This document shows positions 1 to 64,000 of a DNA stretch of 64,000 bases, piece after piece; position 1 is the first letter of the stretch; each line of letters opens with the position of its first letter. The DNA comes from a virus. Lineage: Duplodnaviria > Heunggongvirae > Uroviricota > Caudoviricetes. Under the pieces are notes generated by a model. It made no database searches, was not told the origin of the DNA, and saw only the letters and a program-made list of their open reading frames with translations. Both the position numbers and the translations under genes were made by a program. Location: the IMG/VR virus record IMGVR_UViG_3300005531_000248, positions 1 to 64,000 of that record. One strand, given 5' to 3'.

Positions 1-375
1 ATGAGCGAGCTGAACCTGGCTAGCTTTCGGGATGCCTTCGGTAATTCTGGCGAGGCGCTGGTTGATTTGGCGGTGTGCGGAATTGTCAACGCCGCGCCGG
101 CAACCTTCCTTTACGATCCGGACCGGTTCGCTCCTCTGATCGTGAGGGAGGCACAGAAGCGCCTTCCCCGATATCCGAAGCCGCGGGCGGCCACGCACGA
201 CGAGTTGCTTGCGGCCGCATCTTCCGACGTTCAGGCCTTTCGCGAAATGCGGAGTGAAATCGCTGAGCATAATTTAGCGCTGGCGATCGAGCGGCTCGAG
301 CAATTGAGCCGGCGCTCAGTCCAGAGGCCGCGAGCACAACAAGAAAGCGCGTTAGCCATTGGAGCGCGTGCGTGA
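1..375 (+). CDS. hypothetical protein (window-start ORF, begins at ATG 1)
   Basis: ORF track; no recognisable motifs; followed by hairpin GGGCGGTgttttggagACCGCCC + T-rich (terminator-like) at ~485-515. Confidence 0.3.
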   Translation: MSELNLASFRDAFGNSGEALVDLAVCGIVNAAPATFLYDPDRFAPLIVREAQKRLPRYPKPRAATHDELLAAASSDVQAFREMRSEIAEHNLALAIERLEQLSRRSVQRPRAQQESALAIGARA

Positions 376-484
376 GTAAGCAAAAAGGTTTTTGCTATGC
401 CGGCTTTCCGTGCGCTCTTGAGTGCGCTGCTATGCCACTTAGAAGAGTAATGCAGGACATACCGGGTAAGTAAAAAGCTGAATG

Positions 485-520
485 GGGCGGTGTTTTGGAG
501 ACCGCCCTGTTTAGTTCAGA
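485..520 (+). terminator. rho-independent terminator-like hairpin
   Basis: GGGCGGT-gttttggag-ACCGCCC followed by tgtttagtt. Confidence 0.4.
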
Positions 521-616
521 AGCCATTGAAGCATTGAGATTTTCGCGCTGCACTGGAGTAGCAGCGCGTCGGGAACCACGTCGTTGATTGGAGTGTCCGT
601 TCGATGAGTTTTTGCG

Positions 617-1912
617 ATGACTTTTGGAAGCTTATTTTCGGGGATCGGCGGCATCGACTTGGGGTTGGAGCGCGCAGGTCACCAATGCAGATGGCAGGTG
701 GAGATCGATGAATTCTGCCGCAAGGTCCTTCGGAAGCACTGGCCGGAAGTGCCGCGCTTTCGAGACATCACAAAAATCGAAGGGCGGGAGCTTGAACGGG
801 TCGATCTCATCTGCGGCGGATTCCCCTCTCAGGACCTCTCGCAAGCCGGAAAACGCGCAGGCATCGAAGGATCTCGCTCGGGCCTTTGGTTTGAGTTCGC
901 CCGCATTGTTGGGATTCTTCGACCCCGATACGTTCTTATTGAAAACGTCCCAGGTTTGCTTGATTACCGGGCAATGCCAAGAGTTGTCGGAGAACTGGCC
1001 CGACTCGGGTATGTGGGATCTTGGCTCAGCTTACGAGCTTCACAGTTCGGAGCGAGCCATCTCAGAAAACGAGTCTTCATCGTGGCCCACGACACGCGCC
1101 AGCTCGGGCGGCGGGAACCGTTCGGCATACCCGGGCGCGCCGTACCGACCTGCCCTGACGCAGATCGCGCAGAATTGGCCGACGCCTCGGGGCGAGGATG
1201 GCGAGAGTTGCGGGAACCATCCGAACTCGCAGGGCGATTCGCTGACGGGAGCGACGAAGTTGTGGAGAACGCCAGATGCGGCGGGCGATGGCGGCCCACG
1301 GAACCGGCATGGATCGATAGGCGATGGCCATCAGGTGACGATAGCGGAGCAAGCGGAGCACTGGGCGACTCCGAATGCGCACGACGGGACGGGAGCGCGG
1401 GGCAAGAACTTCGAACTGACGGATTGCCACTACAAGCCGCACGATCTGGTGAGCCAGACGGACTCCTGGAAGACACCGCATGGAATGAGCAACCGGGATC
1501 ACCGGGGCAAGGTGGGCGGCTGCGGCGGCGGGGAGTTTGCGAAGCAGGCGAACCAATGGCAGACGCCAGCGACGGATTCATTCAGGAGCCGGGGCGGGGA
1601 TCGCAAGGACGAGATGGGGCTGGATCAGCAGGCCAGGATGTTTCCAACACCATCGGCGAGAGATTACCGGACGCCCAACAAGAGCAGTTATCAGGACCGA
1701 GCAATTCAAAGAAGGGCGAACAGTTGAACAATTTTGTGGAGCATTCGCTCCCGGCCCCAATGACCCAAGATGGCCCGATATTATCCGAGTCCGATCTGAC
1801 CTCGCTCCGGCGCTTGAGCTTGGAGAACGCCGCAAACCGTCCGAAGCGCCGGCTCAACCCGAGATTTGTGGAATGGCTGATGGGCTTCCCGATTGGATGG
1901 ACCGAGCTATGA
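617..1912 (+). CDS. DNA cytosine-5 methyltransferase homolog with catalytic Cys replaced by Ser (PSQ instead of PCQ)
   Basis: Motif I FSGIGG; motif IV reads GGFPSQDLSQAGKR (expected GFPCQ); motif VI ENVPGLL; motif VIII-like QFGASHLRKRVFIVAH; C-terminal RFVEWLMGFPIGWT typical of phage Dcm-like MTases; long low-complexity insert in variable region. Confidence 0.75.
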   Translation: MTFGSLFSGIGGIDLGLERAGHQCRWQVEIDEFCRKVLRKHWPEVPRFRDITKIEGRELERVDLICGGFPSQDLSQAGKRAGIEGSRSGLWFEFARIVGILRPRYVLIENVPGLLDYRAMPRVVGELARLGYVGSWLSLRASQFGASHLRKRVFIVAHDTRQLGRREPFGIPGRAVPTCPDADRAELADASGRGWRELREPSELAGRFADGSDEVVENARCGGRWRPTEPAWIDRRWPSGDDSGASGALGDSECARRDGSAGQELRTDGLPLQAARSGEPDGLLEDTAWNEQPGSPGQGGRLRRRGVCEAGEPMADASDGFIQEPGRGSQGRDGAGSAGQDVSNTIGERLPDAQQEQLSGPSNSKKGEQLNNFVEHSLPAPMTQDGPILSESDLTSLRRLSLENAANRPKRRLNPRFVEWLMGFPIGWTEL

Positions 1913-2075
1913 GCAACCGGACTAAGCGGCTGTCGAGATTGGGAAATGCCGTTGTGCCGCAAGTAGCCGAATACATCGGACGAATGCTGATGCTCGTGGA
2001 CTCGGCGGGCGAAGACGCAAATCTTCCCCGTGCTGCAACTCCAGTGCAGCACGAAACAACGGAAAGGTCTTCAGT

Positions 2076-2258
2076 ATGAACTGGATCTTTGGAATATTAC
2101 TTTCCTGTGGTTCGTTGGGAGTGTTGATGTGGGCTTGGAGGAAACATGTGAACCGTGACTACTACTCTAAGCCTAAGAGAACCACACAACGATTGAGAGA
2201 AGTTATTGGGGCTGAAGCTTTAGAACCTGTGAATCATGCACGTATTGTTGAGAAATGA
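2076..2258 (+). CDS. small membrane protein, low-GC islet
   Basis: N-terminal TM helix (WIFGILLSCGSLGVLMWAW), basic tail; locally AT-rich codon usage unlike neighbours. Confidence 0.35.
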   Translation: MNWIFGILLSCGSLGVLMWAWRKHVNRDYYSKPKRTTQRLREVIGAEALEPVNHARIVEK

Positions 2259-2269
2259 ATGAGCATCTG

Positions 2270-2340
2270 GGTGATTTTATGTTGACGCTCTTCTCGGCGG
2301 TCTCGACGGTCAGACATGAGCCGCGTTCGCGCTCTGAAAG
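2270..2340 (-). repeat. RE-1 dispersed element, inverted orientation
   Basis: reverse complement reads cagagcgcgaacgcgg...ccgtcgagaccgccgagaagagcgtcaacataaaa. Confidence 0.7.
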
Positions 2341-2346
2341 GACTCT

Positions 2347-2958
2347 ATGAATATTTCAATTGGCAATATCCGCCTCTCCGGTGGTTCGCATCCGACCCGG
2401 GAACAAGGAACCTGCTTTATGGAGGCCGTGGCCTGGATCGCAAACGAGACGCACTCGGACCATCCAGAGTGTGTCTGTCCTGTATTCGGGGCGTTCATCC
2501 GGCGATTCCAGGACGACATTCCCGATAAAGAACGCCAGAAGCTGAAGCCTTATCTTGTGATGGCAATTGGAACGGCCGAAGACGGATTCGGAGAGCGCAG
2601 AGCGTGGATGTGCCTCGATTGGTACGTCCGCACCGTGCTGCCGATCTATCTCGAGTGCTTCGGTCACGTAAAGGAGGCGACCAATCTTAGATTGGTCGGA
2701 GAAATTTGTAGCGCCGAGACTTGGTCTGCGGCGAAGCCGAGTATTAGTCGTACCCTCGCCGGCCTCGCCGCCGCCCTCGACCTCGCCGCCCTCGCCGACC
2801 GCGCCACCCGGGCCGCACAACAAATCACGGAATCGGGATTTGCGCTGGTGGATCGAATGCTGCTGATCCAGTTGGAAAAACCCTCAGAGCGCGAACGCGA
2901 ACTGGCGCAACCTGTCGAGAAAGCCGAGGAGAGCGTTGACCACAAAGTAGGAGTCTAA
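2347..2958 (+). CDS. hypothetical protein; C-terminus runs into RE-1 copy
   Basis: ORF track; ATGA-type overlap with upstream leader ORF inside inverted RE-1; ends ...RERELAQPVEKAEESVDHKVGV. Confidence 0.5.
   Translation: MNISIGNIRLSGGSHPTREQGTCFMEAVAWIANETHSDHPECVCPVFGAFIRRFQDDIPDKERQKLKPYLVMAIGTAEDGFGERRAWMCLDWYVRTVLPIYLECFGHVKEATNLRLVGEICSAETWSAAKPSISRTLAGLAAALDLAALADRATRAAQQITESGFALVDRMLLIQLEKPSERERELAQPVEKAEESVDHKVGV
2885..2945 (+). repeat. RE-1 dispersed element (forward, subfamily A)
   Basis: cagagcgcgaacgcgaactggcgcaacctgtcgagaaagccgaggagagcgttgacc. Confidence 0.7.
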
Positions 2959-3127
2959 GAAAGCTCAAAAGCCCCAAAGAACCTTTATTGCGGAAAGTTC
3001 CCAGGGGCTTCGAGAAAGGAAATTGCTTTGCCTGAACCAAGAATACAACAAGTTGAAGAAGTAGAACAATACTCATCTTCCTTTACGTCGTCCTGCGGAT
3101 TGTAGATCAGTACTGAAGATGGGAATG

Positions 3128-3193
3128 ATTTTATGTCAACGCTTTCCTCAGCTATCTCGAAGGTCAGACATGAGCCGCGTGCGCGCTCTGAAG
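3128..3193 (-). repeat. RE-1 dispersed element, inverted orientation
   Basis: reverse complement: cccttcagagcgcgcacgcggctcatgtctgaccttcgagatagctgaggaaagcgttgacataaaa. Confidence 0.7.
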
Positions 3194-3411
3194 GGTCAGA
3201 GAGAGTTCGTCACCGTTTTGATCCTTGTGTAGCCGAGCCGAGTGAAACAATTCCGGACGAATGCGGCAGATACAAACTGAAATACGGCGACTACGCCCGC
3301 CACATTGAGACCTGTCCGAAGCCGTCATGTCGCGAGGTATATCAGAATCATCTGGACGTGCTACGGGCTTTCGGTATTCCGAGGAAGGACGCCGCAGCCA
3401 AGCGGTCCTAA
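3133..3411 (+). CDS. hypothetical Cys-containing protein whose 5' end lies inside inverted RE-1
   Basis: ORF track; C...C...C pattern (CVAEP..CGRY..CPKPSC). Confidence 0.3.
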   Translation: MSTLSSAISKVRHEPRARSEGSERVRHRFDPCVAEPSETIPDECGRYKLKYGDYARHIETCPKPSCREVYQNHLDVLRAFGIPRKDAAAKRS

Positions 3412-3540
3412 AAAGTTGAGGGCGCCGGAACCGGCGGAAACGGTCCAGGCGCCCAGGATGGAAAAACACTTAGTCATGGACAGAATACAGGAAAACGGTT
3501 CCCGAAAAAATGTCTCGATGCAGATCGAGGAGGCATCGCG

Positions 3541-3936
3541 ATGAATACTGACCCCTGGTATTCACGGCGCCGGAGTTACCTCAAGAAGGCGGGGCGTATC
3601 GAAGTCGGCAACGAGCCCGATCCCGCTCCGGACTGGATACACCGCATGCCCGAGCGAATCCGGGAAATTGTCGTTCGCGCCGCCAGCGAGTACGGCGTCT
3701 CGATCCGTATGGTGCTTTCTGGAATGCATGAAAGGCCCATCGTGTTGGCGCGGCGGCTGGCCATTCATCGCATCCGAAAATTAGCCGTCTCGACGCCGCA
3801 AATAGGGCGCTGGCTCGGTATGCATCATTCGAGCATCGTCTATCACTTGCAGAAGCCCTGCCCTCGCGGTCGGCGATTGCCAGAAGACTACGAATTAGGC
3901 GACGGCCCGGATGAAAGTGGGATATGGGCGATATGA
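3541..3936 (+). CDS. DnaA domain-IV-like helix-turn-helix DNA-binding protein
   Basis: ERPIVLARRLAIHRIRKLAVSTPQIGRWLGMHHSSIVYH resembles DnaA C-terminal DNA-binding domain (..aRq.AMyL.r.lT.~sl.eIG..fg~RDHsTV..a). Confidence 0.5.
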   Translation: MNTDPWYSRRRSYLKKAGRIEVGNEPDPAPDWIHRMPERIREIVVRAASEYGVSIRMVLSGMHERPIVLARRLAIHRIRKLAVSTPQIGRWLGMHHSSIVYHLQKPCPRGRRLPEDYELGDGPDESGIWAI

Positions 3937-3961
3937 CCAGCATGGAAGCATATCTGAATAA

Positions 3962-4351
3962 GTGCCGGACGATGGAGGATCTGTGAATCAATGCCAATTC
4001 TGCGGGCAGCCTTCAACGCTACTTTGTGACGGGCGCATCTACGAGATAGCCTCGGGATCGTTTCGGGTGCCGCCGAATTTCGTCAACGGAAAGACGCGGT
4101 CCTGTGACGCGCATATCTGCCGCGCATGCGCGAAGAAAATTGGAGACGTACATCTCAACATGGGGCGGAAAGGCTGCCGTTGGGATACGCGCGATCTCTG
4201 CCCGGAATGTCAGAAGGTCCAGGATAAGCCGATACGCATTTCGTCCAATCTTCCGAGTGCGAACGATGCAACCCCTCAGCCCCAGAGCGCGAACGCGGAA
4301 AAGGCGCAGGCGACGAACGATCGCTCTCGAAGAGCGTCAACAACAAAATGA
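3962..4351 (+). CDS. Cys-rich zinc-binding-like protein; C-terminus in RE-1
   Basis: CQFCGQ...LLCDG...CDAHICRACAKK...CPECQK; ends PQPQSANAEKAQ... (RE-1 frame). Confidence 0.45.
   Translation: MPDDGGSVNQCQFCGQPSTLLCDGRIYEIASGSFRVPPNFVNGKTRSCDAHICRACAKKIGDVHLNMGRKGCRWDTRDLCPECQKVQDKPIRISSNLPSANDATPQPQSANAEKAQATNDRSRRASTTK
4272..4340 (+). repeat. RE-1 dispersed element (forward, subfamily B)
   Basis: cagagcgcgaacgcggaaaaggcgcaggcgacgaacgatcgctctcgaagagcgtcaacaacaaaATG. Confidence 0.65.
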
Positions 4352-4632
4352 CACCAAGCTTGCACGACTTAACCATCGGTGGAAGACAACGAAAGTTATC
4401 AGGACTGATTCGTGAACTTCAATTTCTAATTGAAGGCACTCCTGATGGTGGAGAAAAAGACTCTTTAGTAGAAGCAAATGAATGCTTAGCAGAAGCATTG
4501 AGCTTAATGGAATCAGCAAGAGAATTAGCTGGATCACTGACAACATCAGAACCATTGTCTTTCCCGCGCCAATCTGAGGTATTGGCGCAGACTGATTCGG
4601 CGTCTTCGTTGGGAGCTCCGTTCGATGAGTGA
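4348..4632 (+). CDS. hypothetical acidic protein, low-GC islet
   Basis: ORF track; start ATG immediately after RE-1 A-rich tail; 4380-4560 markedly AT-richer than surroundings. Confidence 0.35.
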   Translation: MTPSLHDLTIGGRQRKLSGLIRELQFLIEGTPDGGEKDSLVEANECLAEALSLMESARELAGSLTTSEPLSFPRQSEVLAQTDSASSLGAPFDE

Positions 4633-4963
4633 AACGAGCCAGATCCGCTCCGTCATGCGCACGGCTCCGAGTTTTGAAATAAGCGCTGAAGCAAGACTTA
4701 CGTGGTCGAACGGATCTTGCGGAAACCCCGGCTGTACCGATCCTGAGTGTTGTTGTTCGCTCTGCGGTAAGCCCATCGGCGTATCGGAAGACGATCCGCG
4801 CTGGGATCGACACGACGAGTATTGCGACGACTGCGATCTGTGCCGCGACCAGGTTCCTGTGATGCTGTTTCGGGGTGAAGGCAAAGCCATGCAGCAAGCC
4901 CAATTCCATATCAAATGCTTTGAGAAGATCGTTCGCATTAAACCCGGAGAGGTGATTCACTGA
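4625..4963 (+). CDS. Cys-rich hypothetical protein
   Basis: SCGNPGCTDPECCCSLCGKP...YCDDCDLCRD; ATGA overlap with next gene. Confidence 0.4.
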   Translation: MSETSQIRSVMRTAPSFEISAEARLTWSNGSCGNPGCTDPECCCSLCGKPIGVSEDDPRWDRHDEYCDDCDLCRDQVPVMLFRGEGKAMQQAQFHIKCFEKIVRIKPGEVIH

Positions 4964-5325
4964 TGGCCCGAAAAGCTACGACTAGCCTAACGATCTTCGA
5001 ACCGAACCAAAAGGAAAACTCGCAACCAAAGTTGAAGAGTTGGGCGCTGGTCGAGTTGTTCGGCCATCAAAGGATCGTAGGATATGTCTCGGAGCAGACC
5101 TTTGGGACGGGTGTCTTATTCCGTGTCGATGTGCCGGATCTGCTGAAGGACGGAAAGACGGTGCGGTCCGGTTTCACCCGCTATTTCGGGCTGAGCGCGA
5201 TCTACAGCATCACGCCGGTTGACGAAGCCACCGTGCGAGAACTACTGCCTTCCATCGACGGGACGCCGGCGGCACGACCGCTCTCACTCGGAAGCTATGG
5301 CGGCTACGAAAGAAGCGACTACTGA
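4963..5325 (+). CDS. hypothetical protein
   Basis: ORF track; start overlaps stop of previous (TGATGG). Confidence 0.45.
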   Translation: MARKATTSLTIFEPNQKENSQPKLKSWALVELFGHQRIVGYVSEQTFGTGVLFRVDVPDLLKDGKTVRSGFTRYFGLSAIYSITPVDEATVRELLPSIDGTPAARPLSLGSYGGYERSDY

Positions 5326-5406
5326 TGACGCACGCTCAACGACGCAGTTCCGAACGCGCTGAAACCTCAGTTCAGCGCGAGGCCACGGAAAGGACTGATG
5401 GGTAAA

Positions 5407-5577
5407 TGGACTGGTTTCTATTAGGATTCTTAGCTGGTATTGGTCTCATCTGGGGAATTCAAGGACTGAAGTACTTGGGCAAGCACAAAGAAGTACCTGA
5501 GATCTTTTCTCAACAACGTGATCTTGAACTGGATGAATTACGAAGGATGGCTGGATTAACAACGGAGAAGAAATGAT
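5407..5577 (+). CDS. small membrane protein (56 aa), low-GC islet
   Basis: MDWFLLGFLAGIGLIWGIQGL... by-eye translation; AT-rich like 2076..2258 and with a similar small-TM N-terminus. Confidence 0.3.
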
Positions 5578-5607
5578 GATTGAACTGTTTGGGCTGTGTT
5601 CTGTTTC

Positions 5608-5630
5608 GTGCCGCACTGGAGTAGCGGCAC
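5608..5630 (+). promoter_or_regulatory. HP-C leader hairpin (conserved loop ACUGGAGUA)
   Basis: GTGCCGC-actggagta-GCGGCAC, ~38 nt upstream of ATG 5668. Confidence 0.5.
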
Positions 5631-5667
5631 GGAGAAAGATGTCGTCGCTCGCTTGGGAGGTCGGTTC

Positions 5668-6045
5668 ATGAGCCAACACACGCCGGGGCCGTGGAGAGCG
5701 GAAAAGGTAGAGATGCCGCAGACGTGGGACTACTGGGAAATAAGCAGCGACTCTGAAATAGTTGCTGAAATAGACAACACTGACCGAACCACCGAGGTGC
5801 AAGAGGCCGACGCGCGGCTGGTCGCCGCTGCGCCAGAATTGCTTTCATCGCTGCGCGTAATCTTCGACCTTTCGAGGAACGGTTCATCCAACGTCGTAGA
5901 TGTGGACAAGCGCCTGCTCTCCATTGCTTCGGAGTGCCGACAAGCCATCACCAAGGCCGAGGGAGCCATTCAGAGCGCGAACGAGCAACTGGCGCAACCC
6001 GTCGAGACCGTTGAGGGGAGCGTTGCCATAAAAACAGATCCTTGA
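5668..6045 (+). CDS. hypothetical protein; C-terminus in RE-1
   Basis: ORF track 5596..6045; likely start ATGAGC at 5668 downstream of leader hairpin; ends QSANEQLAQPVETVEGSVAIKTDP. Confidence 0.45.
   Translation: MSQHTPGPWRAEKVEMPQTWDYWEISSDSEIVAEIDNTDRTTEVQEADARLVAAAPELLSSLRVIFDLSRNGSSNVVDVDKRLLSIASECRQAITKAEGAIQSANEQLAQPVETVEGSVAIKTDP
5971..6033 (+). repeat. RE-1 dispersed element (forward, subfamily A, consensus copy)
   Basis: cagagcgcgaacgagcaactggcgcaacccgtcgagaccgttgaggggagcgttgccataaaaa. Confidence 0.8.
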
Positions 6046-6374
6046 GATTACGAGTTTTGCTCAAATAACTGAGCAGAAGCTGAGCCGGGCAGCAACCCCG
6101 GTATATAGTTTTCACCGACAAGGGACTATCAAATGCCTGCTTTGAAACGAGGATTCGGAGCCTTCTCCTTAATGCGCCAAATTGCGGTGGATCTTCGGAT
6201 CTTCGTTTCAGCGGGGTCAGAAAGGAGAGCGCGCAGTTTAGATCAGCAGAGCACATGGGGGAACGTTCTATTCAACGTTACGGAACAGACAAGCAGCGAA
6301 AACTTGTCTGGATTACCAAGAGTAGGACGTCTTCCCTTAGTAATGAAAAAGAATTTAGGCCTTTGCGTCGTTTC

Positions 6375-6397
6375 GCACTGCACTGGAGTTGCAGTGC
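6375..6397 (+). promoter_or_regulatory. HP-C leader hairpin
   Basis: GCACTGC-actggagtt-GCAGTGC; stem differs from other copies with compensating changes. Confidence 0.5.
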
Positions 6398-6419
6398 GTA
6401 GAAGCAGCGCGGCTTCGAC

Positions 6420-6737
6420 TTGGGCGGTCCGGTCATGAGTCTCCGACAAGGCCCGAACGATTTGCTTAAGGCTCTTACGAGTGCGCAGACGGTGTTGCTG
6501 ATGATAGCGAATTGTCATCGCTGCGATCATTGTAGAAGGCGGGCGCTGGATTGTTTAGGGTACCAAGTGAATCCGGTGCTTGATCAAAAGCCGAACTTCG
6601 TAACCCCTAAGAAGCGCAAGTACAAACGCCGGGCACGGAGCGCCGCAAAGGAAACCATTCAGAGCGCGAACGAGCAAATCTCGCAACCCGTCGAGACCGT
6701 TGAGGGGAGCGTTGCCAACCAAAGGACCCCAAAGTGA
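6420..6737 (+). CDS. hypothetical protein; C-terminus in RE-1
   Basis: ORF track (alternative start ATGAGT at 6435); ends QSANEQISQPVETVEGSVANQRTPK. Confidence 0.4.
   Translation: MGGPVMSLRQGPNDLLKALTSAQTVLLMIANCHRCDHCRRRALDCLGYQVNPVLDQKPNFVTPKKRKYKRRARSAAKETIQSANEQISQPVETVEGSVANQRTPK
6660..6724 (+). repeat. RE-1 dispersed element (forward, subfamily A)
   Basis: near-identical to copy at 5971. Confidence 0.8.
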
Positions 6738-6982
6738 TTGGAGAAATCGACTGGACTGATGTCAAAACCAAAGGACCAGATTCTCTAGAACAGCTTTATC
6801 CTACTGGAACTCCCATGAAAGAAGTACACCCGGAATTTCGAGGCATGAGCCTTCCGTTATGGCAGAAGTTGAAAATGCACGAGCGGGTCGAGAAGTATCT
6901 GAAGACGTCGAAGCCCGAAACGCCGGCTGCCATTTCCGATTGGCCGGGCCGCGAGCGAAGGATGAAGGCAAAGAGCGCATGA
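6734..6982 (+). CDS. hypothetical protein
   Basis: ORF track; GTG start right after RE-1; ATGA overlap with next gene. Confidence 0.35.
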   Translation: MIGEIDWTDVKTKGPDSLEQLYPTGTPMKEVHPEFRGMSLPLWQKLKMHERVEKYLKTSKPETPAAISDWPGRERRMKAKSA

Positions 6983-8781
6983 GCGCCGCACCCATGCCAG
7001 CAAAAGCTCTCCATCTCGGGCATGATTTCGACCTGCCGGTAGACGCGGTAACGCAGAAGTTCGCCTTTCTCGGCCGTACCGGTTCAGGCAAAACCTACGC
7101 TGCTACCAAACTGGCGGAAGAGATGTTCTCGGCGGGCGCGCAAATCATCGCGCTCGACCCGGTGGGCGTCTGGTATGGACTGAGGCTTTCAAAAAACGGC
7201 AAGGACAAAGGCCTGGAGATCCCGGTGTTCGGCGGATTGCATGGCGACATACCCCTGGAGCCGGGTGCGGGAGCGCTCATCGCGGACCTGCTCATAGATC
7301 GGACTATTTCGGCAATCGTGGATGTCAGCCAAATGATCCAGGCCGAACAGCAGAGATTCGCCTACGCATTTGCGACCCGGCTGTTTGAACGGCGCAAACG
7401 CACTCCGGGAGCCATGATGCTGTTCCTCGAAGAGTGCCAGGAATTCGTGCCGCAGAATCCGATGAAGGGCGACGAACACATGCTGCACTCCTTCAACCGG
7501 CTGTGTAAGATTGGGCGCAACTTTGGCATCGGCGTGTCGCTGCTCTCGCAAAGGCCCCAGGAGATTAACAAGAAAGTTCTGAACCTAACCGAGTGCATGT
7601 TCGCGTTTCAGATGACCGGCCCGCACGAGCGAAAAACGGTGAAGGAATGGTTTTCCTACGTCGGTGATGACGCTGGGCTGGTGGACCGGTTACCGAAATT
7701 GCGGGTGGGAAGTGCCTACGTCTCCAGCCCTCAGTGGCTTCGCTATTCCGGCGAAGTAGCCATTGCGGAGAAACGAACGTTTAACGCCTCCAGCACTCCG
7801 AAGGTTGGAGCGGCACCCGCGCAGGTGAAACCACTTGATCCAATCGACCTTGAAAAGATCCGCTCCGAGATGGCCGAGACCATCGAGCGGGCCAAGGCCG
7901 ACGATCCCAGGGAACTCCGAAAGCAGATTGCGGAGCTGAAGAAGCAGATCACGCATCCCCCGGCCAGTAATATACCGGATAAGGTATTACCCGCGGATCG
8001 GCTCCAGAAGGAGTTCGAGAAGGGCGTCCAGGCCGAGCGCCGCAGAATTCGCGAGGAACTGGTACCCCAACTTCAGGACATCACGAACTTACACGCGCGC
8101 ATTGTGCGGGCCTTCGAAGGAAATCCACTGGCCGCGATCGGAATGAGCCTGGACAAGATTAGTGAGTTGCTCAACAAGCTGGCACCCATCCCAGACCCGA
8201 ATTCCCCGCCCCCGCCTCGCACCGTCCCGCAAGCAGCGCGCGCCGTTCCCGCGCCGGCGCGCGCAGCACCCCGGAAGGAAGTCGACCCGGACTCCAAGAT
8301 CACCGGCCCCGAGCAGCGGATACTGGACGCGATCGCATGGATGGAATCCATAGGCATCGAAGCCCCCGAGCAGACTGCCGTAGCATTCCTGGCTGGTTAC
8401 ACCTACGGCGGGGGTGCGTTCAATAACCCGCGGGGCGCATTGCGCACAAAGGAACTAGTCGAATACGTCGGAGGCGACCGGATCCGCTTGACGGACGCCG
8501 GGCGCGCAATTGCAACGTTTCCAGACAGTGCTCTCACTGCCAATGAGCTTCAGATGAAAGTGCTGGAGCGCCTGCCGGGGCCCGAGCGCAAAATTCTTTC
8601 GGTGCTGATCGAGGCTTACCCGAATTCGATGTCGAACGAGGAATGCGCTTCTGCCGCTGGTTACGCGCCCAACGGGGGTGCCTACAACAATCCGCGCGGA
8701 CGTCTGCGGACGTTGGGATTGATCGACTACCCAGATCGCGGGCACGTGCGCGCCCTGCCTCTGCTGTTTCTGGAGCGCTGA
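6979..8781 (+). CDS. HerA/FtsK-like AAA ATPase (DUF87-type) with C-terminal tandem ~70-aa winged-helix-like repeats
   Basis: Walker A FLGRTGSGKT; IIALDPVGVWY; Walker B MMLFLEECQEF; GVSLLSQRPQEI; C-terminal duplicated module AGY(T/A)xxGGAxNNPRGxLRTxxL(V/I)xY. ORF track 6859..8781 trimmed to ATG 6979 (ATGA overlap). Confidence 0.65.
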   Translation: MSAAPMPAKALHLGHDFDLPVDAVTQKFAFLGRTGSGKTYAATKLAEEMFSAGAQIIALDPVGVWYGLRLSKNGKDKGLEIPVFGGLHGDIPLEPGAGALIADLLIDRTISAIVDVSQMIQAEQQRFAYAFATRLFERRKRTPGAMMLFLEECQEFVPQNPMKGDEHMLHSFNRLCKIGRNFGIGVSLLSQRPQEINKKVLNLTECMFAFQMTGPHERKTVKEWFSYVGDDAGLVDRLPKLRVGSAYVSSPQWLRYSGEVAIAEKRTFNASSTPKVGAAPAQVKPLDPIDLEKIRSEMAETIERAKADDPRELRKQIAELKKQITHPPASNIPDKVLPADRLQKEFEKGVQAERRRIREELVPQLQDITNLHARIVRAFEGNPLAAIGMSLDKISELLNKLAPIPDPNSPPPPRTVPQAARAVPAPARAAPRKEVDPDSKITGPEQRILDAIAWMESIGIEAPEQTAVAFLAGYTYGGGAFNNPRGALRTKELVEYVGGDRIRLTDAGRAIATFPDSALTANELQMKVLERLPGPERKILSVLIEAYPNSMSNEECASAAGYAPNGGAYNNPRGRLRTLGLIDYPDRGHVRALPLLFLER

Positions 8782-8782
8782 C

Positions 8783-8998
8783 ATGATCCAAGAACACCAG
8801 TGGATAGAGAGCGAACCATTTCTGTGGAGTTGTAAAAAGTGCGGTGATGGTCCGTACCACGGTATGAGACCGCTTTCCAAGTGTCCAGGAAGACCAACGT
8901 TCGGAAGGCTTCAGAGCGCGAACGCGGGAAAGTTGCAACCGACGAACGAAAGCCGTGAAGAGCGTCGAAGCATAAGTAACCAACTGCGAGTTGAGTAA
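8783..8998 (+). CDS. small zinc-ribbon protein; C-terminus in RE-1
   Basis: WSCKKCGDGPYHG...SKCPGRP; ends GRLQSANAGKLQP. Confidence 0.35.
   Translation: MIQEHQWIESEPFLWSCKKCGDGPYHGMRPLSKCPGRPTFGRLQSANAGKLQPTNESREERRSISNQLRVE
8912..8975 (+). repeat. RE-1 dispersed element (forward, subfamily B)
   Basis: cagagcgcgaacgcgggaaagttgcaaccgacgaacgaaagccgtgaagagcgtcgaagcataag. Confidence 0.6.
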
Positions 8999-9032
8999 AT
9001 TTAAACCGCTAGTTTAGAAAGCTCAAACAGGG

Positions 9033-9443
9033 ATGCCCATAAGACCAGAGTTTAAAAAGTTCTACACCGGTCAACAGTGGAACTTAATCCGAACGAGGAT
9101 CTTAAAACGAGCGCACGACAAATGCGAGCAGTGCAAGGCTCCCAATCATGCTCAAGTATTCAGGTCCACCCATGGCATGTGGAGACTCCGTGATTCAGGA
9201 GCACCCTGGCACCGATCGAACGGCAACATTACGACTTTCAGCCCAATGGTGATTCGCGAAGTACGAATTGTATTGACCATTGCGCATTTAAACCACAAAG
9301 CGGGCGACGACCGGGACGAGAATCTCAAAGCGCTCTGCCAGTGGTGCCATCTGAACTTCGACGCCCCGCATCATAAGTGGACCAGATCGATAAGAAAGGA
9401 TAAGGCGAGACCAATGCAGTGGGAAGGAGCTATTCAAGTATGA
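9033..9443 (+). CDS. HNH endonuclease
   Basis: CEQCKAPNHAQV...HLNHKAGDDRDENLKALCQWCHLNFD (Cys4 + His-Asn-His). Confidence 0.75.
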   Translation: MPIRPEFKKFYTGQQWNLIRTRILKRAHDKCEQCKAPNHAQVFRSTHGMWRLRDSGAPWHRSNGNITTFSPMVIREVRIVLTIAHLNHKAGDDRDENLKALCQWCHLNFDAPHHKWTRSIRKDKARPMQWEGAIQV

Positions 9444-9515
9444 TTACAAGCTTTCGACCATTCTATTTCTCGCGCTGGACTGAGGTTCCAGCGCGTAGAG
9501 ATTGCGCGTCTTCGC

Positions 9516-10484
9516 TTGAGCGCTCCGTTCAATGAGTTCAGGATGCGTGTGAACGTGATCAATCTCAGCGTTCCTCACTACAATCTCGGCGCGGCAAAAC
9601 TAGCCGCCTGGCTCCGATCGCAAGGTTGGACCGTTGTCGAACAGGGCCTCGGAGAAGCCGATCTCGTTTGCTTGTCTGCGATCTTTTCTTGGGATTTACC
9701 CAAGGGAGTTAGAATTGTCGCTCACTACGACGGGCGCGCCGAGATCTGGGCCGGTGGTCCGGGATTTCACCATATGGCCGAGTGGTGGAAGGAGCAGACC
9801 GGGATTACAGCGCACATTGGCCTGGATTGGAGATTCGAACGGCACCGCGGCGATTACCGGATGTGTTTTGCGGCGCGCGGCTGTCCCTGGGATTGTCACT
9901 TCTGCGGCGTGACGAAATGGGAAGGCAAGGAATACACCCTGGATTGGGATTTCGAACCGGCACCAATCCTCTGCGATAACAATCTGACCGACGAGCCGGT
10001 AGATTTTCAGGAGCACATTGTCCGGCGTTACCAGGAGCGGGGCGTGCGGTTGCTGGATGCCAATAGCGGATTTGAGCCGAGGAACTTTACAGAGGAGACG
10101 TATCGGCGCTGGAAGGCGCTACTGCGCGGACCGTGGCGGTTCGCTTACGACTACCTGCCAGAGCGATCTGCGGCTTTACGGGTGCTGCGAATCCTTCGGG
10201 ACGAACCGTCAAAGAAGAAGCGCGTTTACGTGCTGATCGGTAACGAGCCTTTCGAGGCCTGCTTGCAGCGCGCGACGGAGGTGATCGAGAACGGTGGTGA
10301 GCCGTACTGCCAGCCGTTCCTGCCTAAGACGGCACTCGACCGGCATGATTTCGTAATTCGGTACGACTGGACGCGCGATAAACTGGTGCACTTCGCGCGC
10401 TATTTCAATCGGCATTTGAACAAGTACAGCACTCTCGAAGAGTACCGGTGTGCAACCAAACAACCATTCGCGATGCTGTCTTGA
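9516..10484 (+). CDS. compact radical SAM protein with N-terminal B12-binding-like domain
   Basis: CPWDCHFC = CX3CX2C; N-terminal VNVINLS...NLGAAKLAAWLRSQGWTVV...ADLVCLSAIF...IWAGGPGF matches B12-binding domain of class-B radical SAM enzymes; only 322 aa. Confidence 0.6.
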   Translation: MSAPFNEFRMRVNVINLSVPHYNLGAAKLAAWLRSQGWTVVEQGLGEADLVCLSAIFSWDLPKGVRIVAHYDGRAEIWAGGPGFHHMAEWWKEQTGITAHIGLDWRFERHRGDYRMCFAARGCPWDCHFCGVTKWEGKEYTLDWDFEPAPILCDNNLTDEPVDFQEHIVRRYQERGVRLLDANSGFEPRNFTEETYRRWKALLRGPWRFAYDYLPERSAALRVLRILRDEPSKKKRVYVLIGNEPFEACLQRATEVIENGGEPYCQPFLPKTALDRHDFVIRYDWTRDKLVHFARYFNRHLNKYSTLEEYRCATKQPFAMLS

Positions 10485-10617
10485 AGGGAAGAAGCCGGGC
10501 GCGGAAGAAACCGCAGACATCGGCCCAGTTGGCAACGCGGTCCGGACCAGGGGTATCCCCAGCAGGTTCGTCGGCGCGTACTCAGCGTAAACAGTCTCAG
10601 CGTAAAAAGAGAAGCTC

Positions 10618-10863
10618 ATGACCTACATAGAACGTCACGGAGTTTTACTAATCTGGGGCGAACCAGTCAAACAGAACGAACTGGAGCGCACCGTTTCTGA
10701 ATTGTCTCTAAGATCCTTAGTTCAACAACGGGATCAGTACATCGAACTGCTGCAAGACAAAAACCGAACGCTGGAGCGCATCAACCGGCAGTTGCGGATT
10801 GTGGCGTTTGCTGCAACGGGCCTGCTCTTGGTGGTGGCTCTGATTCAGATAGGTGTCAAATGA
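10618..10863 (+). CDS. small protein with C-terminal TM helix
   Basis: coiled N-terminus; LRIVAFAATGLLLVVALIQIGV; ATGA overlap with next gene. Confidence 0.35.
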   Translation: MTYIERHGVLLIWGEPVKQNELERTVSELSLRSLVQQRDQYIELLQDKNRTLERINRQLRIVAFAATGLLLVVALIQIGVK

Positions 10864-13631
10864 GTACCGCTGCTGTTTCTGTCCAGAAATCGATGTTAAC
10901 GGGAGCTATCTGCCCGGAGTGCAAGCTACATCGGGGCCATCGCGCGAATTGCTCCAAAGGCCGGATAAACGAGTCTAGCGATCGCAGTCTCGAAGCCTAC
11001 CGTGAATTTCTGAAGCGCAAGGTATTGCTCTCGGACGAGTACGGGTTTGAAGTGGCCGATTCCGAGATCCACGCATCGCTGAAGCCTCATCAACGCATTG
11101 CAGTTCAGTGGGCCGTCCGTGGCGGCCGTCGGGCATTATTCGAATCCTTCGGTCTGGGAAAAACACGTCAGCAGCTTGAAATTCTGCGCCTCATCGTTCA
11201 GCGTGTGGGCGGCCGCGGCTTGATAGTGGCGCCGCTGGGTATACGACAGGAATTCCAGGCCGAAGCTGCGGAGCTCGGAACCGATCTGAAGTTCATCAAG
11301 TCCGATGCGGAAATATCGGGCGACGGACTGTACGCCACCAATTACGAGAGTGTCCGGGAAGGCAAACTTACAGCGTCCCGTTTCGTCGCGGCATCGCTCG
11401 ACGAGGCGGCCATATTGTCCGGCTTCGGCGGCGTGAAGACCTTCCGTGAGTTTATGCGGCAGTTCGACGCCGTGAAATACCGCTTTGTGGCCACGGCCAC
11501 GCCTGACCCGAACGAGTACATCGAACTTCTGGCCTATGCTGCCTTCCTGGGAGTAATGGAAGTCAGCCAAGCCAAAACCCGGTTTTTCAAACGGGACTCC
11601 ACCAAAGCCGATCATCTAACGCTGCACCCTCACAAAGAGCGGGAATTCTGGCTATGGGTAGCGTCCTGGGCTTTGTTCCTCGACAAGCCATCCGACTTCG
11701 GACCTGAGTTCTCAGACGAGGGCTATTCCCTGCCACCGCTCGATATACAGCTCCACGAGTTGCCAGTGGATCATGCTGCAGCTCTGCCGGATCGCGAAGG
11801 CCAGGGCAGACTGTACCGGGAATCGGCGCAAGGTCTGAGTGAGGCCGCACGCGAGAAGCGCGAGACCTTGGATGCCAGAATCGCGGAAATGAAGCGCATC
11901 GTCGACCTGGAGCCGGAGGAACACTTCATCCTTTGGCATGACCTCGAAGACGAGCGCCGCTCGATCAAGAAACTACTTCCCCAAGCCGCGGACGTATTCG
12001 GAATGCAGCGGACCTCGAAAGGCGGCTCCGAGAAGCTGGAGCAGTCCTTGATGGATTTCGCACAGGGCAAAGTTCAATACCTTGCCGCCAAACCATCCAT
12101 GTTTGGCGCCGGTTGCAATTTCCAAAAGCACTGCGCGCGTGCCATCTTCTGCGGGATCAATTACTCGTTTCGGCACTTCATCCAGGCGGTACACCGAATC
12201 TATCGCTTCTTGCAAAACAGAACGGTCACCATTCACCTGATCTACGCCGAAAGCGAGAAGAGCGTTTTATTGGCACTCCTCGAAAAATGGGAACGCTACA
12301 AACAGCAGTGCGCCAAGATGCGCGAGATTATCGCGGAGTTCGGACTGGCCCGAGAAGCCCTGAAAAGCGCCATGACACGCTCGCTCGGAATAACGCGCAT
12401 CGAGCGCGGCAGTGAGCATTATCTAATGGTCAACAACGATTGCGTGGAAGAGTTGCATCGTATGGAGTCCGGCAGTATCGATCTGGTTGTAACGTCCCCG
12501 CCGTTCTCGCACATGTACGAGTACTCGCCCAACTACGCCGACTTCGGCCATTCAGATTCGAACGAGCACTTTTGGGAGCAGATGGACTTCATGATTCCCC
12601 AGTTGCTGCGCGTTCTCCGGCCAGGCCGCACGGCCGCTATCCACGTCAAGGACCGCGTAGTGCCGGCTGGAATTTCGGGGCTAGGTTTTCAGACGATTTA
12701 TCCGTTCCACGCCGATTGCATCGCTCATTTCGTCAAAGCAGGTTTCGGCTTCATCGGCATGAAGACCATCGTCACGGATGTGGTGCGCGAGAATAACCAG
12801 ACCTATCGCCTCGGGTGGTCCGAGCAATGCAAGGACGGCACCAAGATGGGCTACGGGCTGCCGGAATACTTGCTGTTCTTCCGTAAGCCTCCAACAGATA
12901 CCTCCAATGGATATGGCGATAAGCCGGTTGTGAAGAGCAAACCGCTATGCGTGTCGGAGGCCGGCGAGATCGTTTCGTTTGACCGTGATCTTCCAATTCA
13001 GCCGGGAAGCGGGTACTCGCGATCACGCTGGCAGATCGACGCCCACGGATTCATGCGCTCGTCCGGCAATCGACCGCTTCGTCCAGAAGACCTCAACGGA
13101 CTGACCCACGAGCAGATTTTCAAGCTGTTCCGCAAGTACTCATCTGAAGAGATCTACGACTTCGAGCAGCACGTGAGGCTGGGCGAGGAGCTGGAGCAAA
13201 AAGGCACTCTGCCGGTCACGTTCATGCTCTTACAGCCGCAGTCCTGGCATCCGGACGTATGGACCGACGTAACGCGGATGCGCACGCTCAACAGTTCCCA
13301 GGCCTCGAAAGGCCGGGAGATGCATCTATGCGCGATGCAGTTCGATGTGTGCGATCGAGTCATCGCTCAGCTTTCGATGCCCGGAGAAGTGGTGCTAGAC
13401 CCCTTCGCGGGAATCGGAACCGTTCCATCGCGCGCGGTGATGCAGGGCCGATTCGGCCTGGGAATTGAACTGGCGCCGGGGTATTTCGCGGATGCGGTGA
13501 GCTATTGCAGAGCGGCCGAGGAGAAACGCGCGGCGCCCACACTGTTCGATCTGACGGAACTAGATTCCTCTGAGCGCGAACGCGGCCTGCCTCAACCCGT
13601 CGAGACCGCCGAGGGGAGCGTCAACATATAA
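10860..13631 (+). CDS. SNF2-family helicase fused to beta-class N6A/N4C DNA methyltransferase; C-terminus in RE-1
   Basis: N-terminal HQRIAVQWAV...FGLGKTRQQL...LIVAPLGIRQEFQ (SNF2_N), DEAAIL box, helicase-C GKVQYLAAKPSMFGAGCNFQ; C-terminal DLVVTSPPF (motif IV) then LDPFAGIGTV (motif I); ends SERERGLPQPVETAEGSVNI. Confidence 0.8.
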   Translation: MSTAAVSVQKSMLTGAICPECKLHRGHRANCSKGRINESSDRSLEAYREFLKRKVLLSDEYGFEVADSEIHASLKPHQRIAVQWAVRGGRRALFESFGLGKTRQQLEILRLIVQRVGGRGLIVAPLGIRQEFQAEAAELGTDLKFIKSDAEISGDGLYATNYESVREGKLTASRFVAASLDEAAILSGFGGVKTFREFMRQFDAVKYRFVATATPDPNEYIELLAYAAFLGVMEVSQAKTRFFKRDSTKADHLTLHPHKEREFWLWVASWALFLDKPSDFGPEFSDEGYSLPPLDIQLHELPVDHAAALPDREGQGRLYRESAQGLSEAAREKRETLDARIAEMKRIVDLEPEEHFILWHDLEDERRSIKKLLPQAADVFGMQRTSKGGSEKLEQSLMDFAQGKVQYLAAKPSMFGAGCNFQKHCARAIFCGINYSFRHFIQAVHRIYRFLQNRTVTIHLIYAESEKSVLLALLEKWERYKQQCAKMREIIAEFGLAREALKSAMTRSLGITRIERGSEHYLMVNNDCVEELHRMESGSIDLVVTSPPFSHMYEYSPNYADFGHSDSNEHFWEQMDFMIPQLLRVLRPGRTAAIHVKDRVVPAGISGLGFQTIYPFHADCIAHFVKAGFGFIGMKTIVTDVVRENNQTYRLGWSEQCKDGTKMGYGLPEYLLFFRKPPTDTSNGYGDKPVVKSKPLCVSEAGEIVSFDRDLPIQPGSGYSRSRWQIDAHGFMRSSGNRPLRPEDLNGLTHEQIFKLFRKYSSEEIYDFEQHVRLGEELEQKGTLPVTFMLLQPQSWHPDVWTDVTRMRTLNSSQASKGREMHLCAMQFDVCDRVIAQLSMPGEVVLDPFAGIGTVPSRAVMQGRFGLGIELAPGYFADAVSYCRAAEEKRAAPTLFDLTELDSSERERGLPQPVETAEGSVNI
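13571..13630 (+). repeat. RE-1 dispersed element (forward, subfamily A)
   Basis: gagcgcgaacgcggcctgcctcaacccgtcgagaccgccgaggggagcgtcaacatataa. Confidence 0.75.
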
Positions 13632-13639
13632 GAACCCTC

Positions 13640-14080
13640 TTAAGGTGACAATCTCCTGATTCTGTACTCTTCATCGAGTATGATCTCAACGGATCGTAAA
13701 GTAAGCCCAAACCTCCGTGAAATGTAGGAGTACGTCATCCCGGCGCCATCGAGCGAAAGAATGCAATCCGGCAAGGCATGGGGTTCGGAAGCCTTCGTTT
13801 CGCATCCGGTGCACCGGCCTTCCTTGAGTGGAAAACCGATCCGGCGGGAACACTCCTGGGGTTCAATGAGCAGGTCTCCAAGCAGAAGGTAGTCGTAGCC
13901 GACCCCGAAAACCATGCAGAGCTTGTGGACGGTGGCGATCGAGAGGTCCGAGGCCAGGCCGCGCTCGAGCCGGGAAACCGTGGTCAGGCCGACGCCAGAA
14001 AGAGATGACAGCTTGCCCTGGCTCCAGCCGCGCTCGCTTCTGAGCCGGATCAGTGTCCGGGGCAATCTCTTTGACAGCAC
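13640..14080 (-). CDS. XRE-family HTH transcriptional regulator (CI/Cro-like repressor candidate)
   Basis: LIRLRSERGWSQGKLSSLSGVGLTTVSRLERG = HTH_3; divergent from sigma factor gene. Confidence 0.75.
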   Translation of the reverse strand: MLSKRLPRTLIRLRSERGWSQGKLSSLSGVGLTTVSRLERGLASDLSIATVHKLCMVFGVGYDYLLLGDLLIEPQECSRRIGFPLKEGRCTGCETKASEPHALPDCILSLDGAGMTYSYISRRFGLTLRSVEIILDEEYRIRRLSP

Positions 14081-14125
14081 AGCACCTATTCCTTCCGTAC
14101 ACGGAACACAGCCTATTGCGGGCGG

Positions 14126-14707
14126 GTGTCGTGCGCCCTTAATCTGTCACTTCAAGTCACACTTTGTCTACAAGGTTACGCCGTGGAAATACCTGAGCGC
14201 AACTTGCTTATAGAACGGTATTTACCGAAAATTCGGGGTATCGCACGCCAGTTATCGTACCGGCTTCCAAGTTCTTTCGAGGTTGAGGATCTGGTCCAGA
14301 TAGCTGTGGTGGCACTGATTGAGGCTTCAGAACGGTATAAAGAAGATACCGGAAGCTCTTGGTGGTCGTTTGTAAGAGACAGATGCTATGGGAGTATGAT
14401 TAATTTCGTTGATGGGGAGATAAGACGGGTCAAGGGCGGCGAAACCAACGGTTTCTCCTCCCTTACAAACCCGCCTCTTCCCTCAGAAGCGCCCGACCGT
14501 TCGCCCAATCCGGAGTGCCAGGCCATCACCCACGAACAGGCCCGGCTGCTGATCCGACGGATCGGCCGGCTGCCCAAGAAACACCGGGCGTACCTGCGGC
14601 TCAAGGTCGATGGCCGGACACATTCTGAAATTGCACGCAGGCTGGGTGTGAGCCTGCCGCGGATCAGCCAGATCAAAACCAAGGTCAGAGAGGAACTGGT
14701 CGCGTGA
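14126..14707 (+). CDS. sigma-70 family RNA polymerase sigma factor (group 3/FliA-like)
   Basis: region 2 DLVQIAVVALIEASERYKEDTGSSWWSFVRDRCYGSM; region 4 LPKKHRAYLRLKVDGRTHSEIARRLGVSLPRISQIKTKV. Confidence 0.7.
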   Translation: MSCALNLSLQVTLCLQGYAVEIPERNLLIERYLPKIRGIARQLSYRLPSSFEVEDLVQIAVVALIEASERYKEDTGSSWWSFVRDRCYGSMINFVDGEIRRVKGGETNGFSSLTNPPLPSEAPDRSPNPECQAITHEQARLLIRRIGRLPKKHRAYLRLKVDGRTHSEIARRLGVSLPRISQIKTKVREELVA

Positions 14708-14827
14708 CGTGCGCGGCCTGCGGCGGTCCACTTGGAGAGACCTCCGAGGTGTGGCCCTGTTGCTACTGTTCTAGATGCCTGCTCACTGGACCAGCTCGGG
14801 CGCGAGAGCATGGAGCGGTGCCCGCCT

Positions 14828-14890
14828 CAGAGCGCGAACGAGCAACTGGCGCAACCCGTCGAGAGCGGCGAGAAGAGCGTTGCCATAAAA
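14828..14890 (+). repeat. RE-1 dispersed element (forward, subfamily A)
   Basis: cagagcgcgaacgagcaactggcgcaacccgtcgagagcggcgagaagagcgttgccataaaa. Confidence 0.8.
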
Positions 14891-14959
14891 TCACTTGATC
14901 AAAAATCCAACGATTCCTCCCTTAATTTCTAAGACTCTTTTTTGGATCTTAGTCAGTGA

Positions 14960-15364
14960 GTGAAGAATTCACAACCAGTCCCCGCCTCCAAACTCTCCCT
15001 CCAATCCCTGGTTGACGAGCTGGGCGACAAAATGACCGCTGTCGCCCTCTTCAAAGCCGAAACCCAAAACCGCTGCGACGAATTGAAGTCAGAACTGCTT
15101 TTGCGCTACGACGAGGCCTCGGCCGAAACCTCCTACGTCGTAAAAGGCGAGCGGCATGTGATCGAACTCTCGGCCAAACGCAACGAGCGCCAGGTGTTAG
15201 ACATGTGGAAACTCTACCGGGCGGTAAAGATGAAACTGAAGGAGTTTCTTTCTTACTGCAAGGTTTCCATGACCTTTGTGGACTCACGGCTCGACCCGGA
15301 TCAACAGGAAGGTGTGGTTTACCAGGAACGTAGTGGGCCAAGAAGTGTGAAGTTGATTCAGTAG
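14960..15364 (+). CDS. hypothetical protein
   Basis: ORF track; protein-like composition. Confidence 0.4.
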   Translation: MKNSQPVPASKLSLQSLVDELGDKMTAVALFKAETQNRCDELKSELLLRYDEASAETSYVVKGERHVIELSAKRNERQVLDMWKLYRAVKMKLKEFLSYCKVSMTFVDSRLDPDQQEGVVYQERSGPRSVKLIQ

Positions 15365-15399
15365 TGAACCATGCATTTGTATGGTCAGAGACTATGCTT

Positions 15400-15468
15400 T
15401 TTTGTTGGCAACGCTTTCCTCGGCGGTCTCGACGGGGTGAGGCTGGTCGCGTGCGCGCTCTGAAGGGC
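15400..15468 (-). repeat. RE-1 dispersed element, inverted orientation
   Basis: reverse complement: cccttcagagcgcgcacgcgaccagcctcaccccgtcgagaccgccgaggaaagcgttgccaacaaaaaa. Confidence 0.7.
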
Positions 15469-15481
15469 TCGCTGGAATAGC

Positions 15482-15691
15482 ATGGCTGCTCTATACGACA
15501 TTTTGGGAGTGCTGCTGATATGGCTGGAACTCGTCGTAACTATCACAATTACCGGAGTCTGCATTGTGGAAGCTCCTCTCAGCAAATCAGCACGCGTTGC
15601 AGTGCGGGGAGCAACCGTAATCCTGGGCTTGATTGGTACGTTTGGCGCTCTTGTCTGGGCCGTAGGATGGCTCGCGGAGAAACTGAAATGA
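15482..15691 (+). CDS. small two-TM membrane protein (possible NfeD-like partner of SPFH protein)
   Basis: two hydrophobic helices; overlaps next small membrane ORF (ATGA at 15688). Confidence 0.4.
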   Translation: MAALYDILGVLLIWLELVVTITITGVCIVEAPLSKSARVAVRGATVILGLIGTFGALVWAVGWLAEKLK

Positions 15692-15906
15692 AGCCTCTGC
15701 ACATCCTTCTCGGCGTGGTGGTCTTCTGGCAACTTTTAGTGGCTGTCTTGGCGGCCGCTGACTTAAGTTTCCGCGTTCCGCTACGCGAGGCTGTGCGCAA
15801 CGGGTTATTTTTGGCGACTGCCTTGATGGGTGTAATCGCTGGTGCATTTTTTGCCGTACGTCAACTCTGGATAGGGCTAGGTTTGCCGCCTGTGTTGCCA
15901 CGGTGA
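15688..15906 (+). CDS. small two-TM membrane protein
   Basis: MKPLHILLGVVVFWQLLVAVLAA...LFLATALMGVIAGAFFAV; by-eye start inside ORF 15520..15906. Confidence 0.4.
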   Translation: MKPLHILLGVVVFWQLLVAVLAAADLSFRVPLREAVRNGLFLATALMGVIAGAFFAVRQLWIGLGLPPVLPR

Positions 15907-16274
15907 ATCAACGATTGTTTAAAAGGATCGAAATGAAACTTCTTTGGATCGCTACGCTGGCGTTGGCCGCCTTCGCATTGTGCTCCTGCGATGACCCAAC
16001 CATGCCCAAGGCGGCCAAGCCCTGCGAGGTATCGGACGCAACCGCAAAGGCGCAGGCCGAGGCCGCACGAAAGCAGGCCGAGATGCAGATCGAAGTAGAG
16101 AAGCGGTTCAAGGATATCCAGATTGCTACGCTGAACAAGTGCGTGGAATCGGGCGGCGCGCCGGTCATGATGGGCGGCAACGTGGACTGCAAACCGGCTC
16201 AAAAAGGAAACGCCCAGGTTGAAGCCGGGTCCTGGGGATTCCGGGTCAATCCGCCGGCGAAAGGAAATCGATGA
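15903..16274 (+). CDS. putative lipoprotein / secreted protein
   Basis: signal peptide MKLLWIATLALAAFALCSC (lipobox-like LCSC) then Ala/Lys/Glu-rich region. Confidence 0.45.
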   Translation: MNQRLFKRIEMKLLWIATLALAAFALCSCDDPTMPKAAKPCEVSDATAKAQAEAARKQAEMQIEVEKRFKDIQIATLNKCVESGGAPVMMGGNVDCKPAQKGNAQVEAGSWGFRVNPPAKGNR

Positions 16275-17194
16275 CTGAGGGCATTCTCACACCGCAGAAT
16301 ATCGTTTTAGCTTTGCTGGCGATCTTCGCCGTTATAGCCGTGTTCAGCGGGTTTTTCACAATCCACACCAAGCAGGCCGGGCTTGTGGAGCGGCTCGGAA
16401 AGTTCTCCCACATTGCTGGGCCGGGCCTGAATTTCAAAGTGCCTTTCATTGACTCTCTGGTTTACGTCGAAGACCTGAACATGCAACTGATGGACGTGTC
16501 GGTCCAGTCCAAGACCAAGGACGACGCCACGGTTACCATTCCCATCCGCGTTCAGTATTTCGTGCTCGCCGACAAGGTGAAGGAAGCCTACTACGAGCTG
16601 GACGACCCGGAAAAGCAGATCAAGGCCCACGTCGAGAACGTGATTCTGAGCTACATTCCCAAGCTCGATCTTGACGACACGTACAAACAGGAGGACCAGA
16701 TCGCGGCCCGAATCAAGGAAACCCTCACCACGGTGATGGCGAAATTCGGGTACTGCATCGAGAATGCACTCGTTACCAAGATTGTTCCGGCCGATGCCGT
16801 TGTAACGGCCATGAACGAGATCAACGCCGCACGGCGCGAAAAGATCGCGACCGAAGCCAGGGCCGAAGCCGCGAAGATCACACTCGTCAAAAAGGCCGAG
16901 GCCGAAGCGGAAGCTAAGGCTCTGCAAGGCCAGGGCGTAGCGAGAGAACGCAAGGCTATTGTAGATGGACTCCGGGATTCGGTTCAGGACTTCGAGGCGG
17001 GCGTGAAGGGAATCGACGCGCACGACGTCATGGCGTTGGTCATGATGACTCAATACTTCGATGCCTTGAAAGACATCGGAGCGAACAGCAACACGATCCT
17101 TCTGCCGCACTCCCCCGCCGCAGTCGCCGAACTCAGCGCGCAGCTTCGTGACGCTGTGACGGCTGGTTCGCTCGCCGCAAAGGGCAAGCAATAA
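16271..17194 (+). CDS. SPFH/band-7 (stomatin/prohibitin/HflKC-like) domain protein
   Basis: N-terminal TM; core VERLGKF...PGLNFKVPFIDSLVYVEDLNMQLMDV...; Ala/Glu-rich coiled-coil tail. Confidence 0.85.
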   Translation: MTEGILTPQNIVLALLAIFAVIAVFSGFFTIHTKQAGLVERLGKFSHIAGPGLNFKVPFIDSLVYVEDLNMQLMDVSVQSKTKDDATVTIPIRVQYFVLADKVKEAYYELDDPEKQIKAHVENVILSYIPKLDLDDTYKQEDQIAARIKETLTTVMAKFGYCIENALVTKIVPADAVVTAMNEINAARREKIATEARAEAAKITLVKKAEAEAEAKALQGQGVARERKAIVDGLRDSVQDFEAGVKGIDAHDVMALVMMTQYFDALKDIGANSNTILLPHSPAAVAELSAQLRDAVTAGSLAAKGKQ

Positions 17195-17553
17195 TGCCGA
17201 CTCATGGGTTTCCACGTTACCGTTGCCACAAAGAGGTTTCGGCCGTGAAGATCGCCGAAGTTCGCGTGGAATCGCTGCCGGTGTGGAAAGGTGCCACGTG
17301 CAAAGGTTCGTATGCGCTGGGCTCCGCTTGCGGCAAGTGCGAGCGTTGCGCCTGGGAGCGTGAGCACGGATCTGACGCCCTCGGTGCGCTCATCGTGCCG
17401 GAAGATCCTCAAATCTTCCCATTTCGCGTGACAGGGAAGTATTACCGCAAACACCAGCCTCAGCCGGGCGGGTACTTCGTGGTGTACGAGGACGGCTACG
17501 AGAGTTTTTCTCCGGCCAAAGCATTTGAAGAAGGATATACGCGCATCGAATGA
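17194..17553 (+). CDS. hypothetical protein
   Basis: ORF track; ATGA overlaps. Confidence 0.4.
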   Translation: MPTHGFPRYRCHKEVSAVKIAEVRVESLPVWKGATCKGSYALGSACGKCERCAWEREHGSDALGALIVPEDPQIFPFRVTGKYYRKHQPQPGGYFVVYEDGYESFSPAKAFEEGYTRIE

Positions 17554-18017
17554 ATCGCTCCAATGAAAGTCGCAGGAAAATAACACGGTTAGCTTTTGTG
17601 CTTGCGATCTTCAGCGCAGGCGCAATTCCGCTAAGCGCACAGGAGGAGACCGGACGCTGGCCGGGGGGCTGGATCGACTACGCCACCTGTGACCAGATTG
17701 AAGGTTGGGCGGCGGATGCACACCACCCGGAGCGACAGTTTGATGTTGAGATTTTGGAACACGGGAAGAAGATTGGCGAAGCCACGGCCAACCTGTACCG
17801 CCTCGATCTCGAACACAACCTCGACTTCGGTAACGGAAGCTACGGGTTTAGAGCCGCTACTCCGGCACGTCTCAAGGACGGCAGACGGCACGATATTGCT
17901 GTTCGAATTAAGGGTACACACGCGCTGCTCTACGGCGTAGACCGTAGCAGCACCCGGGTAATCGGCTACGAGGTCATAAGCAAAGGCTCCTGGACGATGC
18001 GGGTGAAGTGCCGATGA
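17550..18017 (+). CDS. secreted hypothetical protein
   Basis: signal peptide ...LAFVLAIFSAGAIPLSAQEE. Confidence 0.45.
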   Translation: MNRSNESRRKITRLAFVLAIFSAGAIPLSAQEETGRWPGGWIDYATCDQIEGWAADAHHPERQFDVEILEHGKKIGEATANLYRLDLEHNLDFGNGSYGFRAATPARLKDGRRHDIAVRIKGTHALLYGVDRSSTRVIGYEVISKGSWTMRVKCR

Positions 18018-18131
18018 GCACCCGCACCTGTACGCACACCTTTGCGATTCTGACGGTGAGCCGCGAGGCCTTCGCCGAGATCTGGGCGAAGCTCGCTGCC
18101 GCAAATTACGAGCACTGTCTCCACAAAGAGG

Positions 18132-18167
18132 GCAGTGACGAGGAGAGCGTTGCCAACAAAAAACACC
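18132..18167 (+). repeat. RE-1 partial copy (3' box only)
   Basis: gacgaggagagcgttgccaacaaaaaacacc ahead of GTG start 18184. Confidence 0.5.
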
Positions 18168-18183
18168 CCGGTTAATAATTACA

Positions 18184-18756
18184 GTGCTTGATCCTTTATC
18201 CATACACTCCCGCATCCTCTCAGGCGACCAAACAGCCGAAGAAGAGCTGATCGCCTTTCTTCGAAACAAGTACGCGAGAGAGTATTTAAGGAGCCTGGGA
18301 CCGTTAGGAGAAGACTACCTGCAAGACCTGTGCATGACGGTAATCGAAGGCATACGCAAAAACTCCGTTGAGCACCCCCAGTTTCTGATCACGTACTGCC
18401 AGTGGAAAGCGCACAGCATCCGTCTGCACGCCATCCGCAAAGCCTCGCAGGCATCGAAAAAGCTCATTCCGATAACAGAGGCCAGACACTTCGAGGACCC
18501 GCATCCGGGCGCCGATGTGACCTTGGTCGAGGCTGAACGCGCCCGCATTGTTCTGGGCTTGATCCATACGTTAGATTCGGTGAGCCGCGAAATCGTGTTG
18601 CGATCCTATTTTGAAAAACAGAAGGCCGAAGAGATCCAGCGCGACATGAACCTGACGCCCAACGAATACCGGGGCCGCAAGCAACGCGCTGTAGAGCGGT
18701 TGAAGGCAGAGTACAGGCAACGGTTTGGGGAACGCGAAGAGCTGCTTGCGGCGTAG
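18184..18756 (+). CDS. putative sigma-70 family (ECF-like) factor, region 4 HTH
   Basis: REIVLRSYFEKQKAEEIQRDMNLTPNEYRGRKQRAVERLK matches sigma region 4 pattern; region 2 assignment weaker. Confidence 0.45.
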   Translation: MLDPLSIHSRILSGDQTAEEELIAFLRNKYAREYLRSLGPLGEDYLQDLCMTVIEGIRKNSVEHPQFLITYCQWKAHSIRLHAIRKASQASKKLIPITEARHFEDPHPGADVTLVEAERARIVLGLIHTLDSVSREIVLRSYFEKQKAEEIQRDMNLTPNEYRGRKQRAVERLKAEYRQRFGEREELLAA

Positions 18757-18946
18757 AATGATCTCCTCTACTATAGCTATCGCGTGTAGAGTCAAAAAGA
18801 TCCGATACAAAACCGGACTAATCGGTACTAATCCGTACTTTTCCGGAGTAGAGTTTGTGGATCATAGACCAGTGGGATGAGCCAGGCTTTCGGGAAAAAG
18901 ATCCAGTAGTCAGCCGACAGTAAAATAATCCAACGGTCTCTTTCTC

Positions 18947-18969
18947 GCGCTGCCCTGGCGTAGCAGCGC
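18947..18969 (+). promoter_or_regulatory. HP-C hairpin, variant loop
   Basis: GCGCTGC-cctggcgta-GCAGCGC; same stem as copy at 544. Confidence 0.4.
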
Positions 18970-19035
18970 CTTGGGTATCCGCTGAATTCCACTGACGGTT
19001 CCCAAATATTCCGAACATCCCAAATATCCCAACGT

Positions 19036-19059
19036 AGTCGCGTGAGGCCTCACGCGACT
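19036..19059. repeat. perfect palindrome AGTCGCGTGAGG/CCTCACGCGACT (copy 1)
   Basis: read directly; second copy 19576-19597. Confidence 0.8.
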
Positions 19060-19062
19060 GAA

Positions 19063-19103
19063 TTTCTACCATGGCAGAAAACGTACTTCTGCTATGGTAG
19101 AAA
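19063..19103. repeat. 17-bp inverted repeat TTTCTACCATGGCAGAA ... TTCTGCTATGGTAGAAA (1 mismatch)
   Basis: read directly; at 3' end of minus gene 19066..19452. Confidence 0.7.
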
Positions 19104-19452
19104 CAAACGATACCTTAGTTTGAAAGGCAATCGTTGCCGATAGCCCCCTGAGCACTCCTAGCGCCCTCTGCAAGTCGTCCAGCGTGCTTTTCAAAGAATC
19201 TCCGAAACGCACCTGGCATACGGGGCAACACTCCAGTGGTTTAGGTACCTGAGCGCTGTTGCCAAGCTTGGCATTAATCGCCACGCGGACCTGGCTCGTA
19301 CACGTCGAGCACTGAACGACGATGGCATCAACGTCTTCGAGGCGAATAAGCGATTCTCTCGTCATGGCCGTGATTGTACACTGCACTGGACCATTGTTTC
19401 GAGAAATGTCCCAAAACGGCATAAGTTGACATGAGGTGGCATAACTTGACAT
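19066..19452 (-). CDS. hypothetical Zn-ribbon-like protein
   Basis: VQCSTCTSQ...LECCPVCQV; flanked by the twin palindromes. Confidence 0.35.
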   Translation of the reverse strand: MSSYATSCQLMPFWDISRNNGPVQCTITAMTRESLIRLEDVDAIVVQCSTCTSQVRVAINAKLGNSAQVPKPLECCPVCQVRFGDSLKSTLDDLQRALGVLRGLSATIAFQTKVSFVSTIAEVRFLPW

Positions 19453-19575
19453 CTTTTTCGAATGCGAGTTTGGGTTTCAATCCGTTTGCGTGCTGGTCGA
19501 CGAGGCGCACCATGACGTACTCAGGACTTGTTCCGACCTTTACTGACCTTTTGTGACGCGAATTAGCGCAGCACC

Positions 19576-19597
19576 GTCGCGTGAGGCCTCACGCGAC
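19576..19597. repeat. perfect palindrome GTCGCGTGAGGCCTCACGCGAC (copy 2)
   Basis: followed by C-rich tract, tandem cacccatcct x2.5 and terminator-like hairpin ACGACGGctcaCCGTCGggttttcg (19655-19685). Confidence 0.8.
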
Positions 19598-19871
19598 TTC
19601 CCCGCCCCCGCCCTTTTCCACCCATCCTCCACCCATCCTCCACCCATTTAGAAACGACGGCTCACCGTCGGGTTTTCGAAAACATGGCTGCAAATCCAGT
19701 GCAGCCATGTCCCTCAAACTCTAGAGAATGTCCTTCAAACTCAAGACAAAATCGCATTCGTGTAATTTCTCATCTTGCCTGGACTATATCTAACGGCAGA
19801 ACATTTCCGCATTCACACCCTAAAGAAGTGTGAATAGCCCTCCGTAGCGGGCTGGCCGATTGTAGTGATAG

Positions 19872-20363
19872 AGCCCGGAGTCGCACGGATACCTTGGACA
19901 GGACACCTCTACCCTGTACCTGAAACACCTCGTTTACCAGTCTCCCAAGGGCGATTCGAAACTGGATGGCCTGATTGCCGTTTCGCTCGAAGTTCCGCGT
20001 TCTCTTCCGCGCGTTGCCTTCTGGGCCACGGAGGAAAAAATTCTGGCGCTGATCCGGGCCGGCCGCATCGAGGCGCGCAGAACCAGGAGCCGCATCACCC
20101 ACCTGTACTGGATCGGTCCCACCCTCAGCCTGAAAGAAGCGCCGTCGCTCAACGAACATGCCCCGGGCGGCCACGATATCCGGCACAAAACACGCTATTC
20201 GCATAATCAGGAGCGGGAGCAAACCAATCCCAAGAACGTCTGGGCGCTGGACATAGGGGGCTTGGACCCGGCCGCAACTCCGATACCCAAGGATCTGCAG
20301 GCGATTTTCCTGGCAGTTGCCTTATCGGTGGGCGGAGTAAGAATTCTGAAAGGACAACGAAAA
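19872..20363 (+). pseudogene. Met-less open frame with protein-like composition; weak tyrosine-recombinase C-terminal resemblance
   Basis: frame 3 open from 19872 to TGA 20361 with no ATG; ...LYWIGPT...GGHDIRHKTRYSHNQ recalls HxLRH...Y box of integrases but is too short. Confidence 0.2.
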
Positions 20364-20557
20364 TGAAGAGACTGATTCTTTTGGCGTTTGGTTTGATGTT
20401 GGGCTTCGGTTTGACCCAGAGCGCTCATGCTGGCATCGTGAAACTGGTTTCGCCGCCCATCGTGAACCATGCCGCCCATGTTTCCGTAAAGGTGCTGTCG
20501 TATCCAGCCAAGCCTGCAAAAGCAGTTGTTAAAGCAGCTTGGCGGGTAATCTGGTAA
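20363..20557 (+). CDS. small secreted protein
   Basis: signal peptide MKRLILLAFGLMLGFGLTQSAHA. Confidence 0.35.
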   Translation: MKRLILLAFGLMLGFGLTQSAHAGIVKLVSPPIVNHAAHVSVKVLSYPAKPAKAVVKAAWRVIW

Positions 20558-20574
20558 GCCTAGGCTGCAACTGA

Positions 20575-20632
20575 CGAAAAGAGCAACCTACGGTTTCTCT
20601 CTTCGTCGCTTCACTTTTCCCTTCCGTACTGA
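20575..20632 (+). repeat. HP-B hairpin element
   Basis: CGACGAAaAGAGcAACCtacGGTTtCTCTcTTCGTCG then cttcacttttcccttccg. Confidence 0.5.
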
Positions 20633-20648
20633 TCGGAGTCCCAGCCTT

Positions 20649-20840
20649 ATGAATCAAATCCTCAGTTTTCTATCAGCTCACGCATCATTGCTGACCGGCT
20701 TTGGTGCGATGTGGGTCTACGCGGCTCTCATTCAAACCATGCCGACTCCGAAGCAGGAACAGCAATGGTACGGCTGGCTCTACAATTTCTTGCATGTCAT
20801 CGGGGCTAACTTCCCGCTGGTCGGAAAAAAAACGCTGTAA
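20649..20840 (+). CDS. small membrane protein
   Basis: hydrophobic segments LTGFGAMWVYAALI and FLHVIGANFPLVG. Confidence 0.35.
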   Translation: MNQILSFLSAHASLLTGFGAMWVYAALIQTMPTPKQEQQWYGWLYNFLHVIGANFPLVGKKTL

Positions 20841-20900
20841 GGGAAGAAGGGGCCGCTGGGGAAGCAACCGTAGGGTGGCGTCCCCGGCTGCAGCGCAATA

Positions 20901-21194
20901 ATGCATCATCTGTTCTTACTGCTGCTATTGGCCCAACATCCTCTCATCGTTCCCCCTGAACTTTCAGCAGAACAAAAGCAAGCCGAAGATTTAGACCGCG
21001 CCGAACTCGAATTCGATCACTACTGGGCCACCTATTTATTGAGCAAGCACGGCTGCCCGCTGAACGAAAAGGGCATTGTGGTGAAGCCGCTGACCAAGGC
21101 GGATTGCACCGCGCCGCGCAAGATTCTGAACCAGGAACGCGAACGAGCCTGGGAGCTGGTACGCAAGGTCTTCCCTGAGCACTTCAAAAAATAA
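20901..21194 (+). CDS. hypothetical protein
   Basis: ORF track. Confidence 0.35.
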   Translation: MHHLFLLLLLAQHPLIVPPELSAEQKQAEDLDRAELEFDHYWATYLLSKHGCPLNEKGIVVKPLTKADCTAPRKILNQERERAWELVRKVFPEHFKK

Positions 21195-21419
21195 CATGTG
21201 GCCCCTCTTCGATCCCGACGACTCTTTCGACGACGTGCTGAACGCCGGCGAATGGTGCTTCACCCAAGGCTTTGGCGGGAGTGAAATCAGGGAAGAAGTG
21301 GGCTTACGGGAGAAGAAACCGATGGCGATACGCCCTGTTAGCAATGCGGTGCGAACCATGGGTATTCCCCAGTAGGGTTTCGTCTCCTGTACTCTCGGCC
21401 AATCCCATAATCATCTTCC

Positions 21420-21740
21420 ATGAACTGGCAAGAGTGGCTGCACATCGCTGGATCGGTATTAACAGCAGCAGTAGCCCTTGGTGTATATCTGATCAAGCGC
21501 AAGGACGAAGAGGAAGAAGGCCGAAGAGCAGCATTACTCGAGCTGGCGGTAACCAAGGCCGTGAATGCCGCGCGCGAGCAAATCATGGACAGGGTAGACC
21601 GGGTGAAGTACGACATTTCCAAGCAGCTCGAGGACTACATCTCCCGGAACGAGTTTGAGCGGGAGTTTAAAAGCATCCGCGGCGAGCTGCGGGGGCAAAG
21701 CGATGTCATTAAAGAGATCGCACGCCGGCAGCGCCCATGA
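21420..21740 (+). CDS. membrane-anchored coiled-coil protein
   Basis: N-terminal TM IAGSVLTAAVALGVYLI; ATGA overlap with recombinase gene. Confidence 0.35.
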   Translation: MNWQEWLHIAGSVLTAAVALGVYLIKRKDEEEEGRRAALLELAVTKAVNAAREQIMDRVDRVKYDISKQLEDYISRNEFEREFKSIRGELRGQSDVIKEIARRQRP

Positions 21741-22315
21741 CCGTTGCTCTGTACGCCAGGGTATCGACGCAGGATCAGAAGTGCGACCTGCAGCTTACGG
21801 AATTGCGGGGATACGCGGCGCGGTCCGGCTGGGATGTGGTCGAATACGTGGACCACGGGGTTTCTGGCACCAAGCGATCGAGGCCGGCGCTGGACAGGCT
21901 GATGAATGATGCGCGGCTGAAGAAGTTCGGGGCCGTGCTGGTCTGGAAGATGGACCGCTTCGGACGGTCGTTGCAGCAGCTCGTCGACAACGTACAGACC
22001 CTTGATCGGGCGGGCGTACGCTTCATTGCGGTTACCCAGTCGATCGACACGGACGAGCGCTCGCCGATGGGTAAGTTTCTGATGCACCTGTTCGCGGCCT
22101 TTGCCGAGTTCGAACGAGACCTGATCGTGGAGCGGGTTAAGGCAGGCGTGGCGGAAGCCAAACGCCAGGGAAAGCACTGCGGCCGACCAGTCCGGGTGTT
22201 CCGGCGCGACCGGGTGGCGCAAATGCGCGCCGAGGGGCGTTCCTGGCGGGATATAGCCTGGGAACTCAAACTGCCGGTCACGACCGTGCGCCGGGCTGTG
22301 CCAAAAGTCTCCTGA
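21737..22315 (+). CDS. small serine recombinase (resolvase/invertase family)
   Basis: VALYARVSTQDQ catalytic Ser motif; GRSLQQLVDNVQTLDRAGVRFIAVTQSIDTD; C-terminal HTH; 192 aa. Confidence 0.9.
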   Translation: MTVALYARVSTQDQKCDLQLTELRGYAARSGWDVVEYVDHGVSGTKRSRPALDRLMNDARLKKFGAVLVWKMDRFGRSLQQLVDNVQTLDRAGVRFIAVTQSIDTDERSPMGKFLMHLFAAFAEFERDLIVERVKAGVAEAKRQGKHCGRPVRVFRRDRVAQMRAEGRSWRDIAWELKLPVTTVRRAVPKVS

Positions 22316-22412
22316 CCGAAGCGCAAATCAATGAAGCAAACAGTACGCTCGGGTATGGTGGGAAGTGCGGGCCAAAAGCAGAACCTTTTGGCAGAGGTAA
22401 GTAACTGAGAAC

Positions 22413-22805
22413 ATGGCGAGTCCGGCGGATCGTGCACGGGCCCAGACGCTGCTTGAGGAGTTTACGGACGCAGTTTGGCACGCCTCGGCGTTAGGGCGAA
22501 AGACGCTGATCGAGGTGGTTTCGCGCTTCTTCGAGGAACAGGCGGTGATGCGATCGCAGGCCGCAGTGGCCAAGGTTCAGACCCCGGAGTTCCAGGGTTC
22601 GCTCGATGATGAGGTCCGTAACCTGCGCCGGCGCCGCATCGAACAGGCCTTAGAAGACTCGGAGGGTAACGCGAGCGCTGCGGCCGAGATGCTCGGCATG
22701 AACCGGTCCTCGTTTGTATCGGAGCTGCGCCGGCACGGTTTACGTTCAAACGGGCGGAGCGCGCGGCGTAAGGCAAAAGGCATGGCAGCGGGAGCGGCGG
22801 CGTGA
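22413..22805 (+). CDS. Fis-family (HTH_8) DNA-binding protein
   Basis: ALEDSEGNASAAAEMLGMNRSSFVSELRRHGL matches NtrC/Fis HTH_8. Confidence 0.6.
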   Translation: MASPADRARAQTLLEEFTDAVWHASALGRKTLIEVVSRFFEEQAVMRSQAAVAKVQTPEFQGSLDDEVRNLRRRRIEQALEDSEGNASAAAEMLGMNRSSFVSELRRHGLRSNGRSARRKAKGMAAGAAA

Positions 22806-23287
22806 CGGACCAGGAATTCGGGGAACAGTTGGCGGCATTGCGGCCGCGGCTGGCCCGGTTAGCCCAGGCGTACTTCGTTCCGGAGCCGGAAGATCTGATC
22901 CAGGACACGATGCTTCTGGCGTGGCGCGGCCGCGGACAGTACCGTGGCGATGCTTCGCTGTTCACCTGGACGTCGCGGATTCTGCTGAACCGGCTGCGTG
23001 ATGTGAGGCGCCGGAGCAACGTGCGCAGGAACGAATTCCCAATGGACGAGGACATTGCTGTAATCGACCCAGAGCCGAACGCCGAAGAGCGTTTGCTCGC
23101 CAGGGACACGAGAATTCCGGAAGTGATGCGCGTGGTTGTGAAACTTCGTCCGGTGCTGCGCGAATCGATTCAGTTCAATCTAAGGGAAGACCGGCCGGCG
23201 CTGACGAACACACAGAAGGTACGGCGCTTCCGGGCCATCCAGGAGATACGGCGACGGCTCCACGTTTCCGAGAAAAAAGCTGCATGA
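22802..23287 (+). CDS. ECF-type sigma-70 factor-like protein
   Basis: region 2: EDLIQDTMLLAWRGRGQYRGDASLFTWTSRILLNRLRDVRRR. Confidence 0.55.
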   Translation: MTDQEFGEQLAALRPRLARLAQAYFVPEPEDLIQDTMLLAWRGRGQYRGDASLFTWTSRILLNRLRDVRRRSNVRRNEFPMDEDIAVIDPEPNAEERLLARDTRIPEVMRVVVKLRPVLRESIQFNLREDRPALTNTQKVRRFRAIQEIRRRLHVSEKKAA

Positions 23288-23799
23288 ACGAGCCAGAAAC
23301 CCCACAAATCCCACACGAAAGCCCAGATTTTCCGCGCGAAACTCCCCACGAGACCGATAAGAGCGAGCGGGAGATCTCGGGCCAGGAACGCCGCAAGATC
23401 GCCAACCAGCAGAAGTTCTTAGAGGAGTATGCCAAGCTCGGTCAGATCTCGGCGGCGGCCGAGGCGGCCAAACTCGATCGGTCCTGCCATTACGAATGGA
23501 TGGAACTGGACCCGGCCTATCCTAAGCTGTTTGAAGCCGTTAAGGCGTCGCTGGTTGAAAACGCTAAGGACACGGCCTATCGGCTGGGAGTGCTCGGGGT
23601 GCTGGTCCCGAAGACGGTTGCGGGGGTGCGCGAACTGGTGCGGGAGCACGACACCCGCGTACTGATCCGGTGGCTCGAGGTGCATGATCCGGCCTGGCGT
23701 CCGCACACCGACGTCAATATTACAAACCTCAGCGAACTGACGGAGCGATTGAACGCCGGCCGCGAGCGTGCGAAGGCCAAAGAGCCGGAAGCCGAATAA
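23284..23799 (+). CDS. terminase small subunit
   Basis: KFLEEYAKLGQISAAAEAAKLDRSCHYEWMELDPAYPKLFEAVKAS matches TerS HTH pattern; immediately upstream of TerL. Confidence 0.6.
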   Translation: MNEPETPQIPHESPDFPRETPHETDKSEREISGQERRKIANQQKFLEEYAKLGQISAAAEAAKLDRSCHYEWMELDPAYPKLFEAVKASLVENAKDTAYRLGVLGVLVPKTVAGVRELVREHDTRVLIRWLEVHDPAWRPHTDVNITNLSELTERLNAGRERAKAKEPEAE

Positions 23800-23963
23800 C
23801 GGGCGCCGTTGAAAAGGTGATGCACAGGCTTTTGCGGGCAGGAAAGTTTGGTCTTTTGGCGAAGTGATACAGAGGCAAAAAGCGGAAACTGGCCGGAAGC
23901 GCTGTGCACCGGATTAGCGTACGCCAGCGGCGGCTGCCTGTCTGTTCGATTTTGACCATTTGA

Positions 23964-25493
23964 ATGACCGCTACGGAACTCGACCGGTCCCTGGCCGATG
24001 CCGTGGCGGATTTCTACGCGGATCCGCTCGGGTTCGTACTTTTTGCTTATCCGTGGGGAGAAAAAGGCCCGCTTGAGAACGAAGAAGGCCCCGACGAGAA
24101 TCAGCGCGAGTTCCTGTCCTCCCTTGGCAAAGAGGTCCGCAAGCGAAAATTCGACGGCGCGACCCCGGTCATGCCGATCCAGATGTGCGAGGCCTCCGGC
24201 CATGGCACCGGCAAGAGCGCCATGGGCGCCTGGATCACGGACTGGATACTTTCGACACGCCCCGACTCACTTGGAACCGTCACAGCCGGCACCGCCAAGC
24301 AGCTCGAAACCCGCACCTGGGCAGCAATCCAGTCCTGGAGCGAGCTCTGTATCACGGCTCACTGGTTCGACATCCGGGCCAAAGGCATTTTCTCGAAGGT
24401 CCAGCCCAAGACCTGGAATGTCACCCCGCAAACCTGTAAGCCAGAGAACGCCCAGTCTTTCGCCGGCCAGCACGCCAAACGCTCTACATCCTGGTATTTG
24501 TTCGATGAGGCCTCGGCGGTTCCGGACACGGTCTGGGGCGTGGCATTGGGCGGGCTCACCGACGGCGAGCCGATGTTCTTCGCCTGGGGGCAGCCGGAGC
24601 GCAACACCGGCCAGTTCTATGAAATTACCTCCGGGCGTGAGCGTGACCGCTGGAATCACCGCCGGGTGGATTCACGAAGCTCCAGGTTCACGAACAAAAA
24701 GCTCATTGAGGAGTGGATCCGCGATTACGGCGAGGACTCGGACTGGTGCCGGGTGCGCATCTTCGGCCTGCCGCCGAAAGCCTCGGAGCTGCAATTCATC
24801 GATCGGGAGAGGGTCGAAGCAGCGCAGGAACGGACGGGAAAGCCGCTCGATGACGATCCGCTCATTGCTGGCGTCGACGTTTCGGGCGGAGGCGCCGCGT
24901 GGAACGTCATCCGTTTCCGGCGCGGCATTGACGCGCGCAGCGTGACGGCGGGCGGTACGGTGCCGGCGCCCATACGGATGCCCGGCGAGCACGGTAAAGA
25001 ACGCGAGGCCCTGATCGCCAAATGCGCCGAGATCCTGAACGAGCGATCGAGAGAGAAGCGCATCGCGGCCATGTTCATTGACTCGGCCTTTGGAGCCCCG
25101 GTGTACGAGCGGTTGAAGGCCCTGGGCTTCGATCAGGTATTTGAGATCAACTTCGGCGCGCCGAGCCCCGATAAGCACCAGAAGAACATGCGGGCCTATA
25201 TGTGGGATCGCATGAAGGACTGGCTGCCAACGGGCATGATTGACCGCAACGACGACCGCCTGGCCATCGAATTATGCGCCCCTGGCGCGCAGATGAACCG
25301 CAGCGGCCAGTTGGTCATCGAACCCAAGGAAGATGTGCAGAAGCGGATCGGGCACTCTACCGACGACGCCGACGCCTTAGCTCTGACGTTTGCAAGAAGC
25401 GTTCCGTTCGTAAAGTTCAAGCGTCAACCGGCACCGGAAAAACCTCTGTTGGGCGACCGCGGGTGGATCGGCGACCGCGGCTGGATGCGATAG
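23964..25493 (+). CDS. terminase large subunit
   Basis: Walker A ASGHGTGKSA; Walker B WYLFDEAS; C-terminal nuclease acidic residues DVSGGG...GHSTDDADALALTFA. Confidence 0.85.
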   Translation: MTATELDRSLADAVADFYADPLGFVLFAYPWGEKGPLENEEGPDENQREFLSSLGKEVRKRKFDGATPVMPIQMCEASGHGTGKSAMGAWITDWILSTRPDSLGTVTAGTAKQLETRTWAAIQSWSELCITAHWFDIRAKGIFSKVQPKTWNVTPQTCKPENAQSFAGQHAKRSTSWYLFDEASAVPDTVWGVALGGLTDGEPMFFAWGQPERNTGQFYEITSGRERDRWNHRRVDSRSSRFTNKKLIEEWIRDYGEDSDWCRVRIFGLPPKASELQFIDRERVEAAQERTGKPLDDDPLIAGVDVSGGGAAWNVIRFRRGIDARSVTAGGTVPAPIRMPGEHGKEREALIAKCAEILNERSREKRIAAMFIDSAFGAPVYERLKALGFDQVFEINFGAPSPDKHQKNMRAYMWDRMKDWLPTGMIDRNDDRLAIELCAPGAQMNRSGQLVIEPKEDVQKRIGHSTDDADALALTFARSVPFVKFKRQPAPEKPLLGDRGWIGDRGWMR

Positions 25494-25497
25494 CCCG

Positions 25498-25560
25498 GAG
25501 CGCGCACGCCGTAAAGTCTCTGACCGTTACCGATCGTCGAGACAAGCGTTAACAACAAAA
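25498..25560 (+). repeat. RE-1 dispersed element (forward, subfamily B)
   Basis: ggagcgcgcacgccgtaaagtctctgaccgttaccgatcgtcgagacaagcgttaacaacaaaag; begins two codons after TerL TAG, in frame. Confidence 0.7.
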
Positions 25561-25584
25561 GAACTCACAAGGAGAAATCATTCC

Positions 25585-25977
25585 ATGGCTCGTCATACGA
25601 TGGTCACGGTATCGGCTAAAAAAGGCGGCGCAAAGCACCACGGCAAAGGCCCGGTAAAGCATGTGCACGTGCGCAAGATTGACAACGGCTACATGGTGGC
25701 AACGCATCGCGGGCACGCTCCGGAAGACGAAGCAGCCATGAAAGAAGGCGCGCAGCCGTATTCTCCAGAGCCTGAGCCCGAAGAGGCCGGCTTCAACGAC
25801 ATGGATTCGGCTTTGAACCACATTGCTTCCGTCTTTGACGAAAAGAAGGGCGGCAAGGGCAAACCCAAGTCCGCAGATGCGCCGGTAGGCGGCGCGGCGC
25901 CCAAGAGTTCCAAAGCCGGGGCGAGTGAAAAGGCACCGTCCAAAGGCGAAGACGATGACGGGGAGGAGGAGGAATAA
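25585..25977 (+). CDS. hypothetical protein with acidic C-terminal tail
   Basis: ends KGEDDDGEEEE; SD aaggag upstream. Confidence 0.45.
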   Translation: MARHTMVTVSAKKGGAKHHGKGPVKHVHVRKIDNGYMVATHRGHAPEDEAAMKEGAQPYSPEPEPEEAGFNDMDSALNHIASVFDEKKGGKGKPKSADAPVGGAAPKSSKAGASEKAPSKGEDDDGEEEE

Positions 25978-26303
25978 TGAAGATTCCGGGACTGCCTGAA
26001 GGCGTCGACGTGGTCCGCTTCGGCGTGTGCGGGCCGGAAGAGTTCGAGTTGGTCGGCGAGGAGATCTACCGGGGTGGGCGTCATCATCCAGTGCACCACA
26101 TGATCGTTCAGCCGGAAAAAGGCTGGGAGTTCGTCGAAGTCAGTGCTTTTAACCGCATGTATAAGGCGGTGCGGATGTACGACCCACCCAAAAAGCTGAC
26201 CGTGGTGTTCACCTGCTCGCACTCAGGCGAGATGCGCGCGGTGGAAGCTGCGATCAAGAGTGTGTCGGATACCATCACGACACATGCAACCGACTGGGAA
26301 TAG
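25977..26303 (+). CDS. hypothetical protein sharing a 30-aa module with 27098..27412
   Basis: KKLTVVFTCSHSGEMRAVEAAIKSVSDTIT duplicated at DNA level. Confidence 0.4.
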   Translation: MKIPGLPEGVDVVRFGVCGPEEFELVGEEIYRGGRHHPVHHMIVQPEKGWEFVEVSAFNRMYKAVRMYDPPKKLTVVFTCSHSGEMRAVEAAIKSVSDTITTHATDWE

Positions 26304-26306
26304 GAC

Positions 26307-26609
26307 GTGTCGCTCACCAGCCTGCATGTCGGGATCGCCATCCCCAAAATCCCCAAAGGGCCGGGCGTACATATCCGGCCGGTCGGGAATGGCTTTCATG
26401 TGCAGCACGGCGAGAGCATGCACTTCTTCGGCTCGGTGAAGCCGATGATCGCGCACCTGAAAACAGTTCTTCCGAAGTTGCCCAAGCCCCATACAGTTCA
26501 TACGCCCTGGTTGGGCAATAAGACCATGACGCCTCGCTTACCCGGAGCTGCACGACAACGTCGCGCAAAAGAAGTATCGGACACCAGCTATCAGAAGGTA
26601 AGATTGTAA
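26307..26609 (+). CDS. hypothetical protein
   Basis: ORF track. Confidence 0.3.
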   Translation: MSLTSLHVGIAIPKIPKGPGVHIRPVGNGFHVQHGESMHFFGSVKPMIAHLKTVLPKLPKPHTVHTPWLGNKTMTPRLPGAARQRRAKEVSDTSYQKVRL

Positions 26610-26612
26610 TCA

Positions 26613-27101
26613 ATGGGGTTTTTCGCCGTGATCGCTGCGCTGCCGATGATGGGCCGCTTTTGTGTTCGCCCGCGACAGAGCCCAAAGCGAATTGAAGTGC
26701 CATCGCCCCTTGCGAGCCATCCTCCTTTCATGCTCCTGCAGGCGGAACTTACTTGGGACGAATTCGAGAGCCGGTATCCTGAACATGTTCAGGCCGCCCT
26801 GCCATATTGGGCGCGACTGAAAAATCAAGGTTTGCTAGAATGGCGCGGCCCCTGTGGTCCTCTTCTTTCCGAATTGATCGAGGCATCATTGCAAAAAGCC
26901 GGGCTACTCTCTCCTGGTCAACAAATGACGCTTGGCCAGGCCCATGCTGCTAAGCGAGTATTTGAAAATATGGTGCGGGCACCCGGTTGCCTTAATGACC
27001 AAGTGCATTGGCGGTTTGCTGACGTACTCCGAGATGACCTCGCAATCGAGCTTTCAGATATGTTGCCGCTTTTAACGAATGGAAGCGACAAGGACACGTG
27101 A
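26613..27101 (+). CDS. hypothetical protein
   Basis: ORF track. Confidence 0.4.
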   Translation: MGFFAVIAALPMMGRFCVRPRQSPKRIEVPSPLASHPPFMLLQAELTWDEFESRYPEHVQAALPYWARLKNQGLLEWRGPCGPLLSELIEASLQKAGLLSPGQQMTLGQAHAAKRVFENMVRAPGCLNDQVHWRFADVLRDDLAIELSDMLPLLTNGSDKDT

Positions 27102-27412
27102 CGCCCAAAAAGCTGACGGTGGTGTTCACCTGCTCGCATTCAGGTGAGGCGCGTGCGGTGGTAGACGCGATCAAGAGTGTGTCGGATACGATTACATCAA
27201 TGCTGTATGAGGGTGACTGCCTGTGGCCGGACTCCTTCGATACCGAAGGGAACAAGACCGACTGGAGATACGATCCGGAACTGGAACTCCTACACTCACC
27301 ATCGACGGACGATTTTATGTATCGCGTCGGCGACAATCCTCCCGTTGATCAGCAGAAGCGCTGGATGGATCGGCATAGAGATGCGATCCTAGTGAGACGG
27401 CAGAACTTCTAA
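27098..27412 (+). CDS. hypothetical protein (N-terminal module paralog of 25977..26303)
   Basis: MTPKKLTVVFTCSHSGEARAVVDAIKSVSDTIT. Confidence 0.4.
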   Translation: MTPKKLTVVFTCSHSGEARAVVDAIKSVSDTITSMLYEGDCLWPDSFDTEGNKTDWRYDPELELLHSPSTDDFMYRVGDNPPVDQQKRWMDRHRDAILVRRQNF

Positions 27413-27576
27413 CGAATGGCTAAAGACACCGAGCAGCGCGAGCGGGAACTCAACGCCAAGCGCATCGGGCAGCCTAAGTTCGACCCAAACGGCAAGAAGA
27501 TCGTGTATGACAATCCTTATGACCAAGCGCAACGCGCCTGCGCCAATGGGGAGTACGAAGAGGAAGTGACGCTGCC

Positions 27577-27849
27577 ATGAAGCTTGACCGCCGTTCGTTC
27601 TTCGCCGCGCTGTGCGCACCGTTTGTTGCTCAATTCGTACCCAAAGCCGAACCGGTTTCGTTAGCGCCATATCCGCCGCCTTCCCTAGCCCTCTTGCTGG
27701 ACGAGTTTTATTCGAGGTACATGGGAAATGCAATGCGGCACGCCAGGAACATGCTGCATCAATCAACCCTCGCGCTGTATCTGAATCCGAAACCGCGCGG
27801 CTCCTACGCCGAGTACGAACGACGCCACCAAGATCTAATACCGGTATGA
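27577..27849 (+). CDS. hypothetical protein with twin-arginine-like signal
   Basis: MKLDRRSFFAALCAPFVAQF. Confidence 0.4.
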   Translation: MKLDRRSFFAALCAPFVAQFVPKAEPVSLAPYPPPSLALLLDEFYSRYMGNAMRHARNMLHQSTLALYLNPKPRGSYAEYERRHQDLIPV

Positions 27850-27973
27850 ACCCCACCACCAAGTTCCGCAAGTTCGTGGACCAACTCTTTGCGGCGCTTC
27901 TGACCATGATTGCGGTCGGCAGCCTCATTGCGGTCTGCGACGACATCGCCAGAGCGTTCCGCTAAAAACTTTC

Positions 27974-28450
27974 GTGCGTACGCTTCAGATCATCGCGCTC
28001 GCGATCATGGGCGCAGCCTGCACGTTTGCGCAGGCGACGTTTCCCTCAACCACGCTGTCGCGCGCAGTCACGGCCACTTATTCCGGGCCGCTCGCGGTCG
28101 CCAGCACAACGAACATCCTGCCGCCAGGCCTGCCGGTCGAAATCAACGGCGTGGGCGATCCCGAGGGCGCGACCATGTACGTCCTGCTGGTCGACACGGA
28201 GGCGATGTGCGTCTACAACGTCGATAAGCACAACAACGTTTATGTGATCCGGGGCTGCCAGGGAACCCAAACGCAAGCCCATGCCGCAGGGGCCAAAGTC
28301 TACACCGGACCGGCAAGTTACTACAGCTTCAACGATCCAGGCGGCTCGTGTAATCCTCCGGCAATCCGGGTGCTGCCGCACATCACTTTACCCTCCGGAA
28401 ATATCTGGCAGTGCACCGGAGGCGTCTGGGTCTTTCAGGGCCAGAACTGA
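27974..28450 (+). CDS. secreted protein, member of 3-copy N-terminal module family
   Basis: signal peptide MRTLQIIALAIMGAACTFAQA; LLVDTEAMCVYNV...VIRG..GT...AH..GAKVYTG parallels 34294 and 40731 proteins. Confidence 0.5.
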   Translation: MRTLQIIALAIMGAACTFAQATFPSTTLSRAVTATYSGPLAVASTTNILPPGLPVEINGVGDPEGATMYVLLVDTEAMCVYNVDKHNNVYVIRGCQGTQTQAHAAGAKVYTGPASYYSFNDPGGSCNPPAIRVLPHITLPSGNIWQCTGGVWVFQGQN

Positions 28451-28459
28451 CTGTTTAGA

Positions 28460-28520
28460 CCGATAGCGAAAGCGAAACCATACGGTTTCTCTCTCGCGCT
28501 CACTCTTCCCTTTCGAACAA
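28460..28520 (+). repeat. HP-B hairpin element
   Basis: agcgaaagcgaaaccatacggtttctctctcgcgctcactcttccctttcg. Confidence 0.5.
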
Positions 28521-28521
28521 G

Positions 28522-28863
28522 ATGCCGAATCCAGATCACGGAAACATGCAGCGGGACGCGCGGGACGAATGGCCTGCCGATGAACCGGTTGGATCGTTTG
28601 ATATCGAACTGGGCGGAGTGCAAGGTTACGAGGCAACTGCGCACATTATATTTGTCTGTCCAAATGGAAAGCGCTGCTCTGTGTTGCTAGGTCCGAAGTT
28701 CGTAGATCGTCCAACGCCGGACGGCCTCTGTGTGTGGCAATGGGACGGCAATATGGAACGCCCAACGCTCACGCCCTCGATCAACTGTGTCGCCATGAAG
28801 GGCGGCAAACCAACCGGCGGATGCGGCTGGCACGGGCATATCACGAACGGCGTGATGCGATAA
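28522..28863 (+). CDS. hypothetical protein
   Basis: ORF track. Confidence 0.4.
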   Translation: MPNPDHGNMQRDARDEWPADEPVGSFDIELGGVQGYEATAHIIFVCPNGKRCSVLLGPKFVDRPTPDGLCVWQWDGNMERPTLTPSINCVAMKGGKPTGGCGWHGHITNGVMR

Positions 28864-29153
28864 CCGAGCGTGATGCAGGCCGTAACCGAGTACATCTATG
28901 ACCACGAAAACGGATCAGTCATGTGTGCGGCCTGCCTTCTCGAGCACGGTGTTGCGTACGAAATGGCAATTGTGCCGAACGGCTACGCCTGCGACGAAAC
29001 AGCAACGGGGCATTTTCTCCCTGCCGATCTTGTGAACCGGACGGGTTTTTAGCTCATGACCGGAGCGCCGAAGTAACGGCGAGATTCACCACGCGCTGAT
29101 ACCTCAGATCAGCGCGAAATAGAGACTCCTTCTCAAAGAACTTTTTCTCTTTC

Positions 29154-31334
29154 GTGGAACCTCCTTACATTCCCAGTGAAGATCTGGACCGAAGTCTAGC
29201 TCCAGCGCAATCTTCACGTTCCAAAAAGAAGTCCAAGGTTATAGTCTCGGCCAAGAAAAAAGAAGAAGTCATTCGTGATCCGAACGAAGACCTCTTAAAA
29301 CAAGCCCGTGATCGCTTCACTAAAGCAGCCCAGCACGATCAGAAATGGCGCGAACTCGCAACCGAAGAACTGGACTTTGTCGACGGCTTAGAGCACTGGT
29401 CGCAGGAAATGCGGCAGGACCGCAAAGGCGTACCCTGCCTGACCTTCGACCGCATCGGGCCATCGATCGACCAGGTGGTGAACGACGCCCGCCAGGACCC
29501 ACCCGAACCCAAAGTCAGCCCGGTAGGCGGAGGAGCGGACAAAGAGACAGCCGAGATTCTGGAGGGGCTTTACAGGAACATAGCCAACGACTCCAACGGC
29601 AAGATCGCCTTCATGACCGGCTACGAGCACGCGGTCAAGATCGGCCGCGGCTGGTGGCGTGTCAACAAGGTCTACGAATCGGAAGAAGACTTCGTACAAA
29701 AACTCGTAATCCGCCGCATCAAAAATCCGTTCTCGGTCTATCCCGACCCAGCCGCGGACGAATTCGACTACTCGGACATGAACTATTGCTTCGTGACCGA
29801 GGACCTCGACCCCGACCTGTTCAAGCAGTTGTATCCGGACGCCCTTGCTACAGGCATGGCGGACTGGCAGGCGCAGGGCGACCGCATCAAGCAGGACTGG
29901 TACCCGGAATCGAATATTCGGGTAGCCGAGTACTGGTATGTCGAGCGAACCAAGAAAACGCTGTATTTGCTGGACGACGGGCGCAAGGTAACTTCGCTTG
30001 ACCAGAAGGGCGAAGGGACGCAAGTGCTCGCGCAGCGCGAAGTCTACCTGCCTAAAGTGCAGTGGGCCAAGATGACCGGCATGGAAATCCTTGAGCAGGG
30101 CACGTGGGAAGGCAAATGGATTCCCATCATCCCGGTGATCGGCCGCGAAGTGATTATGAAGCAGCGCACCACCATGCGCGGCATGATCCGGCCGGCCATG
30201 GACGCCAATCTGTCCTATGACCTGATGCGGTCGAAACAGGTCGAAACCATCGGCCTTGCTCCCCTGTCGCCCTACCTGGCCGCCGCCGCGGCCATCGAAG
30301 GCCACGAGTACATCTGGGCGGATGCCAACCGCAAGCGCATTGGATACCTGCCCTGGAACCACATGGACGATCAGGGCAATCCAATCCCGAAGCCCGAACG
30401 AAATCTGTCAGAGCCGCCCATCCAGGCCGTGACCATGGCCGTGGCGGCCGCGGATAACGACGTCAAAGCTACGCTGGCAACCTTCGACGCTTCATTAGGT
30501 AACGACAGCCCCGAATCCTCGGGCCGAGCGATTCTGGCCCGGCAGCGCGAGGGCGACAACGCGCACTTCCACTACCACGACAATTTGCGGAGATCGGTCG
30601 AGCATACCGGCAGAGTAATCGTGGATCTGATTCCGCACGTCTACCGCGAAGAGCGCACCATCAACATTTTCGATCCCGACGGCTCACAGCGGGCAGTCCA
30701 GATCAACGCTCAGAAGATTACAGAAGGCGCGGACCGCATTTACAAACTGAATAATCCGGTGGCCCGCTTTGACGCCGTAGTTGGAAACGATCCGAGCTAC
30801 GCCACCAGGCGCCTGCAGGCATCCGCGCAGCTCATGGAATTGTTCCGCGCCGCGCCGCAAGTTCTGGTACGCGCGATCGACCTCATCATCCGCACCTTGG
30901 ATCTGCCGGACGGCGACGAGATCGCGGACCGGTTAAGGCCGCCCGACGTCCAGACGGACGCCAAGGACATCCCGCCGCAGGTCCAGGCCATGGTGGCCAA
31001 ACTCCAGGGCATCATTCAGGCCCAGGGCGTCCAGATCCAGACCTTGAAGGGCATCATCGACAAGAAGATTCTGGAACTCGAATCGAAGGAACGGCAAACC
31101 ACCGAGACCAATCTCACCAGGGTTTTGGTAGCGGAAGTCAGCGGCAAGTCGGCCGAGGCCCAGAAACTCGCCGAACTCGACCACCAATCGGTCAAGCACC
31201 GCCTGGACCTGGCCGCCGATCGCGAGCAGCAGCAGCAGCAAAACCAGCCCGGCCAGCAACCGGCGCAGGCGCAGCCGGAAACTGCAGGCGCAGCCACGAA
31301 CCCGCAGGAAGAACCCGAGCCAGTAGCGCAGTAA
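29154..31334 (+). CDS. portal protein, P22 gp1-like
   Basis: GTG start; W...R.GVPCLTFDRIGPSIDQVVNDARQDPPEPKVSPVGG...AEILEGLYRNIANDSNGKIAFMTGYEHAVKIGRGWWRV parallels P22 portal N-terminal region; 726 aa (P22 gp1 725 aa); Gln-rich C-terminal barrel. Confidence 0.75.
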   Translation: MEPPYIPSEDLDRSLAPAQSSRSKKKSKVIVSAKKKEEVIRDPNEDLLKQARDRFTKAAQHDQKWRELATEELDFVDGLEHWSQEMRQDRKGVPCLTFDRIGPSIDQVVNDARQDPPEPKVSPVGGGADKETAEILEGLYRNIANDSNGKIAFMTGYEHAVKIGRGWWRVNKVYESEEDFVQKLVIRRIKNPFSVYPDPAADEFDYSDMNYCFVTEDLDPDLFKQLYPDALATGMADWQAQGDRIKQDWYPESNIRVAEYWYVERTKKTLYLLDDGRKVTSLDQKGEGTQVLAQREVYLPKVQWAKMTGMEILEQGTWEGKWIPIIPVIGREVIMKQRTTMRGMIRPAMDANLSYDLMRSKQVETIGLAPLSPYLAAAAAIEGHEYIWADANRKRIGYLPWNHMDDQGNPIPKPERNLSEPPIQAVTMAVAAADNDVKATLATFDASLGNDSPESSGRAILARQREGDNAHFHYHDNLRRSVEHTGRVIVDLIPHVYREERTINIFDPDGSQRAVQINAQKITEGADRIYKLNNPVARFDAVVGNDPSYATRRLQASAQLMELFRAAPQVLVRAIDLIIRTLDLPDGDEIADRLRPPDVQTDAKDIPPQVQAMVAKLQGIIQAQGVQIQTLKGIIDKKILELESKERQTTETNLTRVLVAEVSGKSAEAQKLAELDHQSVKHRLDLAADREQQQQQNQPGQQPAQAQPETAGAATNPQEEPEPVAQ

Positions 31335-31361
31335 TTCAGCAATTCCCAAGGAGATCACATT

Positions 31362-32516
31362 TTGCAGACTGAACAGATGGACGAGTTGAGCATTGCGTCG
31401 ATGACGCAAACGCCCGAAGAGATCCAAAAGGTTCTCGAGAGCTCCGGCCATACGGTCACCGAAACCCAGGTCCTGACCGACGGACCCCTACAAAACGCAC
31501 AAGAAACGGAACAGCCAGCAGAAACCAAGCCGGCCTCCGAGCACGCCGAAGAGACCGCCGCAACCGAGCAGACCCCCGCGCCGGCCAAACCCAAGAAGAA
31601 CACCTTCAAGGCCCTGCGCCAGCAGATTCGCGAGCTGAACCAAAAGCTGGCCGATCAGGAGCGGACCATCTCCGAGATGAAGACGCCGGCCGAAACGAAG
31701 ACTGCAGCTCCTGCAAAGGAAGCCGCGGTCGAGACGGACGAAGATCCGGCTCCCCAAGCGCCCGGTCCAAAACCGAACTTCGAAGACGAGCAGAAATACC
31801 CGCTCGGCCAATACGATCCTCAGTACATTGAGGACCTGGCGGACTGGCGCTACGATGTGCGCGAGCACCAGCGCATCACCAAGGAAAAAGAAAAGCGTGC
31901 ACAGGCCAAGGCCAAAGCCGCCGAAGAAAAAAAGGCAGAGCCAAAAACCGAGGCCAAGCCCGAGCCTTCCGCCGACGACAAACTCATTCAGGAGCGTTGG
32001 GCGGCCGAGCTCGCCTCGCAGCGCGCCAAGAATCCAGAGTTCGAGAAACTACTCGAAAAGACGCATGACAAGATTGTTTTTAGCAATGTGATGGGGTACG
32101 TTTTACCCCGCTTAGAGCGCGGTGGGGATGTGCTGTTTTATCTGGGCCAAAACCCGGATGTTGCGCACCGCATCGCCTCGGCGACCACATTGTCTGAGAA
32201 TGCAACCCGGCTAGAGACCGAAAAAGCTATAGCGCGGGCCTTCAAAGAGCTCGGAAAACTCGAAGATCAACTCGCCCCTCAGGACCCTCCGGAGCCTGAA
32301 GACGAGGAGATCGATGAGGTAGAGCAAGCGAAGCCCGAAGATCCTAAGCCGGCCAAAAAAGAGGTTGTAACGCCCGCCGCCCCCCCGCCCACTCCTGTAG
32401 GAAGCAGGGCCGCAGTGGCCGCAACTCGCGTGACGGAACTTCCGCCTGAAAAGTTGCGATCGCTCGACCCGGATGAATACCGCAGACAGGTAGAGAGCGC
32501 GCGGCGCCGCGGCTAA
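31362..32516 (+). CDS. scaffolding protein candidate
   Basis: acidic Ala/Glu/Lys/Pro-rich helical protein between portal and coat. Confidence 0.5.
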   Translation: MQTEQMDELSIASMTQTPEEIQKVLESSGHTVTETQVLTDGPLQNAQETEQPAETKPASEHAEETAATEQTPAPAKPKKNTFKALRQQIRELNQKLADQERTISEMKTPAETKTAAPAKEAAVETDEDPAPQAPGPKPNFEDEQKYPLGQYDPQYIEDLADWRYDVREHQRITKEKEKRAQAKAKAAEEKKAEPKTEAKPEPSADDKLIQERWAAELASQRAKNPEFEKLLEKTHDKIVFSNVMGYVLPRLERGGDVLFYLGQNPDVAHRIASATTLSENATRLETEKAIARAFKELGKLEDQLAPQDPPEPEDEEIDEVEQAKPEDPKPAKKEVVTPAAPPPTPVGSRAAVAATRVTELPPEKLRSLDPDEYRRQVESARRRG

Positions 32517-32619
32517 GCACCTCGAAGCGAGCCGAGACCGTCGGGATGACAGACTCGGCCGCTCCTCCTTCTTCATCCCGCATTTCAACTTAACGTCGTG
32601 ACGACGTAAAGGACTAACC

Positions 32620-32766
32620 ATGGCAAATGAATTACTCAACCCGGTCGCGATTCTTCAAGAATCGTTGATGCGGTGGGAGAACAACCTGGTCTTCGCCAAG
32701 CAAGTTAATAGGGAGTTCGATGATAGGTTCGCAGTTCCTGGCGACAAAATCGGGTTAACAGTGTAG
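32620..32766 (+). CDS. major capsid (coat) protein 5' exon / N-arm fragment
   Basis: MANELLNPVAILQESLMRW... resembles P22 coat N-arm ([20 protein letters not shown]); same frame as 33163 ORF; SD aaagga upstream. Confidence 0.5.
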   Translation: MANELLNPVAILQESLMRWENNLVFAKQVNREFDDRFAVPGDKIGLTV

Positions 32767-33162
32767 CCCCACGCAGGAGAGATCCTGCGGAGAAAAACGA
32801 AGTGAATTCGGTGAATCCTACAGCCCGGAAGAGTAACAGCATCGGTGGTGCAACGGCGATGCTGTTAATGCAACTCTGTGTCTGGGCCATGGCGACGCCG
32901 AGCGAAGTCTCAGTGATGAACGAAGGTGCGGCGGCTAAAACCCTGGCCGAGGTTCACCAAAGAGAAACGTGTAACGACTATCCCGCAACGGGAGTAGAGC
33001 TAAGCAGCTCGAAGCGCTTCGGGTCCCAAGCCTCCTAGGCTTCGGATCGTGACATAGTCTGGTCCTCCTCGAAAGGGGAGCAAGTCTGGCTCAGCCCAAT
33101 GAGCGGACGCACACGGCCCTAGCGAGGCCGCTGCCAACGAAAACGACACCGTAAACGCCCGC
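32767..33162 (+). ncRNA. putative group I self-splicing intron (exact boundaries undetermined)
   Basis: P7-like R/S boxes AACGACUAUCC (~32978) and GACAUAGUCUGGUCC (~33043) cf. Tetrahymena AUAUAGUCGGACC; GNRA-capped hairpin CUCCUC-GAAA-GGGGAG after it; splits a coat gene whose two parts are in the same frame. Confidence 0.5.
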
Positions 33163-34257
33163 ATGCCAGTCCGCTTCCGCGGACGAATCGGCGACGGCAT
33201 TCAACTGGAAGACATCCGGGAAACCGTCGTGCCGGTAACCATCAACCGCCTGTGGGGCTGTGATCTGGACATCTCAGATCAAGACCTCACGCTAACCATC
33301 GACCGGTTCGGAGAGCGCTACATCGAGCCGGCCGTGCAGAGAATCGCGAACATGATCGACGGCGAAGGCCTCGATCTGTACGCCGACGTCTATAACCTGG
33401 CGCAATTGAACGTGACGCCCGGCGTCACTCCCACCACCCGCACCGCTTACACCGCTGCCGGTGTCACGCTGTCCAATTCCGGCGCCCCCTACGGCAGTCT
33501 CCGGGCCTTGGTGGTTTCTCCAGAGATGGAAGCGGCCGCCATCGAATTCGGTGCAACGCTCTTCAACCCGCCCAAGACCATCTCCGAGCAGTATCTTTCG
33601 GGAACCATGGGCCAGGCGCTGGGCTTCAAGTGGTCGATGGATCAGAACGTCTCGCGCGCTACCGTTGGCCTCGCCGGCGGAACGCCCGTGGTTAACGGCG
33701 CGAACCAGACCGGTTCTTCGCTGATCACCAGCGGCTGGACCGCCTCAACCCAGGTTCTGAATACCGGCGACATCATCAAGGTCGCGGGCGTCAACTCCGT
33801 CAACCCGATCTCCTATCGGGACACCGGGCAGCTCCGGACGTTCGTGGTGGGACCCAACTGCCCCGCCTCGGATGGATCTGGCAACCTGACGATTCCGATC
33901 TCGCCCGACATCAACATCGACGTCACCAGCCCCTTCCAGACCGTGACGCAATCGCCCGCCAATAACGCGGCCATCTTTGTTTACAACACCGCGGCTGCCA
34001 ACCTGGCGAACATCTCGGGCGTTTCCTCGCCCCAGGCGCTCGCTTTCCACCGCGATGCCTTTGCGCTCGCCATCGTCAACCTTGAACTGCCGGGCGGGCT
34101 CGACTGGTCCGAGCGCATCTCTAATCCCAAGGTCGGGATCAGCATGCGCCTGACGCGCGGCTTCGACATGCGCACCAACCGGCGCTACACGCGCTTAGAA
34201 GCATTCGGCGGATGGAAGACTCTCCGGCCGGAATTCGCGTGCCGGATCGCCGGCTAA
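33163..34257 (+). CDS. major capsid (coat) protein, P22 gp5-like, 3' part
   Basis: RETVVPVTINRLWG~SNTIWMPVEQE; ..PAVQRIANMID..~..IQSAARKLANNVE; IKVAGVNSV...TFVVG~ISFAGVKFL...TFSVV; C-terminal TLRPEF~ATRPEA. Confidence 0.8.
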   Translation: MPVRFRGRIGDGIQLEDIRETVVPVTINRLWGCDLDISDQDLTLTIDRFGERYIEPAVQRIANMIDGEGLDLYADVYNLAQLNVTPGVTPTTRTAYTAAGVTLSNSGAPYGSLRALVVSPEMEAAAIEFGATLFNPPKTISEQYLSGTMGQALGFKWSMDQNVSRATVGLAGGTPVVNGANQTGSSLITSGWTASTQVLNTGDIIKVAGVNSVNPISYRDTGQLRTFVVGPNCPASDGSGNLTIPISPDINIDVTSPFQTVTQSPANNAAIFVYNTAAANLANISGVSSPQALAFHRDAFALAIVNLELPGGLDWSERISNPKVGISMRLTRGFDMRTNRRYTRLEAFGGWKTLRPEFACRIAG

Positions 34258-34293
34258 CCCGGGCCCGAAATCAAGCAAAGGACACCAACACCC

Positions 34294-35046
34294 ATGAAAC
34301 ACATCCTGAAACTCATTGCGGGTCTCTCTCTCGCTGCGGCTTCGCTCTTCGGGCAAGCCGCCATGACCTCCACCACGCTTTCGACCGCCGTGCCGTTGTC
34401 GCAGCGCGGCTTCAACACCACCGTGTTTGTTGCCAGCGCCACCGGCATCACCGCCCCCAGCGTTTCGACGCCTCAGGGCGGCGTGGGTTCTCCGACCGGC
34501 GGGCCGAACCTCACCGTTCTGTTCGTGGACAAAGAACTGATGCGCGTAAACGCCGTATCGGGAACCACGATCACGGTGGAGCGCGGCTACTCCGGCACCC
34601 CGGTTATGGCGCACAACTCCGGCGCCACGGTCTGGGTCGGAACGCCGAGCCAGTTCTATAACATCGATCCGTTCGGCGCCTGCACCGCTAGCGCTGTTCC
34701 AGTATTGCCGCGCGTGGTTTACACAACCGGCAACGTCTGGAACTGCGGATCGAACGGCCAATGGTTCGCCTGGACGTATTTCAATACCGCTCCTCAGGTC
34801 GGTACGGCTATCGCGTCGGCGGCGACCATCGCGCCCACGACTCCGGTGGTGCACGTAACCGGCACCACGACCATCAACACCATCACCGTGCCCTCAGGAT
34901 TTCCCAAGGGTGGCACGCTGATTCTTATTCCGGACGGCCTCTGGTCGACCGGGACTTCGGGCAACATCGCCATCGCGACCACGGGTGTCGTGTCGAAAGC
35001 GCTCCTTGAAGTTTGGGACGGCACGAAGTTTTACCCGAGTTATTAA
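34294..35046 (+). CDS. secreted protein, paralog of 27974..28450
   Basis: MKHILKLIAGLSLAAASLFGQA; LFVDKELMRVNAV..TTITVERGYSGT..AH.SGATVWVG; terminator-like hairpin CCTGCGG...CCGCAGGctcttttt at 35064-35100. Confidence 0.5.
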   Translation: MKHILKLIAGLSLAAASLFGQAAMTSTTLSTAVPLSQRGFNTTVFVASATGITAPSVSTPQGGVGSPTGGPNLTVLFVDKELMRVNAVSGTTITVERGYSGTPVMAHNSGATVWVGTPSQFYNIDPFGACTASAVPVLPRVVYTTGNVWNCGSNGQWFAWTYFNTAPQVGTAIASAATIAPTTPVVHVTGTTTINTITVPSGFPKGGTLILIPDGLWSTGTSGNIAIATTGVVSKALLEVWDGTKFYPSY

Positions 35047-35108
35047 CCACTTCCCTCCTAGTGACCTGCGGGGTCCGACGTGACTCCGCAGGCTCTTTTT
35101 CAACAACC

Positions 35109-35411
35109 ATGACATTCAGACCGCTATACAACCAGATCGTAGTGCGCATGGATTCGCCCAAAGAAATGCATGGCGCGCTGCACATCCCCGATAACGCTCC
35201 TGAAAGCTCGCGGACCTCGGGACATGCTGCATTCGGGACCGTGCTCAAGACCGGGGAAGGCCATCGCCGTAAAAACGGTTCGATTCAACCGCTGGACGTG
35301 AAGCCGGGAGACCGCATTGCCTATCACCGCAACGCCGGCGAAAGGCACTTGATCGAGGGAGAAACCGTGCTGTTGATCCCGGAAGAGCACGTTCTGGGAG
35401 TTTTGGAGTAA
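35109..35411 (+). CDS. groES: GroES/Cpn10-family co-chaperonin (phage-encoded)
   Basis: MTFRPLYNQIVVR...GALHIPDNA...GTVLKTGEG...QPLDVKPGDRIAY...GETVLLIPEEHVLGVLE aligns along full length with E. coli GroES (RPLHDRVIVK...PLDVKVGDIVIF...EEVLIMSESDILAIVE); 100 aa. Confidence 0.85.
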   Translation: MTFRPLYNQIVVRMDSPKEMHGALHIPDNAPESSRTSGHAAFGTVLKTGEGHRRKNGSIQPLDVKPGDRIAYHRNAGERHLIEGETVLLIPEEHVLGVLE

Positions 35412-35414
35412 CCC

Positions 35415-35810
35415 ATGCGAATCAACGTAACGCTCACCATCGGCGCCGCCCCGATCAACATCACCACCGGTATGACGGCGGCCCAGATGGCCGCGGCCGG
35501 CATGACATCGCAGCTGGCTCCCGCCGGTGCGACGTTTTTCGTCCAGCCCATGCGCCTGCGCTCGATTTCGTTCCAGATGATTCACGGCGGATCGGGCTTG
35601 GGCTATGTGCTTACCGGTTCAGTCGGACGTGCGCCAGCGGCTGTTTTTGCTGCCTCCGACCTGGTCGCAGAGCTTGACTTCGCCTCCGCGCAGAGTCCGG
35701 GCGGGTCCTGGAGCGACTCGGACGACTTCGGGCGCATTCAGGGTGAGAACTACTGGGTACATGGCGCCAATCCAGGGGACAAAGTACAGGTTTCCTACGA
35801 CACCTACTGA
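35415..35810 (+). CDS. hypothetical virion-associated protein
   Basis: ORF track; in structural gene string. Confidence 0.45.
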   Translation: MRINVTLTIGAAPINITTGMTAAQMAAAGMTSQLAPAGATFFVQPMRLRSISFQMIHGGSGLGYVLTGSVGRAPAAVFAASDLVAELDFASAQSPGGSWSDSDDFGRIQGENYWVHGANPGDKVQVSYDTY

Positions 35811-35815
35811 AATTC

Positions 35816-36181
35816 ATGTCGATTGAACGCACAAGGGGCCCGGCAGTTTCGGGCAATTTCTCGGCAACCGTAACCCCGCCCTCGAGCACAACGGTTTCCC
35901 CAGCCGCCCAGCAGTCCGTTGGGACAGCCTCTTCTCAGATCGTGGCAGCCAATGCAACCAGGGTGAAACTGATCATCCAGAACACCGGAACGACGGTGAT
36001 CAAGCTGAACTTGGGCGCGAGTTCCCCCACCCAGAACGCTTACCACATAGCGCTTCCGGCCTGCGGTTCTGCCAACGACGAATCAAGCCAACCCTATGTG
36101 GACACCGAATGGAAGGGAGCGGTGCAGGCCATCAGCTCGCTGGCCGGAGGCACCGTGGTTGTCACGGAGGAAAACCCATGA
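35816..36181 (+). CDS. hypothetical beta-rich protein
   Basis: ORF track. Confidence 0.45.
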   Translation: MSIERTRGPAVSGNFSATVTPPSSTTVSPAAQQSVGTASSQIVAANATRVKLIIQNTGTTVIKLNLGASSPTQNAYHIALPACGSANDESSQPYVDTEWKGAVQAISSLAGGTVVVTEENP

Positions 36182-36453
36182 GCCTGACCGACATTTTGCT
36201 GAGCCTGATCGTGGTCTTGCTGGGCGTGATCGCGGGGCTGCTGTGGGCAATTCTCAACGAATCCTACAGTATTGAAATTGTAAGAAGGCATGCCGGCGAG
36301 TGGGTCTCGCAGGGCTTTGTATCCTGGCGCTCGAAGAAAATCCAGAAGGCTCTCGATCAGCTGCGGACTACAACAATCAGAAGGCCAGCAGCACATTGGT
36401 TACCGTCGGATCTGAAAGCCTCTGCTCTGCCGCACCTCCGGCCTGCACCATGA
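36178..36453 (+). CDS. small membrane protein
   Basis: MSLTDILLSLIVVLLGVIAGLLWAIL. Confidence 0.35.
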   Translation: MSLTDILLSLIVVLLGVIAGLLWAILNESYSIEIVRRHAGEWVSQGFVSWRSKKIQKALDQLRTTTIRRPAAHWLPSDLKASALPHLRPAP

Positions 36454-36530
36454 AACTGTTCGGAGCCGGCCCCTGCTGACGTTAGTCCCCAATATTTTCA
36501 CCGAACCAGATCAACAAGGAGATTAAAGCA

Positions 36531-37058
36531 ATGAGTGTGACCACACCCAAAGAAAAGGGTTACCCGGTAACCATGACCGCCTCGGGCGGCCAGGTCCGCG
36601 TCGTCCATGGAGTCCAAGAAGAGCGCGCTCTGGCAAAAGCCGGCTGGGTGCGCAAGATCGTTGAACCCTACGTTCATCAGGAACTGCCGACCTGGATGTA
36701 TCACCCCAACGGCAGCTCAAGGATTGTCAAAACACAGGAGGAGTTTGAACGTCTTTCTTCAGAAGGCTGGTTCGTCAATCCGCCGGCGGCCTTCTCCGAC
36801 CCGCGCCCCAAGATTCAGCCCCCGCCGTCCGACCTTCCGGCCAACGAACAACTCGAGCGACAGGCGCGCCTGTTCGACCAGGCCTACGGCGAATTGAAGG
36901 AAAAGCACATCGCGCTTGCCGCAGAGCATGAAGACGTCAAGGCCGAGCTCAAGAACACCCAGGCTGCCTTGGCCGAAGTGACCGCCGAACGCGATCGCCT
37001 GCAGGCAGATTTTGAGGCCGTCAAGGCCGAGGCCAACGCCGAGCAGGCGAAAAAGTAA
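36531..37058 (+). CDS. hypothetical protein with C-terminal coiled coil
   Basis: ORF track; SD-like aaggagat upstream. Confidence 0.45.
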   Translation: MSVTTPKEKGYPVTMTASGGQVRVVHGVQEERALAKAGWVRKIVEPYVHQELPTWMYHPNGSSRIVKTQEEFERLSSEGWFVNPPAAFSDPRPKIQPPPSDLPANEQLERQARLFDQAYGELKEKHIALAAEHEDVKAELKNTQAALAEVTAERDRLQADFEAVKAEANAEQAKK

Positions 37059-37234
37059 ATGCCCAGCGTATCGAAGGCCATGCGGCGCGCGGCCGCTATC
37101 GCCGAGCACCACCCTGAAAAGCTGAACCCGGCCAACCGTGGACTGCTCAAGATGTCCAAAGAGCAGCTCCACGACTTCGCCTCGACTCCAGAGAGAAATC
37201 TCCCGCGCAAGAAATCCAAGCACTGGAGCGGCAA

Positions 37235-37585
37235 ATGATTGCAACTACGCGCGCCTACCAGAAGGCACTCGACCTGTTCAAAGCCAAGGTTCGCATGGGT
37301 GGCGGAGTGCTGGACGAATCGGAGTTCAGAAAGCAGTTCTTCGATCAGGCCAAGGATGCCGCTTATTCGGCTTTGGAGCGGCGCCGCGCTGGCGAGGGAA
37401 TGACACCGTTCACCCGCCAGATTCTCAGGGACTCGCTGTTCCACATCCACATCCAGATCGTGAACGAGCACTTCGGCGGAGAATCCCGACGTATCCGCCG
37501 CAGAATCGCCCGCAGACGCGCCACTAAACAGTGGCGCATGTTCGACCCCAGAAATTCGAAACACAAGGAGCAACCCAATGAATAA
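37235..37585 (+). CDS. hypothetical protein
   Basis: ORF track. Confidence 0.4.
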   Translation: MIATTRAYQKALDLFKAKVRMGGGVLDESEFRKQFFDQAKDAAYSALERRRAGEGMTPFTRQILRDSLFHIHIQIVNEHFGGESRRIRRRIARRRATKQWRMFDPRNSKHKEQPNE

Positions 37586-37832
37586 ATCCATGGATACCGA
37601 CGCCATCAGCGCACCGGCCGACCGCATCATCAACCGCACCGCGCACCAGCCCATGCAGGCAGGCAAGGGAGACATCATCAACGTCAATCCTTCCGGACCT
37701 GTCTCGGCAGGTGACGAACCGATGAAGTTTTCAGAAGAGCGGATGATCAACCGCTGCTTCGATAAACCAGTCAATACCGTCTCACAGAAATCAGCAGGGA
37801 CGGGAAAGAGTGACTGGAAGCGAGGATGTTAG
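37578..37832 (+). CDS. hypothetical protein
   Basis: ORF track. Confidence 0.35.
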   Translation: MNKSMDTDAISAPADRIINRTAHQPMQAGKGDIINVNPSGPVSAGDEPMKFSEERMINRCFDKPVNTVSQKSAGTGKSDWKRGC

Positions 37833-37839
37833 ATTTCTC

Positions 37840-37905
37840 GCTGAGAGTACGGGAGACGAAACCCGGCGGTTTCTTCTCCCGTAAACCCGCTTCTTCCCTG
37901 ATTTA
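37840..37905 (+). repeat. HP-B hairpin element
   Basis: gctgagagtacGGGAGAcGAAACCcggcGGTTTCttCTCCCgtaaacccgcttcttccctgattt. Confidence 0.6.
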
Positions 37906-37917
37906 GGCGGAGCATTC

Positions 37918-38154
37918 ATGGCCGACAAAAAGAACTTCATCCAATCCGCAATCAAGCATCCTGGGCGGCTCACCAATGCCGCGCACCGCGCCGGAGAATC
38001 GGTCTCTGAGTACGCCAAAGAACATGAGCACGATCCCAAAGGAACCATCGGCGATGCGGCGCGGCTCTATAACCACGTGCTCGGCGGCCAGGGTCACAAA
38101 CCCAAGGGCGAGAAGCATTCCTCCGACGGCAAGGGCCACTACTCCGGTCACTAG
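37918..38154 (+). CDS. hypothetical His/Gly/Lys-rich small protein
   Basis: ORF track. Confidence 0.4.
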   Translation: MADKKNFIQSAIKHPGRLTNAAHRAGESVSEYAKEHEHDPKGTIGDAARLYNHVLGGQGHKPKGEKHSSDGKGHYSGH

Positions 38155-38262
38155 CGCGCGCCGCTCATCAAGATCAGTAAGGCCACGGCCGGATATCAGT
38201 ACCGGCCGGAAACCGAGTACCGCTGCTTTGAGTGCGTATTCGCTAAGCCCACAGGCCAGGGT

Positions 38263-38658
38263 ATGGGCTGCGCCTTCTTCGGACCGAATGTCGAGATCAG
38301 CGCACAATCGGGCGGCTGCAACGCCTTCGCGCATGCCGATTCGGGCAAGTACGAGATTCCCTGGCTCGGACTGTTTACCAAAGTTCAATTAGGTTACGCC
38401 GAGAACAAGCCGGGGTTTTCCTGCAAGCGCTGCTCTCACGTCGACCTTGCCGCGGAAGACTGCGAACGCGTGGATAAGAACTCGGAAGGCGATACGCCCG
38501 GCCTCATTGCAGCCAATGCCTACTGCAACCAGTGGGAGCCGGACAAGAAGCGCGCACCGCTCTCAAGCGAAAAACTGCTCAATATGATCTCGGCCGTCAA
38601 GAAGGACGCAGCGCGGATGTCGCCTGACGAATACCGCACCATGCGCGAGGCCGCATAA
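38263..38658 (+). CDS. hypothetical Cys-containing protein (frame open upstream to 38157 without ATG)
   Basis: ORF track; in-frame upstream ...YRCFECVFAKPTGQG before Met. Confidence 0.4.
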   Translation: MGCAFFGPNVEISAQSGGCNAFAHADSGKYEIPWLGLFTKVQLGYAENKPGFSCKRCSHVDLAAEDCERVDKNSEGDTPGLIAANAYCNQWEPDKKRAPLSSEKLLNMISAVKKDAARMSPDEYRTMREAA

Positions 38659-39458
38659 TGCCGACCAATCCACTTTTCAACACGCAACTCTTCGGAGGCG
38701 GATCCGCGCTTTCGGGCGCCATCCTGGTGTCGGACATCATCTATTCGGCCTACAGGATTGCCGGCGTCTTAGGGGCGCCTGGACGAGGCTACGGTGCAGA
38801 TGCAGCTAATGACGGGCTGAAGGTCCTGAACTCAATGGTGGACGCCTGGCAGGCTGAGCGCCTGATGGTCTGGGCAATTCTGCGCAGCGTGTTCAACATC
38901 GTCGCCAACCAGCAGACTTATGTGCTCGGCACCACCGGGACAGTGGACTGGAAACTCCAACGCCCGGAACGAATCGAGCAGGCCGGATTCATTTTCAACA
39001 ACCTGAACCCCACGATCGAGGAGCCGTTCAAAATCCTGACCTACCAGGAGTGGGCCGCGCTTTCGCCCAAAAGCTTAAACTCGACCATTCCTTACATGCT
39101 GTATTACGAGCCGTTCGTACCCAACGGCCACGTGAATCTCTGGCCTGTTCCCCTGGCCAACTGGCAGATCGCGCTGTACACCTGGCAGAACCTGACGACC
39201 TTCCCCTCGACCAACACGGCCGTAGTCGTTCCTCCGGCCTATCAGGAAGCGCTCGAATACAATCTGGCCAAAATGCTGGCCATGCGGTTTCAGAAGCGCG
39301 CAAACATGTCTGCGGAAGCGATGAATCAAGCCCGCGCATCCAAGGCGCGCATCAAGGCCATCAATCTGACGCCGCTTGAAATGGTGGTTGAGGCCGCAAT
39401 GCAAGGCCGGCCCGGCGAACGCGGACGCTGGAATATCCTGACGGGCAAGTACTGGTAA
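38658..39458 (+). CDS. virion structural protein, paralog A
   Basis: shares VVPPAYQEALEYNLAKMLA / LWPVP motifs with 39985..40704. Confidence 0.5.
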   Translation: MPTNPLFNTQLFGGGSALSGAILVSDIIYSAYRIAGVLGAPGRGYGADAANDGLKVLNSMVDAWQAERLMVWAILRSVFNIVANQQTYVLGTTGTVDWKLQRPERIEQAGFIFNNLNPTIEEPFKILTYQEWAALSPKSLNSTIPYMLYYEPFVPNGHVNLWPVPLANWQIALYTWQNLTTFPSTNTAVVVPPAYQEALEYNLAKMLAMRFQKRANMSAEAMNQARASKARIKAINLTPLEMVVEAAMQGRPGERGRWNILTGKYW

Positions 39459-39731
39459 TGAGCGTTCCAAACGCTGATTTCGATACACAGGATTTCGGTG
39501 GCAGCAGTTTTATTCCTGAACAGGCGGATCTTTACATTATTCTGACGGCGCCAACCCTACACGCTTTAGAGGCTGAAGTTCAGACGTATTTCCGGCAGGG
39601 CTGGACGCCGCAGGGTGGAGTTGCGGTTTCTGGATCGGATCTATACCAGGCAATGATCCGGCCACGGTAAGCTTCCGGCCTGGATTGCCGGGGCAACCTC
39701 AACCGGGGGATTCCCGGATTCGCGTGAGACT

Positions 39732-40058
39732 TCACGCGAATTGCTTGGGAGTGTACCTCTCGCGGAGTAGTTCAGAACAGGACTCGCAGATCACCTCGAA
39801 GGTGTTGTAGCGCATCCGGACATTCGCCGGAGCGATCGCTCCGTGGGTAAGTTCAGACACCGAACAATTTACGGCTGCGGCATGCCCGCACTCAAGTTTC
39901 GCTAGCGTCCCCTCTTCCACTTCCCGGAAGGTCCGCACCCCGACCCACACCGTTCCATCCCAGGCCATATAGCGACATTCTCCCATGACAGGCTTAGATC
40001 TCATCTCGCGCTCCATGCGCATCACCGGGGCTTTAGCGCAGGGCGAATCTCCCGGCAA
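39732..40058 (-). CDS. possible antisense-strand zinc-finger ORF
   Basis: CxxC-type Cys pairs; only minus ORF inside plus-strand structural block; overlaps 5' end of 39985 gene. Confidence 0.25.
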   Translation of the reverse strand: MPGDSPCAKAPVMRMEREMRSKPVMGECRYMAWDGTVWVGVRTFREVEEGTLAKLECGHAAAVNCSVSELTHGAIAPANVRMRYNTFEVICESCSELLRERYTPKQFA

Positions 40059-40704
40059 CGACGAAGCCGTCGACTTTCTGCAGGCCTTGAATGACCTGAT
40101 CGATGGACTGTCGGCCGAGGAGCCAATGATCTACGCGCTTCCGGCGGCTCAGTTTGCCCTCACAAACTTAACCGGCGTGTACGCCATGGGCCCGACCGCC
40201 CCGGCGCCGTTCAATGTTCCGCGTCCGGTCAAGATCGCGCGCGCCAGTTTCATACAGGCCGTCACCGCGCTGCGCTTCGACCTGGACATCATCAACGCCG
40301 AACAGTACAACCTGATCCCTGAAAAGAATAACGTCGCCCAGGTGCCCCGGAAACTTTATCCGGACTACGCCGTGCCCAACATGAACCTGTCGCTCTGGCC
40401 GTACCCCTCGCAAGGCGGCCAGCTCGAGCTGATCACCTGGCAGGCCGTATCGGCGGTCCCGACGCTTCAGACCGTCCTTGTCCTACCTCCGGCCTACGCC
40501 GAGCTGCTCGAGTACATGCTCGCAGTCCGGATTTGGCCGGAACTCAATCCTGGCGTACCGCTCGACCAGGGCATCGTGCAACAGGCGCTCGATCGCAAGA
40601 CCGCAGTCATGACATTCAACCGGGCCATCCGGCTGGGGACCAGCGAAGGCACGCCGCCGGCCGCTCCGCCCACTGCTCCGATCACCGCGCCGACAGCGCA
40701 GTAA
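39985..40704 (+). CDS. virion structural protein, paralog B
   Basis: VLPPAYAELLEYMLAVRIW / LWPYP; Pro/Ala-rich tail. Confidence 0.5.
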   Translation: MTGLDLISRSMRITGALAQGESPGNDEAVDFLQALNDLIDGLSAEEPMIYALPAAQFALTNLTGVYAMGPTAPAPFNVPRPVKIARASFIQAVTALRFDLDIINAEQYNLIPEKNNVAQVPRKLYPDYAVPNMNLSLWPYPSQGGQLELITWQAVSAVPTLQTVLVLPPAYAELLEYMLAVRIWPELNPGVPLDQGIVQQALDRKTAVMTFNRAIRLGTSEGTPPAAPPTAPITAPTAQ

Positions 40705-40730
40705 CTCCGCAAACAAACCCCGAAACCAAC

Positions 40731-43325
40731 ATGAGAACGCTACTTTTAGCGCTTGCCCTGAGCGCCACGCTCGCCGCGCAGACGGCCGTCTATCCGGGCG
40801 CCGTGGTCACCGATCAGCAACTGAAAATCGCTGTCAACAATACGACGACTACGCTCAACGCGAGCATGCTCTCGACCGACAACGTCATCGTGGTCCAGAA
40901 CTCGACCGGCTTCGTTCCCAACATGCTGGTCACGGTCGATACCGAAATCATCGCCGTTTGCGCGGTCGCGGGAAATCTTCTCACCGTGGGGCACTCGTCC
41001 TGCCCGAATACTGACGGAAGAGGGTTCGACGGGACCACGGCCGCGTCGCACGTCGCCGGGGTGACTGTGAACGGGTTCGTAGACGCGTGGCATTCCAACG
41101 CGAAGAACAAAGAAATCGAGGCTATCGAAACCGCACTCGGTGCAAACCTCAGCCTGGTCAAAGCCTGGAACTCCCTTGCGGCGCCGACAGGAAATCTTTC
41201 GCTTGCGCTCGGCAATAACACCAGCTTATTCACGGCGGGAAACGCTACCGGGTCGAACATGGATGTTTGGAAAGTGACCGATACGGCCGGCAATACCGGC
41301 ACCGGAAACCTCCTGCATTTAACCACCACCTCGGGTTCGGCTCTCCACCCCGTTCAAATCGACAACAACGGCAACGGCCTGCAGATGTCGACCCTGGGCG
41401 TACTGTTCCCGGTCGGAACCGGAGGCATCGACGCCAGTTCCCTCACAAGCGGCAGTATCCCTGGCGCGCGCATCGCCAACTCGACCGTCACCAACGCCAT
41501 GCTGGCGGGCTCGATCGCGGCCTCGAAATTGATAGGGACCGATATCACGACCCTTGGGACGATCGGTACCGGGACGTGGCAGGGAACCGCTGTCGGAGTG
41601 CTGTACGGCGGCACCGGCGCCTCCACCGCAGCTACCGCGCGGGCGAACCTCAGCGCTGCGGCTTCGGGTCCAAACTCTGACATTACCTCTCTTACCGGTC
41701 TCGCCACACCGCTTTCTGTGGCGCAGGGCGGCACCGGCGTAACTTTGGCCCAAGGCAACGGAACTAAAGTCCAGTTGGCCTCAGGAGCGGCGGTTAGTGG
41801 CGATTGCGTCAAATATGACGCCAACGGAAACGCCGTGGACGCGGGCGCCCCATGCGGGACGGGTTCGGGCGGACCAAGCACCCTGATCGTGACGTCTACC
41901 TATAATTTCTCGCCGCAAACACCCGGTGGAACGCTGACGTCCGGCGTCACCAATACGGTCACCCTCACGCCATGCCCTCTCGGCGTAAATGGGTCAGATT
42001 TGGGGCACTATTACTACGTTTCTGGCGGAATTGGCGGCCCCGAGGCGGTGTTTGGCACTGGCGGAACATGCACATCCGGCGCAGCGTCTGGAACCCTGAC
42101 ATTTGTTCCTGTGAACAATCACTCCGGGGCGTGGACGATAGGACCCGCCAATGCAGGGCTACAGGAAGCATTCAATGTTGCGGGATTAACTCCGGTCTAT
42201 GTTCCTCCCGGCACGTGGCAAATCTACGCCCCGGCACGTCCACCTTCGGGTCAAACCTTAACCTGTGCTGGTAAGTTTACTACGTTCCTTCAAGCAACCG
42301 GCGCGGCAATTGGCATTATCGACGCGACCGGGACAAAAAACCGAATCGAGCACTGCGGCTTCACGGCCACAACACAACAAACTTCGGGCGGCTATGGCAT
42401 TCGTCTTGGAAACTGCGGCGCATCATGCGACAACGCATTCACCGTAATCAACGACAACTATTTCGAGCCGTTATACGATGCTGTTCTTAGCGTCAACGCG
42501 AGTCAAACGTGGTTCACCAATAACGTCTGCTACAACTTTTCGCACACTTGTTTCACTGCCGCCGATGCAAACTTCCCCGATAGTGATGGGCCGTGGGTGG
42601 CGAATAACGTGATGTTCAATTACAACCTCTCCAGTCCAGCGCTTGCGTGTCTGTACATCACAAGCTCAGGCGGAATCACGTTCCACCACAACAACTGCTT
42701 TGGGTCGGGGACCACAAATCTGAACTATAACGTCTACTTGAATTCAGTCGTCTCGACACAGCTAATCATCGACGATAACGTTCTTGAAACGGCGCAGGTA
42801 TCGAACATCTTTTTAAACGGTGCCTTCAATCTCATAGCGATCACCGGCAACACAATCGCCCAACCGCTCTGTAGTGGCTGCGGAGCACAGGGAATCCAGA
42901 TAGTCGGCAGCGCATCGTCCGGCCCCTCAATGTATCAAGGAACGATTACAGGTAATGTATTCCAGGGACCGGGACAATCCAACGCCTGGAAAGCGATCGC
43001 GATGGCCGAAGCAGCGGGCGGCACAAATATTGCATGGTACTTTGGTGGGAATTCCTTCAATCAAGTTAACACCCCGTACCTATTCCAAGATGCTGCTGAG
43101 CACGTCACGATTGGAACGAATCGTTACGACAATACGAACTTCACGATCAGCGGAACGCCCACGAATGTGATCATGTCGGATATGGGATTCCAGCCAACAT
43201 TTAGTGCTTTACCATCGCTAGCGAATGGCTCACAACTATTTGTCAGCGACGGTAATTCCACATGCACAGCCGGAAGCTCGACGGGCCGTACCTGCTTCCG
43301 CGAGAACGGCGCTTGGACCCACTAA
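40731..43325 (+). CDS. tailspike/tail-fibre-like protein with right-handed beta-helix (pectate-lyase-like) repeats
   Basis: N-terminal MRTLLLALALSATLAAQTA + module LVTVDTEIIAVCAV..; internal repeats NNVCYNFSHTCF / NNVMFNYNLSS / FHHNNCFGSG / NYNVYLNS. Confidence 0.55.
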   Translation: MRTLLLALALSATLAAQTAVYPGAVVTDQQLKIAVNNTTTTLNASMLSTDNVIVVQNSTGFVPNMLVTVDTEIIAVCAVAGNLLTVGHSSCPNTDGRGFDGTTAASHVAGVTVNGFVDAWHSNAKNKEIEAIETALGANLSLVKAWNSLAAPTGNLSLALGNNTSLFTAGNATGSNMDVWKVTDTAGNTGTGNLLHLTTTSGSALHPVQIDNNGNGLQMSTLGVLFPVGTGGIDASSLTSGSIPGARIANSTVTNAMLAGSIAASKLIGTDITTLGTIGTGTWQGTAVGVLYGGTGASTAATARANLSAAASGPNSDITSLTGLATPLSVAQGGTGVTLAQGNGTKVQLASGAAVSGDCVKYDANGNAVDAGAPCGTGSGGPSTLIVTSTYNFSPQTPGGTLTSGVTNTVTLTPCPLGVNGSDLGHYYYVSGGIGGPEAVFGTGGTCTSGAASGTLTFVPVNNHSGAWTIGPANAGLQEAFNVAGLTPVYVPPGTWQIYAPARPPSGQTLTCAGKFTTFLQATGAAIGIIDATGTKNRIEHCGFTATTQQTSGGYGIRLGNCGASCDNAFTVINDNYFEPLYDAVLSVNASQTWFTNNVCYNFSHTCFTAADANFPDSDGPWVANNVMFNYNLSSPALACLYITSSGGITFHHNNCFGSGTTNLNYNVYLNSVVSTQLIIDDNVLETAQVSNIFLNGAFNLIAITGNTIAQPLCSGCGAQGIQIVGSASSGPSMYQGTITGNVFQGPGQSNAWKAIAMAEAAGGTNIAWYFGGNSFNQVNTPYLFQDAAEHVTIGTNRYDNTNFTISGTPTNVIMSDMGFQPTFSALPSLANGSQLFVSDGNSTCTAGSSTGRTCFRENGAWTH

Positions 43326-43340
43326 GAAACGGCACAAGGG

Positions 43341-44793
43341 CATGCCTCGATTTGGATTTGTCGGACCGGGCTATTTAGGCCTGAGTCCGGCGCCGGACGC
43401 CGAGCGTTCGGTGAACCTTTATATCGAGCGAGTAGAATCGGGGCACGGAAAAAACGACTGGATACTCAAAGGGACACCGGGGAGAAAACTTCTCACTACG
43501 CTTCCGTCCTCGCCAGTCCGGGGCCTGTGGGGCGGCGAGAACCGCCTCTTCGCCGTGGGCGGCTCAAAACTCTACGAGGTCTTTCTCAACAAAGCACCGA
43601 ACCTGCTAGGCGACGTAGGCCTTGCTTCGACCCCGGTATCCATTTCCTCCAATGGAAACGAGCTTTTCATTGTCTCTGGCGCCCAGGGCTATTTGGCTGA
43701 CGGCCAAACCGTCAAGCCGGTGGTCAACGCCGTCTCGGGATGTTTTCTCAAGGGCGTTTTTGTAGCGGCGCAGCCCAATTCAAATCAGTTCAATGTCTCT
43801 GACCCGCTTGACGGCTCGACCTGGGATCCGCTCAACTTCTCGACCAAATCCGGCTCGCCCGACCGCCTGGTCGCGGTCTTCGCCGATCATGAGCTGCTGT
43901 GGCTCATGGGCGACAAGACCATCGAAGTTTGGGCCGATGCCGGACTCCCTCCGCCTGGCGTTCCCTTTCAGGAAATTCAGGGCGCCTTTATCGAGCAGGG
44001 ATTGTGGGCGCCGGCCTCGGTCGCAAAAATTGACAACTCGCTCATGTGGCTGGGGGGCGACGACCGCGGCGCCCTGATGGTCTGGAGGGCGCTCGGATTC
44101 CTTCCGCAGCGCGTCTCAAACCACGCCATGGAGGCCAGAATTCGGCAGTATTCGAACTCCTTCGATGCCGTCGGCTATCCCTATCAGGAAAGCGGCCACA
44201 ACTTCTACTGCTTAAGCTTCCCCACCGCAGATGCGACCTGGGTTTTCGATACGGCCTCCGGAGCCTGGCATGAGCGGGGATTCTGGGACACCAAATACGC
44301 CCAGTACCACGCCGATATCGCGCGCTTCCACGCCTACACCATGGGTATACATTTCGTGGGCGACTACCGCAACGGAAACATCTACATCCAGTCGGAAGAC
44401 ATTTACTCGGACAACGGCAGTCCCATAAGACGGCTGAGAACTTCCCCGCACATTTCAAACGAGATGAACTGGGCGCGGCACGGACGCTTAGTGATCGACA
44501 TGCAGGTCTCGCAAGGTCCTGCCTCCGGACAAGGTTCCGTTCCGACCATTGGAATGCGGTTCTCTGACGACGGGGGATTTACCTGGTCGAATCAGCGGCA
44601 ATTAGGCGGGGTGCCGCTAAAGACTGGAGCGGGGCAATCGCTCGCACAGGCGGGCGTTGGGGAGTACAAATACCGCTACGTTTCAAGGAGATTGGGAAGA
44701 TCGCGGGACCGGGCGTATGAAGCTGTCATTTCCGATCCAGTCGGCGTCACGATTGTAGATGCATATACAACCTTAGCCCCAGGACCGTTGTGA
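43341..44793 (+). CDS. P22 gp10-like protein (packaged-DNA stabilisation / tail hub)
   Basis: NLYIERV...LKGTPGRKLL...PVRGLW..GGENRLFAVGGSKLYEV...LGDVG...SNGNELFIVSGAQGYLADGQTVKPV parallels P22 gp10; by-eye start ATG 43341. Confidence 0.6.
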
Positions 44794-44804
44794 GGATTTG
44801 CCGC

Positions 44805-44862
44805 TGAGAGCATGGGAGACGAAACCCGGCGGTTTCTTCTCCCATGAACCCACTTTTTCCCT
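44805..44862 (+). repeat. HP-B hairpin element
   Basis: gctgagagcatGGGAGAcGAAACCcggcGGTTTCttCTCCCatgaacccactttttccctgatt. Confidence 0.6.
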
Positions 44863-44866
44863 GATT

Positions 44867-44930
44867 CAGAGCGCGCACGCCGTAAACCTGAATCCGTAAT
44901 CGACCTTCGAGAAAAGCGTTAACAACAAAG
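44867..44930 (+). repeat. RE-1 dispersed element (forward, subfamily B)
   Basis: cagagcgcgcacgccgtaaacctgaatccgtaatcgaccttcgagaaaagcgttaacaacaaag then ATG 44935. Confidence 0.7.
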
Positions 44931-44934
44931 CATT

Positions 44935-45321
44935 ATGGCTTCCTCCGGGTTTCCTCGTTTAGATCAGCCCTCGGTTCAAACTCCCCTTGCTGCAGCACGC
45001 ATTGACCAGGGCATCACGACGCAGGGACAGCTCATGAGCTATGCCACGCCGTTCTGGCAGCGCTGGTTAAACGACGCCTTTTTAGCCATCCGATATTTGC
45101 TCAACCGGAACGTCTACGCCGAAATCCCCCAAGGGATGCTGGACGGAACCAATGCCGCCTTCACGCTTTTGAATCCGCCGAATCCCGCGACGTCGCTGCA
45201 ATTGTTTGTGAACGGCAGTTTACAGAAGCAAGGCTCGGATTACACCTTGACGTCTGCTCAAATCACGTTCGCAAACGCCCCAGCGATGAAAGCAGTTCTA
45301 CAGGCCTTCTATACCAAGTAA
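44935..45321 (+). CDS. hypothetical virion protein
   Basis: ORF track. Confidence 0.45.
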   Translation: MASSGFPRLDQPSVQTPLAAARIDQGITTQGQLMSYATPFWQRWLNDAFLAIRYLLNRNVYAEIPQGMLDGTNAAFTLLNPPNPATSLQLFVNGSLQKQGSDYTLTSAQITFANAPAMKAVLQAFYTK

Positions 45322-45828
45322 ATGAGCGCCAATATCCGGCTGGTCGAACCGTTTCCCATGACGGCCTGGAAAGACCTGCACCACTGGCTGAACGCGAGCG
45401 TCATTGCCGCAACCGATCAGTTTCCGCGGGATGAGCGTGAGTTTCACGTGAAAATCGGCGAGTCGCTGGAGACCGCGCGCAGTTGGGCGGTCATCGATCA
45501 GGACTGCGGCAAGATTTCAGGCGCCCTGATCTTCGAGCCCATTGGACGCATGGGAGCCAGAACGTACGTTGCAAGTTCGCGGGCGATCTGGGGAACAGGG
45601 CTCATGGACGAAGCCGCGCGCGTGGCCTTGCATAAGGTCTTCACCGAAAACCCGGAGCTAGGCTACGTGCTGGGAATGGTTACGTCCAACAACTATCCGG
45701 CCCGCGCTTTTAATGAGCGCCTGGGATTTCGGGTGAAGAATATTTTGCCCGACTACGTGATCTCAAACGGAACGCGGCGCGACATGATCGTCTACGAACT
45801 CACCCGGGAGATATGGCGCACGACATAA
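45322..45828 (+). CDS. GNAT-family N-acetyltransferase (probable)
   Basis: ...YPARAFNERLGFRV... C-terminal GNAT motif. Confidence 0.5.
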   Translation: MSANIRLVEPFPMTAWKDLHHWLNASVIAATDQFPRDEREFHVKIGESLETARSWAVIDQDCGKISGALIFEPIGRMGARTYVASSRAIWGTGLMDEAARVALHKVFTENPELGYVLGMVTSNNYPARAFNERLGFRVKNILPDYVISNGTRRDMIVYELTREIWRTT

Positions 45829-46181
45829 CCATTCGTTTGTTGCCTGACTCCGAGTGGGCGCGGCTCAAAGATATTTACGCGGCCAACGGGTGGGAGCTTC
45901 CTTCGCCAGAACACAATCGCGCCGTGGTGGCAGAGCACGCCGGAGAAATTATCGGGATGTGGGGCATGAACGCGATCGCGCACGCCGGGCCCCTGTATGT
46001 TGCCCCCGAATTTCGCAAACAGGGAATCGCCGTATTGCTCGGCCGCGGAGTAGAGCGGGAAATGCTTTCGCTTGCCGAAGGCCGGTTTCTGGTATTCGCG
46101 TCCAATCCCGGTTCGATTGCCGTGGCGCGCAAGTTGGGTTACAGAGAGCACGGCTGGAAAGTGTTTGAAGCTCAGGTCTAA
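45813..46181 (+). CDS. GNAT-family N-acetyltransferase
   Basis: IIGMWGM...LYVAPEFRKQGIAVLL...ASNPGSIAVARKLGY = GNAT motifs A/B. Confidence 0.75.
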   Translation: MAHDITIRLLPDSEWARLKDIYAANGWELPSPEHNRAVVAEHAGEIIGMWGMNAIAHAGPLYVAPEFRKQGIAVLLGRGVEREMLSLAEGRFLVFASNPGSIAVARKLGYREHGWKVFEAQV

Positions 46182-46427
46182 TCGGTGCTCGCCCAGTAAA
46201 AGTAATCGAATCCGTGGGATGAAAGTAGCTCGGGTTCCATCGGCTTTCCAGGCTGCGAAGCATACTCGGCGAGCGTAGCTTGCTTGACAATTACCGCTGG
46301 TTGCGGCGTCTCAAGCCGGTTGCCAAGGTGATCGTAGTCAATGGTGACGCGTTGTCCGATGAAGAGCGGTCGGCGACCCGTGACCACGATCACACTTTGA
46401 AGTATAGCGGCAGAAAGTAAATCTCCC

Positions 46428-47594
46428 GTGCCATTTGGAATATCAGAGGGAATCGCAGCGGGCGGAAGCCTGCTTGGCGGGATCTTCGGCAAGAACGCCG
46501 CCGACAAAGCCTCGAAACTTCAGGCCCAGACGGCCCAAAAGGTCGCCACCATGGCCGAAAACGCGGCCACCGGCGCCCAGCAGGGCGTCCAGGCGGCCGA
46601 GGGCGGCGTCACCAATGCCGTAAACAATGGCCAGAGCCTGGTCGCTGCGGCGAGTCCCCAGTCGATCGCGGCCGTAAACAACGCGGTCACAAACGCTAAC
46701 CAGACCGTCAATACCGGCGTTCAGAACGCCAACTCGCTGCTTGCGGCCACCAACACAAACGAGCAGAATAACCTGCAGCCGTTCCTTGCTGCAGGGACGC
46801 AGGGCGTCAATTCCTTAGCTGCGGCCTTGCAGCCGGGCGGCGCGCTGACATCGCAGTTCAGTTTCAATCCGACCGACCTTCAAAACGATCCCGGCTATCA
46901 GTTCCGGCTGAAGCAGGGCCTGGGTGCCTTGCAAAGCACTGCCGCGGCGAACGGGTCTTTGCAGAGCGGCAATACATTAGCCGCGATCGAGAATTACGGA
47001 CAGGGCTTGGCCGGAACGGAATATCAGAACGCGTACAACCGGGCGCTGACGACCTTCCAGACCAATCGCACCAACAACCTGCAGTCGCTGATGTCGCTCG
47101 CCAGTTTCGGCCTCCCGGCCGCGGCGCAGTCGAACACGGCCTTCCAGAATTACGGAAACCTGGCATCGTCCAACACCTTAAATGCCGCGCTGTACGGCGG
47201 GACAAACCTCACCAACGCCGGCTACTACACCGGCCAAAATCTTACTGGAACCGCCAACACGCTTGCGAACATGGGCATCACCGGTGCGCAGCTCGGGCTG
47301 CAAGGCGCCGAGGCGTCGGGCCAGTTTGGATTGACGGGCGCGCAGATTGCCGGGACCGCGCTTACGGGCGGCGCCAACGCCCAGGCCGCTGGGATGGTAG
47401 GTGGCTCAAACTCGCTGTGGGGCGGCATTGCCGGTGCGGGAAATGCGCTAGCAAACTACAGCCTCATGAAGTCGCTCAACACCAACAATTATTCACTGCC
47501 GTATTCCGTGGCACCTCCGGGACCGGGCGGATACATGGACATGACCGGAGCAGACTGGTTAACCGGAGCAGACTTAGCACCGGCTGGGTTGTGA
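46428..47594 (+). CDS. low-complexity Gly/Ala/Asn/Gln/Thr-rich virion (internal/ejection-like) protein
   Basis: ORF track; composition. Confidence 0.45.
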   Translation: MPFGISEGIAAGGSLLGGIFGKNAADKASKLQAQTAQKVATMAENAATGAQQGVQAAEGGVTNAVNNGQSLVAAASPQSIAAVNNAVTNANQTVNTGVQNANSLLAATNTNEQNNLQPFLAAGTQGVNSLAAALQPGGALTSQFSFNPTDLQNDPGYQFRLKQGLGALQSTAAANGSLQSGNTLAAIENYGQGLAGTEYQNAYNRALTTFQTNRTNNLQSLMSLASFGLPAAAQSNTAFQNYGNLASSNTLNAALYGGTNLTNAGYYTGQNLTGTANTLANMGITGAQLGLQGAEASGQFGLTGAQIAGTALTGGANAQAAGMVGGSNSLWGGIAGAGNALANYSLMKSLNTNNYSLPYSVAPPGPGGYMDMTGADWLTGADLAPAGL

Positions 47595-47599
47595 GACTT

Positions 47600-47742
47600 T
47601 GATGCTGAGAGTACGGGAGACGGAACCCGTTTGGGGATACCCACGGTTCGCACCGCGCTGCTAACAGGGCGTATCGCCGTCGGTTCCTTCTCCCGTAGGC
47701 CCACTTCTTCCCTGAATCGCTGAGCAGAACAACCCCGACATT
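47600..47742 (+). repeat. HP-B hairpin element with ~60-bp internal insertion
   Basis: gctgagagtacGGGAGAcGgAACCcg[insert]cggttCCTTCTCCCgtaggcccacttcttccctgaat. Confidence 0.5.
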
Positions 47743-47746
47743 GCCT

Positions 47747-47810
47747 CAGAGCGCGCACGCGGGAAAGTTTCTGACCGTGTTCGACCGCTGAGAAAAGCGT
47801 CGAAAACAAA
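47747..47810 (+). repeat. RE-1 dispersed element (forward, subfamily B)
   Basis: cagagcgcgcacgcgggaaagtttctgaccgtgttcgaccgctgagaaaagcgtcgaaaacaaag. Confidence 0.7.
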
Positions 47811-47830
47811 GCCATACGAATGGACTATTT

Positions 47831-49534
47831 ATGCTGCCAGTAGCTCTAGACGTTAAACCTCCCCAGTTCGCCAATCCCTTAGACCAGGCAGCCAGGCTCT
47901 ATTCCTTAAAAGGAGCGATCCAGGAAAATCAACTTCGCGCGCAACAGGTGCAGGCCGCCGAACTAGAAAACCAGCAGAGACAGACTCTCCTGCAAGATCA
48001 GAACACGATTAAGAACGAATTTGCCAAGACCGCCGCGGCCGATCCAAGTAAGCCAGTCGATTGGAATTCATTCCGGTCTGGACTTGACGGGAAGGTGAGC
48101 CCAACAACACTTCTCGCGCTCGACGCGGATCACTTGAAAATGCAACAGGCCGCGCAAGAGCTCGCGCTTTCACAAGAGACCACCGCTAAATCCAAGTACG
48201 AGAATCTCAAGACACGCAACCTCTTAGAAGGCCAAGCCCTAGCCGGAATCCTACAGGCGCCGCCGGAAAAGAAAATGGATTTCTACCAGAGCGCGCTTGA
48301 CAACTTGAGACAGCGGGGCATCGACACGAAGGATTACCCTCCAACCTATCCCGGCGACGACGAAGTGATGGCCCATGCCGCTAAGGTCGGATACCTCAGC
48401 ACTATTTTCGACAGCGCCGACAAAATGGCGAAAGCCAAAAAGGAACAGACCGACGCCGTCGACCAGGAAGTCTCCTCTTTTGCAAAGAACGCTCCCGATA
48501 ACCAAGAAGCATGGACCGCGCAGTGGAAAACGCTTTCGCCCGCTGCGCAGGCCAAGGTTCCAGCCATTTACTCGCCGGACGCCGTAGCAAAACTGACGCG
48601 CGCGCAAGTCCCGGTAGCCGAGCGTCCGAAATACGACATCGACCTCATGAATGCCGCAGCAGCGGCCAACATGAACCCTGCGAAACTGCGCGCCCAGGTT
48701 GACGGTGTGATCGATCCCCGCCGCTATCCGCTCCAAAATCAGCGCGCCAAAGCAGCCGCCGCGAATGCCCTACAAAACGGCCTCGGACTCAAGGGTGTCA
48801 ACGACGCCATTGAAAAGGGCGCTCAGTCAGTACAGGAGATCGAGCGTGAAGTCGACCCCGGTGTAATCAATGCGAGGGTTCAGGGCACGGTCCAAGCCCA
48901 AAGACAGCTGAATGCATCGTCGAACGCGGCACTCTCGAACGTACCGCCTCATCTTATTGCCCCGGCCACAGCCAACTACACCAAAATCAGCGATGAATAC
49001 GCCGATGCGGTAAACGCCGCAGACGAGATGCAGAGCATCATCGACCTTGCAAAGTCCGGGAACAAGGTCGCATACGCATACGCGCCCACTACCGGAGTCC
49101 TCACGATCAACGCCGGAAATCAGGTGAAGCGCGTCAATATGCCCGAGATTCAGACCTACGGCGGGGCTGGCTCCGCGCTCGATCGTTTACAGGGTTGGCT
49201 CGGAAAACAGACCAGCGGCCAATCGATTCCGCCGCAGATTTTGGACGCGATGCAGGATCTTCACGGGACGCTTGCAAAGGTGGCCGCCGAGCGCTACAGC
49301 AACAAGATCAATGTGCTGAACCAGTCCTACGGTTCGACCTTCAAGGGTGCCTCCATCCAACCGAGGGGTTCAAACACTTCGACCAAAGGTTCGGACGTTC
49401 CCGCGATTCCCCCCTCACTTTCACAGTCGGATGTCGGGAAAATCTATTTCTCGCCGAAGACCGGGAAAAAACTCAAGATCACAGCGGTCAATCCCAGCAA
49501 CCCGAAATTATTCACAGCAGAAGACGTTCAATAA
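47831..49534 (+). CDS. coiled-coil virion protein (internal/ejection protein candidate)
   Basis: Gln/Ala-rich heptad regions. Confidence 0.5.
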   Translation: MLPVALDVKPPQFANPLDQAARLYSLKGAIQENQLRAQQVQAAELENQQRQTLLQDQNTIKNEFAKTAAADPSKPVDWNSFRSGLDGKVSPTTLLALDADHLKMQQAAQELALSQETTAKSKYENLKTRNLLEGQALAGILQAPPEKKMDFYQSALDNLRQRGIDTKDYPPTYPGDDEVMAHAAKVGYLSTIFDSADKMAKAKKEQTDAVDQEVSSFAKNAPDNQEAWTAQWKTLSPAAQAKVPAIYSPDAVAKLTRAQVPVAERPKYDIDLMNAAAAANMNPAKLRAQVDGVIDPRRYPLQNQRAKAAAANALQNGLGLKGVNDAIEKGAQSVQEIEREVDPGVINARVQGTVQAQRQLNASSNAALSNVPPHLIAPATANYTKISDEYADAVNAADEMQSIIDLAKSGNKVAYAYAPTTGVLTINAGNQVKRVNMPEIQTYGGAGSALDRLQGWLGKQTSGQSIPPQILDAMQDLHGTLAKVAAERYSNKINVLNQSYGSTFKGASIQPRGSNTSTKGSDVPAIPPSLSQSDVGKIYFSPKTGKKLKITAVNPSNPKLFTAEDVQ

Positions 49535-51691
49535 GTGCCCGACCCACAAACAGTACAGTGGCAGTCTACCGACGACCATGCCGGTCCGTCTGTCGCAGGA
49601 CCGTCGCAGTGGCAGTCCACCGACGACCATATCACCACCAAAACCCCTTCGCTCGACTGGTCTAGGGTCATTCAAAATCTCCCCGGCAGCCTGAAAAACC
49701 TCGTCACATCCACTGCTCCGGGGCCGAACAGCGACTCTCTGCCGCCCGTACCGGGATTTCCGGCCAGGAAAGACTTTCAGTCCGATGCGGACTATGAAGC
49801 GGCTTTTCAAAAGGCGCTGGAAACGAAGACACCGTTAACAGGCCGGTTTTCCAACGCTCATCCAGACTTCGCGAGCCGCTTTCCAATGCTCGCTTCCGGC
49901 TTCGACTCTGTAGAAGAACTCGCGCACAACATCACCCATCCACGGGAGTTTTTCGAGAAAGATCCGGTCGGTGCCGCAAACACCTACGGAAATATCATGG
50001 CCGGCGGCCTGAAGGGTCTAGCTAAGGCCGCGCCAGAGACGGCTGACAGTGCAGTCGCCGCAACAAAAGGCGCCGGCAAGGGGGCCGTCGATTCACTCAA
50101 AAAGCTTAACTACAAGACGGACATTATGCTGCCGGGCTTTGCGGGCCAAGCTGTGGGAGTCGGCTATCACGGCGGTATTGGTCTAGCCCTGGGCGGAAAA
50201 ATGGTGACTGGCGCTGTTCGGGGCGCCTTGGATGCACTCGCCGCACGCCACGCAGAATTAGCCGAGGCCACCGCTGCCAGAGATGCTGCGGCCGCAAAAG
50301 CCGCCGACGCGATAAGAGCCAACATCCCGAAGGCTGAATCTGCCCCGGCCGCAACAGCCGAACAGCCTCCGGTTCCCCTGCCTGAGTCGCGACAATTACC
50401 CGCTCCTTCAGGAAAGCCGCCCATCATCGCTGGCCCTATCACTCCACAAGGGATCACCGGCCAGGATGTCACGGCAAGCAACCGCCCGATCGATGAAGCC
50501 GCCCCGGCAACTCCTCCTGCTTCACCCGATGCCGCCCCTCGCGACGGAGAAATCATCAGTAAGGATGAACTGGCGCAATCGGCAGACGTCACCGCCAAAC
50601 CCCGTACAAAGTACGCAGAGTTAAGCGAAGAGGACAAGGCTAGGGTCGATAGCGTATATCGCGGACTCCACGACCGGCCGCTTTCTCCCGCTGCTGCGCT
50701 GCCTACCACCCCAGAAAGCACCCGCGTAGAATGGCAAACGCCCGCCGAAAAAGCTGCCGCAGCCGCAAAGAGCGGTGCCCAGGCAAATTCTCCTACAGCG
50801 GAAGTCTCCAAGGCCGCAGACGCTAATCCTGCGCCGGCCAAAGAAACTCCGGCCGAGGAACCCCACAGCTTTTCAAGCACACAGGTTCAACTCCCTCCAT
50901 CTGCGCCAACCTCCCGCGTCGTGAATCTTCCCGGAGACGCGAGCAAGGCTTTCGCGCCGGCCAAGATCATGAGCGAAGAAGGCCTCACGCAGTACGCTCG
51001 CGAAAATGGATTAGGGGAGGACGAAGCCCGCCAAAACCTCGAAGGCGATGGATACCAGATCGTCGGACGGTCCTATATCAACCGGGCGCTTCACGGCATT
51101 GGATCGGAACTCGGATTAGATCACGAGGCGCTTTCCGACGTCGCGAAAATGCAGTACCGCGTAAAATCCATGACTCAGTTGAGCCAGGAGAACATGCTCG
51201 AGCTGTACCAGAATCTTCTCGACAAACGATCCATCAGTGAACCATTGCGGGGTAAGTTAGAAATGGCTGAGGAAGCTCAGAAGAGCAAAACGCAGCAGTG
51301 GACGCCACCTGCGGTTGCTTCCCCTGGGGATACCCCCCGTCAGGCCGGTGTGGTTGAGCCCAGCGTATCGCCAGCACCCCCTTCTTCCCTTCCGGAATCT
51401 GCTGCGGCGGGTTCCTCACGTTCGGCGCAGAAAGAGGCAGCGGGAGCGAACACCGACGTCCCCTCCGCACTCAAGAACAATCCGAAGGCGCTGGCCGCTG
51501 CGCAGGCACTTAAGGATGCCCTGGAGAAACCCGAAGATCTGAAAAACGCCGCCGCACTGGAAACAACCGAAGCCCCGGCCACGCCCGTAAAAAGCTGGCC
51601 GCTGATCAACGTGGGCGACGTAGTGCAGATCAAGAGTGGCCGATTTGTGAAGGTAAAGGGACTCAGGCCAGACGGGTCGATCATATACTGA
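49535..51691 (+). CDS. large Pro/Ala-rich virion protein (ejection protein candidate)
   Basis: 718 aa; contiguous with previous gene. Confidence 0.5.
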   Translation: MPDPQTVQWQSTDDHAGPSVAGPSQWQSTDDHITTKTPSLDWSRVIQNLPGSLKNLVTSTAPGPNSDSLPPVPGFPARKDFQSDADYEAAFQKALETKTPLTGRFSNAHPDFASRFPMLASGFDSVEELAHNITHPREFFEKDPVGAANTYGNIMAGGLKGLAKAAPETADSAVAATKGAGKGAVDSLKKLNYKTDIMLPGFAGQAVGVGYHGGIGLALGGKMVTGAVRGALDALAARHAELAEATAARDAAAAKAADAIRANIPKAESAPAATAEQPPVPLPESRQLPAPSGKPPIIAGPITPQGITGQDVTASNRPIDEAAPATPPASPDAAPRDGEIISKDELAQSADVTAKPRTKYAELSEEDKARVDSVYRGLHDRPLSPAAALPTTPESTRVEWQTPAEKAAAAAKSGAQANSPTAEVSKAADANPAPAKETPAEEPHSFSSTQVQLPPSAPTSRVVNLPGDASKAFAPAKIMSEEGLTQYARENGLGEDEARQNLEGDGYQIVGRSYINRALHGIGSELGLDHEALSDVAKMQYRVKSMTQLSQENMLELYQNLLDKRSISEPLRGKLEMAEEAQKSKTQQWTPPAVASPGDTPRQAGVVEPSVSPAPPSSLPESAAAGSSRSAQKEAAGANTDVPSALKNNPKALAAAQALKDALEKPEDLKNAAALETTEAPATPVKSWPLINVGDVVQIKSGRFVKVKGLRPDGSIIY

Positions 51692-51928
51692 TCAATAAGG
51701 AGTATCCAGAGTGGAAGATTCCCTTACTGGGACGGTCCTTCAAAACCTTCAAACAGCCGGCGCAGCTCGTCTTGCTGCTCTTTGTCAGAAGGATCGGGAT
51801 GCCCTAGCATCTCTATTAGCCGGGTGTATATCGCGCCAAGGCCGGGTCCAGGATCTGCGGCTTGCTTCGCTTCGAGAGCTCGCAGTTAGGTAGTCTCGAC
51901 ATAAGGGAGCAACGAATTATGGATTGGG

Positions 51929-52186
51929 TCATTGAGGCGGTCCATCGTGCGACTCAAGCAGCCGACGCAGCGCTTCGAGCTTCTCTTTCTCGATTTGATC
52001 GGCCAGATGCTGCTCAAGCCGGTCTTCCCACAACTGCTTCAGTTCGGAAATGCGCCGCTCGACGTCCGCATCCGCAACAATTCCCTGCTCCTGCAGCAGA
52101 CTCTGAACCGCATAAAGCCTGAAACTAAGCTCTGTGACCCGCGCATTCAACAACAGGTACATCTGGCGGTGGTCTTCCTCCGACAT
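51929..52186 (-). CDS. hypothetical coiled-coil protein (moron, minus strand)
   Basis: ORF track; well-formed helical sequence. Confidence 0.4.
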   Translation of the reverse strand: MSEEDHRQMYLLLNARVTELSFRLYAVQSLLQEQGIVADADVERRISELKQLWEDRLEQHLADQIEKEKLEALRRLLESHDGPPQ

Positions 52187-52189
52187 GTT

Positions 52190-52606
52190 TTACGCCGCCA
52201 TCGCGCTCATTTCGCGCCGAATGCTCAAAATCCCCGTGCGGTACTCTTTCCGAATCTCAGGCCGGGCGAAGGAATCGTGCATTTCAACTAATTCGAGCAG
52301 TTGCGGCCCGGTAAGGTTCACGATCTCAAGCACTCCGCGCTTCAGCATTTTGGCGCGCTTCAGGGGTTCCGTTAAAGAAAGCAGCAGATCGCGCCACTCG
52401 CCGAATCCCTGGGAGTCGCGGACCTGTTTGGCATGGGCGCGCTGCGCCAGAACGCTGCATTCCTTGACGGCCAGCAGCAAAATGTCGCGCAGCACGCGAG
52501 CTGAAGCCTTCGCGCCCAGATCGTGGATGCGCACGCTGTATCGAATCTCTGGCGCGGCGGATCGGTCCGCTCGGCCTGTTCTGTTGACGACGTAAAGAGA
52601 TGCCAT
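52190..52606 (-). CDS. hypothetical protein (moron, minus strand)
   Basis: ORF track; 4-nt gap to downstream minus gene suggests operon. Confidence 0.45.
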   Translation of the reverse strand: MASLYVVNRTGRADRSAAPEIRYSVRIHDLGAKASARVLRDILLLAVKECSVLAQRAHAKQVRDSQGFGEWRDLLLSLTEPLKRAKMLKRGVLEIVNLTGPQLLELVEMHDSFARPEIRKEYRTGILSIRREMSAMAA

Positions 52607-52695
52607 TGTGTCCTCACTTTGCGGTTAAGGTCCGCGTACCGTTTTTATCTCAGCACTGTCATTATGGCCTGACCGCTCAAGCTATGTCAAGGCTA

Positions 52696-52726
52696 TTGTT
52701 TGTCACTTGAGCGCATAAGTTATACT
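52696..52726 (+). promoter_or_regulatory. sigma-70-like promoter; -10 TATACT 7 nt before ATG (leaderless)
   Basis: TTGTCA (52700-05) / TTGTTT (52696-701) ... TATACT (52721-26); ATG at 52734. Confidence 0.45.
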
Positions 52727-52733
52727 GATTCCG

Positions 52734-52970
52734 ATGAGCGCCCCGAGAAAGAATGCGGCGGCTGTCGCGCTAGGTCGGCTAGGAGGCCAGAAAGGTGGCC
52801 CAGCTAGGGCAGCCAAGTTGTCGCGCAAGCGCAGACAGGAAATTGCCAGTCAGGCTGGAAAAGCAGGTGCCCGGTCGCGCTGGGACCAGTGGCTTCTCGA
52901 TAATCCCGACAAGGCTGAAGAGGCTATGGAGCGCCGCAGGCGCCGCGCATTGCGAACGAAGGGAAAATGA
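52734..52970 (+). CDS. small basic protein, paralog of 53623..53805
   Basis: RKNAAAVALGRLGGQKGGPARAAKLSRKRRQEIASQAG. Confidence 0.45.
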   Translation: MSAPRKNAAAVALGRLGGQKGGPARAAKLSRKRRQEIASQAGKAGARSRWDQWLLDNPDKAEEAMERRRRRALRTKGK

Positions 52971-53005
52971 CGGTCTAACGTTGACCTGTTCGTGCTTAGA
53001 ACACC

Positions 53006-53311
53006 TTGATCGCCACCATGCGCAGAGCCTTGGTTATCTCGCTGGCTGATCTTCGTTTTGTATCGGTCAGATGCCAGCACTGTCGCACGCGCGTTGTATT
53101 GGATCTTCAGGAACCTTCTGAACACGCAACCAGGTTCGGAGTGCTGCTTCCAAATGAGTGTCCGGGCTGCCGCAAGAGCTATGACACGGCGTTGGCTCCC
53201 GGGTTGGTGGACCTGCAAAACTCTTACCGGAATCTGCTCAAAATCGAAAAGCAGATCGAGTTTCAAAGCGGTGAGATAGAGCACGCGCCGGGAGAGGACC
53301 GAGTTCCATGA
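53006..53311 (+). CDS. zinc-ribbon protein
   Basis: CQHCRT...ECPGCRK. Confidence 0.4.
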   Translation: MIATMRRALVISLADLRFVSVRCQHCRTRVVLDLQEPSEHATRFGVLLPNECPGCRKSYDTALAPGLVDLQNSYRNLLKIEKQIEFQSGEIEHAPGEDRVP

Positions 53312-53541
53312 GCGAGACCTGGCAGGTGTTCCGGCTGGCAGAGCTGGACTCGATCAGTTTCGAGTGTCCCAACTGCAAAACCGTGGTAACGTTCAGCGGC
53401 CACGGACAAATCGTTACGCAAGCTGAGCGGAACTGCCCTGGCTGCAATAAAGAAATCCCTGGAGCCGGTGAGATTCTCGGCCTGTACTGGCGGTTTTATC
53501 AGCAGGGCAAAGACAAGGTCACTCTCAGGGCAAAGGCCTAG
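53308..53541 (+). CDS. zinc-ribbon protein (paralog of previous)
   Basis: ECPNCKT...NCPGCNK; ATGA overlap. Confidence 0.45.
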   Translation: MSETWQVFRLAELDSISFECPNCKTVVTFSGHGQIVTQAERNCPGCNKEIPGAGEILGLYWRFYQQGKDKVTLRAKA

Positions 53542-53622
53542 TACCGGTACTTCTTCGCTTTTACCCAAGTAACAGTACGTCAGCGTTTGCCACGCCTCCC
53601 ACAAGCGCTTATACTTTGGCTG

Positions 53623-53805
53623 ATGGCGAAGAGAAAGAATCCGGCCGCAGTTGCTCTTGGGCGCCGCGGCGGTCAAAAGCGAGTACCTAAGGGATTTGCA
53701 ATGATGCCGCCGGAGACCAGACGCGAAATAGCCCGCGCCGGCGCGCTGCTTCGATGGAAGAACAAAGCGCGTTCCGTCCAGGTCGGCCAAACGCACCTAG
53801 CGTAA
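53623..53805 (+). CDS. small basic protein, paralog of 52734..52970 (start ATG 53623)
   Basis: MAKRKNPAAVALGRRGGQKRVPKGFAMMPPETRREIARAGALLRW; TATACT at 53610-15, 7 nt before ATG. Confidence 0.45.
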   Translation: MAKRKNPAAVALGRRGGQKRVPKGFAMMPPETRREIARAGALLRWKNKARSVQVGQTHLA

Positions 53806-53811
53806 AAACGC

Positions 53812-54525
53812 ATGCCTGAAATTCACATCCGCGACGTCGTGAAGGTGATCCGCAAAGGTAAACCTGAGCCAACTAACGGCCGCGCGATACGCCGTGTCAC
53901 CGGGAGCGCGAATATCCCGCTCAACGAGCAGGGACGAGCGCAGGTGAAACAGATGGCGGCCAAGTATTCGCACCCGTTTAGCAACGTCTTCTCGGGGCCC
54001 GAAGATCGATCGCTCGAGACGGCCGAACATTTTGGCGACCCCATCACGCTCAAAGGCCTGGACGCCTGGTTCCGCGGCGCGCTCGAAGGAAGGCCGGCGC
54101 ACACCGTCTACGCCGCCATGCGCGCGCTCATTCTCAAACCGGATTCGCGGCCGCCGGGCGTAAGCCCGATTTCAGGCAAGCCCGGCGAGACGTATAAAGA
54201 GTTTCTGAAGCCGCTCATGATCGTCATGCGCGCCGCGCAGGAGCATCTGAGGCAGGGCGAACGCATCTTGCTGGTCACGTCGGGCGGAAACCTCCAAGCC
54301 ATCGATCATTTCGCGGCCGAGGGGTTCCCGCTCGATCCAGATCGGAAAGACTTTATCAAGCTCGCCCAGAAACCGTACTGGTCCGCAACCGGGCAGCTAT
54401 TCTTCCTTGAAAAGACCGGACTGGCCAAGGTGTCGGACAACGATAAGCCCGGCATCTACGTGATGGAACACAGCTCGACGGATTTCAATCCTACTCCACT
54501 TTCAAATTCCGCAAATTCCAATTAG
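53812..54525 (+). CDS. histidine-phosphatase-superfamily-like protein lacking the catalytic His residues
   Basis: IRRVTGSANIPLNEQGRAQVKQMA resembles RHG..w...PLt..G..QA but His->Val; later LLVTSGGNLQAI in place of HGG. Confidence 0.35.
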   Translation: MPEIHIRDVVKVIRKGKPEPTNGRAIRRVTGSANIPLNEQGRAQVKQMAAKYSHPFSNVFSGPEDRSLETAEHFGDPITLKGLDAWFRGALEGRPAHTVYAAMRALILKPDSRPPGVSPISGKPGETYKEFLKPLMIVMRAAQEHLRQGERILLVTSGGNLQAIDHFAAEGFPLDPDRKDFIKLAQKPYWSATGQLFFLEKTGLAKVSDNDKPGIYVMEHSSTDFNPTPLSNSANSN

Positions 54526-55049
54526 TTTCCGGGAGGACTTGCCTCCGTTCCTCATTGCCGGAGCCGTCCCCGGACATATGCGGAGCGGCACCTAATCTCC
54601 TTGCGGGCTAACCCGCGCCGCTCCGTATCGTGACTTTGGATGTACACCGTCATCATAAACGTCGATTCCCCCGACCGGTTGAAACGAGTGCATACGGTCT
54701 TGGGCCAGTGGGCCTTGAGACTCAACTGTCCGCAATGGCAGGTCGATTTCTCTGACAAAGCCAAGGCTCTTTTGGCCGTTTATAACTTGAACGGAATCCC
54801 TGGAGTGCGGGCGACCAAAGCAGGATGGGAATGAGTGCCTGGTTCCTTCGATGAGTCTTCCAACACAGTTTTGCTGCACCCGGTCCCGTCTGATTTCTCA
54901 CCAGTAGAACACCGATAGCACAGCGATCATCCAGCCAGGCTCCCGGCTCTCGGGGGCCTTTTTTCTGCCCGTCTCCGCAGCCTCGCTGGGTGCAGCAAAA
55001 ACGCACGATTACAGTTCAGTTGACCGACATCCCGCACAAGAAAACCATG

Positions 55050-56522
55050 CTTCGAAAACTCTTACTGATCCTCCCCTTATTCCTGGCCTCGCTCTATTCG
55101 CAAAACGCCGGCTTGTCTCCCTATCCCAAGCTGCAGTTCTTTGACAACAACGGTGTGGCCTGCTCAGGGTGTCTGCTCTATAGCTATCTGGCCGGAACGA
55201 CAACGCCCCAGGCGACCTATACGGATTCGACCGGTTCTTTCCCGAATTCAAATCCGGTTGTGGCGGACTCGGCCGGAAGGATGAGTGTCTGGCTGGGGGC
55301 GATGGCGTACAAACTGGTCCTGCAAACCTCGGGCGGATCGACGCTGTGGACCGTGGATAACGTCGTGTCCCCGGTGCTTGCGAACTATTTATCGTTGAAC
55401 GGCGGTACGCTGGCCGGAAACGTATTATCGTCGGGAGCAACAAATCTCGGCAACACCTCCAATCCCTTCGGCTCGTTGTTCTTGAATCAGGCCTTGGTCA
55501 TGAGCGGATCCACCGTTGTGGATTCGGGCCGCAACGCCACGGTGCAAAACCTGACGATCAACGGAACGTGTACAGGATGTGGAAGTGTTTCTGGATTCCT
55601 GCCGCTGACCGGCGGCACCTTAACCGGAAACCTGGTCATGAACGGCGGCGGTGTGCTGTTTGGCGCCAACACCGTAATCGACACCAACCGGAACGGGACG
55701 TTCAATAATCTGACGATTACCGGGACGTGCACAGGCTGCGGGAGCGGCGGCGGAGGCGGCGCGTTTCTTCCGCTGGCCGGCGGGACCATGGCGGGCTCAA
55801 TCCAGTGGGCCGTGGATGGAATCTACAACCTCGGCAACATTGCCGCCAAGGCGGCGGGCATCTACGGGGCTAATTTCTATGTCGGGACCCAGGTGGTTCC
55901 CTTGTCGGGCGGGGCCAGTCTGGGAAGCAATATCCTGCCGTTCTCTAACATCTGGGGCCAGCAGTTCACCGGCGGAAACGCGAACTTCGTCAATGTCACG
56001 ATTACCGGAACGTGTTCAGGGTGCGGGAGCGGCGGCGGAGGCGGCGGGGGCGGAGCAAATACGTCCTTGTCCAACCTGACAGCACCAACGGCCATCAACA
56101 CCTCACTGTGGCCGGCAGCATCGGGTGCGGCGGATATCGGAGCGGCTAACCACTACTGGTCCAACGGCTTTTTCGGCGGTCAGCTAGAAACTTCAAACCT
56201 TGAGATCGTTTTCGGAACTCCAAATAGCATCACAGACTTTTGGAATCTACAACCGAATGGAATACACATTCTTGATTTGAAGGATTCATCGGCCAATACT
56301 CTAATGCGTTTTTATACAGTCTTTGGAGTAGGGTCTTCCGCATATTTTGTCATGAACGCAAATCTGTATCCCAATGGCGCCGGCCTAAACCTCGGGGCTC
56401 CCGGATCTGCGACAACCTGGCAAACACTGTATCTCTCGTCCGGCGTCAACATCAACGGCACGGCAGGGCATACCGGAGGAACCTGTTCGCACTGGACGGG
56501 CGGAATTTGCGACGCGCCCTAA
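55050..56522 (+). CDS. secreted Gly/Thr/Asn-rich repeat protein (tail-fibre/adhesin-like)
   Basis: signal peptide MLRKLLLILPLFLASLYSQNAG; three copies of NLTI(N/T)GTC(T/S)GCGS followed by Gly runs. Confidence 0.55.
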   Translation, partial: LRKLLLILPLFLASLYSQNAGLSPYPKLQFFDNNGVACSGCLLYSYLAGTTTPQATYTDSTGSFPNSNPVVADSAGRMSVWLGAMAYKLVLQTSGGSTLWTVDNVVSPVLANYLSLNGGTLAGNVLSSGATNLGNTSNPFGSLFLNQALVMSGSTVVDSGRNATVQNLTINGTCTGCGSVSGFLPLTGGTLTGNLVMNGGGVLFGANTVIDTNRNGTFNNLTITGTCTGCGSGGGGGAFLPLAGGTMAGSIQWAVDGIYNLGNIAAKAAGIYGANFYVGTQVVPLSGGASLGSNILPFSNIWGQQFTGGNANFVNVTITGTCSGCGSGGGGGGGGANTSLSNLTAPTAINTSLWPAASGAADIGAANHYWSNGFFGGQLETSNLEIVFGTPNSITDFWNLQPNGIHILDLKDSSANTLMRFYTVFGVGSSAYFVMNANLYPNGAGLNLGAPGSATTWQTLYLSSGVNINGTAGHTGGTCSHWTGGICDAP

Positions 56523-56539
56523 ACCCCAACTGACCTACA

Positions 56540-56866
56540 ATGATTTATAAAAGGAGCTCGAATACCTTGCGCACACTCTGGATCGCGGTTTTCGTTTTCT
56601 TGATTATGGTTCCGGCATCGGCCGCGGAGCCTGACAAACAGGCCCCTCCGAAGCCGTCTTTTGAGCTGCGTTCCGCTTTCTGGCGCGCGCGATCGGAGTT
56701 TTTTGCCGCCCAGGATGCCCTCGACAAGGCCAGCGCCGCTCTCAACGCCGCAGTCCAAAAGCTCAGTGCTGCCTGCGCGGACACGGAGACGCTGGCGTTC
56801 GATAATGCGGGTGAACCGTCCTGCTCGCCCAAAACTCCGCAACCAGCCCCCGAAACCAAGAAGTAG
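56540..56866 (+). CDS. small secreted protein
   Basis: signal peptide; TAG stop followed in frame by RE-1. Confidence 0.45.
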   Translation: MIYKRSSNTLRTLWIAVFVFLIMVPASAAEPDKQAPPKPSFELRSAFWRARSEFFAAQDALDKASAALNAAVQKLSAACADTETLAFDNAGEPSCSPKTPQPAPETKK

Positions 56867-56875
56867 CCAGCGCCT

Positions 56876-56938
56876 CAGAGCGCGAACGGGCAACTGTCTC
56901 AACCCGTCGAGAGCGGCGAGAAGAGCGTTGCCATAAAA
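56876..56938 (+). repeat. RE-1 dispersed element (forward, subfamily A)
   Basis: cagagcgcgaacgggcaactgtctcaacccgtcgagagcggcgagaagagcgttgccataaaa. Confidence 0.8.
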
Positions 56939-57063
56939 TCAGCTTCACCACAAAACATCTCTTAGTCTCAACAACATCTTCAAAGCCAGACTCCTGCTCA
57001 TAACCTTCTTCTTCTAACTGAAAAAGAAGTTCTTCCTGAGCGGGTGTCCCGGAGTGTGTCTAC

Positions 57064-59574
57064 ATGCGCAATTTCATGCGCTCTATTCTGTTTGTATTTC
57101 TGTTTGCCGTTGCCGCCCGGGCCCAGGGACCAGCTCCGCCTTTGGGAGCCAGAGTCACTACCGGCTCAGGCGCACCGACGAATCCCTGCCCTGGACAACG
57201 ATCGCTCTATATCAACACGACCAGCACACCCAATGCGCTCTATGCGTGTCCATCGGGGGGCGGAAATTGGTTCAACGTGGGCGTGACCTCGGGCGGTTCC
57301 GTAACGAGCGTAGGACTGGCCCTTACATCAATTCCTTGGCTTACCGTAAGCGGATCTCCAGTCACGACGGCCGGCAACATCGGCGTGGCGCCGACTTCTG
57401 CCCAAACCTCGCACCAGGTCATCGGAACGTGCGGCACTGCAACCACGTTTGGGGCCTGCGCCCTGGTAGCGGGAGATTTGCCGCTTATCCCTGTCAGCAC
57501 CGGGATCTCGGGATTAGGGACGGGGGTCGCTACGGCACTGGGGGTAAACGTCGGTACGGCAGGCGCGTTCGTTGTCAACGGCGGAGCGCTCGGAACACCG
57601 TCAAGCGGAATTGGAACCAACTTAACTGGAATACCGATAAACAGCGGCATTTCGGGGTTAGGCACGGGCGTGGCCACGTTCTTGGCAACGCCGTCAAGCG
57701 CGAATCTCTACTCAGCGATGACCACCAAAACCGGGTCGGGTGGCTCGCTGGTGTTTGCAACGGGGCCGACGCTGTCGAGTCCGCAAGTAACCACCATTTT
57801 GGATGGCAATGGAAATCCGTTCTTAGTGTCGAGCGCCACTGCGTCGGCGGTCGATAGCGTGACGGTGACCAACGCGGCCACGGCAAACCCCGCGACGGTT
57901 ACGATCTCCGCGACGGGGCCGGACGCGAATATCAATCTCAACCTGGTCAGCAAAGGTACGGGGACTGTTCAGTGTAATGGATCGACTTGCGGTGGGGGCG
58001 GCGGGGGTGGATATACCACGGTTCAAAACAACGGAACATCTCTGACGCCGCGCTCAACACTCAACGTCATTCCTGGCACTGGCGCAACGACTTCGTGCGT
58101 CGACAATTCCGGCGCATCCAGAACCGATTGCACATTCGGACCGAATTTCGCTTATACAGTAGCGGGTGGGGACTTTCAAGACGGCAAGTGGGATTTCGTA
58201 AATTCGACCAACGGGACCACGGCTTATACTGGCTCCCCGGCTGCAGGCTGTGCGAATGCCGTGCTCACGAACGGGATGCACGTTTACCTGTCTGTTGATA
58301 CGGCTTCTACTACGACTGCGAGCTTCGACTATTGCTCTCTCGGAACACCGCTGTCGATTGTAAAACGCGATGGATCTACGGCCATCGGCGCTTTGATGCA
58401 GCCGCATCAGCCGAGCTTAATAGCGCTCTATTGCTCCGGGTCTTGTCCCTCGACCGGCGTGTGGATTGCGATCAGCCCAGAGAACCAAATCACAGCAGCG
58501 CAATTGCCGTCAACGGTTGTCTATAACAATCAGGCCAATACCTACTCGACAGGGCTACAGGACTTCAGTAACAATGCCGTGGACGTGCGGCTGCCGAACC
58601 ATACAGCAGATCCAGGTACGTGCGCAGTAGGCCAAATCGAGTTTAACAGCACAGGCGCAGCCTTCAAGGGCTGCAACGCAACGAACACGTGGACTACGTT
58701 CGGAGGCGGCGGCACAATAGGCGGCTCAGGCACCACTAATACGTTCCCGATATTCACGGCCAGCACGACGCTCGGCAATTCCAATCTGACCCAAAACGGA
58801 TCGGACGGCTCATTACTTGGCGGAAAAACTGTCAATTGGGCCGCACCTTCCACACCGACGTTCAATTCAGGCGGCACGACAACCTGCGACTTTAGCGTTA
58901 GCAACGTGTGTCAGGTGACCTTCACCGGCACGAGCACGGCGACGACCCTGGCGGCAACGAATCCGCACGGCTCTGGCCCATACCGGCTTATCACGGTACA
59001 AGGCGCTACCAGCGCAGGCACGTACACGGCTTTTCCGGCGACGTTCAAAGGTGCTTCGCAGCCTGACGTCGGTGCGAACAACGTCACGATTCAAGACTTC
59101 ACCTTCGACGGCACGAACTACCAAGGTTCTGCCGCCGTATGCACGACCTGCACTTGGCACGGCATCACAGGGCCAGAAGGCAGTTCGTCACCAACAGGCG
59201 CGAGCGGTCAGTGGTTCTGTTATGAATTGGCGTCCGACCACCTTCTGCACTGTAATTTTAATAACGGTGGTGCGGTGACGATCACGCAGACGATTTGCAG
59301 CGGCACGGTTTCGCTCGGCACCAGCGCTATCGCATCAGGTGCCAAGGCGTCCACGGTGACCGCAACCTGCACTGGGATGGCGACCACGGACGACATTATT
59401 TCTGACTTCAACGCCGATCCGACCGGCGTCACCGGCTATGCTCCCAGCGCAAACGGGATGCTCACGATCATTAAATTCCCGACCGCCAATACGGTGAACT
59501 TCATCGTCGCTAACAACACGGCGAGCAGTATTACCCCCGGCGCGATCACGTTGAATTACCGGGTAGTGAGGTAG
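57064..59574 (+). CDS. large secreted Thr/Gly/Ser-rich fibre/adhesin-like protein
   Basis: signal peptide MRNFMRSILFVFLFAVAARAQG; 836 aa; internal repeats (GISGLGTGVAT x2). Confidence 0.6.
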   Translation: MRNFMRSILFVFLFAVAARAQGPAPPLGARVTTGSGAPTNPCPGQRSLYINTTSTPNALYACPSGGGNWFNVGVTSGGSVTSVGLALTSIPWLTVSGSPVTTAGNIGVAPTSAQTSHQVIGTCGTATTFGACALVAGDLPLIPVSTGISGLGTGVATALGVNVGTAGAFVVNGGALGTPSSGIGTNLTGIPINSGISGLGTGVATFLATPSSANLYSAMTTKTGSGGSLVFATGPTLSSPQVTTILDGNGNPFLVSSATASAVDSVTVTNAATANPATVTISATGPDANINLNLVSKGTGTVQCNGSTCGGGGGGGYTTVQNNGTSLTPRSTLNVIPGTGATTSCVDNSGASRTDCTFGPNFAYTVAGGDFQDGKWDFVNSTNGTTAYTGSPAAGCANAVLTNGMHVYLSVDTASTTTASFDYCSLGTPLSIVKRDGSTAIGALMQPHQPSLIALYCSGSCPSTGVWIAISPENQITAAQLPSTVVYNNQANTYSTGLQDFSNNAVDVRLPNHTADPGTCAVGQIEFNSTGAAFKGCNATNTWTTFGGGGTIGGSGTTNTFPIFTASTTLGNSNLTQNGSDGSLLGGKTVNWAAPSTPTFNSGGTTTCDFSVSNVCQVTFTGTSTATTLAATNPHGSGPYRLITVQGATSAGTYTAFPATFKGASQPDVGANNVTIQDFTFDGTNYQGSAAVCTTCTWHGITGPEGSSSPTGASGQWFCYELASDHLLHCNFNNGGAVTITQTICSGTVSLGTSAIASGAKASTVTATCTGMATTDDIISDFNADPTGVTGYAPSANGMLTIIKFPTANTVNFIVANNTASSITPGAITLNYRVVR

Positions 59575-60317
59575 TGGCCATGCGGCGACTGATTCTGCTT
59601 GCGCTCTTGGCGCTGCCGATGTGCGCTACGACGTTTCCGTACTACCACTGCGATGCGGGGTCGGCTAATTCCGTGACATCTACGGCAGTGGACACGACGG
59701 GCGCAACGTACTGGGTGGTAGCAGTTACTTATTACGCGGGCGTGGCCAGCCCTCCCCCTATTGTTGACAACAAAAACACCAACCACGGTCAGTCGGCGAA
59801 TACAGCCGGGTCCAACGTGGGCGTGACCTTTACTTACTGGTCTACACTCAACGGCGACACGGTGGGGACCGGACACCAATGGTCCGCTTCCGAGACCGGG
59901 GCCTTCATGTCGATTTGTGTGGCGGTATATGCGATAGCCAACACGCAAACGTCCAACGACGCCACCGGTCGCAACAATACTACCGCTGGAACCACGCTGA
60001 GCACCAACATCACGACAGCGACGAATCATGACCATCTCACTGGATTTTGCGCGATGGGCGCTGTCGGTACAGGTGGGGTTTACTCCATCAGTGGCGCCTC
60101 GTTTGCGAAGCAGGCAGAAGTTCAATACGTGAATGGGACTAACATCGGCGCGGTTGTCGGCACGATGGACGATCCAACAAGTGGCACGGTCGATTCGATG
60201 GGGTGTGGGACCTTTGCGTCGAATAACAGCATCGCCAGCTACATAACGAGTATGCCGTACACCCCGGCCACCAACGTAGTCGCGAATCCCTCGGTGTTTG
60301 GTATCGCCGTCCAATGA
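59574..60317 (+). CDS. secreted Thr/Gly-rich protein
   Basis: signal peptide MAMRRLILLALLALPMCATT; ATGA-type overlaps both sides. Confidence 0.5.
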   Translation: MAMRRLILLALLALPMCATTFPYYHCDAGSANSVTSTAVDTTGATYWVVAVTYYAGVASPPPIVDNKNTNHGQSANTAGSNVGVTFTYWSTLNGDTVGTGHQWSASETGAFMSICVAVYAIANTQTSNDATGRNNTTAGTTLSTNITTATNHDHLTGFCAMGAVGTGGVYSISGASFAKQAEVQYVNGTNIGAVVGTMDDPTSGTVDSMGCGTFASNNSIASYITSMPYTPATNVVANPSVFGIAVQ

Positions 60318-62257
60318 AATGGCTCATCGCAATATTATTCACGCCCGCGCTGTTCGGCCAATGGTCAAGCGGGCCAGTTCATAGCTGCTCTCAATCCACC
60401 GGAGCTGGGGGAGTGACTACACGCGCCTGTACCATCTCGGTCACAGCGGGGCACATGATAACCGTTGAAGTCGTGGGTGCGAACGGCGTCAGCCAAACGC
60501 TGACCGACTCCAATAGCGTCAGCTACGCAGCGGCGACGACGGCCTTAAAGGTCGGCGCATTTCCGATCAGCAATACATCGCCCAGCGCCAGCTATACCAT
60601 GTGGCATCTGTGCAACTACCCATCAACTGCCAACACGACATTCACGGCCACGTTTGGGTCCTCCAGTACCTATTCCGGCATCTACGTACAGGAGTGGAGC
60701 GGCAATGCGACGACCACGTGCGAGGACACCGGCTTTCATAATTTCGGAACGGCTGCCGCTGCGAGTGACGTATACGTCGGCCCGATTCTCGCCACGTACC
60801 CGAACGAGCTTTTGATCGCGTGGGGCAATGAAGGCGCAATTCCTGGTCTGACGGCGGCGTCTGGCTGGACACAAATCGTTCAGGACACTAACAACGGCGC
60901 AGGAGTGAGCTATCAATTGGCGAGTTCGACCGGCACGTACTGGCCGCAGATACACGCGACGGGAGCGGTTGCCTGGGATGGGTTTGTGATTGGATTCAAA
61001 CTGCCGGGATCAGTCGCAGCGAACTACCCAACGCTCAACTCCGTGAGTGCGTTCACGCGCTACAACGATCAGTACAACGGGTCGAACGGCCTACCGAATA
61101 ACGGGCGCTTTTCACACGGCGATACGCCGCATCTCACCACGGACAACAACGGCGTGACCTACACGACCGCAAACGATGGAACCGGGTTTCAACCGGGCGG
61201 GTGCGGCAGTCAGTCCATCGTCCTCGCTAAATATTTGAGCGCCGGGTATTTGAATGGTTCGGATGTCAACTGCATGACCGAGTACGGCTCAGCAGGCAGC
61301 ACAAATGTGCCTTCGTCTTGGACCGACAACTTGGGCTGGAAATCTGCCGGTCAGAATTACGTGGTGGACGCCAATCATACCGGATCACATTATTGGTGGG
61401 TCAATCGGCAACTAGATTCACCATCGGGCGGCACACCTTGGCTAGGCACAACGGCGTTCCTAATGCGCTCGCTCGATCATGGCGTCAGTTGGTGCAAACC
61501 GGCGCACTCGACCGGCATTGAAACCTGTTCCATCACACCGGACGTAAACGGCGACGTGCCGGTAGCGAGCGACACGCCGACTTTTAGTGGGACCAAGTTC
61601 ATAAGAAACTTTTTTGTGCAGTTTGAACAGCCCTCAACCGGAGCGACGAACGTGGATGGAAATTCCACGTATCTGTACATCGTTTCAGCCGACTACTTGG
61701 AAACGAGCTACTATCTGGCCCGCTGCGCTCGCAATGTGGATTGCACGCAGTCTGGGCAGTGGCAAGCGTATGTCGGTGCAGTGGGCGGCGATCCGCTCAA
61801 CAATTCCAATTGGAGTTCCACCCTGACCGCGCCGACCTTGTTTCTGTTCAATCCGCAGAGCGTGGCCGTGGACGTTCCCGGCGCAAGCGGGCCAAAGTAT
61901 GTGGCGGGCCTGGGCTACATCTGGCTTCAAACTGGAATGTATCAGCCTTATGATCTCACTGTGTTTTGGGCCGCCAAATTGACGGATCGACCGGTTTTGC
62001 TGAATACAGGCGGCGTGGCCGGGGGGTCGATGCTGCCGAATTATCCCGAGTTCGACCTGTCCAGCGCAACGTGGGCGTCGGGTGCGGTGACACTGACAGT
62101 TTTGCAGAGCGGCGACTACATCAATTCAACAGGCAACCCGGCAACAGACCCGTACAGTAGTTACTACCGCACGATCAATCTAACGCCAGCCGTAGCCGCG
62201 CCTGGCGCGTCGGCGCTCAGCGGTATCTCCTTATCAGGCGGTGTCAGAGTTCAATGA
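60314..62257 (+). CDS. secreted Thr/Gly/Ser-rich protein
   Basis: signal peptide MKWLIAILFTPALFG; 647 aa. Confidence 0.55.
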   Translation: MKWLIAILFTPALFGQWSSGPVHSCSQSTGAGGVTTRACTISVTAGHMITVEVVGANGVSQTLTDSNSVSYAAATTALKVGAFPISNTSPSASYTMWHLCNYPSTANTTFTATFGSSSTYSGIYVQEWSGNATTTCEDTGFHNFGTAAAASDVYVGPILATYPNELLIAWGNEGAIPGLTAASGWTQIVQDTNNGAGVSYQLASSTGTYWPQIHATGAVAWDGFVIGFKLPGSVAANYPTLNSVSAFTRYNDQYNGSNGLPNNGRFSHGDTPHLTTDNNGVTYTTANDGTGFQPGGCGSQSIVLAKYLSAGYLNGSDVNCMTEYGSAGSTNVPSSWTDNLGWKSAGQNYVVDANHTGSHYWWVNRQLDSPSGGTPWLGTTAFLMRSLDHGVSWCKPAHSTGIETCSITPDVNGDVPVASDTPTFSGTKFIRNFFVQFEQPSTGATNVDGNSTYLYIVSADYLETSYYLARCARNVDCTQSGQWQAYVGAVGGDPLNNSNWSSTLTAPTLFLFNPQSVAVDVPGASGPKYVAGLGYIWLQTGMYQPYDLTVFWAAKLTDRPVLLNTGGVAGGSMLPNYPEFDLSSATWASGAVTLTVLQSGDYINSTGNPATDPYSSYYRTINLTPAVAAPGASALSGISLSGGVRVQ

Positions 62258-64000
62258 TAACCAGACTTTCAGCAATTCTCATCCTCTTAGGGGCGGCCGC
62301 TTCGGCGCAGAGCATCACAATGACGGCTCCCACCGCGAGCCAGTCGCTCACCGGCACTTCGTTTACGTTTCTATCGTCGGCTGTCAGTCTGCCTGCGAGT
62401 GCGGCGGTCGAATACGACGTGGACGGCGAGCTGGCATGCATCAGCCGTGCGGGCGGGATATGGCCGTGTGTCTGGAACCCGTACTATGCATCGAACGGCA
62501 CGCACAGCATCGTTGCCATTGCACGCGGTGTAGCGAACAACGTCCTTGCCACCAGTCCGGCGGTAGCGTTTAGCGTTGCCGAGCCGCTGCCTCAGCAGAC
62601 CAGCCCTGCCACCACCACTACGGCGGTGAATGGTCCGGCGCCCACCATGACGGTAGGGTTCAATATCAACTGGGGCGCGAATGTCTTCAGCCTGAAAACC
62701 TCAGGAACGTCGATGGTGTCTCAAGCCGTCGCGGTCAAAAGCGCGGCCAGCCCCGGTGCGTCAATGGCGACGAATACGTTCTCGTCGGCCTCGACCGATA
62801 CGCTGGTGGTTTACGCCGTCATGGGCACTGCCACGAGTATCACGGTCACGAACGTGGGCGGGGCGACGTGGAGTTGCGGGACATTTCGTGCTGGCTCGGG
62901 CGGTAACTATTATCCGTCCCAATGGTGCGTAGGCACTGGCAACGGCGGCAGCGGATCAGACGCGATCACGGTGCATTATTCGCCCAACGAAACTAGCAAC
63001 GCACAGATTTTTAGCTTCAAAGCGACAAATATTGCTGCATCGCCGATTGACGGAGACGCGCTGACGACAGGCGGGAGTGGCAAGATACAAGCCGCTCCAA
63101 TCCCTGTGGCACAGACCGGGGAAGCGATCTTTCTAGGAGCCAGCTGGAACCACGCGCTCGATCCAGTAACGGCAGGCGTCGGCTATACCGTCCTTACCGA
63201 TTCTGTCATCGGCATATCAGGGGCGGAGTACGCCGTAATGCCGAGCAATGGAAATTGGCTCGGTCAATGGGGAATCACCGCGACGGTGTCGCCTAACACC
63301 GGCACTCCCAGTAAAACCGCGACCCTATTTGTCGATGGTCAATCTGCCGTTACTTCCTTGGCGTTCACCAGTGCTTCAACCTCGGTCTTTCTCCCGACAC
63401 AGAACTTTCAAAACATCGCCCATCAAGTCTTGCTGCGCGTGGACGGCCCAAATTGCAGCGGTTGCTTGAACGCTGTCTGGAGCGACATGGGAGCGTGGGA
63501 ACAAACGATCACGTTTGCCAATCCGGTTGTCGCCTCCGATCTGCGTATCGCGCCGCGAGAGGCGTTCTTGTGCGTCACGAATACCGCAACGTGTCACTAT
63601 CCCACTTCCGTGACCTTGACCGGGAACGTGACCAACACCGATAGTTCGACCACCAGCGCCACGCTTACCTGCGGGGCGCCAAGCACTTCGTCGGTCACCC
63701 AGTCTAGTTGTACGTTCACGGCGGCTTCAGTGGGATTCGCCGCAGTCACCACAACCGACTCCGTGAGCGGTTTGACGCGGCCCATGTACATCCTCGTTCT
63801 GCCACAGGACGGGCTGCCGCACGTATCGAAAACCGGCACAATTCTGACGGCCTTCAACCCAAGCACATCGACAACCCACATCAGCCAGTTCTACTCCGAT
63901 TACATGGCTAATTCGGATTCAACCTGGACGATCTACAAGCCTTCACAGTTCGGGAAAGATTTCATAGCCTCCGGCTTCACCGCGATGGAGCACAGCATAA
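62254..64000 (+). CDS. secreted Thr/Ser-rich protein, 3'-partial (runs off window)
   Basis: by-eye translation from ATG 62254 (ATGA overlap) open to window end; signal peptide MITRLSAILILLGAAASAQS. Confidence 0.5.
   Translation, partial: MITRLSAILILLGAAASAQSITMTAPTASQSLTGTSFTFLSSAVSLPASAAVEYDVDGELACISRAGGIWPCVWNPYYASNGTHSIVAIARGVANNVLATSPAVAFSVAEPLPQQTSPATTTTAVNGPAPTMTVGFNINWGANVFSLKTSGTSMVSQAVAVKSAASPGASMATNTFSSASTDTLVVYAVMGTATSITVTNVGGATWSCGTFRAGSGGNYYPSQWCVGTGNGGSGSDAITVHYSPNETSNAQIFSFKATNIAASPIDGDALTTGGSGKIQAAPIPVAQTGEAIFLGASWNHALDPVTAGVGYTVLTDSVIGISGAEYAVMPSNGNWLGQWGITATVSPNTGTPSKTATLFVDGQSAVTSLAFTSASTSVFLPTQNFQNIAHQVLLRVDGPNCSGCLNAVWSDMGAWEQTITFANPVVASDLRIAPREAFLCVTNTATCHYPTSVTLTGNVTNTDSSTTSATLTCGAPSTSSVTQSSCTFTAASVGFAAVTTTDSVSGLTRPMYILVLPQDGLPHVSKTGTILTAFNPSTSTTHISQFYSDYMANSDSTWTIYKPSQFGKDFIASGFTAMEHSI

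Follow-up and report, generated by a model that had tools for sequence, protein, structure and literature searches.

A putative subgroup IA-like group I intron in the P22-type coat protein gene of an uncultured P22-like phage lineage

Conserved genes of phages are well-known hosts of group I introns (PMC3984707); phage introns belong mostly to subgroups IA2 and IA3, and HNH ORFs are usual in them (PMC11878797, PMC3428280). The IA introns (IA2-type) of T4 td, nrdB and nrdD, of the DNA polymerase genes of SPO1, Bastille and Pf-WMP3, and of Twort orf142 and nrdE have a P1-P9 core with P7.1 and P7.2, a U.G pair and an omega-G, together with an early in-frame stop, a conserved coding host gene and, in related copies, HNH ORFs in peripheral loops (PMC3984707, PMC11878797, PMC3428280). 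In phage Twort, orf142 alone contains three group I introns. Capsid genes are among the known hosts as well, as seen for mycobacteriophage LittleE and lactococcal phage Tuc2009, and splicing of the LittleE intron was demonstrated by RT-PCR and N-terminal sequencing (PMC3706429). Introns of another head-morphogenesis setting occur in the genes for the terminase large subunit and the portal protein of Pseudomonas phage vB_PsyM_KIL1 (NC_030934), where they are annotated as joined coding sequences.

The DNA analyzed here is a 64,000-nt stretch (positions 1 to 64,000 of the IMG/VR virus record IMGVR_UViG_3300005531_000248), referred to as the window. At 32620-34257 it carries one P22-type coat gene, which is very probably split by a 390-nt group I intron (32756..33145) that would be spliced at U32755 and G33145 to yield a 415-aa coat protein; this gene and the features described below lie on the + strand. 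All of the characters named above for the IA phage introns recur at this locus, which differs from them in its host gene (a P22-type coat gene), in its GC-rich (57%), uncultured, soil-type metagenome lineage and in the ORF-less state of the window copy, the classification being made at the IA level only. As in LittleE, a major capsid gene is interrupted, exon 1 ends in U and the intron ends in G; in contrast, the LittleE intron is ~820 nt long, bears a LAGLIDADG-like ORF on the opposite strand and is typed only as "most likely group I" (PMC3706429). The LittleE and Tuc2009 capsid proteins are siphoviral and non-P22-type, and were compared with the window by description. Capsid-gene group I introns are thus already known, and the intron of the window adds another case. 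The KIL1 introns share their core sequence family with it (nhmmer E 2.6e-31 and 1.4e-19), although they sit in other genes and in another phage group, a Pseudomonas myovirus.

The coat gene is found as two ORFs, both in frame 1 (each start position, 32620 and 33163, leaves a remainder of 1 on division by 3). The upstream ORF, 32620..32766, encodes 48 aa (MANELLNPVAILQESLMRW...) and matched positions 1-45 of phrog_283, a major head protein profile, with an E value of 3.4e-5, in agreement with the preliminary description, which had taken it for the N-arm of the coat protein. The downstream ORF, 33163..34257, encodes 364 aa and matched positions 63-423 of 423 in Pfam P22_CoatProtein (E 6.8e-28) and positions 65-383 of phrog_283. 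It is therefore gp5-like, as had been stated, but the number of missing N-terminal residues is 51 rather than about 30, namely 45 encoded by exon 1, the split Tyr46 and five upstream of the ATG. The common frame and the intervening stop that had been described were likewise observed, the stop being a UAG at 32764..32766, reached in the frame of exon 1 three codons after the intron begins and located within P1.

On the basis of the phrog_283 match to positions 1-45, junction scoring and alignment with uninterrupted homologues, exon 1 was placed at 32620..32755, comprising codons 1-45 and a U, the first base of the Tyr46 codon, which is also the 5' splice-site U32755. Exon 2 (33146..34257) would supply the final two bases of Tyr46, codons 47-415 and the stop. 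The predicted spliced product of 415 aa matched Pfam PF11651 (P22_CoatProtein) over 1-423/423 in a single stretch with 117.8 bits, against a curated cut-off of 24 bits and against 98 bits for the 364-aa fragment, and it matched positions 1-383/385 of phrog_283 (E 2.6e-65). A split of ~400 nt and a coat protein of ~410 aa had been expected, and both figures were slight misestimates of the 390 nt and the predicted 415 aa. The coat gene is preceded by a scaffold-like gene (31362-32516) and, before that, a P22-type portal gene (29154-31334; Pfam P22_portal, E 1e-148), both intact, and is followed by a tail-like ORF; these neighbors mark the region as the module for head morphogenesis in a P22-like phage or prophage.

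As candidates for the junction, all U|...G| pairs that leave the frame open were scored on identity to the closest uninterrupted homologue and on P1 pairing. The pair U32755 ... G33145 came first on both, giving an intron of 390 nt that splits the Tyr46 codon as T|AC, a codon that splicing would rejoin. The predicted junction KIGYTVNARMPVRF is identical in intron-less homologues, such as P0041 (KIG-Y-TVNARMPVRF); the spliced product would read ...FAVPGDKIG-Y-TVNARMPVRFRGRIGD..., and P0041 reads ...EKIGYTVNARMPVRFRGRIGD.... At the nucleotide level, the predicted ligated mRNA is ...AAAAUCGGGU|ACACCGUAAAC..., or, written further, ...AAAAUCGGGU|ACACCGUAAACGCC... (GGGU|ACAC), and intron-less alleles carry the contiguous DNA target ...AARNYNGGNT|AYACN... 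(cf. ...AAAATCGGNTAYACNGT...). G33145, the 3'-terminal omega-G, is invariant in the intron alignment. The ACAC that opens exon 2 (33146-49) could form P10 with GUGU (32761-64), a pairing of only 4 bp in the window that is weak or absent in most relatives.

Searches with RNA models were then compared. The Rfam model RF00028 (Intron_gpI), whose use on the gap had been proposed earlier, matched 32747-33081 of a 901-nt region over its full length (model 1-253) with 44.6 bits and an E value of 5.8e-10; the proposed family was thus recovered, but the score lay 5.4 bits short of the gathering threshold of 50 bits. When the whole window was scanned with Rfam, neither the gathering threshold nor a limit of E<=0.01 gave a match, not even to the intron, which we attributed to the speed filters, and neither these scans nor the 901-nt scan matched a group II or any other family. 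The sub-threshold score and the blank whole-window scans suggest that standard annotation would overlook the intron. An Rfam scan of the ORF-poor stretch 62400-64000 also gave no match, and ARAGORN predicted neither a tRNA nor a tmRNA anywhere in the 64-kb window. An nhmmer profile of nine ORF-less introns, on the other hand, had a single match in the window (32757-33145, E 9e-48) and one to four per interrupted relative, all within coat genes. We further built a covariance model, R1, from eight introns on contigs other than the window, whose sequence was excluded, and searched it with default filters. Its sole match in the 64 kb was 32756-33145 (model 1-266, 131.7 bits, E about 2e-42), and over 53 loci it located introns in 15 distinct coat loci and in none of >30 uninterrupted ones. 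The two KIL1 introns scored 151.7 and 102 bits with R1 and exceeded the Rfam gathering score (59.9 and 68.9 bits), unlike the copy in the window. A split coat gene in MW202674.1 has P7-like boxes, yet it was matched by neither Rfam, nhmmer nor R1.

The two boxes that had first pointed to a group I intron, AACGACUAUCC at 32973-32983 and GACAUAGUCUGGUCC at 33051-33065, are 67 nt apart (about 65 had been given), and within them GACUA (32976-32980, the "R" box) is fully complementary to UAGUC (33055-33059, the "S" box). Together these strands constitute P7, which is pseudoknotted with P3, paired in 100% of cases and compensatory in three of its five pairs; relatives have GAUCA/UGAUC, GACCA/UGGUC or GGUCA/UGACC instead. 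Upstream of P7, P1 (32752..32769) pairs the exon GGGU plus the intron U (32752-56) with AGCCC (32765-69) and places the wobble U32755.G32766 at the 5' splice site; the internal guide sequence falls within 32761-32769. It is followed by the P2 hairpin (32773..32788, GCAGGA/UCCUGC, 5/6 pairs compensatory), the 5' strand of P3 (32798..32804, CGAAGUG), which pairs with CGCUUCG at 33015..33021 (5/7 pairs compensatory), and P4 (32808-13/32896-901) and P5 (32817-18/32891-92), which span 32808..32901. A long hairpin extending P5 (about 32823-32886) is missing from most relatives, and P6 with an extended P6a occupies 32903..32969, its loop being the site of the HNH endonuclease ORF in relatives. P7 is separated from the 3' strand of P3 by P7.1 (32981-84/32990-93) and P7.2 (32997-33001/33006-10), at 32981..33010, with eight of nine pairs compensatory. 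The P8 hairpin (33022..33048) precedes the S box, and the GAAA-capped P9 hairpin that had been expected after the boxes was found at 33065..33080 (CUCCUC-GAAA-GGGGAG, loop 33071-74). The P9.1/P9.2-like 3' peripheral hairpins (33084..33140) are thermodynamic predictions only, in a segment that aligns poorly among relatives.

The covariation analysis rests on nine introns related to each other. RNAalifold recovered P2, P3, P4, P5, P6, P7.1, P7.2, P8 and P9 from them, with compensatory changes in 39 of 49 pairs, and an explicit structure that added P1 and the P7 pseudoknot gave pairing in 97.5% of cells and compensatory changes in 46 of 59 pairs. When the partners were slid by one to three columns, only 34-45% of cells paired, and 0/500 shuffles matched the observed values. 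Every core helix, P7 (R/S) included, was backed by compensatory changes. The splice-site U.G pair was present in 9/9 introns, and the guide sequence tracked the exon at six targets (GGGU/GCCC, GGAU/GUCC, CCAU/GUGG, GGGGU/GCCCC, GAGU/GCUC and CAGU/GCUG). An unconstrained minimum-energy fold of the window RNA also reproduced the core helices (z = -4.0 versus shuffles). Because P7.1 and P7.2 hairpins in this position, ahead of the 3' strand of P3, are a hallmark of subgroup IA, the intron was assigned to that subgroup, and it is subgroup IA-like; we take it to resemble the IA2-type introns of Twort and T4. The restored junction, the continuous coat-profile match, the covariance model built free of the window and the compensatory changes together upheld the group I reading of the preliminary description.

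These data also bear on whether the intron still works. A group I intron that is now inactive, leaving the coat gene a pseudogene in a decaying prophage, would be consistent with the missing endonuclease gene, the Rfam score below threshold and the lineage-specific extensions of P5, P6 and P8, and the viability of the phage is not established by sequence. In contrast, the intron retains 56 of the 59 consensus pairs, and its U.G pair, its omega-G and its P7 bases are all intact; the extensions sit in peripheral loops that tolerate insertions and they form hairpins. Neither exon has acquired a frameshift or a stop, both show 60-68% identity to full-length homologues, and the adjoining portal and scaffold genes show no damage. 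Taken together, we consider loss of activity improbable and infer catalytic activity and splicing in vivo. As some group I introns depend on protein cofactors, "self"-splicing in the strict sense is only putative. Among the alternatives this one survives best, and all of them jointly account for only a small residue of the probability.

The intron was further placed among its relatives. From scans of viral, genome and metagenome contigs and from look-ups of truncated homologues, 66 loci were assembled, and the pieces of their coat genes were mapped by tblastn. In many relatives the coat gene proved to be fragmented, with inserts that share core blocks with the insert of the window. The same Tyr-codon site is occupied by homologous introns in seven loci (L009, L022, L024, L032, L055, L059 and L062), and other introns in the coat genes of relatives lie after residues 12, 32, 48/49, about 51, about 79, 83, about 190 and about 388, so that relatives have one to four introns at about nine coat-gene sites. 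Micro-exons of 39 nt occur in L024 and L032, and one of about 20 nt in L064, which has up to four introns within about 85 codons. Set against the three introns of Twort orf142, the window's coat gene has just one, whereas up to four are packed into about 85 codons in relatives and leave micro-exons of about 20-39 nt. Among the nearest homologue clusters, close to half appear truncated at intron sites. The intron density, the micro-exons and this near-half share of truncated clusters are the less ordinary features of the clade.

The same comparison speaks to a second alternative, in which two independent genes, one for a 48-aa protein and one for a shortened coat protein starting at ATG 33163, flank a structured non-coding spacer. 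The 364-aa product (P0001) does appear as a protein in gene calls and public databases, as do similarly truncated ones, and upstream ORFs of 45-48 aa are called in relatives. However, of the 120 closest homologue clusters, 57 run through this point uninterrupted and have identical residues there, the 48-aa ORF corresponds to coat-profile positions 1-45 and ends only at a stop that falls inside the intron, and the truncation points of relatives track intron positions rather than a conserved start. The possibility, raised previously, of a separate conserved N-terminal gene does not hold, since the separate small ORFs of relatives flank a homologous intron and the gene is continuous in many others; we regard two genes as very improbable. 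The third alternative, some other interruption (a group II intron, an intein, an IS or miniature transposon, or a translational bypass like that of T4 gene 60), might draw on an insert length divisible by three and on exons in one frame, but it is hardly credible given a group I core backed by covariation: in-frame stops within the insert reject an intein, the lack of a reverse transcriptase or transposase ORF and of a group II match in Rfam rejects a group II intron and an IS or miniature transposon, 390 nt far exceeds known bypass gaps, and an IStron element was considered and rejected as well.

For the group I intron, the following course of splicing is proposed from the established group I pathway. 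The pre-mRNA would fold into the ribozyme core, and an external guanosine bound in P7 would attack the phosphate 3' of U32755, which would be held in P1 by the U.G wobble with the guide. The 3'-OH of exon 1 would then attack after G33145, with exon 2 positioned by P10, so that the exons would be ligated, the intron freed and the mature mRNA translated into the 415-aa coat protein. An early in-frame stop is frequent in phage group I introns, where it presumably safeguards folding by stalling ribosomes (PMC3984707), and the in-frame UAG here probably halts ribosomes that could otherwise unfold the ribozyme. As the coat gene is the most highly expressed late gene, its splicing would have to be efficient.

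No endonuclease gene was found in the intron of the window, whose only open frame has 49 codons (32889..33038). This frame aligns with the N- and C-termini of the endonuclease ORFs of relatives, a similarity partly forced by the common ribozyme core, and it is probably the remnant of a homing-endonuclease gene that suffered an internal deletion. Relatives, including some with introns at the same site, have P6-loop ORFs of 188-279 aa that share the motif CxCCGE..FLTxDH..LCxNCNxGKRxNxGxCPHQ. These ORFs matched phrog_2255, "HNH endonuclease", with E values of 7e-13 to 9e-21 and also endonuclease VII-like families in PHROGs; their HNH matches in Pfam were sub-threshold (E 0.02-0.05), and a profile search of PDB sequences returned nothing meaningful. 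Because an intron-encoded endonuclease is missing, the window's copy would be passively mobile at best, a non-autonomous member of a mobile family with HNH-bearing members at the same site in related phages. The intron was most likely acquired by homing, and its endonuclease gene presumably lost later.

The distribution of introns further suggested a tentative reading, which we consider possible although rather unlikely as a whole. The 5' end of the coat gene in this uncultured P22-like clade might be a hot spot of intron homing, where a single IA family has spread over about nine codon positions by means of retargeted guides and HNH endonucleases and has interrupted the gene in close to half of the clade as sampled. 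The endonuclease encoded in the PhiPA3 intron acts as a weapon in competition between co-infecting phages (PMC11620839), and those of the present clade may serve likewise between co-infecting relatives, in which case the ORF-less copy of the window could be an immunizing "scar" that destroys the target site. If so, the clade would show one of the densest group I colonizations of a bacterial-virus gene.

The result has consequences for annotation. The coat protein would be correctly annotated at 415 aa in place of the 364-aa fragment stored in public collections, where dozens of related entries are equally truncated, and, since standard Rfam scans miss the element, introns in metagenomic phage genes are probably under-counted. 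The known hosts of IA group I introns would be extended by a GC-rich soil-type phage lineage and by a P22-type coat gene, and the set of introns offers a natural dataset on retargeting to many sites, gain and loss of HNH genes, micro-exons and, possibly, intron-mediated phage competition. A look-up of contigs encoding the window's own 364-aa product found none. The scan of genome contigs yielded only two relatives, both distant and uninterrupted, in MAGs of Bryobacteraceae and Ca. Sabulitectum; a host assignment from just these two is weak, and the phage clade is possibly Acidobacteriota-associated. The core of the intron, for its part, resembles sequences in about 100 deposited phage genomes.

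The coat genes of several relatives are interrupted more than once. Two to four group I introns homologous to that of the window were found within the first ~85 coat codons at seven loci from relatives' contigs or genomes (L064, L022, L024, L032, L060, L062, and L063; coordinates are locus-internal). The coat gene of L064 (250-2455) carries four introns, located after residues 12, 46, about 51, and about 79 of the coat protein. Micro-exons of 39 nt lie at 2160-2198 in L024 and at 2711-2749 in L032, and another of about 20 nt, with borders placed by eye only, lies at ~1674-1693 in L064. Directly 3' of the L064 coat gene is a free-standing GIY-YIG/I-TevI-like endonuclease gene (3500-4297), whose product matched the Pfam families GIY-YIG (E 7e-7) and I-TevI_DNA-bd (E 6e-7); this gene represents a second homing endonuclease class at the coat locus.

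The same ribozyme sequence family as that of the window's intron also occurs in KIL1 (NC_030934), an isolated Pseudomonas phage, in the annotated introns of the terminase-large-subunit and portal genes (locus L066, 611-881 and 2292-2668). Through the KIL1 introns, the phage clade of the window, which is uncultured and of soil type, is linked to cultured myoviruses. In the phage genome deposited as GenBank MW202674.1 (16569-18084; locus L065, 1501-3016), the coat gene is annotated as two distinct "P22 coat protein" CDSs flanking a small "hypothetical protein". The coat insert of this locus, ~220 nt in length and containing the boxes ACGACUA...GAUAGUC, was matched by neither Rfam, nhmmer, nor the covariance model built from eight homologous introns of other contigs, and is possibly an intron that has diverged further and goes unrecognised.

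When the full 1-64000 of the window was scanned with Rfam, neither the gathering threshold nor a limit of E<=0.01 brought up the window's intron; a scan confined to 901 nt found this intron at E 6e-10. The intron family is hidden from routine annotation by search filters together with the Rfam gathering cut-off of 50 bits for group I introns, and as a consequence public protein sets contain many N-terminally truncated coat proteins; among the 120 nearest clusters, 55 are truncated in this way.

In the part of the window upstream of the head module, 6859-8781 encodes a HerA/DUF87-like ATPase, 10860-13631 a protein of 923 aa that contains an N6/N4 DNA methylase domain, and 16271-17194 a protein of the SPFH/Band 7 type. 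Of the window's remaining large ORFs, most had no Pfam match; examples are 40533-43325, 47831-51691, and 57064-62257. Near the window's end, about 1 kb (62574-63596) contained no ORF of >=80 aa, no Rfam match at E<=1, and no tRNA. The ORF next after the coat gene (34294-35046) has a signal-peptide-like N-terminus (MKHILKLIAGLSLAAASLFGQAA...) and weakly matched PHROGs for tail or tail-fibre proteins (E 2e-7).

What the first reader, a model, noticed from the sequence alone, without database searches (positions are those of the whole stretch)
35109..35411. Phage-encoded GroES (Cpn10) homolog immediately downstream of the coat gene
The 100-aa product aligns over its full length with bacterial GroES: RPL..(I/V)VV, the mobile-loop region, PLDVKxGD, and the C-terminal (E/D)xxLLI..E.(V/I)L..(V/L)E. 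Phage co-chaperonins such as T4 gp31 and RB49 CocO are rare. The position next to a P22-type coat gene suggests the phage tunes host GroEL for capsid folding.
Basis: partly seen in the sequence, partly recalled or inferred. Interest (0 to 1): 0.6.

Follow-up and report, generated by a model that had tools for sequence, protein, structure and literature searches.

The report
Phage GroES co-chaperonin in head module
A phage carries its own diverged copy of the small chaperonin lid protein GroES among its capsid-assembly genes, probably to use the host's GroEL folding machine for building virions; such phage GroES genes are already well known, so this is a new member of a known kind.

Summary
The ORF at 35109..35411 (+) is real and encodes a 100-aa Cpn10/GroES homolog. 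It scores 51.8 bits against Pfam PF00166 (cut-off 21.1) over the full profile. The predicted fold is a GroES beta-barrel with a disordered mobile loop, and the top 35 PDB fold matches are all Cpn10.

The gene sits in a phage head module: terminase, P22-type portal, scaffold, P22-type coat. It is not immediately after the coat gene. A conserved 250-aa gene and a strong terminator-like hairpin lie between them.

It is not a recent host capture. It belongs to a diverged, phage-borne subfamily with the signature N8-Q9, H52, E78-x-H80, P91-x-E93-H94. This subfamily fails the classical Cpn10 signature and all cellular NCBIfam GroES cut-offs. Its members recur between the coat and adaptor genes of related phages, sometimes as tandem fusions.

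The mobile loop is 6 residues longer than canonical and reads G-A-L-H-I instead of G-G-I-I-I. No GroEL is encoded in the window.

The most likely role is a lid for host GroEL during late morphogenesis, with the coat as the leading but unproven client. Phage GroES genes are not rare: 165 of 2178 GenBank phages carried one in 2017.

A side finding may be more notable: the coat gene is split by a 390-nt group I intron.

The parts
35109..35411 (+). GroES/Cpn10-family co-chaperonin gene (100 aa plus stop)
   Evidence: Pfam PF00166 51.8 bits against cut-off 21.1. PHROG 3188. PDB GroES sequence hits. AlphaFold2 model and Foldseek matches. Scores 134.1 bits against a subfamily HMM built without it, versus 82.1 bits against an HMM of the closest bacterial GroES.
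35157..35234 (+). Mobile-loop segment (residues 17-42): PKEMHG-A-L-H-I-PDNAPESSRTSGHAAF. It is 6 residues longer than canonical GroES, and the GroEL-contact tripeptide reads L-H-I.
   Evidence: Alignment with E. coli and nearest GroES. pLDDT below 50 for residues 18-37. Residue statistics at position 25.
35065..35100 (+). Terminator-like hairpin (11-bp stem, 8 G-C pairs) followed by CTCTTTTT, ending 8 nt before the GroES ATG
   Evidence: Consensus scan. RNA fold dG -24.6 kcal/mol, z -4.43 against shuffles.
34294..35046 (+). Conserved 250-aa gene between coat and GroES. It has a signal-peptide-like N-terminus and weak similarity to a tail-fibre-type domain. It follows the coat gene in most relatives and may be a head decoration or fibre protein.
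   Evidence: Weak PHROG tail-protein hits. tblastn synteny in L001-L005, L052, L056, L062 and L072.
32620..32755 (+). P22-type coat gene, exon 1
   Evidence: Translation. Homologs of the N-terminal 48 aa are contiguous with the rest of the coat in intron-less relatives.
32756..33145 (+). Group I intron (390 nt, no ORF) splitting the coat gene
   Evidence: Rfam RF00028 44.6 bits, E 3.9e-10, full model 1-253. Splicing after U32755 and G33145 restores KIGYTVNARMPVRF, identical to the uninterrupted coat of L052, and gives a 415-aa product. The homologous intron in L002 scores 88.7 bits.
33146..34257 (+). P22-type coat gene, exon 2. This is the candidate GroEL/GroES client.
   Evidence: PF11651 98 bits, matching from profile position 63. 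PHROG 283 major head protein 1.3e-54.
35415..35810 (+). 131-aa gene starting 3 nt after the GroES stop. It is conserved in relatives, its function is unknown, and it is probably co-transcribed with GroES.
   Evidence: ORF list. tblastn synteny. No Pfam, PHROG or NCBIfam hit.
29154..31334 (+). P22-like portal gene (context)
   Evidence: PF16510 496.6 bits. PHROG 156.
38658..39458 (+). SU10-type head-tail adaptor gene. It marks the downstream end of the interval in which the GroES subfamily gene recurs in relatives.
   Evidence: PF24175 30.8 bits. PHROG 12985/637. Synteny.

Best explanation
The gene encodes a functional phage co-chaperonin. A GroES-fold subunit assembles into a ring lid and docks through its flexible mobile loop (G22-A-L24-H25-I26-P27) onto the apical domains of the host's GroEL. 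The window encodes no GroEL of its own. The gene is transcribed with the late morphogenesis genes, by read-through of the hairpin that follows the coat and decoration genes. It supplies a phage-specific lid while large amounts of virion protein are being made. The 44-kDa P22-type coat protein is the leading candidate client.

Shown: family membership, the fold, the disordered loop, the phage context, and recurrence of the same diverged subfamily in the coat-to-adaptor interval of related phages.

Inferred: heptamer formation, GroEL binding, timing of expression, and the identity of the client.

Also inferred: the subfamily's coordinated replacements in the first strand (D8-R9 to N8-Q9) and at the start of the last strand (K/R91-x-S/D93-D/E94 to P91-x-E93-H94). 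In GroES these two strands pair between neighbouring subunits (Hunt et al. 1996, from my own knowledge). The replacements may therefore keep phage and host subunits from mixing. The 6-residue-longer loop may raise the lid, as the longer loop of T4 gp31 does.
For: - Cpn10 profile match well above threshold over the full length.
- GroES barrel with a low-confidence loop at residues 18-37, and only Cpn10 among the top 35 PDB matches.
- The loop keeps a Gly and a hydrophobic-x-hydrophobic-Pro motif, as do all subfamily members. A central His, Tyr, Phe or Trp is frequent among retrieved homologs: H in 25, F in 44 and Y in 37 of 326 aligned domains. Marine et al. found polar or charged residues at the 2nd or 3rd position in 23% of virome GroES.
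- The roof hairpin and PLDVKPGD are retained.
- No GroEL and no second GroES in the window.
- The protein scores 134.1 bits against the subfamily HMM built without it, versus 82.1 bits against the closest bacterial GroES. An NJ tree places it in that clade with bootstrap 57.
- Subfamily genes lie between coat and adaptor genes in L052, L056, L057, L058, L060, L062, L071 and L072, whose coats are 54-65% identical to the window's.
- Precedent: host GroEL/GroES or phage lids are needed for head or tail assembly in several phages, and gp31 and CocO are needed for the major capsid protein (PMC5649160).
Against: - No experiment exists, and neither GroEL binding nor oligomer state can be computed with these tools.
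- The central residue of the GroEL-contact tripeptide is His.
- The protein fails the classical Cpn10 signature, which matched 113 of 119 of the nearest database GroES.
- It scores 17-60 bits against cellular NCBIfam GroES models whose cut-offs are 96-136.
- The aromatic residue usual at position 75 (W/Y, equivalent to E. coli Tyr71) is Asn.
- Linkage to the coat gene is loose. The closest IMG/VR relatives (L001-L004) carry their GroES-like gene upstream of the portal gene. L005 and most of the MAG-borne relatives L063-L070 show none within 10 kb. This coat family can therefore fold without a phage GroES.
- A 44-kDa coat does not need an enlarged cage.
- A strong terminator-like hairpin separates GroES from the coat gene, and there is no Shine-Dalgarno sequence before the ATG.
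- GC3 is 0.66, against 0.74-0.80 in neighbouring genes.
Confidence: 0.65

Rival explanations
1. A GroES-fold protein with a GroEL-independent role in virion assembly. It would act as a small ring- or oligomer-forming assembly factor, head-completion protein or structural protein that merely descends from GroES.
For: - It sits among structural genes between the coat and the adaptors.
- The subfamily has lost the classical signature and falls far below the cellular GroES cut-offs.
- Relatives carry large insertions, including a Zn-ribbon in the roof hairpin in L001-L004, C-terminal extensions of about 40 aa, and tandem fusions.
- Several conserved histidines (H52, H80, H94) have no counterpart in GroES.
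Against: - The disordered loop with Gly plus a hydrophobic-x-hydrophobic-Pro motif is kept in every member, and it has no known purpose other than GroEL docking.
- The barrel core and roof hairpin are canonical.
- Known diverged phage lids (gp31, CocO) still work with GroEL.
Confidence: 0.12
2. A GroEL hijacker or blocker. The phage lid out-competes host GroES to redirect or shut down host protein folding, or to counter a chaperone-dependent defence, rather than to fold a particular virion protein.
For: - The altered contact tripeptide and longer loop could change affinity for GroEL.
- The interface residues differ from host-type GroES.
- The gene is accessory within the wider clade.
Against: - Its position and orientation place it in the late morphogenesis block, not among early host-takeover genes.
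- The same subfamily is tied to the coat-adaptor interval in nine contigs.
- I found no precedent for this role in the papers read.
Confidence: 0.1
3. A passenger gene recently captured from the host's groES, with no phage-specific adaptation.
For: The best named database hits are alphaproteobacterial GroES at 44-49% identity. GC3 is lower than in neighbouring genes.
Against: - No cellular sequence exceeds 51% identity in exhaustive searches of 1.8 billion representatives.
- The protein scores 52 bits higher against the phage subfamily than against the closest bacterial set.
- It shares eight signature positions with phage-borne relatives.
- Relatives of this phage point to Acidobacteriota rather than Alphaproteobacteria as hosts.
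Confidence: 0.04

Closest known systems
Bacterial GroES / Cpn10 (e.g. E. coli GroES, PDB 1AON chain O; alphaproteobacterial 104-aa GroES)
   Same: About 100 aa. Full-length Pfam Cpn10 match. The same beta-barrel, roof hairpin, PLDVKPGD motif and flexible mobile loop. TM 0.75 to 1aon_O.
   Different: - Only 33% identical to E. coli GroES and 44-49% to the nearest bacterial ones.
- No adjacent groEL.
- The loop is 6 residues longer and has L-H-I in place of I-V-L or I-I-I.
- D8-R9 becomes N-Q, the W/Y at position 75 becomes N, and K/R91..D94 becomes P..H.
- It fails the classical signature and the NCBIfam cut-offs.
T4 gp31 and RB49 CocO (phage co-chaperonins required for major capsid protein folding)
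   Same: A phage-encoded lid with no phage GroEL. Presumed to act on host GroEL for head assembly. The mobile loop is lengthened relative to GroES.
   Different: gp31 and CocO lack the roof hairpin and are only remote relatives of GroES (PMC5649160). The window protein keeps the hairpin and is a clear sequence homolog. Foldseek to 1g31 gives only E 1e-2, TM 0.58, 9% identity. Its presumed client is 44 kDa, not the 56-kDa gp23, so there is no evident need for a larger cage.
GroES-only phages of viromes and isolates (Marine et al. 2017 clusters; pelagiphages HTVC023P/HTVC027P; Microcystis phage Mvi-JY20; Vibrio phages D71/D81/D82/D93; Bacillus phage 0305phi8-36)
   Same: - A true GroES homolog carried without GroEL.
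- It is often located near head genes. Marine et al. describe a GroES, 'kinesin-like' gene, head protein order. More distant relatives here (L010, L018) have GroES directly upstream of the portal gene.
- Polar residues inside the hydrophobic tripeptide are common, at 23%.
   Different: At most about 31% identical to any GroES in the 50,697 deposited phage records. It belongs to a separate subfamily defined here by the NQ / GH / ExH / PxEH signature. Its position is downstream of the coat gene rather than upstream of the portal gene.
Chloroplast Cpn20-type tandem co-chaperonins
   Same: Some members of the same phage subfamily (P0121, P0122, P0136) are head-to-tail double GroES proteins.
   Different: The window protein itself has a single domain. 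The phage tandems are unrelated in origin, and only their second domain carries the subfamily signature.

Membership tests
Cpn10 / GroES (Pfam PF00166) | Full-length profile match above the curated gathering score | tested here: met
   51.8 bits against cut-off 21.1, E 8.6e-14, profile positions 2-92 of 93. PHROG 3188 E 8.4e-12.
Cpn10 / GroES (Pfam PF00166) | GroES beta-barrel fold with roof hairpin | tested here: met
   AlphaFold2 core pLDDT above 90, pTM 0.71. Foldseek PDB ranks 1-35 are all Cpn10, TM up to 0.76. Roof hairpin segment GEGHRRKNGSIQPLDV has canonical length.
Cpn10 / GroES (Pfam PF00166) | Flexible mobile loop carrying Gly followed by a hydrophobic tripeptide that contacts GroEL | tested here: inconclusive
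   The loop is present and predicted disordered at residues 18-37. The motif is G22-A23-L24-H25-I26, so the outer two positions are hydrophobic and the central one is His, and the loop is 6 residues longer. His at this position occurs in 25 of 326 aligned homolog domains. Polar residues here are reported in 23% of virome GroES.
Cpn10 / GroES (Pfam PF00166) | Classical Cpn10 signature pattern (PROSITE PS00681, pattern recalled from memory) | tested here: not met
   The regex matches E. coli GroES and 113 of 119 nearest database GroES. It does not match the window protein, which fails at Q9 and H25, nor any of 12 subfamily members.
Cellular GroES orthologs (NCBIfam PRK00364 models) | Score at or above the curated cut-off of an equivalog or subfamily model | tested here: not met
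   The best score is 59.6 bits against a cut-off of 133. All 11 models fall far below their cut-offs of 96-136.
Cellular GroES orthologs (NCBIfam PRK00364 models) | groES-groEL operon | tested here: not met
   tblastn of E. coli GroEL against the window finds nothing better than E 1.1. The neighbours are phage structural genes.
Cpn10 / GroES (Pfam PF00166) | Heptameric ring that binds GroEL in the presence of nucleotide and supports folding | not testable with these tools
   This needs biochemistry or a multimer structure prediction. Only a monomer model could be made.
T4 gp31 / RB49 CocO type phage co-chaperonins | Roof hairpin deleted and only remote similarity to GroES | tested here: not met
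   The roof hairpin is retained and the protein is a clear GroES sequence homolog. 1g31 ranks only 36th, E 1e-2, TM 0.58.
Phage 'NQ / PxEH' GroES subfamily (defined here) | Signature N8-Q9, G-H52, G77-E78-x-H80, P91-x-E93-H94 | tested here: met
   The window protein reads N Q .. H .. E.H .. P.EH. The pattern is shared with P0121d2, P0122d2, P0124, P0136d2, P0137, P0139, P0141, P0143, P0153 and P0196. It scores 134.1 bits against the subfamily HMM built without it.
Phage 'NQ / PxEH' GroES subfamily (defined here) | Located in the morphogenesis module between the P22-type coat and SU10-type adaptor genes of related phages | tested here: met
   The window, L052, L056, L057, L058, L060, L062, L071 and L072 all show this arrangement.

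The most novel reading that the evidence does not exclude
The NQ / PxEH proteins may be a capsid-dedicated co-chaperonin lineage that has co-evolved with the P22-type coat in a clade of large soil phages, possibly infecting Acidobacteriota. On this reading three changes are adaptive:
- A rebuilt inter-subunit interface (Q9/H94 replacing the R9-D/E94 pair) stops mixing with host GroES.
- A lengthened mobile loop and varied roofs (Zn-ribbon insertions in relatives) alter the folding chamber.
- Tandem fusions fix the stoichiometry.

This would be a second, independent example of a client-specialised phage lid outside the T4-like phages.
Probability: 0.2. Interest if true: 0.55.

Novelty: new member of a known kind. 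Interest (0 to 1): 0.3.

Why it matters
Phage-encoded GroES lids are a known way for viruses to use the host's main folding machine. This one adds a diverged, apparently undescribed subfamily tied to the head module of a poorly known group of large environmental phages.

If the coordinated interface and loop changes prove functional, the subfamily would be a natural experiment in how a lid can be re-tuned, or kept from mixing with the host lid, without a change of fold. As an isolated gene annotation it changes little. Its practical value is a correct start codon and name for a protein that the public gene call truncates.

Tried and rejected
- Megablast of 20 kb around the gene against 50,697 phage records found no match. 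The phage has no close deposited relative.
- Searching IMG/VR with the GroES protein itself gave no confirmed relative. Relatives were reached through the coat protein instead.
- Look-up of the contig of the identical public protein P0001 failed because it is not on record.
- I looked for a phage GroEL or a second GroES in the window and found none.
- Recent capture from an alphaproteobacterial host was rejected on the HMM score difference and the shared signature.
- Alternative starts were rejected. TTG 35013 overlaps the upstream gene and the hairpin. ATG 35148 (Met14, used by the public call) deletes the conserved first strand.
- Coat-related isolates were considered as a known relative carrying the same gene: Xanthomonas phage PBR31 at 39.9% coat identity, and Pseudomonas PAE2, Vibrio VvAW1 and Rhodoferax P26218 at 31-35%. 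None appeared among the GroES tblastn hits.
- The count of terminator-like sites in the region is not above shuffles (4 found against 6.0 +/- 2.7). Only the strength of this particular hairpin is notable.

Full report
**1. The observation**

The ORF at 35109..35411 on the + strand exists and translates to MTFRPLYNQIVVRMDSPKEMHGALHIPDNAPESSRTSGHAAFGTVLKTGEGHRRKNGSIQPLDVKPGDRIAYHRNAGERHLIEGETVLLIPEEHVLGVLE.

- It matches Pfam Cpn10 (PF00166) at 51.8 bits, E 8.6e-14. The gathering score is 21.1 and the match covers profile positions 2-92 of 93.
- It matches PHROG 3188 'co-chaperonin GroES' at E 8.4e-12.
- It matches 17 solved Cpn10 chains by sequence, best E 2.9e-10.
- An AlphaFold2 model from a 45-sequence alignment has mean pLDDT 81 and pTM 0.71. 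The barrel is above 90 and residues 18-37 are below 50, as expected for a flexible mobile loop.
- Foldseek against the PDB returns only Cpn10/GroES chains in ranks 1-35, with TM up to 0.76. T4 gp31 appears at rank 36 with E 1e-2.

**2. Surroundings**

Nearly all long ORFs of the window are on the + strand, and no tRNA genes or Rfam families at gathering score were found.

The genes upstream of the finding are:
- a large terminase (23964..25493);
- a P22-like portal (29154..31334, PF16510 496.6 bits);
- a scaffold-like protein (31362..32516);
- a P22-type coat (PF11651 98 bits).

Downstream lie two paralogous SU10-type adaptor genes (38658..39458 and 39985..40704) and large tail-like ORFs. The first 23 kb carry DNA methylases, a HerA-like ATPase, an SPFH protein and a sigma-70-like factor. 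The window is phage DNA throughout.

The GroES gene is not immediately after the coat gene. A 250-aa gene (34294..35046), conserved after the coat gene in relatives, comes first. It is followed by an 11-bp G+C-rich hairpin with a T-run (35065..35100, dG -24.6 kcal/mol, z -4.43). That hairpin ends 8 nt before the ATG. The next gene (35415..35810) starts 3 nt after the GroES stop. GroES therefore heads the block that follows a probable attenuator placed behind the abundant head proteins.

There is no Shine-Dalgarno sequence before the ATG, but many genes in this window lack one.

**3. No GroEL, one GroES**

tblastn with E. coli GroEL finds nothing in the window (best E 1.1). HMMs of GroES find only this one gene. 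Any chaperonin partner must come from the host, or from parts of the genome outside the window. The identical public protein P0001 is recorded on a contig of 160 kb.

**4. What kind of GroES it is**

A word-indexed search of 5.8 billion proteins and an exhaustive HMMER search of 1.84 billion representatives were run. Apart from the identical but 5'-truncated public call P0001 (87 aa, starting at Met14), they find nothing above 51% identity. The best named hits are alphaproteobacterial 104-aa GroES at 44-49%.

The exhaustive search exposed a set of diverged proteins that share unusual residues with the window protein:
- RPL(F/H/Y)-N-Q-(I/V)V in place of RPLxDR;
- G-x-G-H-R;
- G-E-x-H;
- (I/L/T)-P-x-E-H-(V/I)-L in place of M-K/R-E-S/D-D-I/V-L.

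Over 326 aligned domains the canonical states are D8, R9, T/S78, V/I80, K/R91, S/D93 and D/E94. The N-Q / E-x-H / P-x-E-H states co-occur in the same few proteins.

The window protein scores 134.1 bits against an HMM of this subfamily built without it, versus 82.1 bits against an HMM of its 44 closest bacterial homologs. A neighbour-joining tree places it in that clade with bootstrap 57, which is modest.

The subfamily lies outside cellular GroES by curated criteria:
- All 11 NCBIfam GroES models score 17-60 bits against cut-offs of 96-136.
- The classical Cpn10 signature (recalled from memory) matched E. coli and 113 of 119 nearest database GroES. It matches neither the window protein nor any of 12 subfamily members.

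**5. Where the subfamily lives**

Contigs encoding subfamily members turned out to be relatives of this phage. Their coats are 54-65% identical and their adaptors 36-47% identical to the window's.

| Locus | Gene order around the GroES gene |
|---|---|
| L052 | coat, g34294 homolog, three small genes, GroES, adaptor |
| L062 | scaffold, coat, g34294, g35415, 88-aa gene, GroES |
| L056 | portal, scaffold, coat, g34294, g35415 ... integrase (-), GroES |
| L057, L058, L060 | GroES a few genes before the adaptors |
| L071, L072 (contigs of 106 and 86 kb) | a tandem double-GroES protein in the same interval |

Only P0221, a looser relative that shares just the MHGALH loop, sits in a replication module.

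Relatives found through the coat protein in IMG/VR show a second arrangement.
- The closest ones (L001-L004, coat 64-72% identical) carry a GroES-like gene upstream of the portal gene. It has a CxxC...CxxC insertion in the roof hairpin and a related ...DQ... / ...EQH... signature.
- More distant relatives (L010, L018 and others) have a GroES directly before the portal gene.
- In L002 the homologs of g34294 and g35415 are 170 nt apart, so the window's slot is empty there.
- L005 and most of the MAG-borne relatives L063-L070 have no GroES within 10 kb.

The gene is thus a frequent but movable and dispensable accessory of the morphogenesis module in this clade.

**6. Features bearing on mechanism**

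The mobile loop keeps a glycine and the pattern hydrophobic-x-hydrophobic-Pro (G22-A-L24-H25-I26-P27). The central residue is His where bacteria mostly have Ile or Val. The descending limb is 6 residues longer than in canonical GroES.

Central His, Tyr, Phe or Trp is not rare among the retrieved homologs. Marine et al. reported polar or charged residues at the second or third position in 23% of 1479 virome GroES. The roof hairpin has normal length, unlike in gp31 and CocO. The aromatic residue usual at position 75 is Asn.

From established structural knowledge (Hunt et al. 1996, my own recollection), neighbouring GroES subunits are joined mainly by pairing of the first and last beta-strands. 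The signature replacements fall in or next to exactly these strands. I therefore infer, but could not test, a co-adapted interface that might prevent mixed rings with host GroES.

The spliced coat is 415 aa, about 44 kDa. That fits a normal GroEL cage, so a size argument like that made for T4 gp23 does not apply.

**7. Interpretation**

The best-supported reading is a working phage lid for host GroEL, expressed with the late genes, with the coat as the prime but unproven client (confidence 0.65).

The rivals are:
- a GroEL-independent assembly role for a GroES-derived protein (0.12);
- a GroEL hijacker or blocker (0.10);
- a recently captured passenger gene (0.04, largely refuted).

**8. Comparison with what is known**

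Phage co-chaperonins are well documented. gp31 and CocO are required for major capsid folding. In 2017, 165 of 2178 GenBank phages carried a small-subunit gene, and GroES clusters were among the most abundant virome genes (PMC5649160). Pelagiphages HTVC023P and HTVC027P carry GroES. BFVD holds 69 viral structural matches at E <= 1e-3.

The deposited phage GroES most similar to this one are only about 31% identical: Acinetobacter phage MD-2021a, Microcystis phage Mvi-JY20 and Vibrio phages D71-D93. The finding is therefore a new member, from an apparently undescribed subfamily, of a known kind.

**9. Side finding: a split coat gene**

The coat gene is split. Exon 1 (32620..32755) and exon 2 (33146..34257) are in the same frame, separated by 390 nt that are full of stop codons.

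- Rfam's group I intron model matches end to end at 44.6 bits, E 3.9e-10, just under the gathering score of 50.
- Splicing after U32755 and after G33145 gives ...KIGYTVNARMPVRF..., identical to the uninterrupted coat of L052, and a 415-aa product of the same length as the intron-less homologs.
- The homologous site in L002 holds a group I intron scoring 88.7 bits.
- L001, L003, L005 and L072 have 1.0-2.2 kb interruptions there.

**10. Host hint**

Of eight relatives in the genome collection (coat 43-47% identical), three are labelled Acidobacteriota. One of these lies inside a 446-kb Candidatus Sulfopaludibacter contig. This is weak evidence, and MAG binning can misplace phage contigs.

Noticed in passing
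window 32620..34257 (intron 32756..33145): The P22-type major coat gene is interrupted by a 390-nt ORF-less group I intron (RF00028 44.6 bits, E 3.9e-10). Splicing after U32755 and G33145 restores the conserved KIGYTVNARMPVRF and gives a 415-aa coat.
   Followed up: yes
L002 9705..9923; L001 ~8940..10001; L003 ~8620..10001; L005 ~8981..10001; L072 ~1632..3819: Relatives carry interruptions at the same coat position. L002 has a group I intron scoring 88.7 bits and a second gap of about 295 nt. L001, L003, L005 and L072 have gaps of 1.0-2.2 kb that may hold homing-endonuclease ORFs; a NUMOD3-like gene is called just downstream of the coat in L072. GenBank MW202674.1 annotates 'P22 coat protein (x2)', which may be another split coat.
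   Followed up: partly
window 35065..35100: A strong terminator-like hairpin (11-bp stem, dG -24.6 kcal/mol, z -4.4) with a T-run lies directly between the coat/decoration genes and GroES. It is a likely attenuator that sets the ratio of head protein to downstream gene products.
   Followed up: partly
window 35109..35147 (public protein P0001): The only public gene call for this protein starts at Met14 (87 aa). It removes the conserved first beta-strand MTFRPLYNQIVVR.
   Followed up: yes
L071 8001..8672 (P0122); L072 8001..8657 (P0136); P0121: Related phages (contigs of 86-106 kb) encode tandem double-GroES proteins in the same coat-adaptor interval. Only the second domain carries the NQ / PxEH signature. 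The architecture resembles Cpn20, in phages.
   Followed up: partly
L001 2482..2967; L002 1973..2515; L003 1811..2464; L004 694..1329: The closest IMG/VR relatives have a GroES-like gene upstream of the portal gene. It carries a large CxxC...CxxC (zinc-ribbon-like) insertion in place of the simple roof hairpin.
   Followed up: partly
window 34294..35046 and 27974..28450: The 250-aa gene after the coat has a signal-peptide-like N-terminus (MKHILKLIAGLSLAAASLFGQAA) and weak tail-fibre-domain similarity. In tblastn against related loci the 158-aa product of 27974..28450 hits overlapping stretches, which suggests a shared domain. It may be a head fibre or decoration protein.
   Followed up: partly
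window 38658..39458 and 39985..40704: Two paralogous SU10-type adaptor genes (PHROG 12985) lie close together. The same duplication is seen in relatives.
   Followed up: no
window 617..1912, 6859..8781, 10860..13631, 14126..14707, 16271..17194, 45322..45828, 53812..54525: Accessory genes elsewhere in the window: a C5 cytosine methylase, a HerA-like ATPase, a 923-aa protein with an N6/N4 methylase domain, a sigma-70-like factor, an SPFH/Band 7 protein, a GNAT acetyltransferase and a histidine phosphatase.
   Followed up: no
L063 (446-kb contig), L066, L068: Coat relatives (43-47% identical) occur in MAG contigs labelled Candidatus Sulfopaludibacter, Bryobacteraceae and Terriglobales. This hints at Acidobacteriota hosts for the clade. 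Other labels (Pseudobdellovibrionaceae, Chlamydiae, Gammaproteobacteria) disagree.
   Followed up: partly
window 35109..35411: GC3 of the GroES gene is 0.66, against 0.74-0.80 for the portal, coat, g34294 and g35415. This may reflect lower expression or a different history.
   Followed up: no
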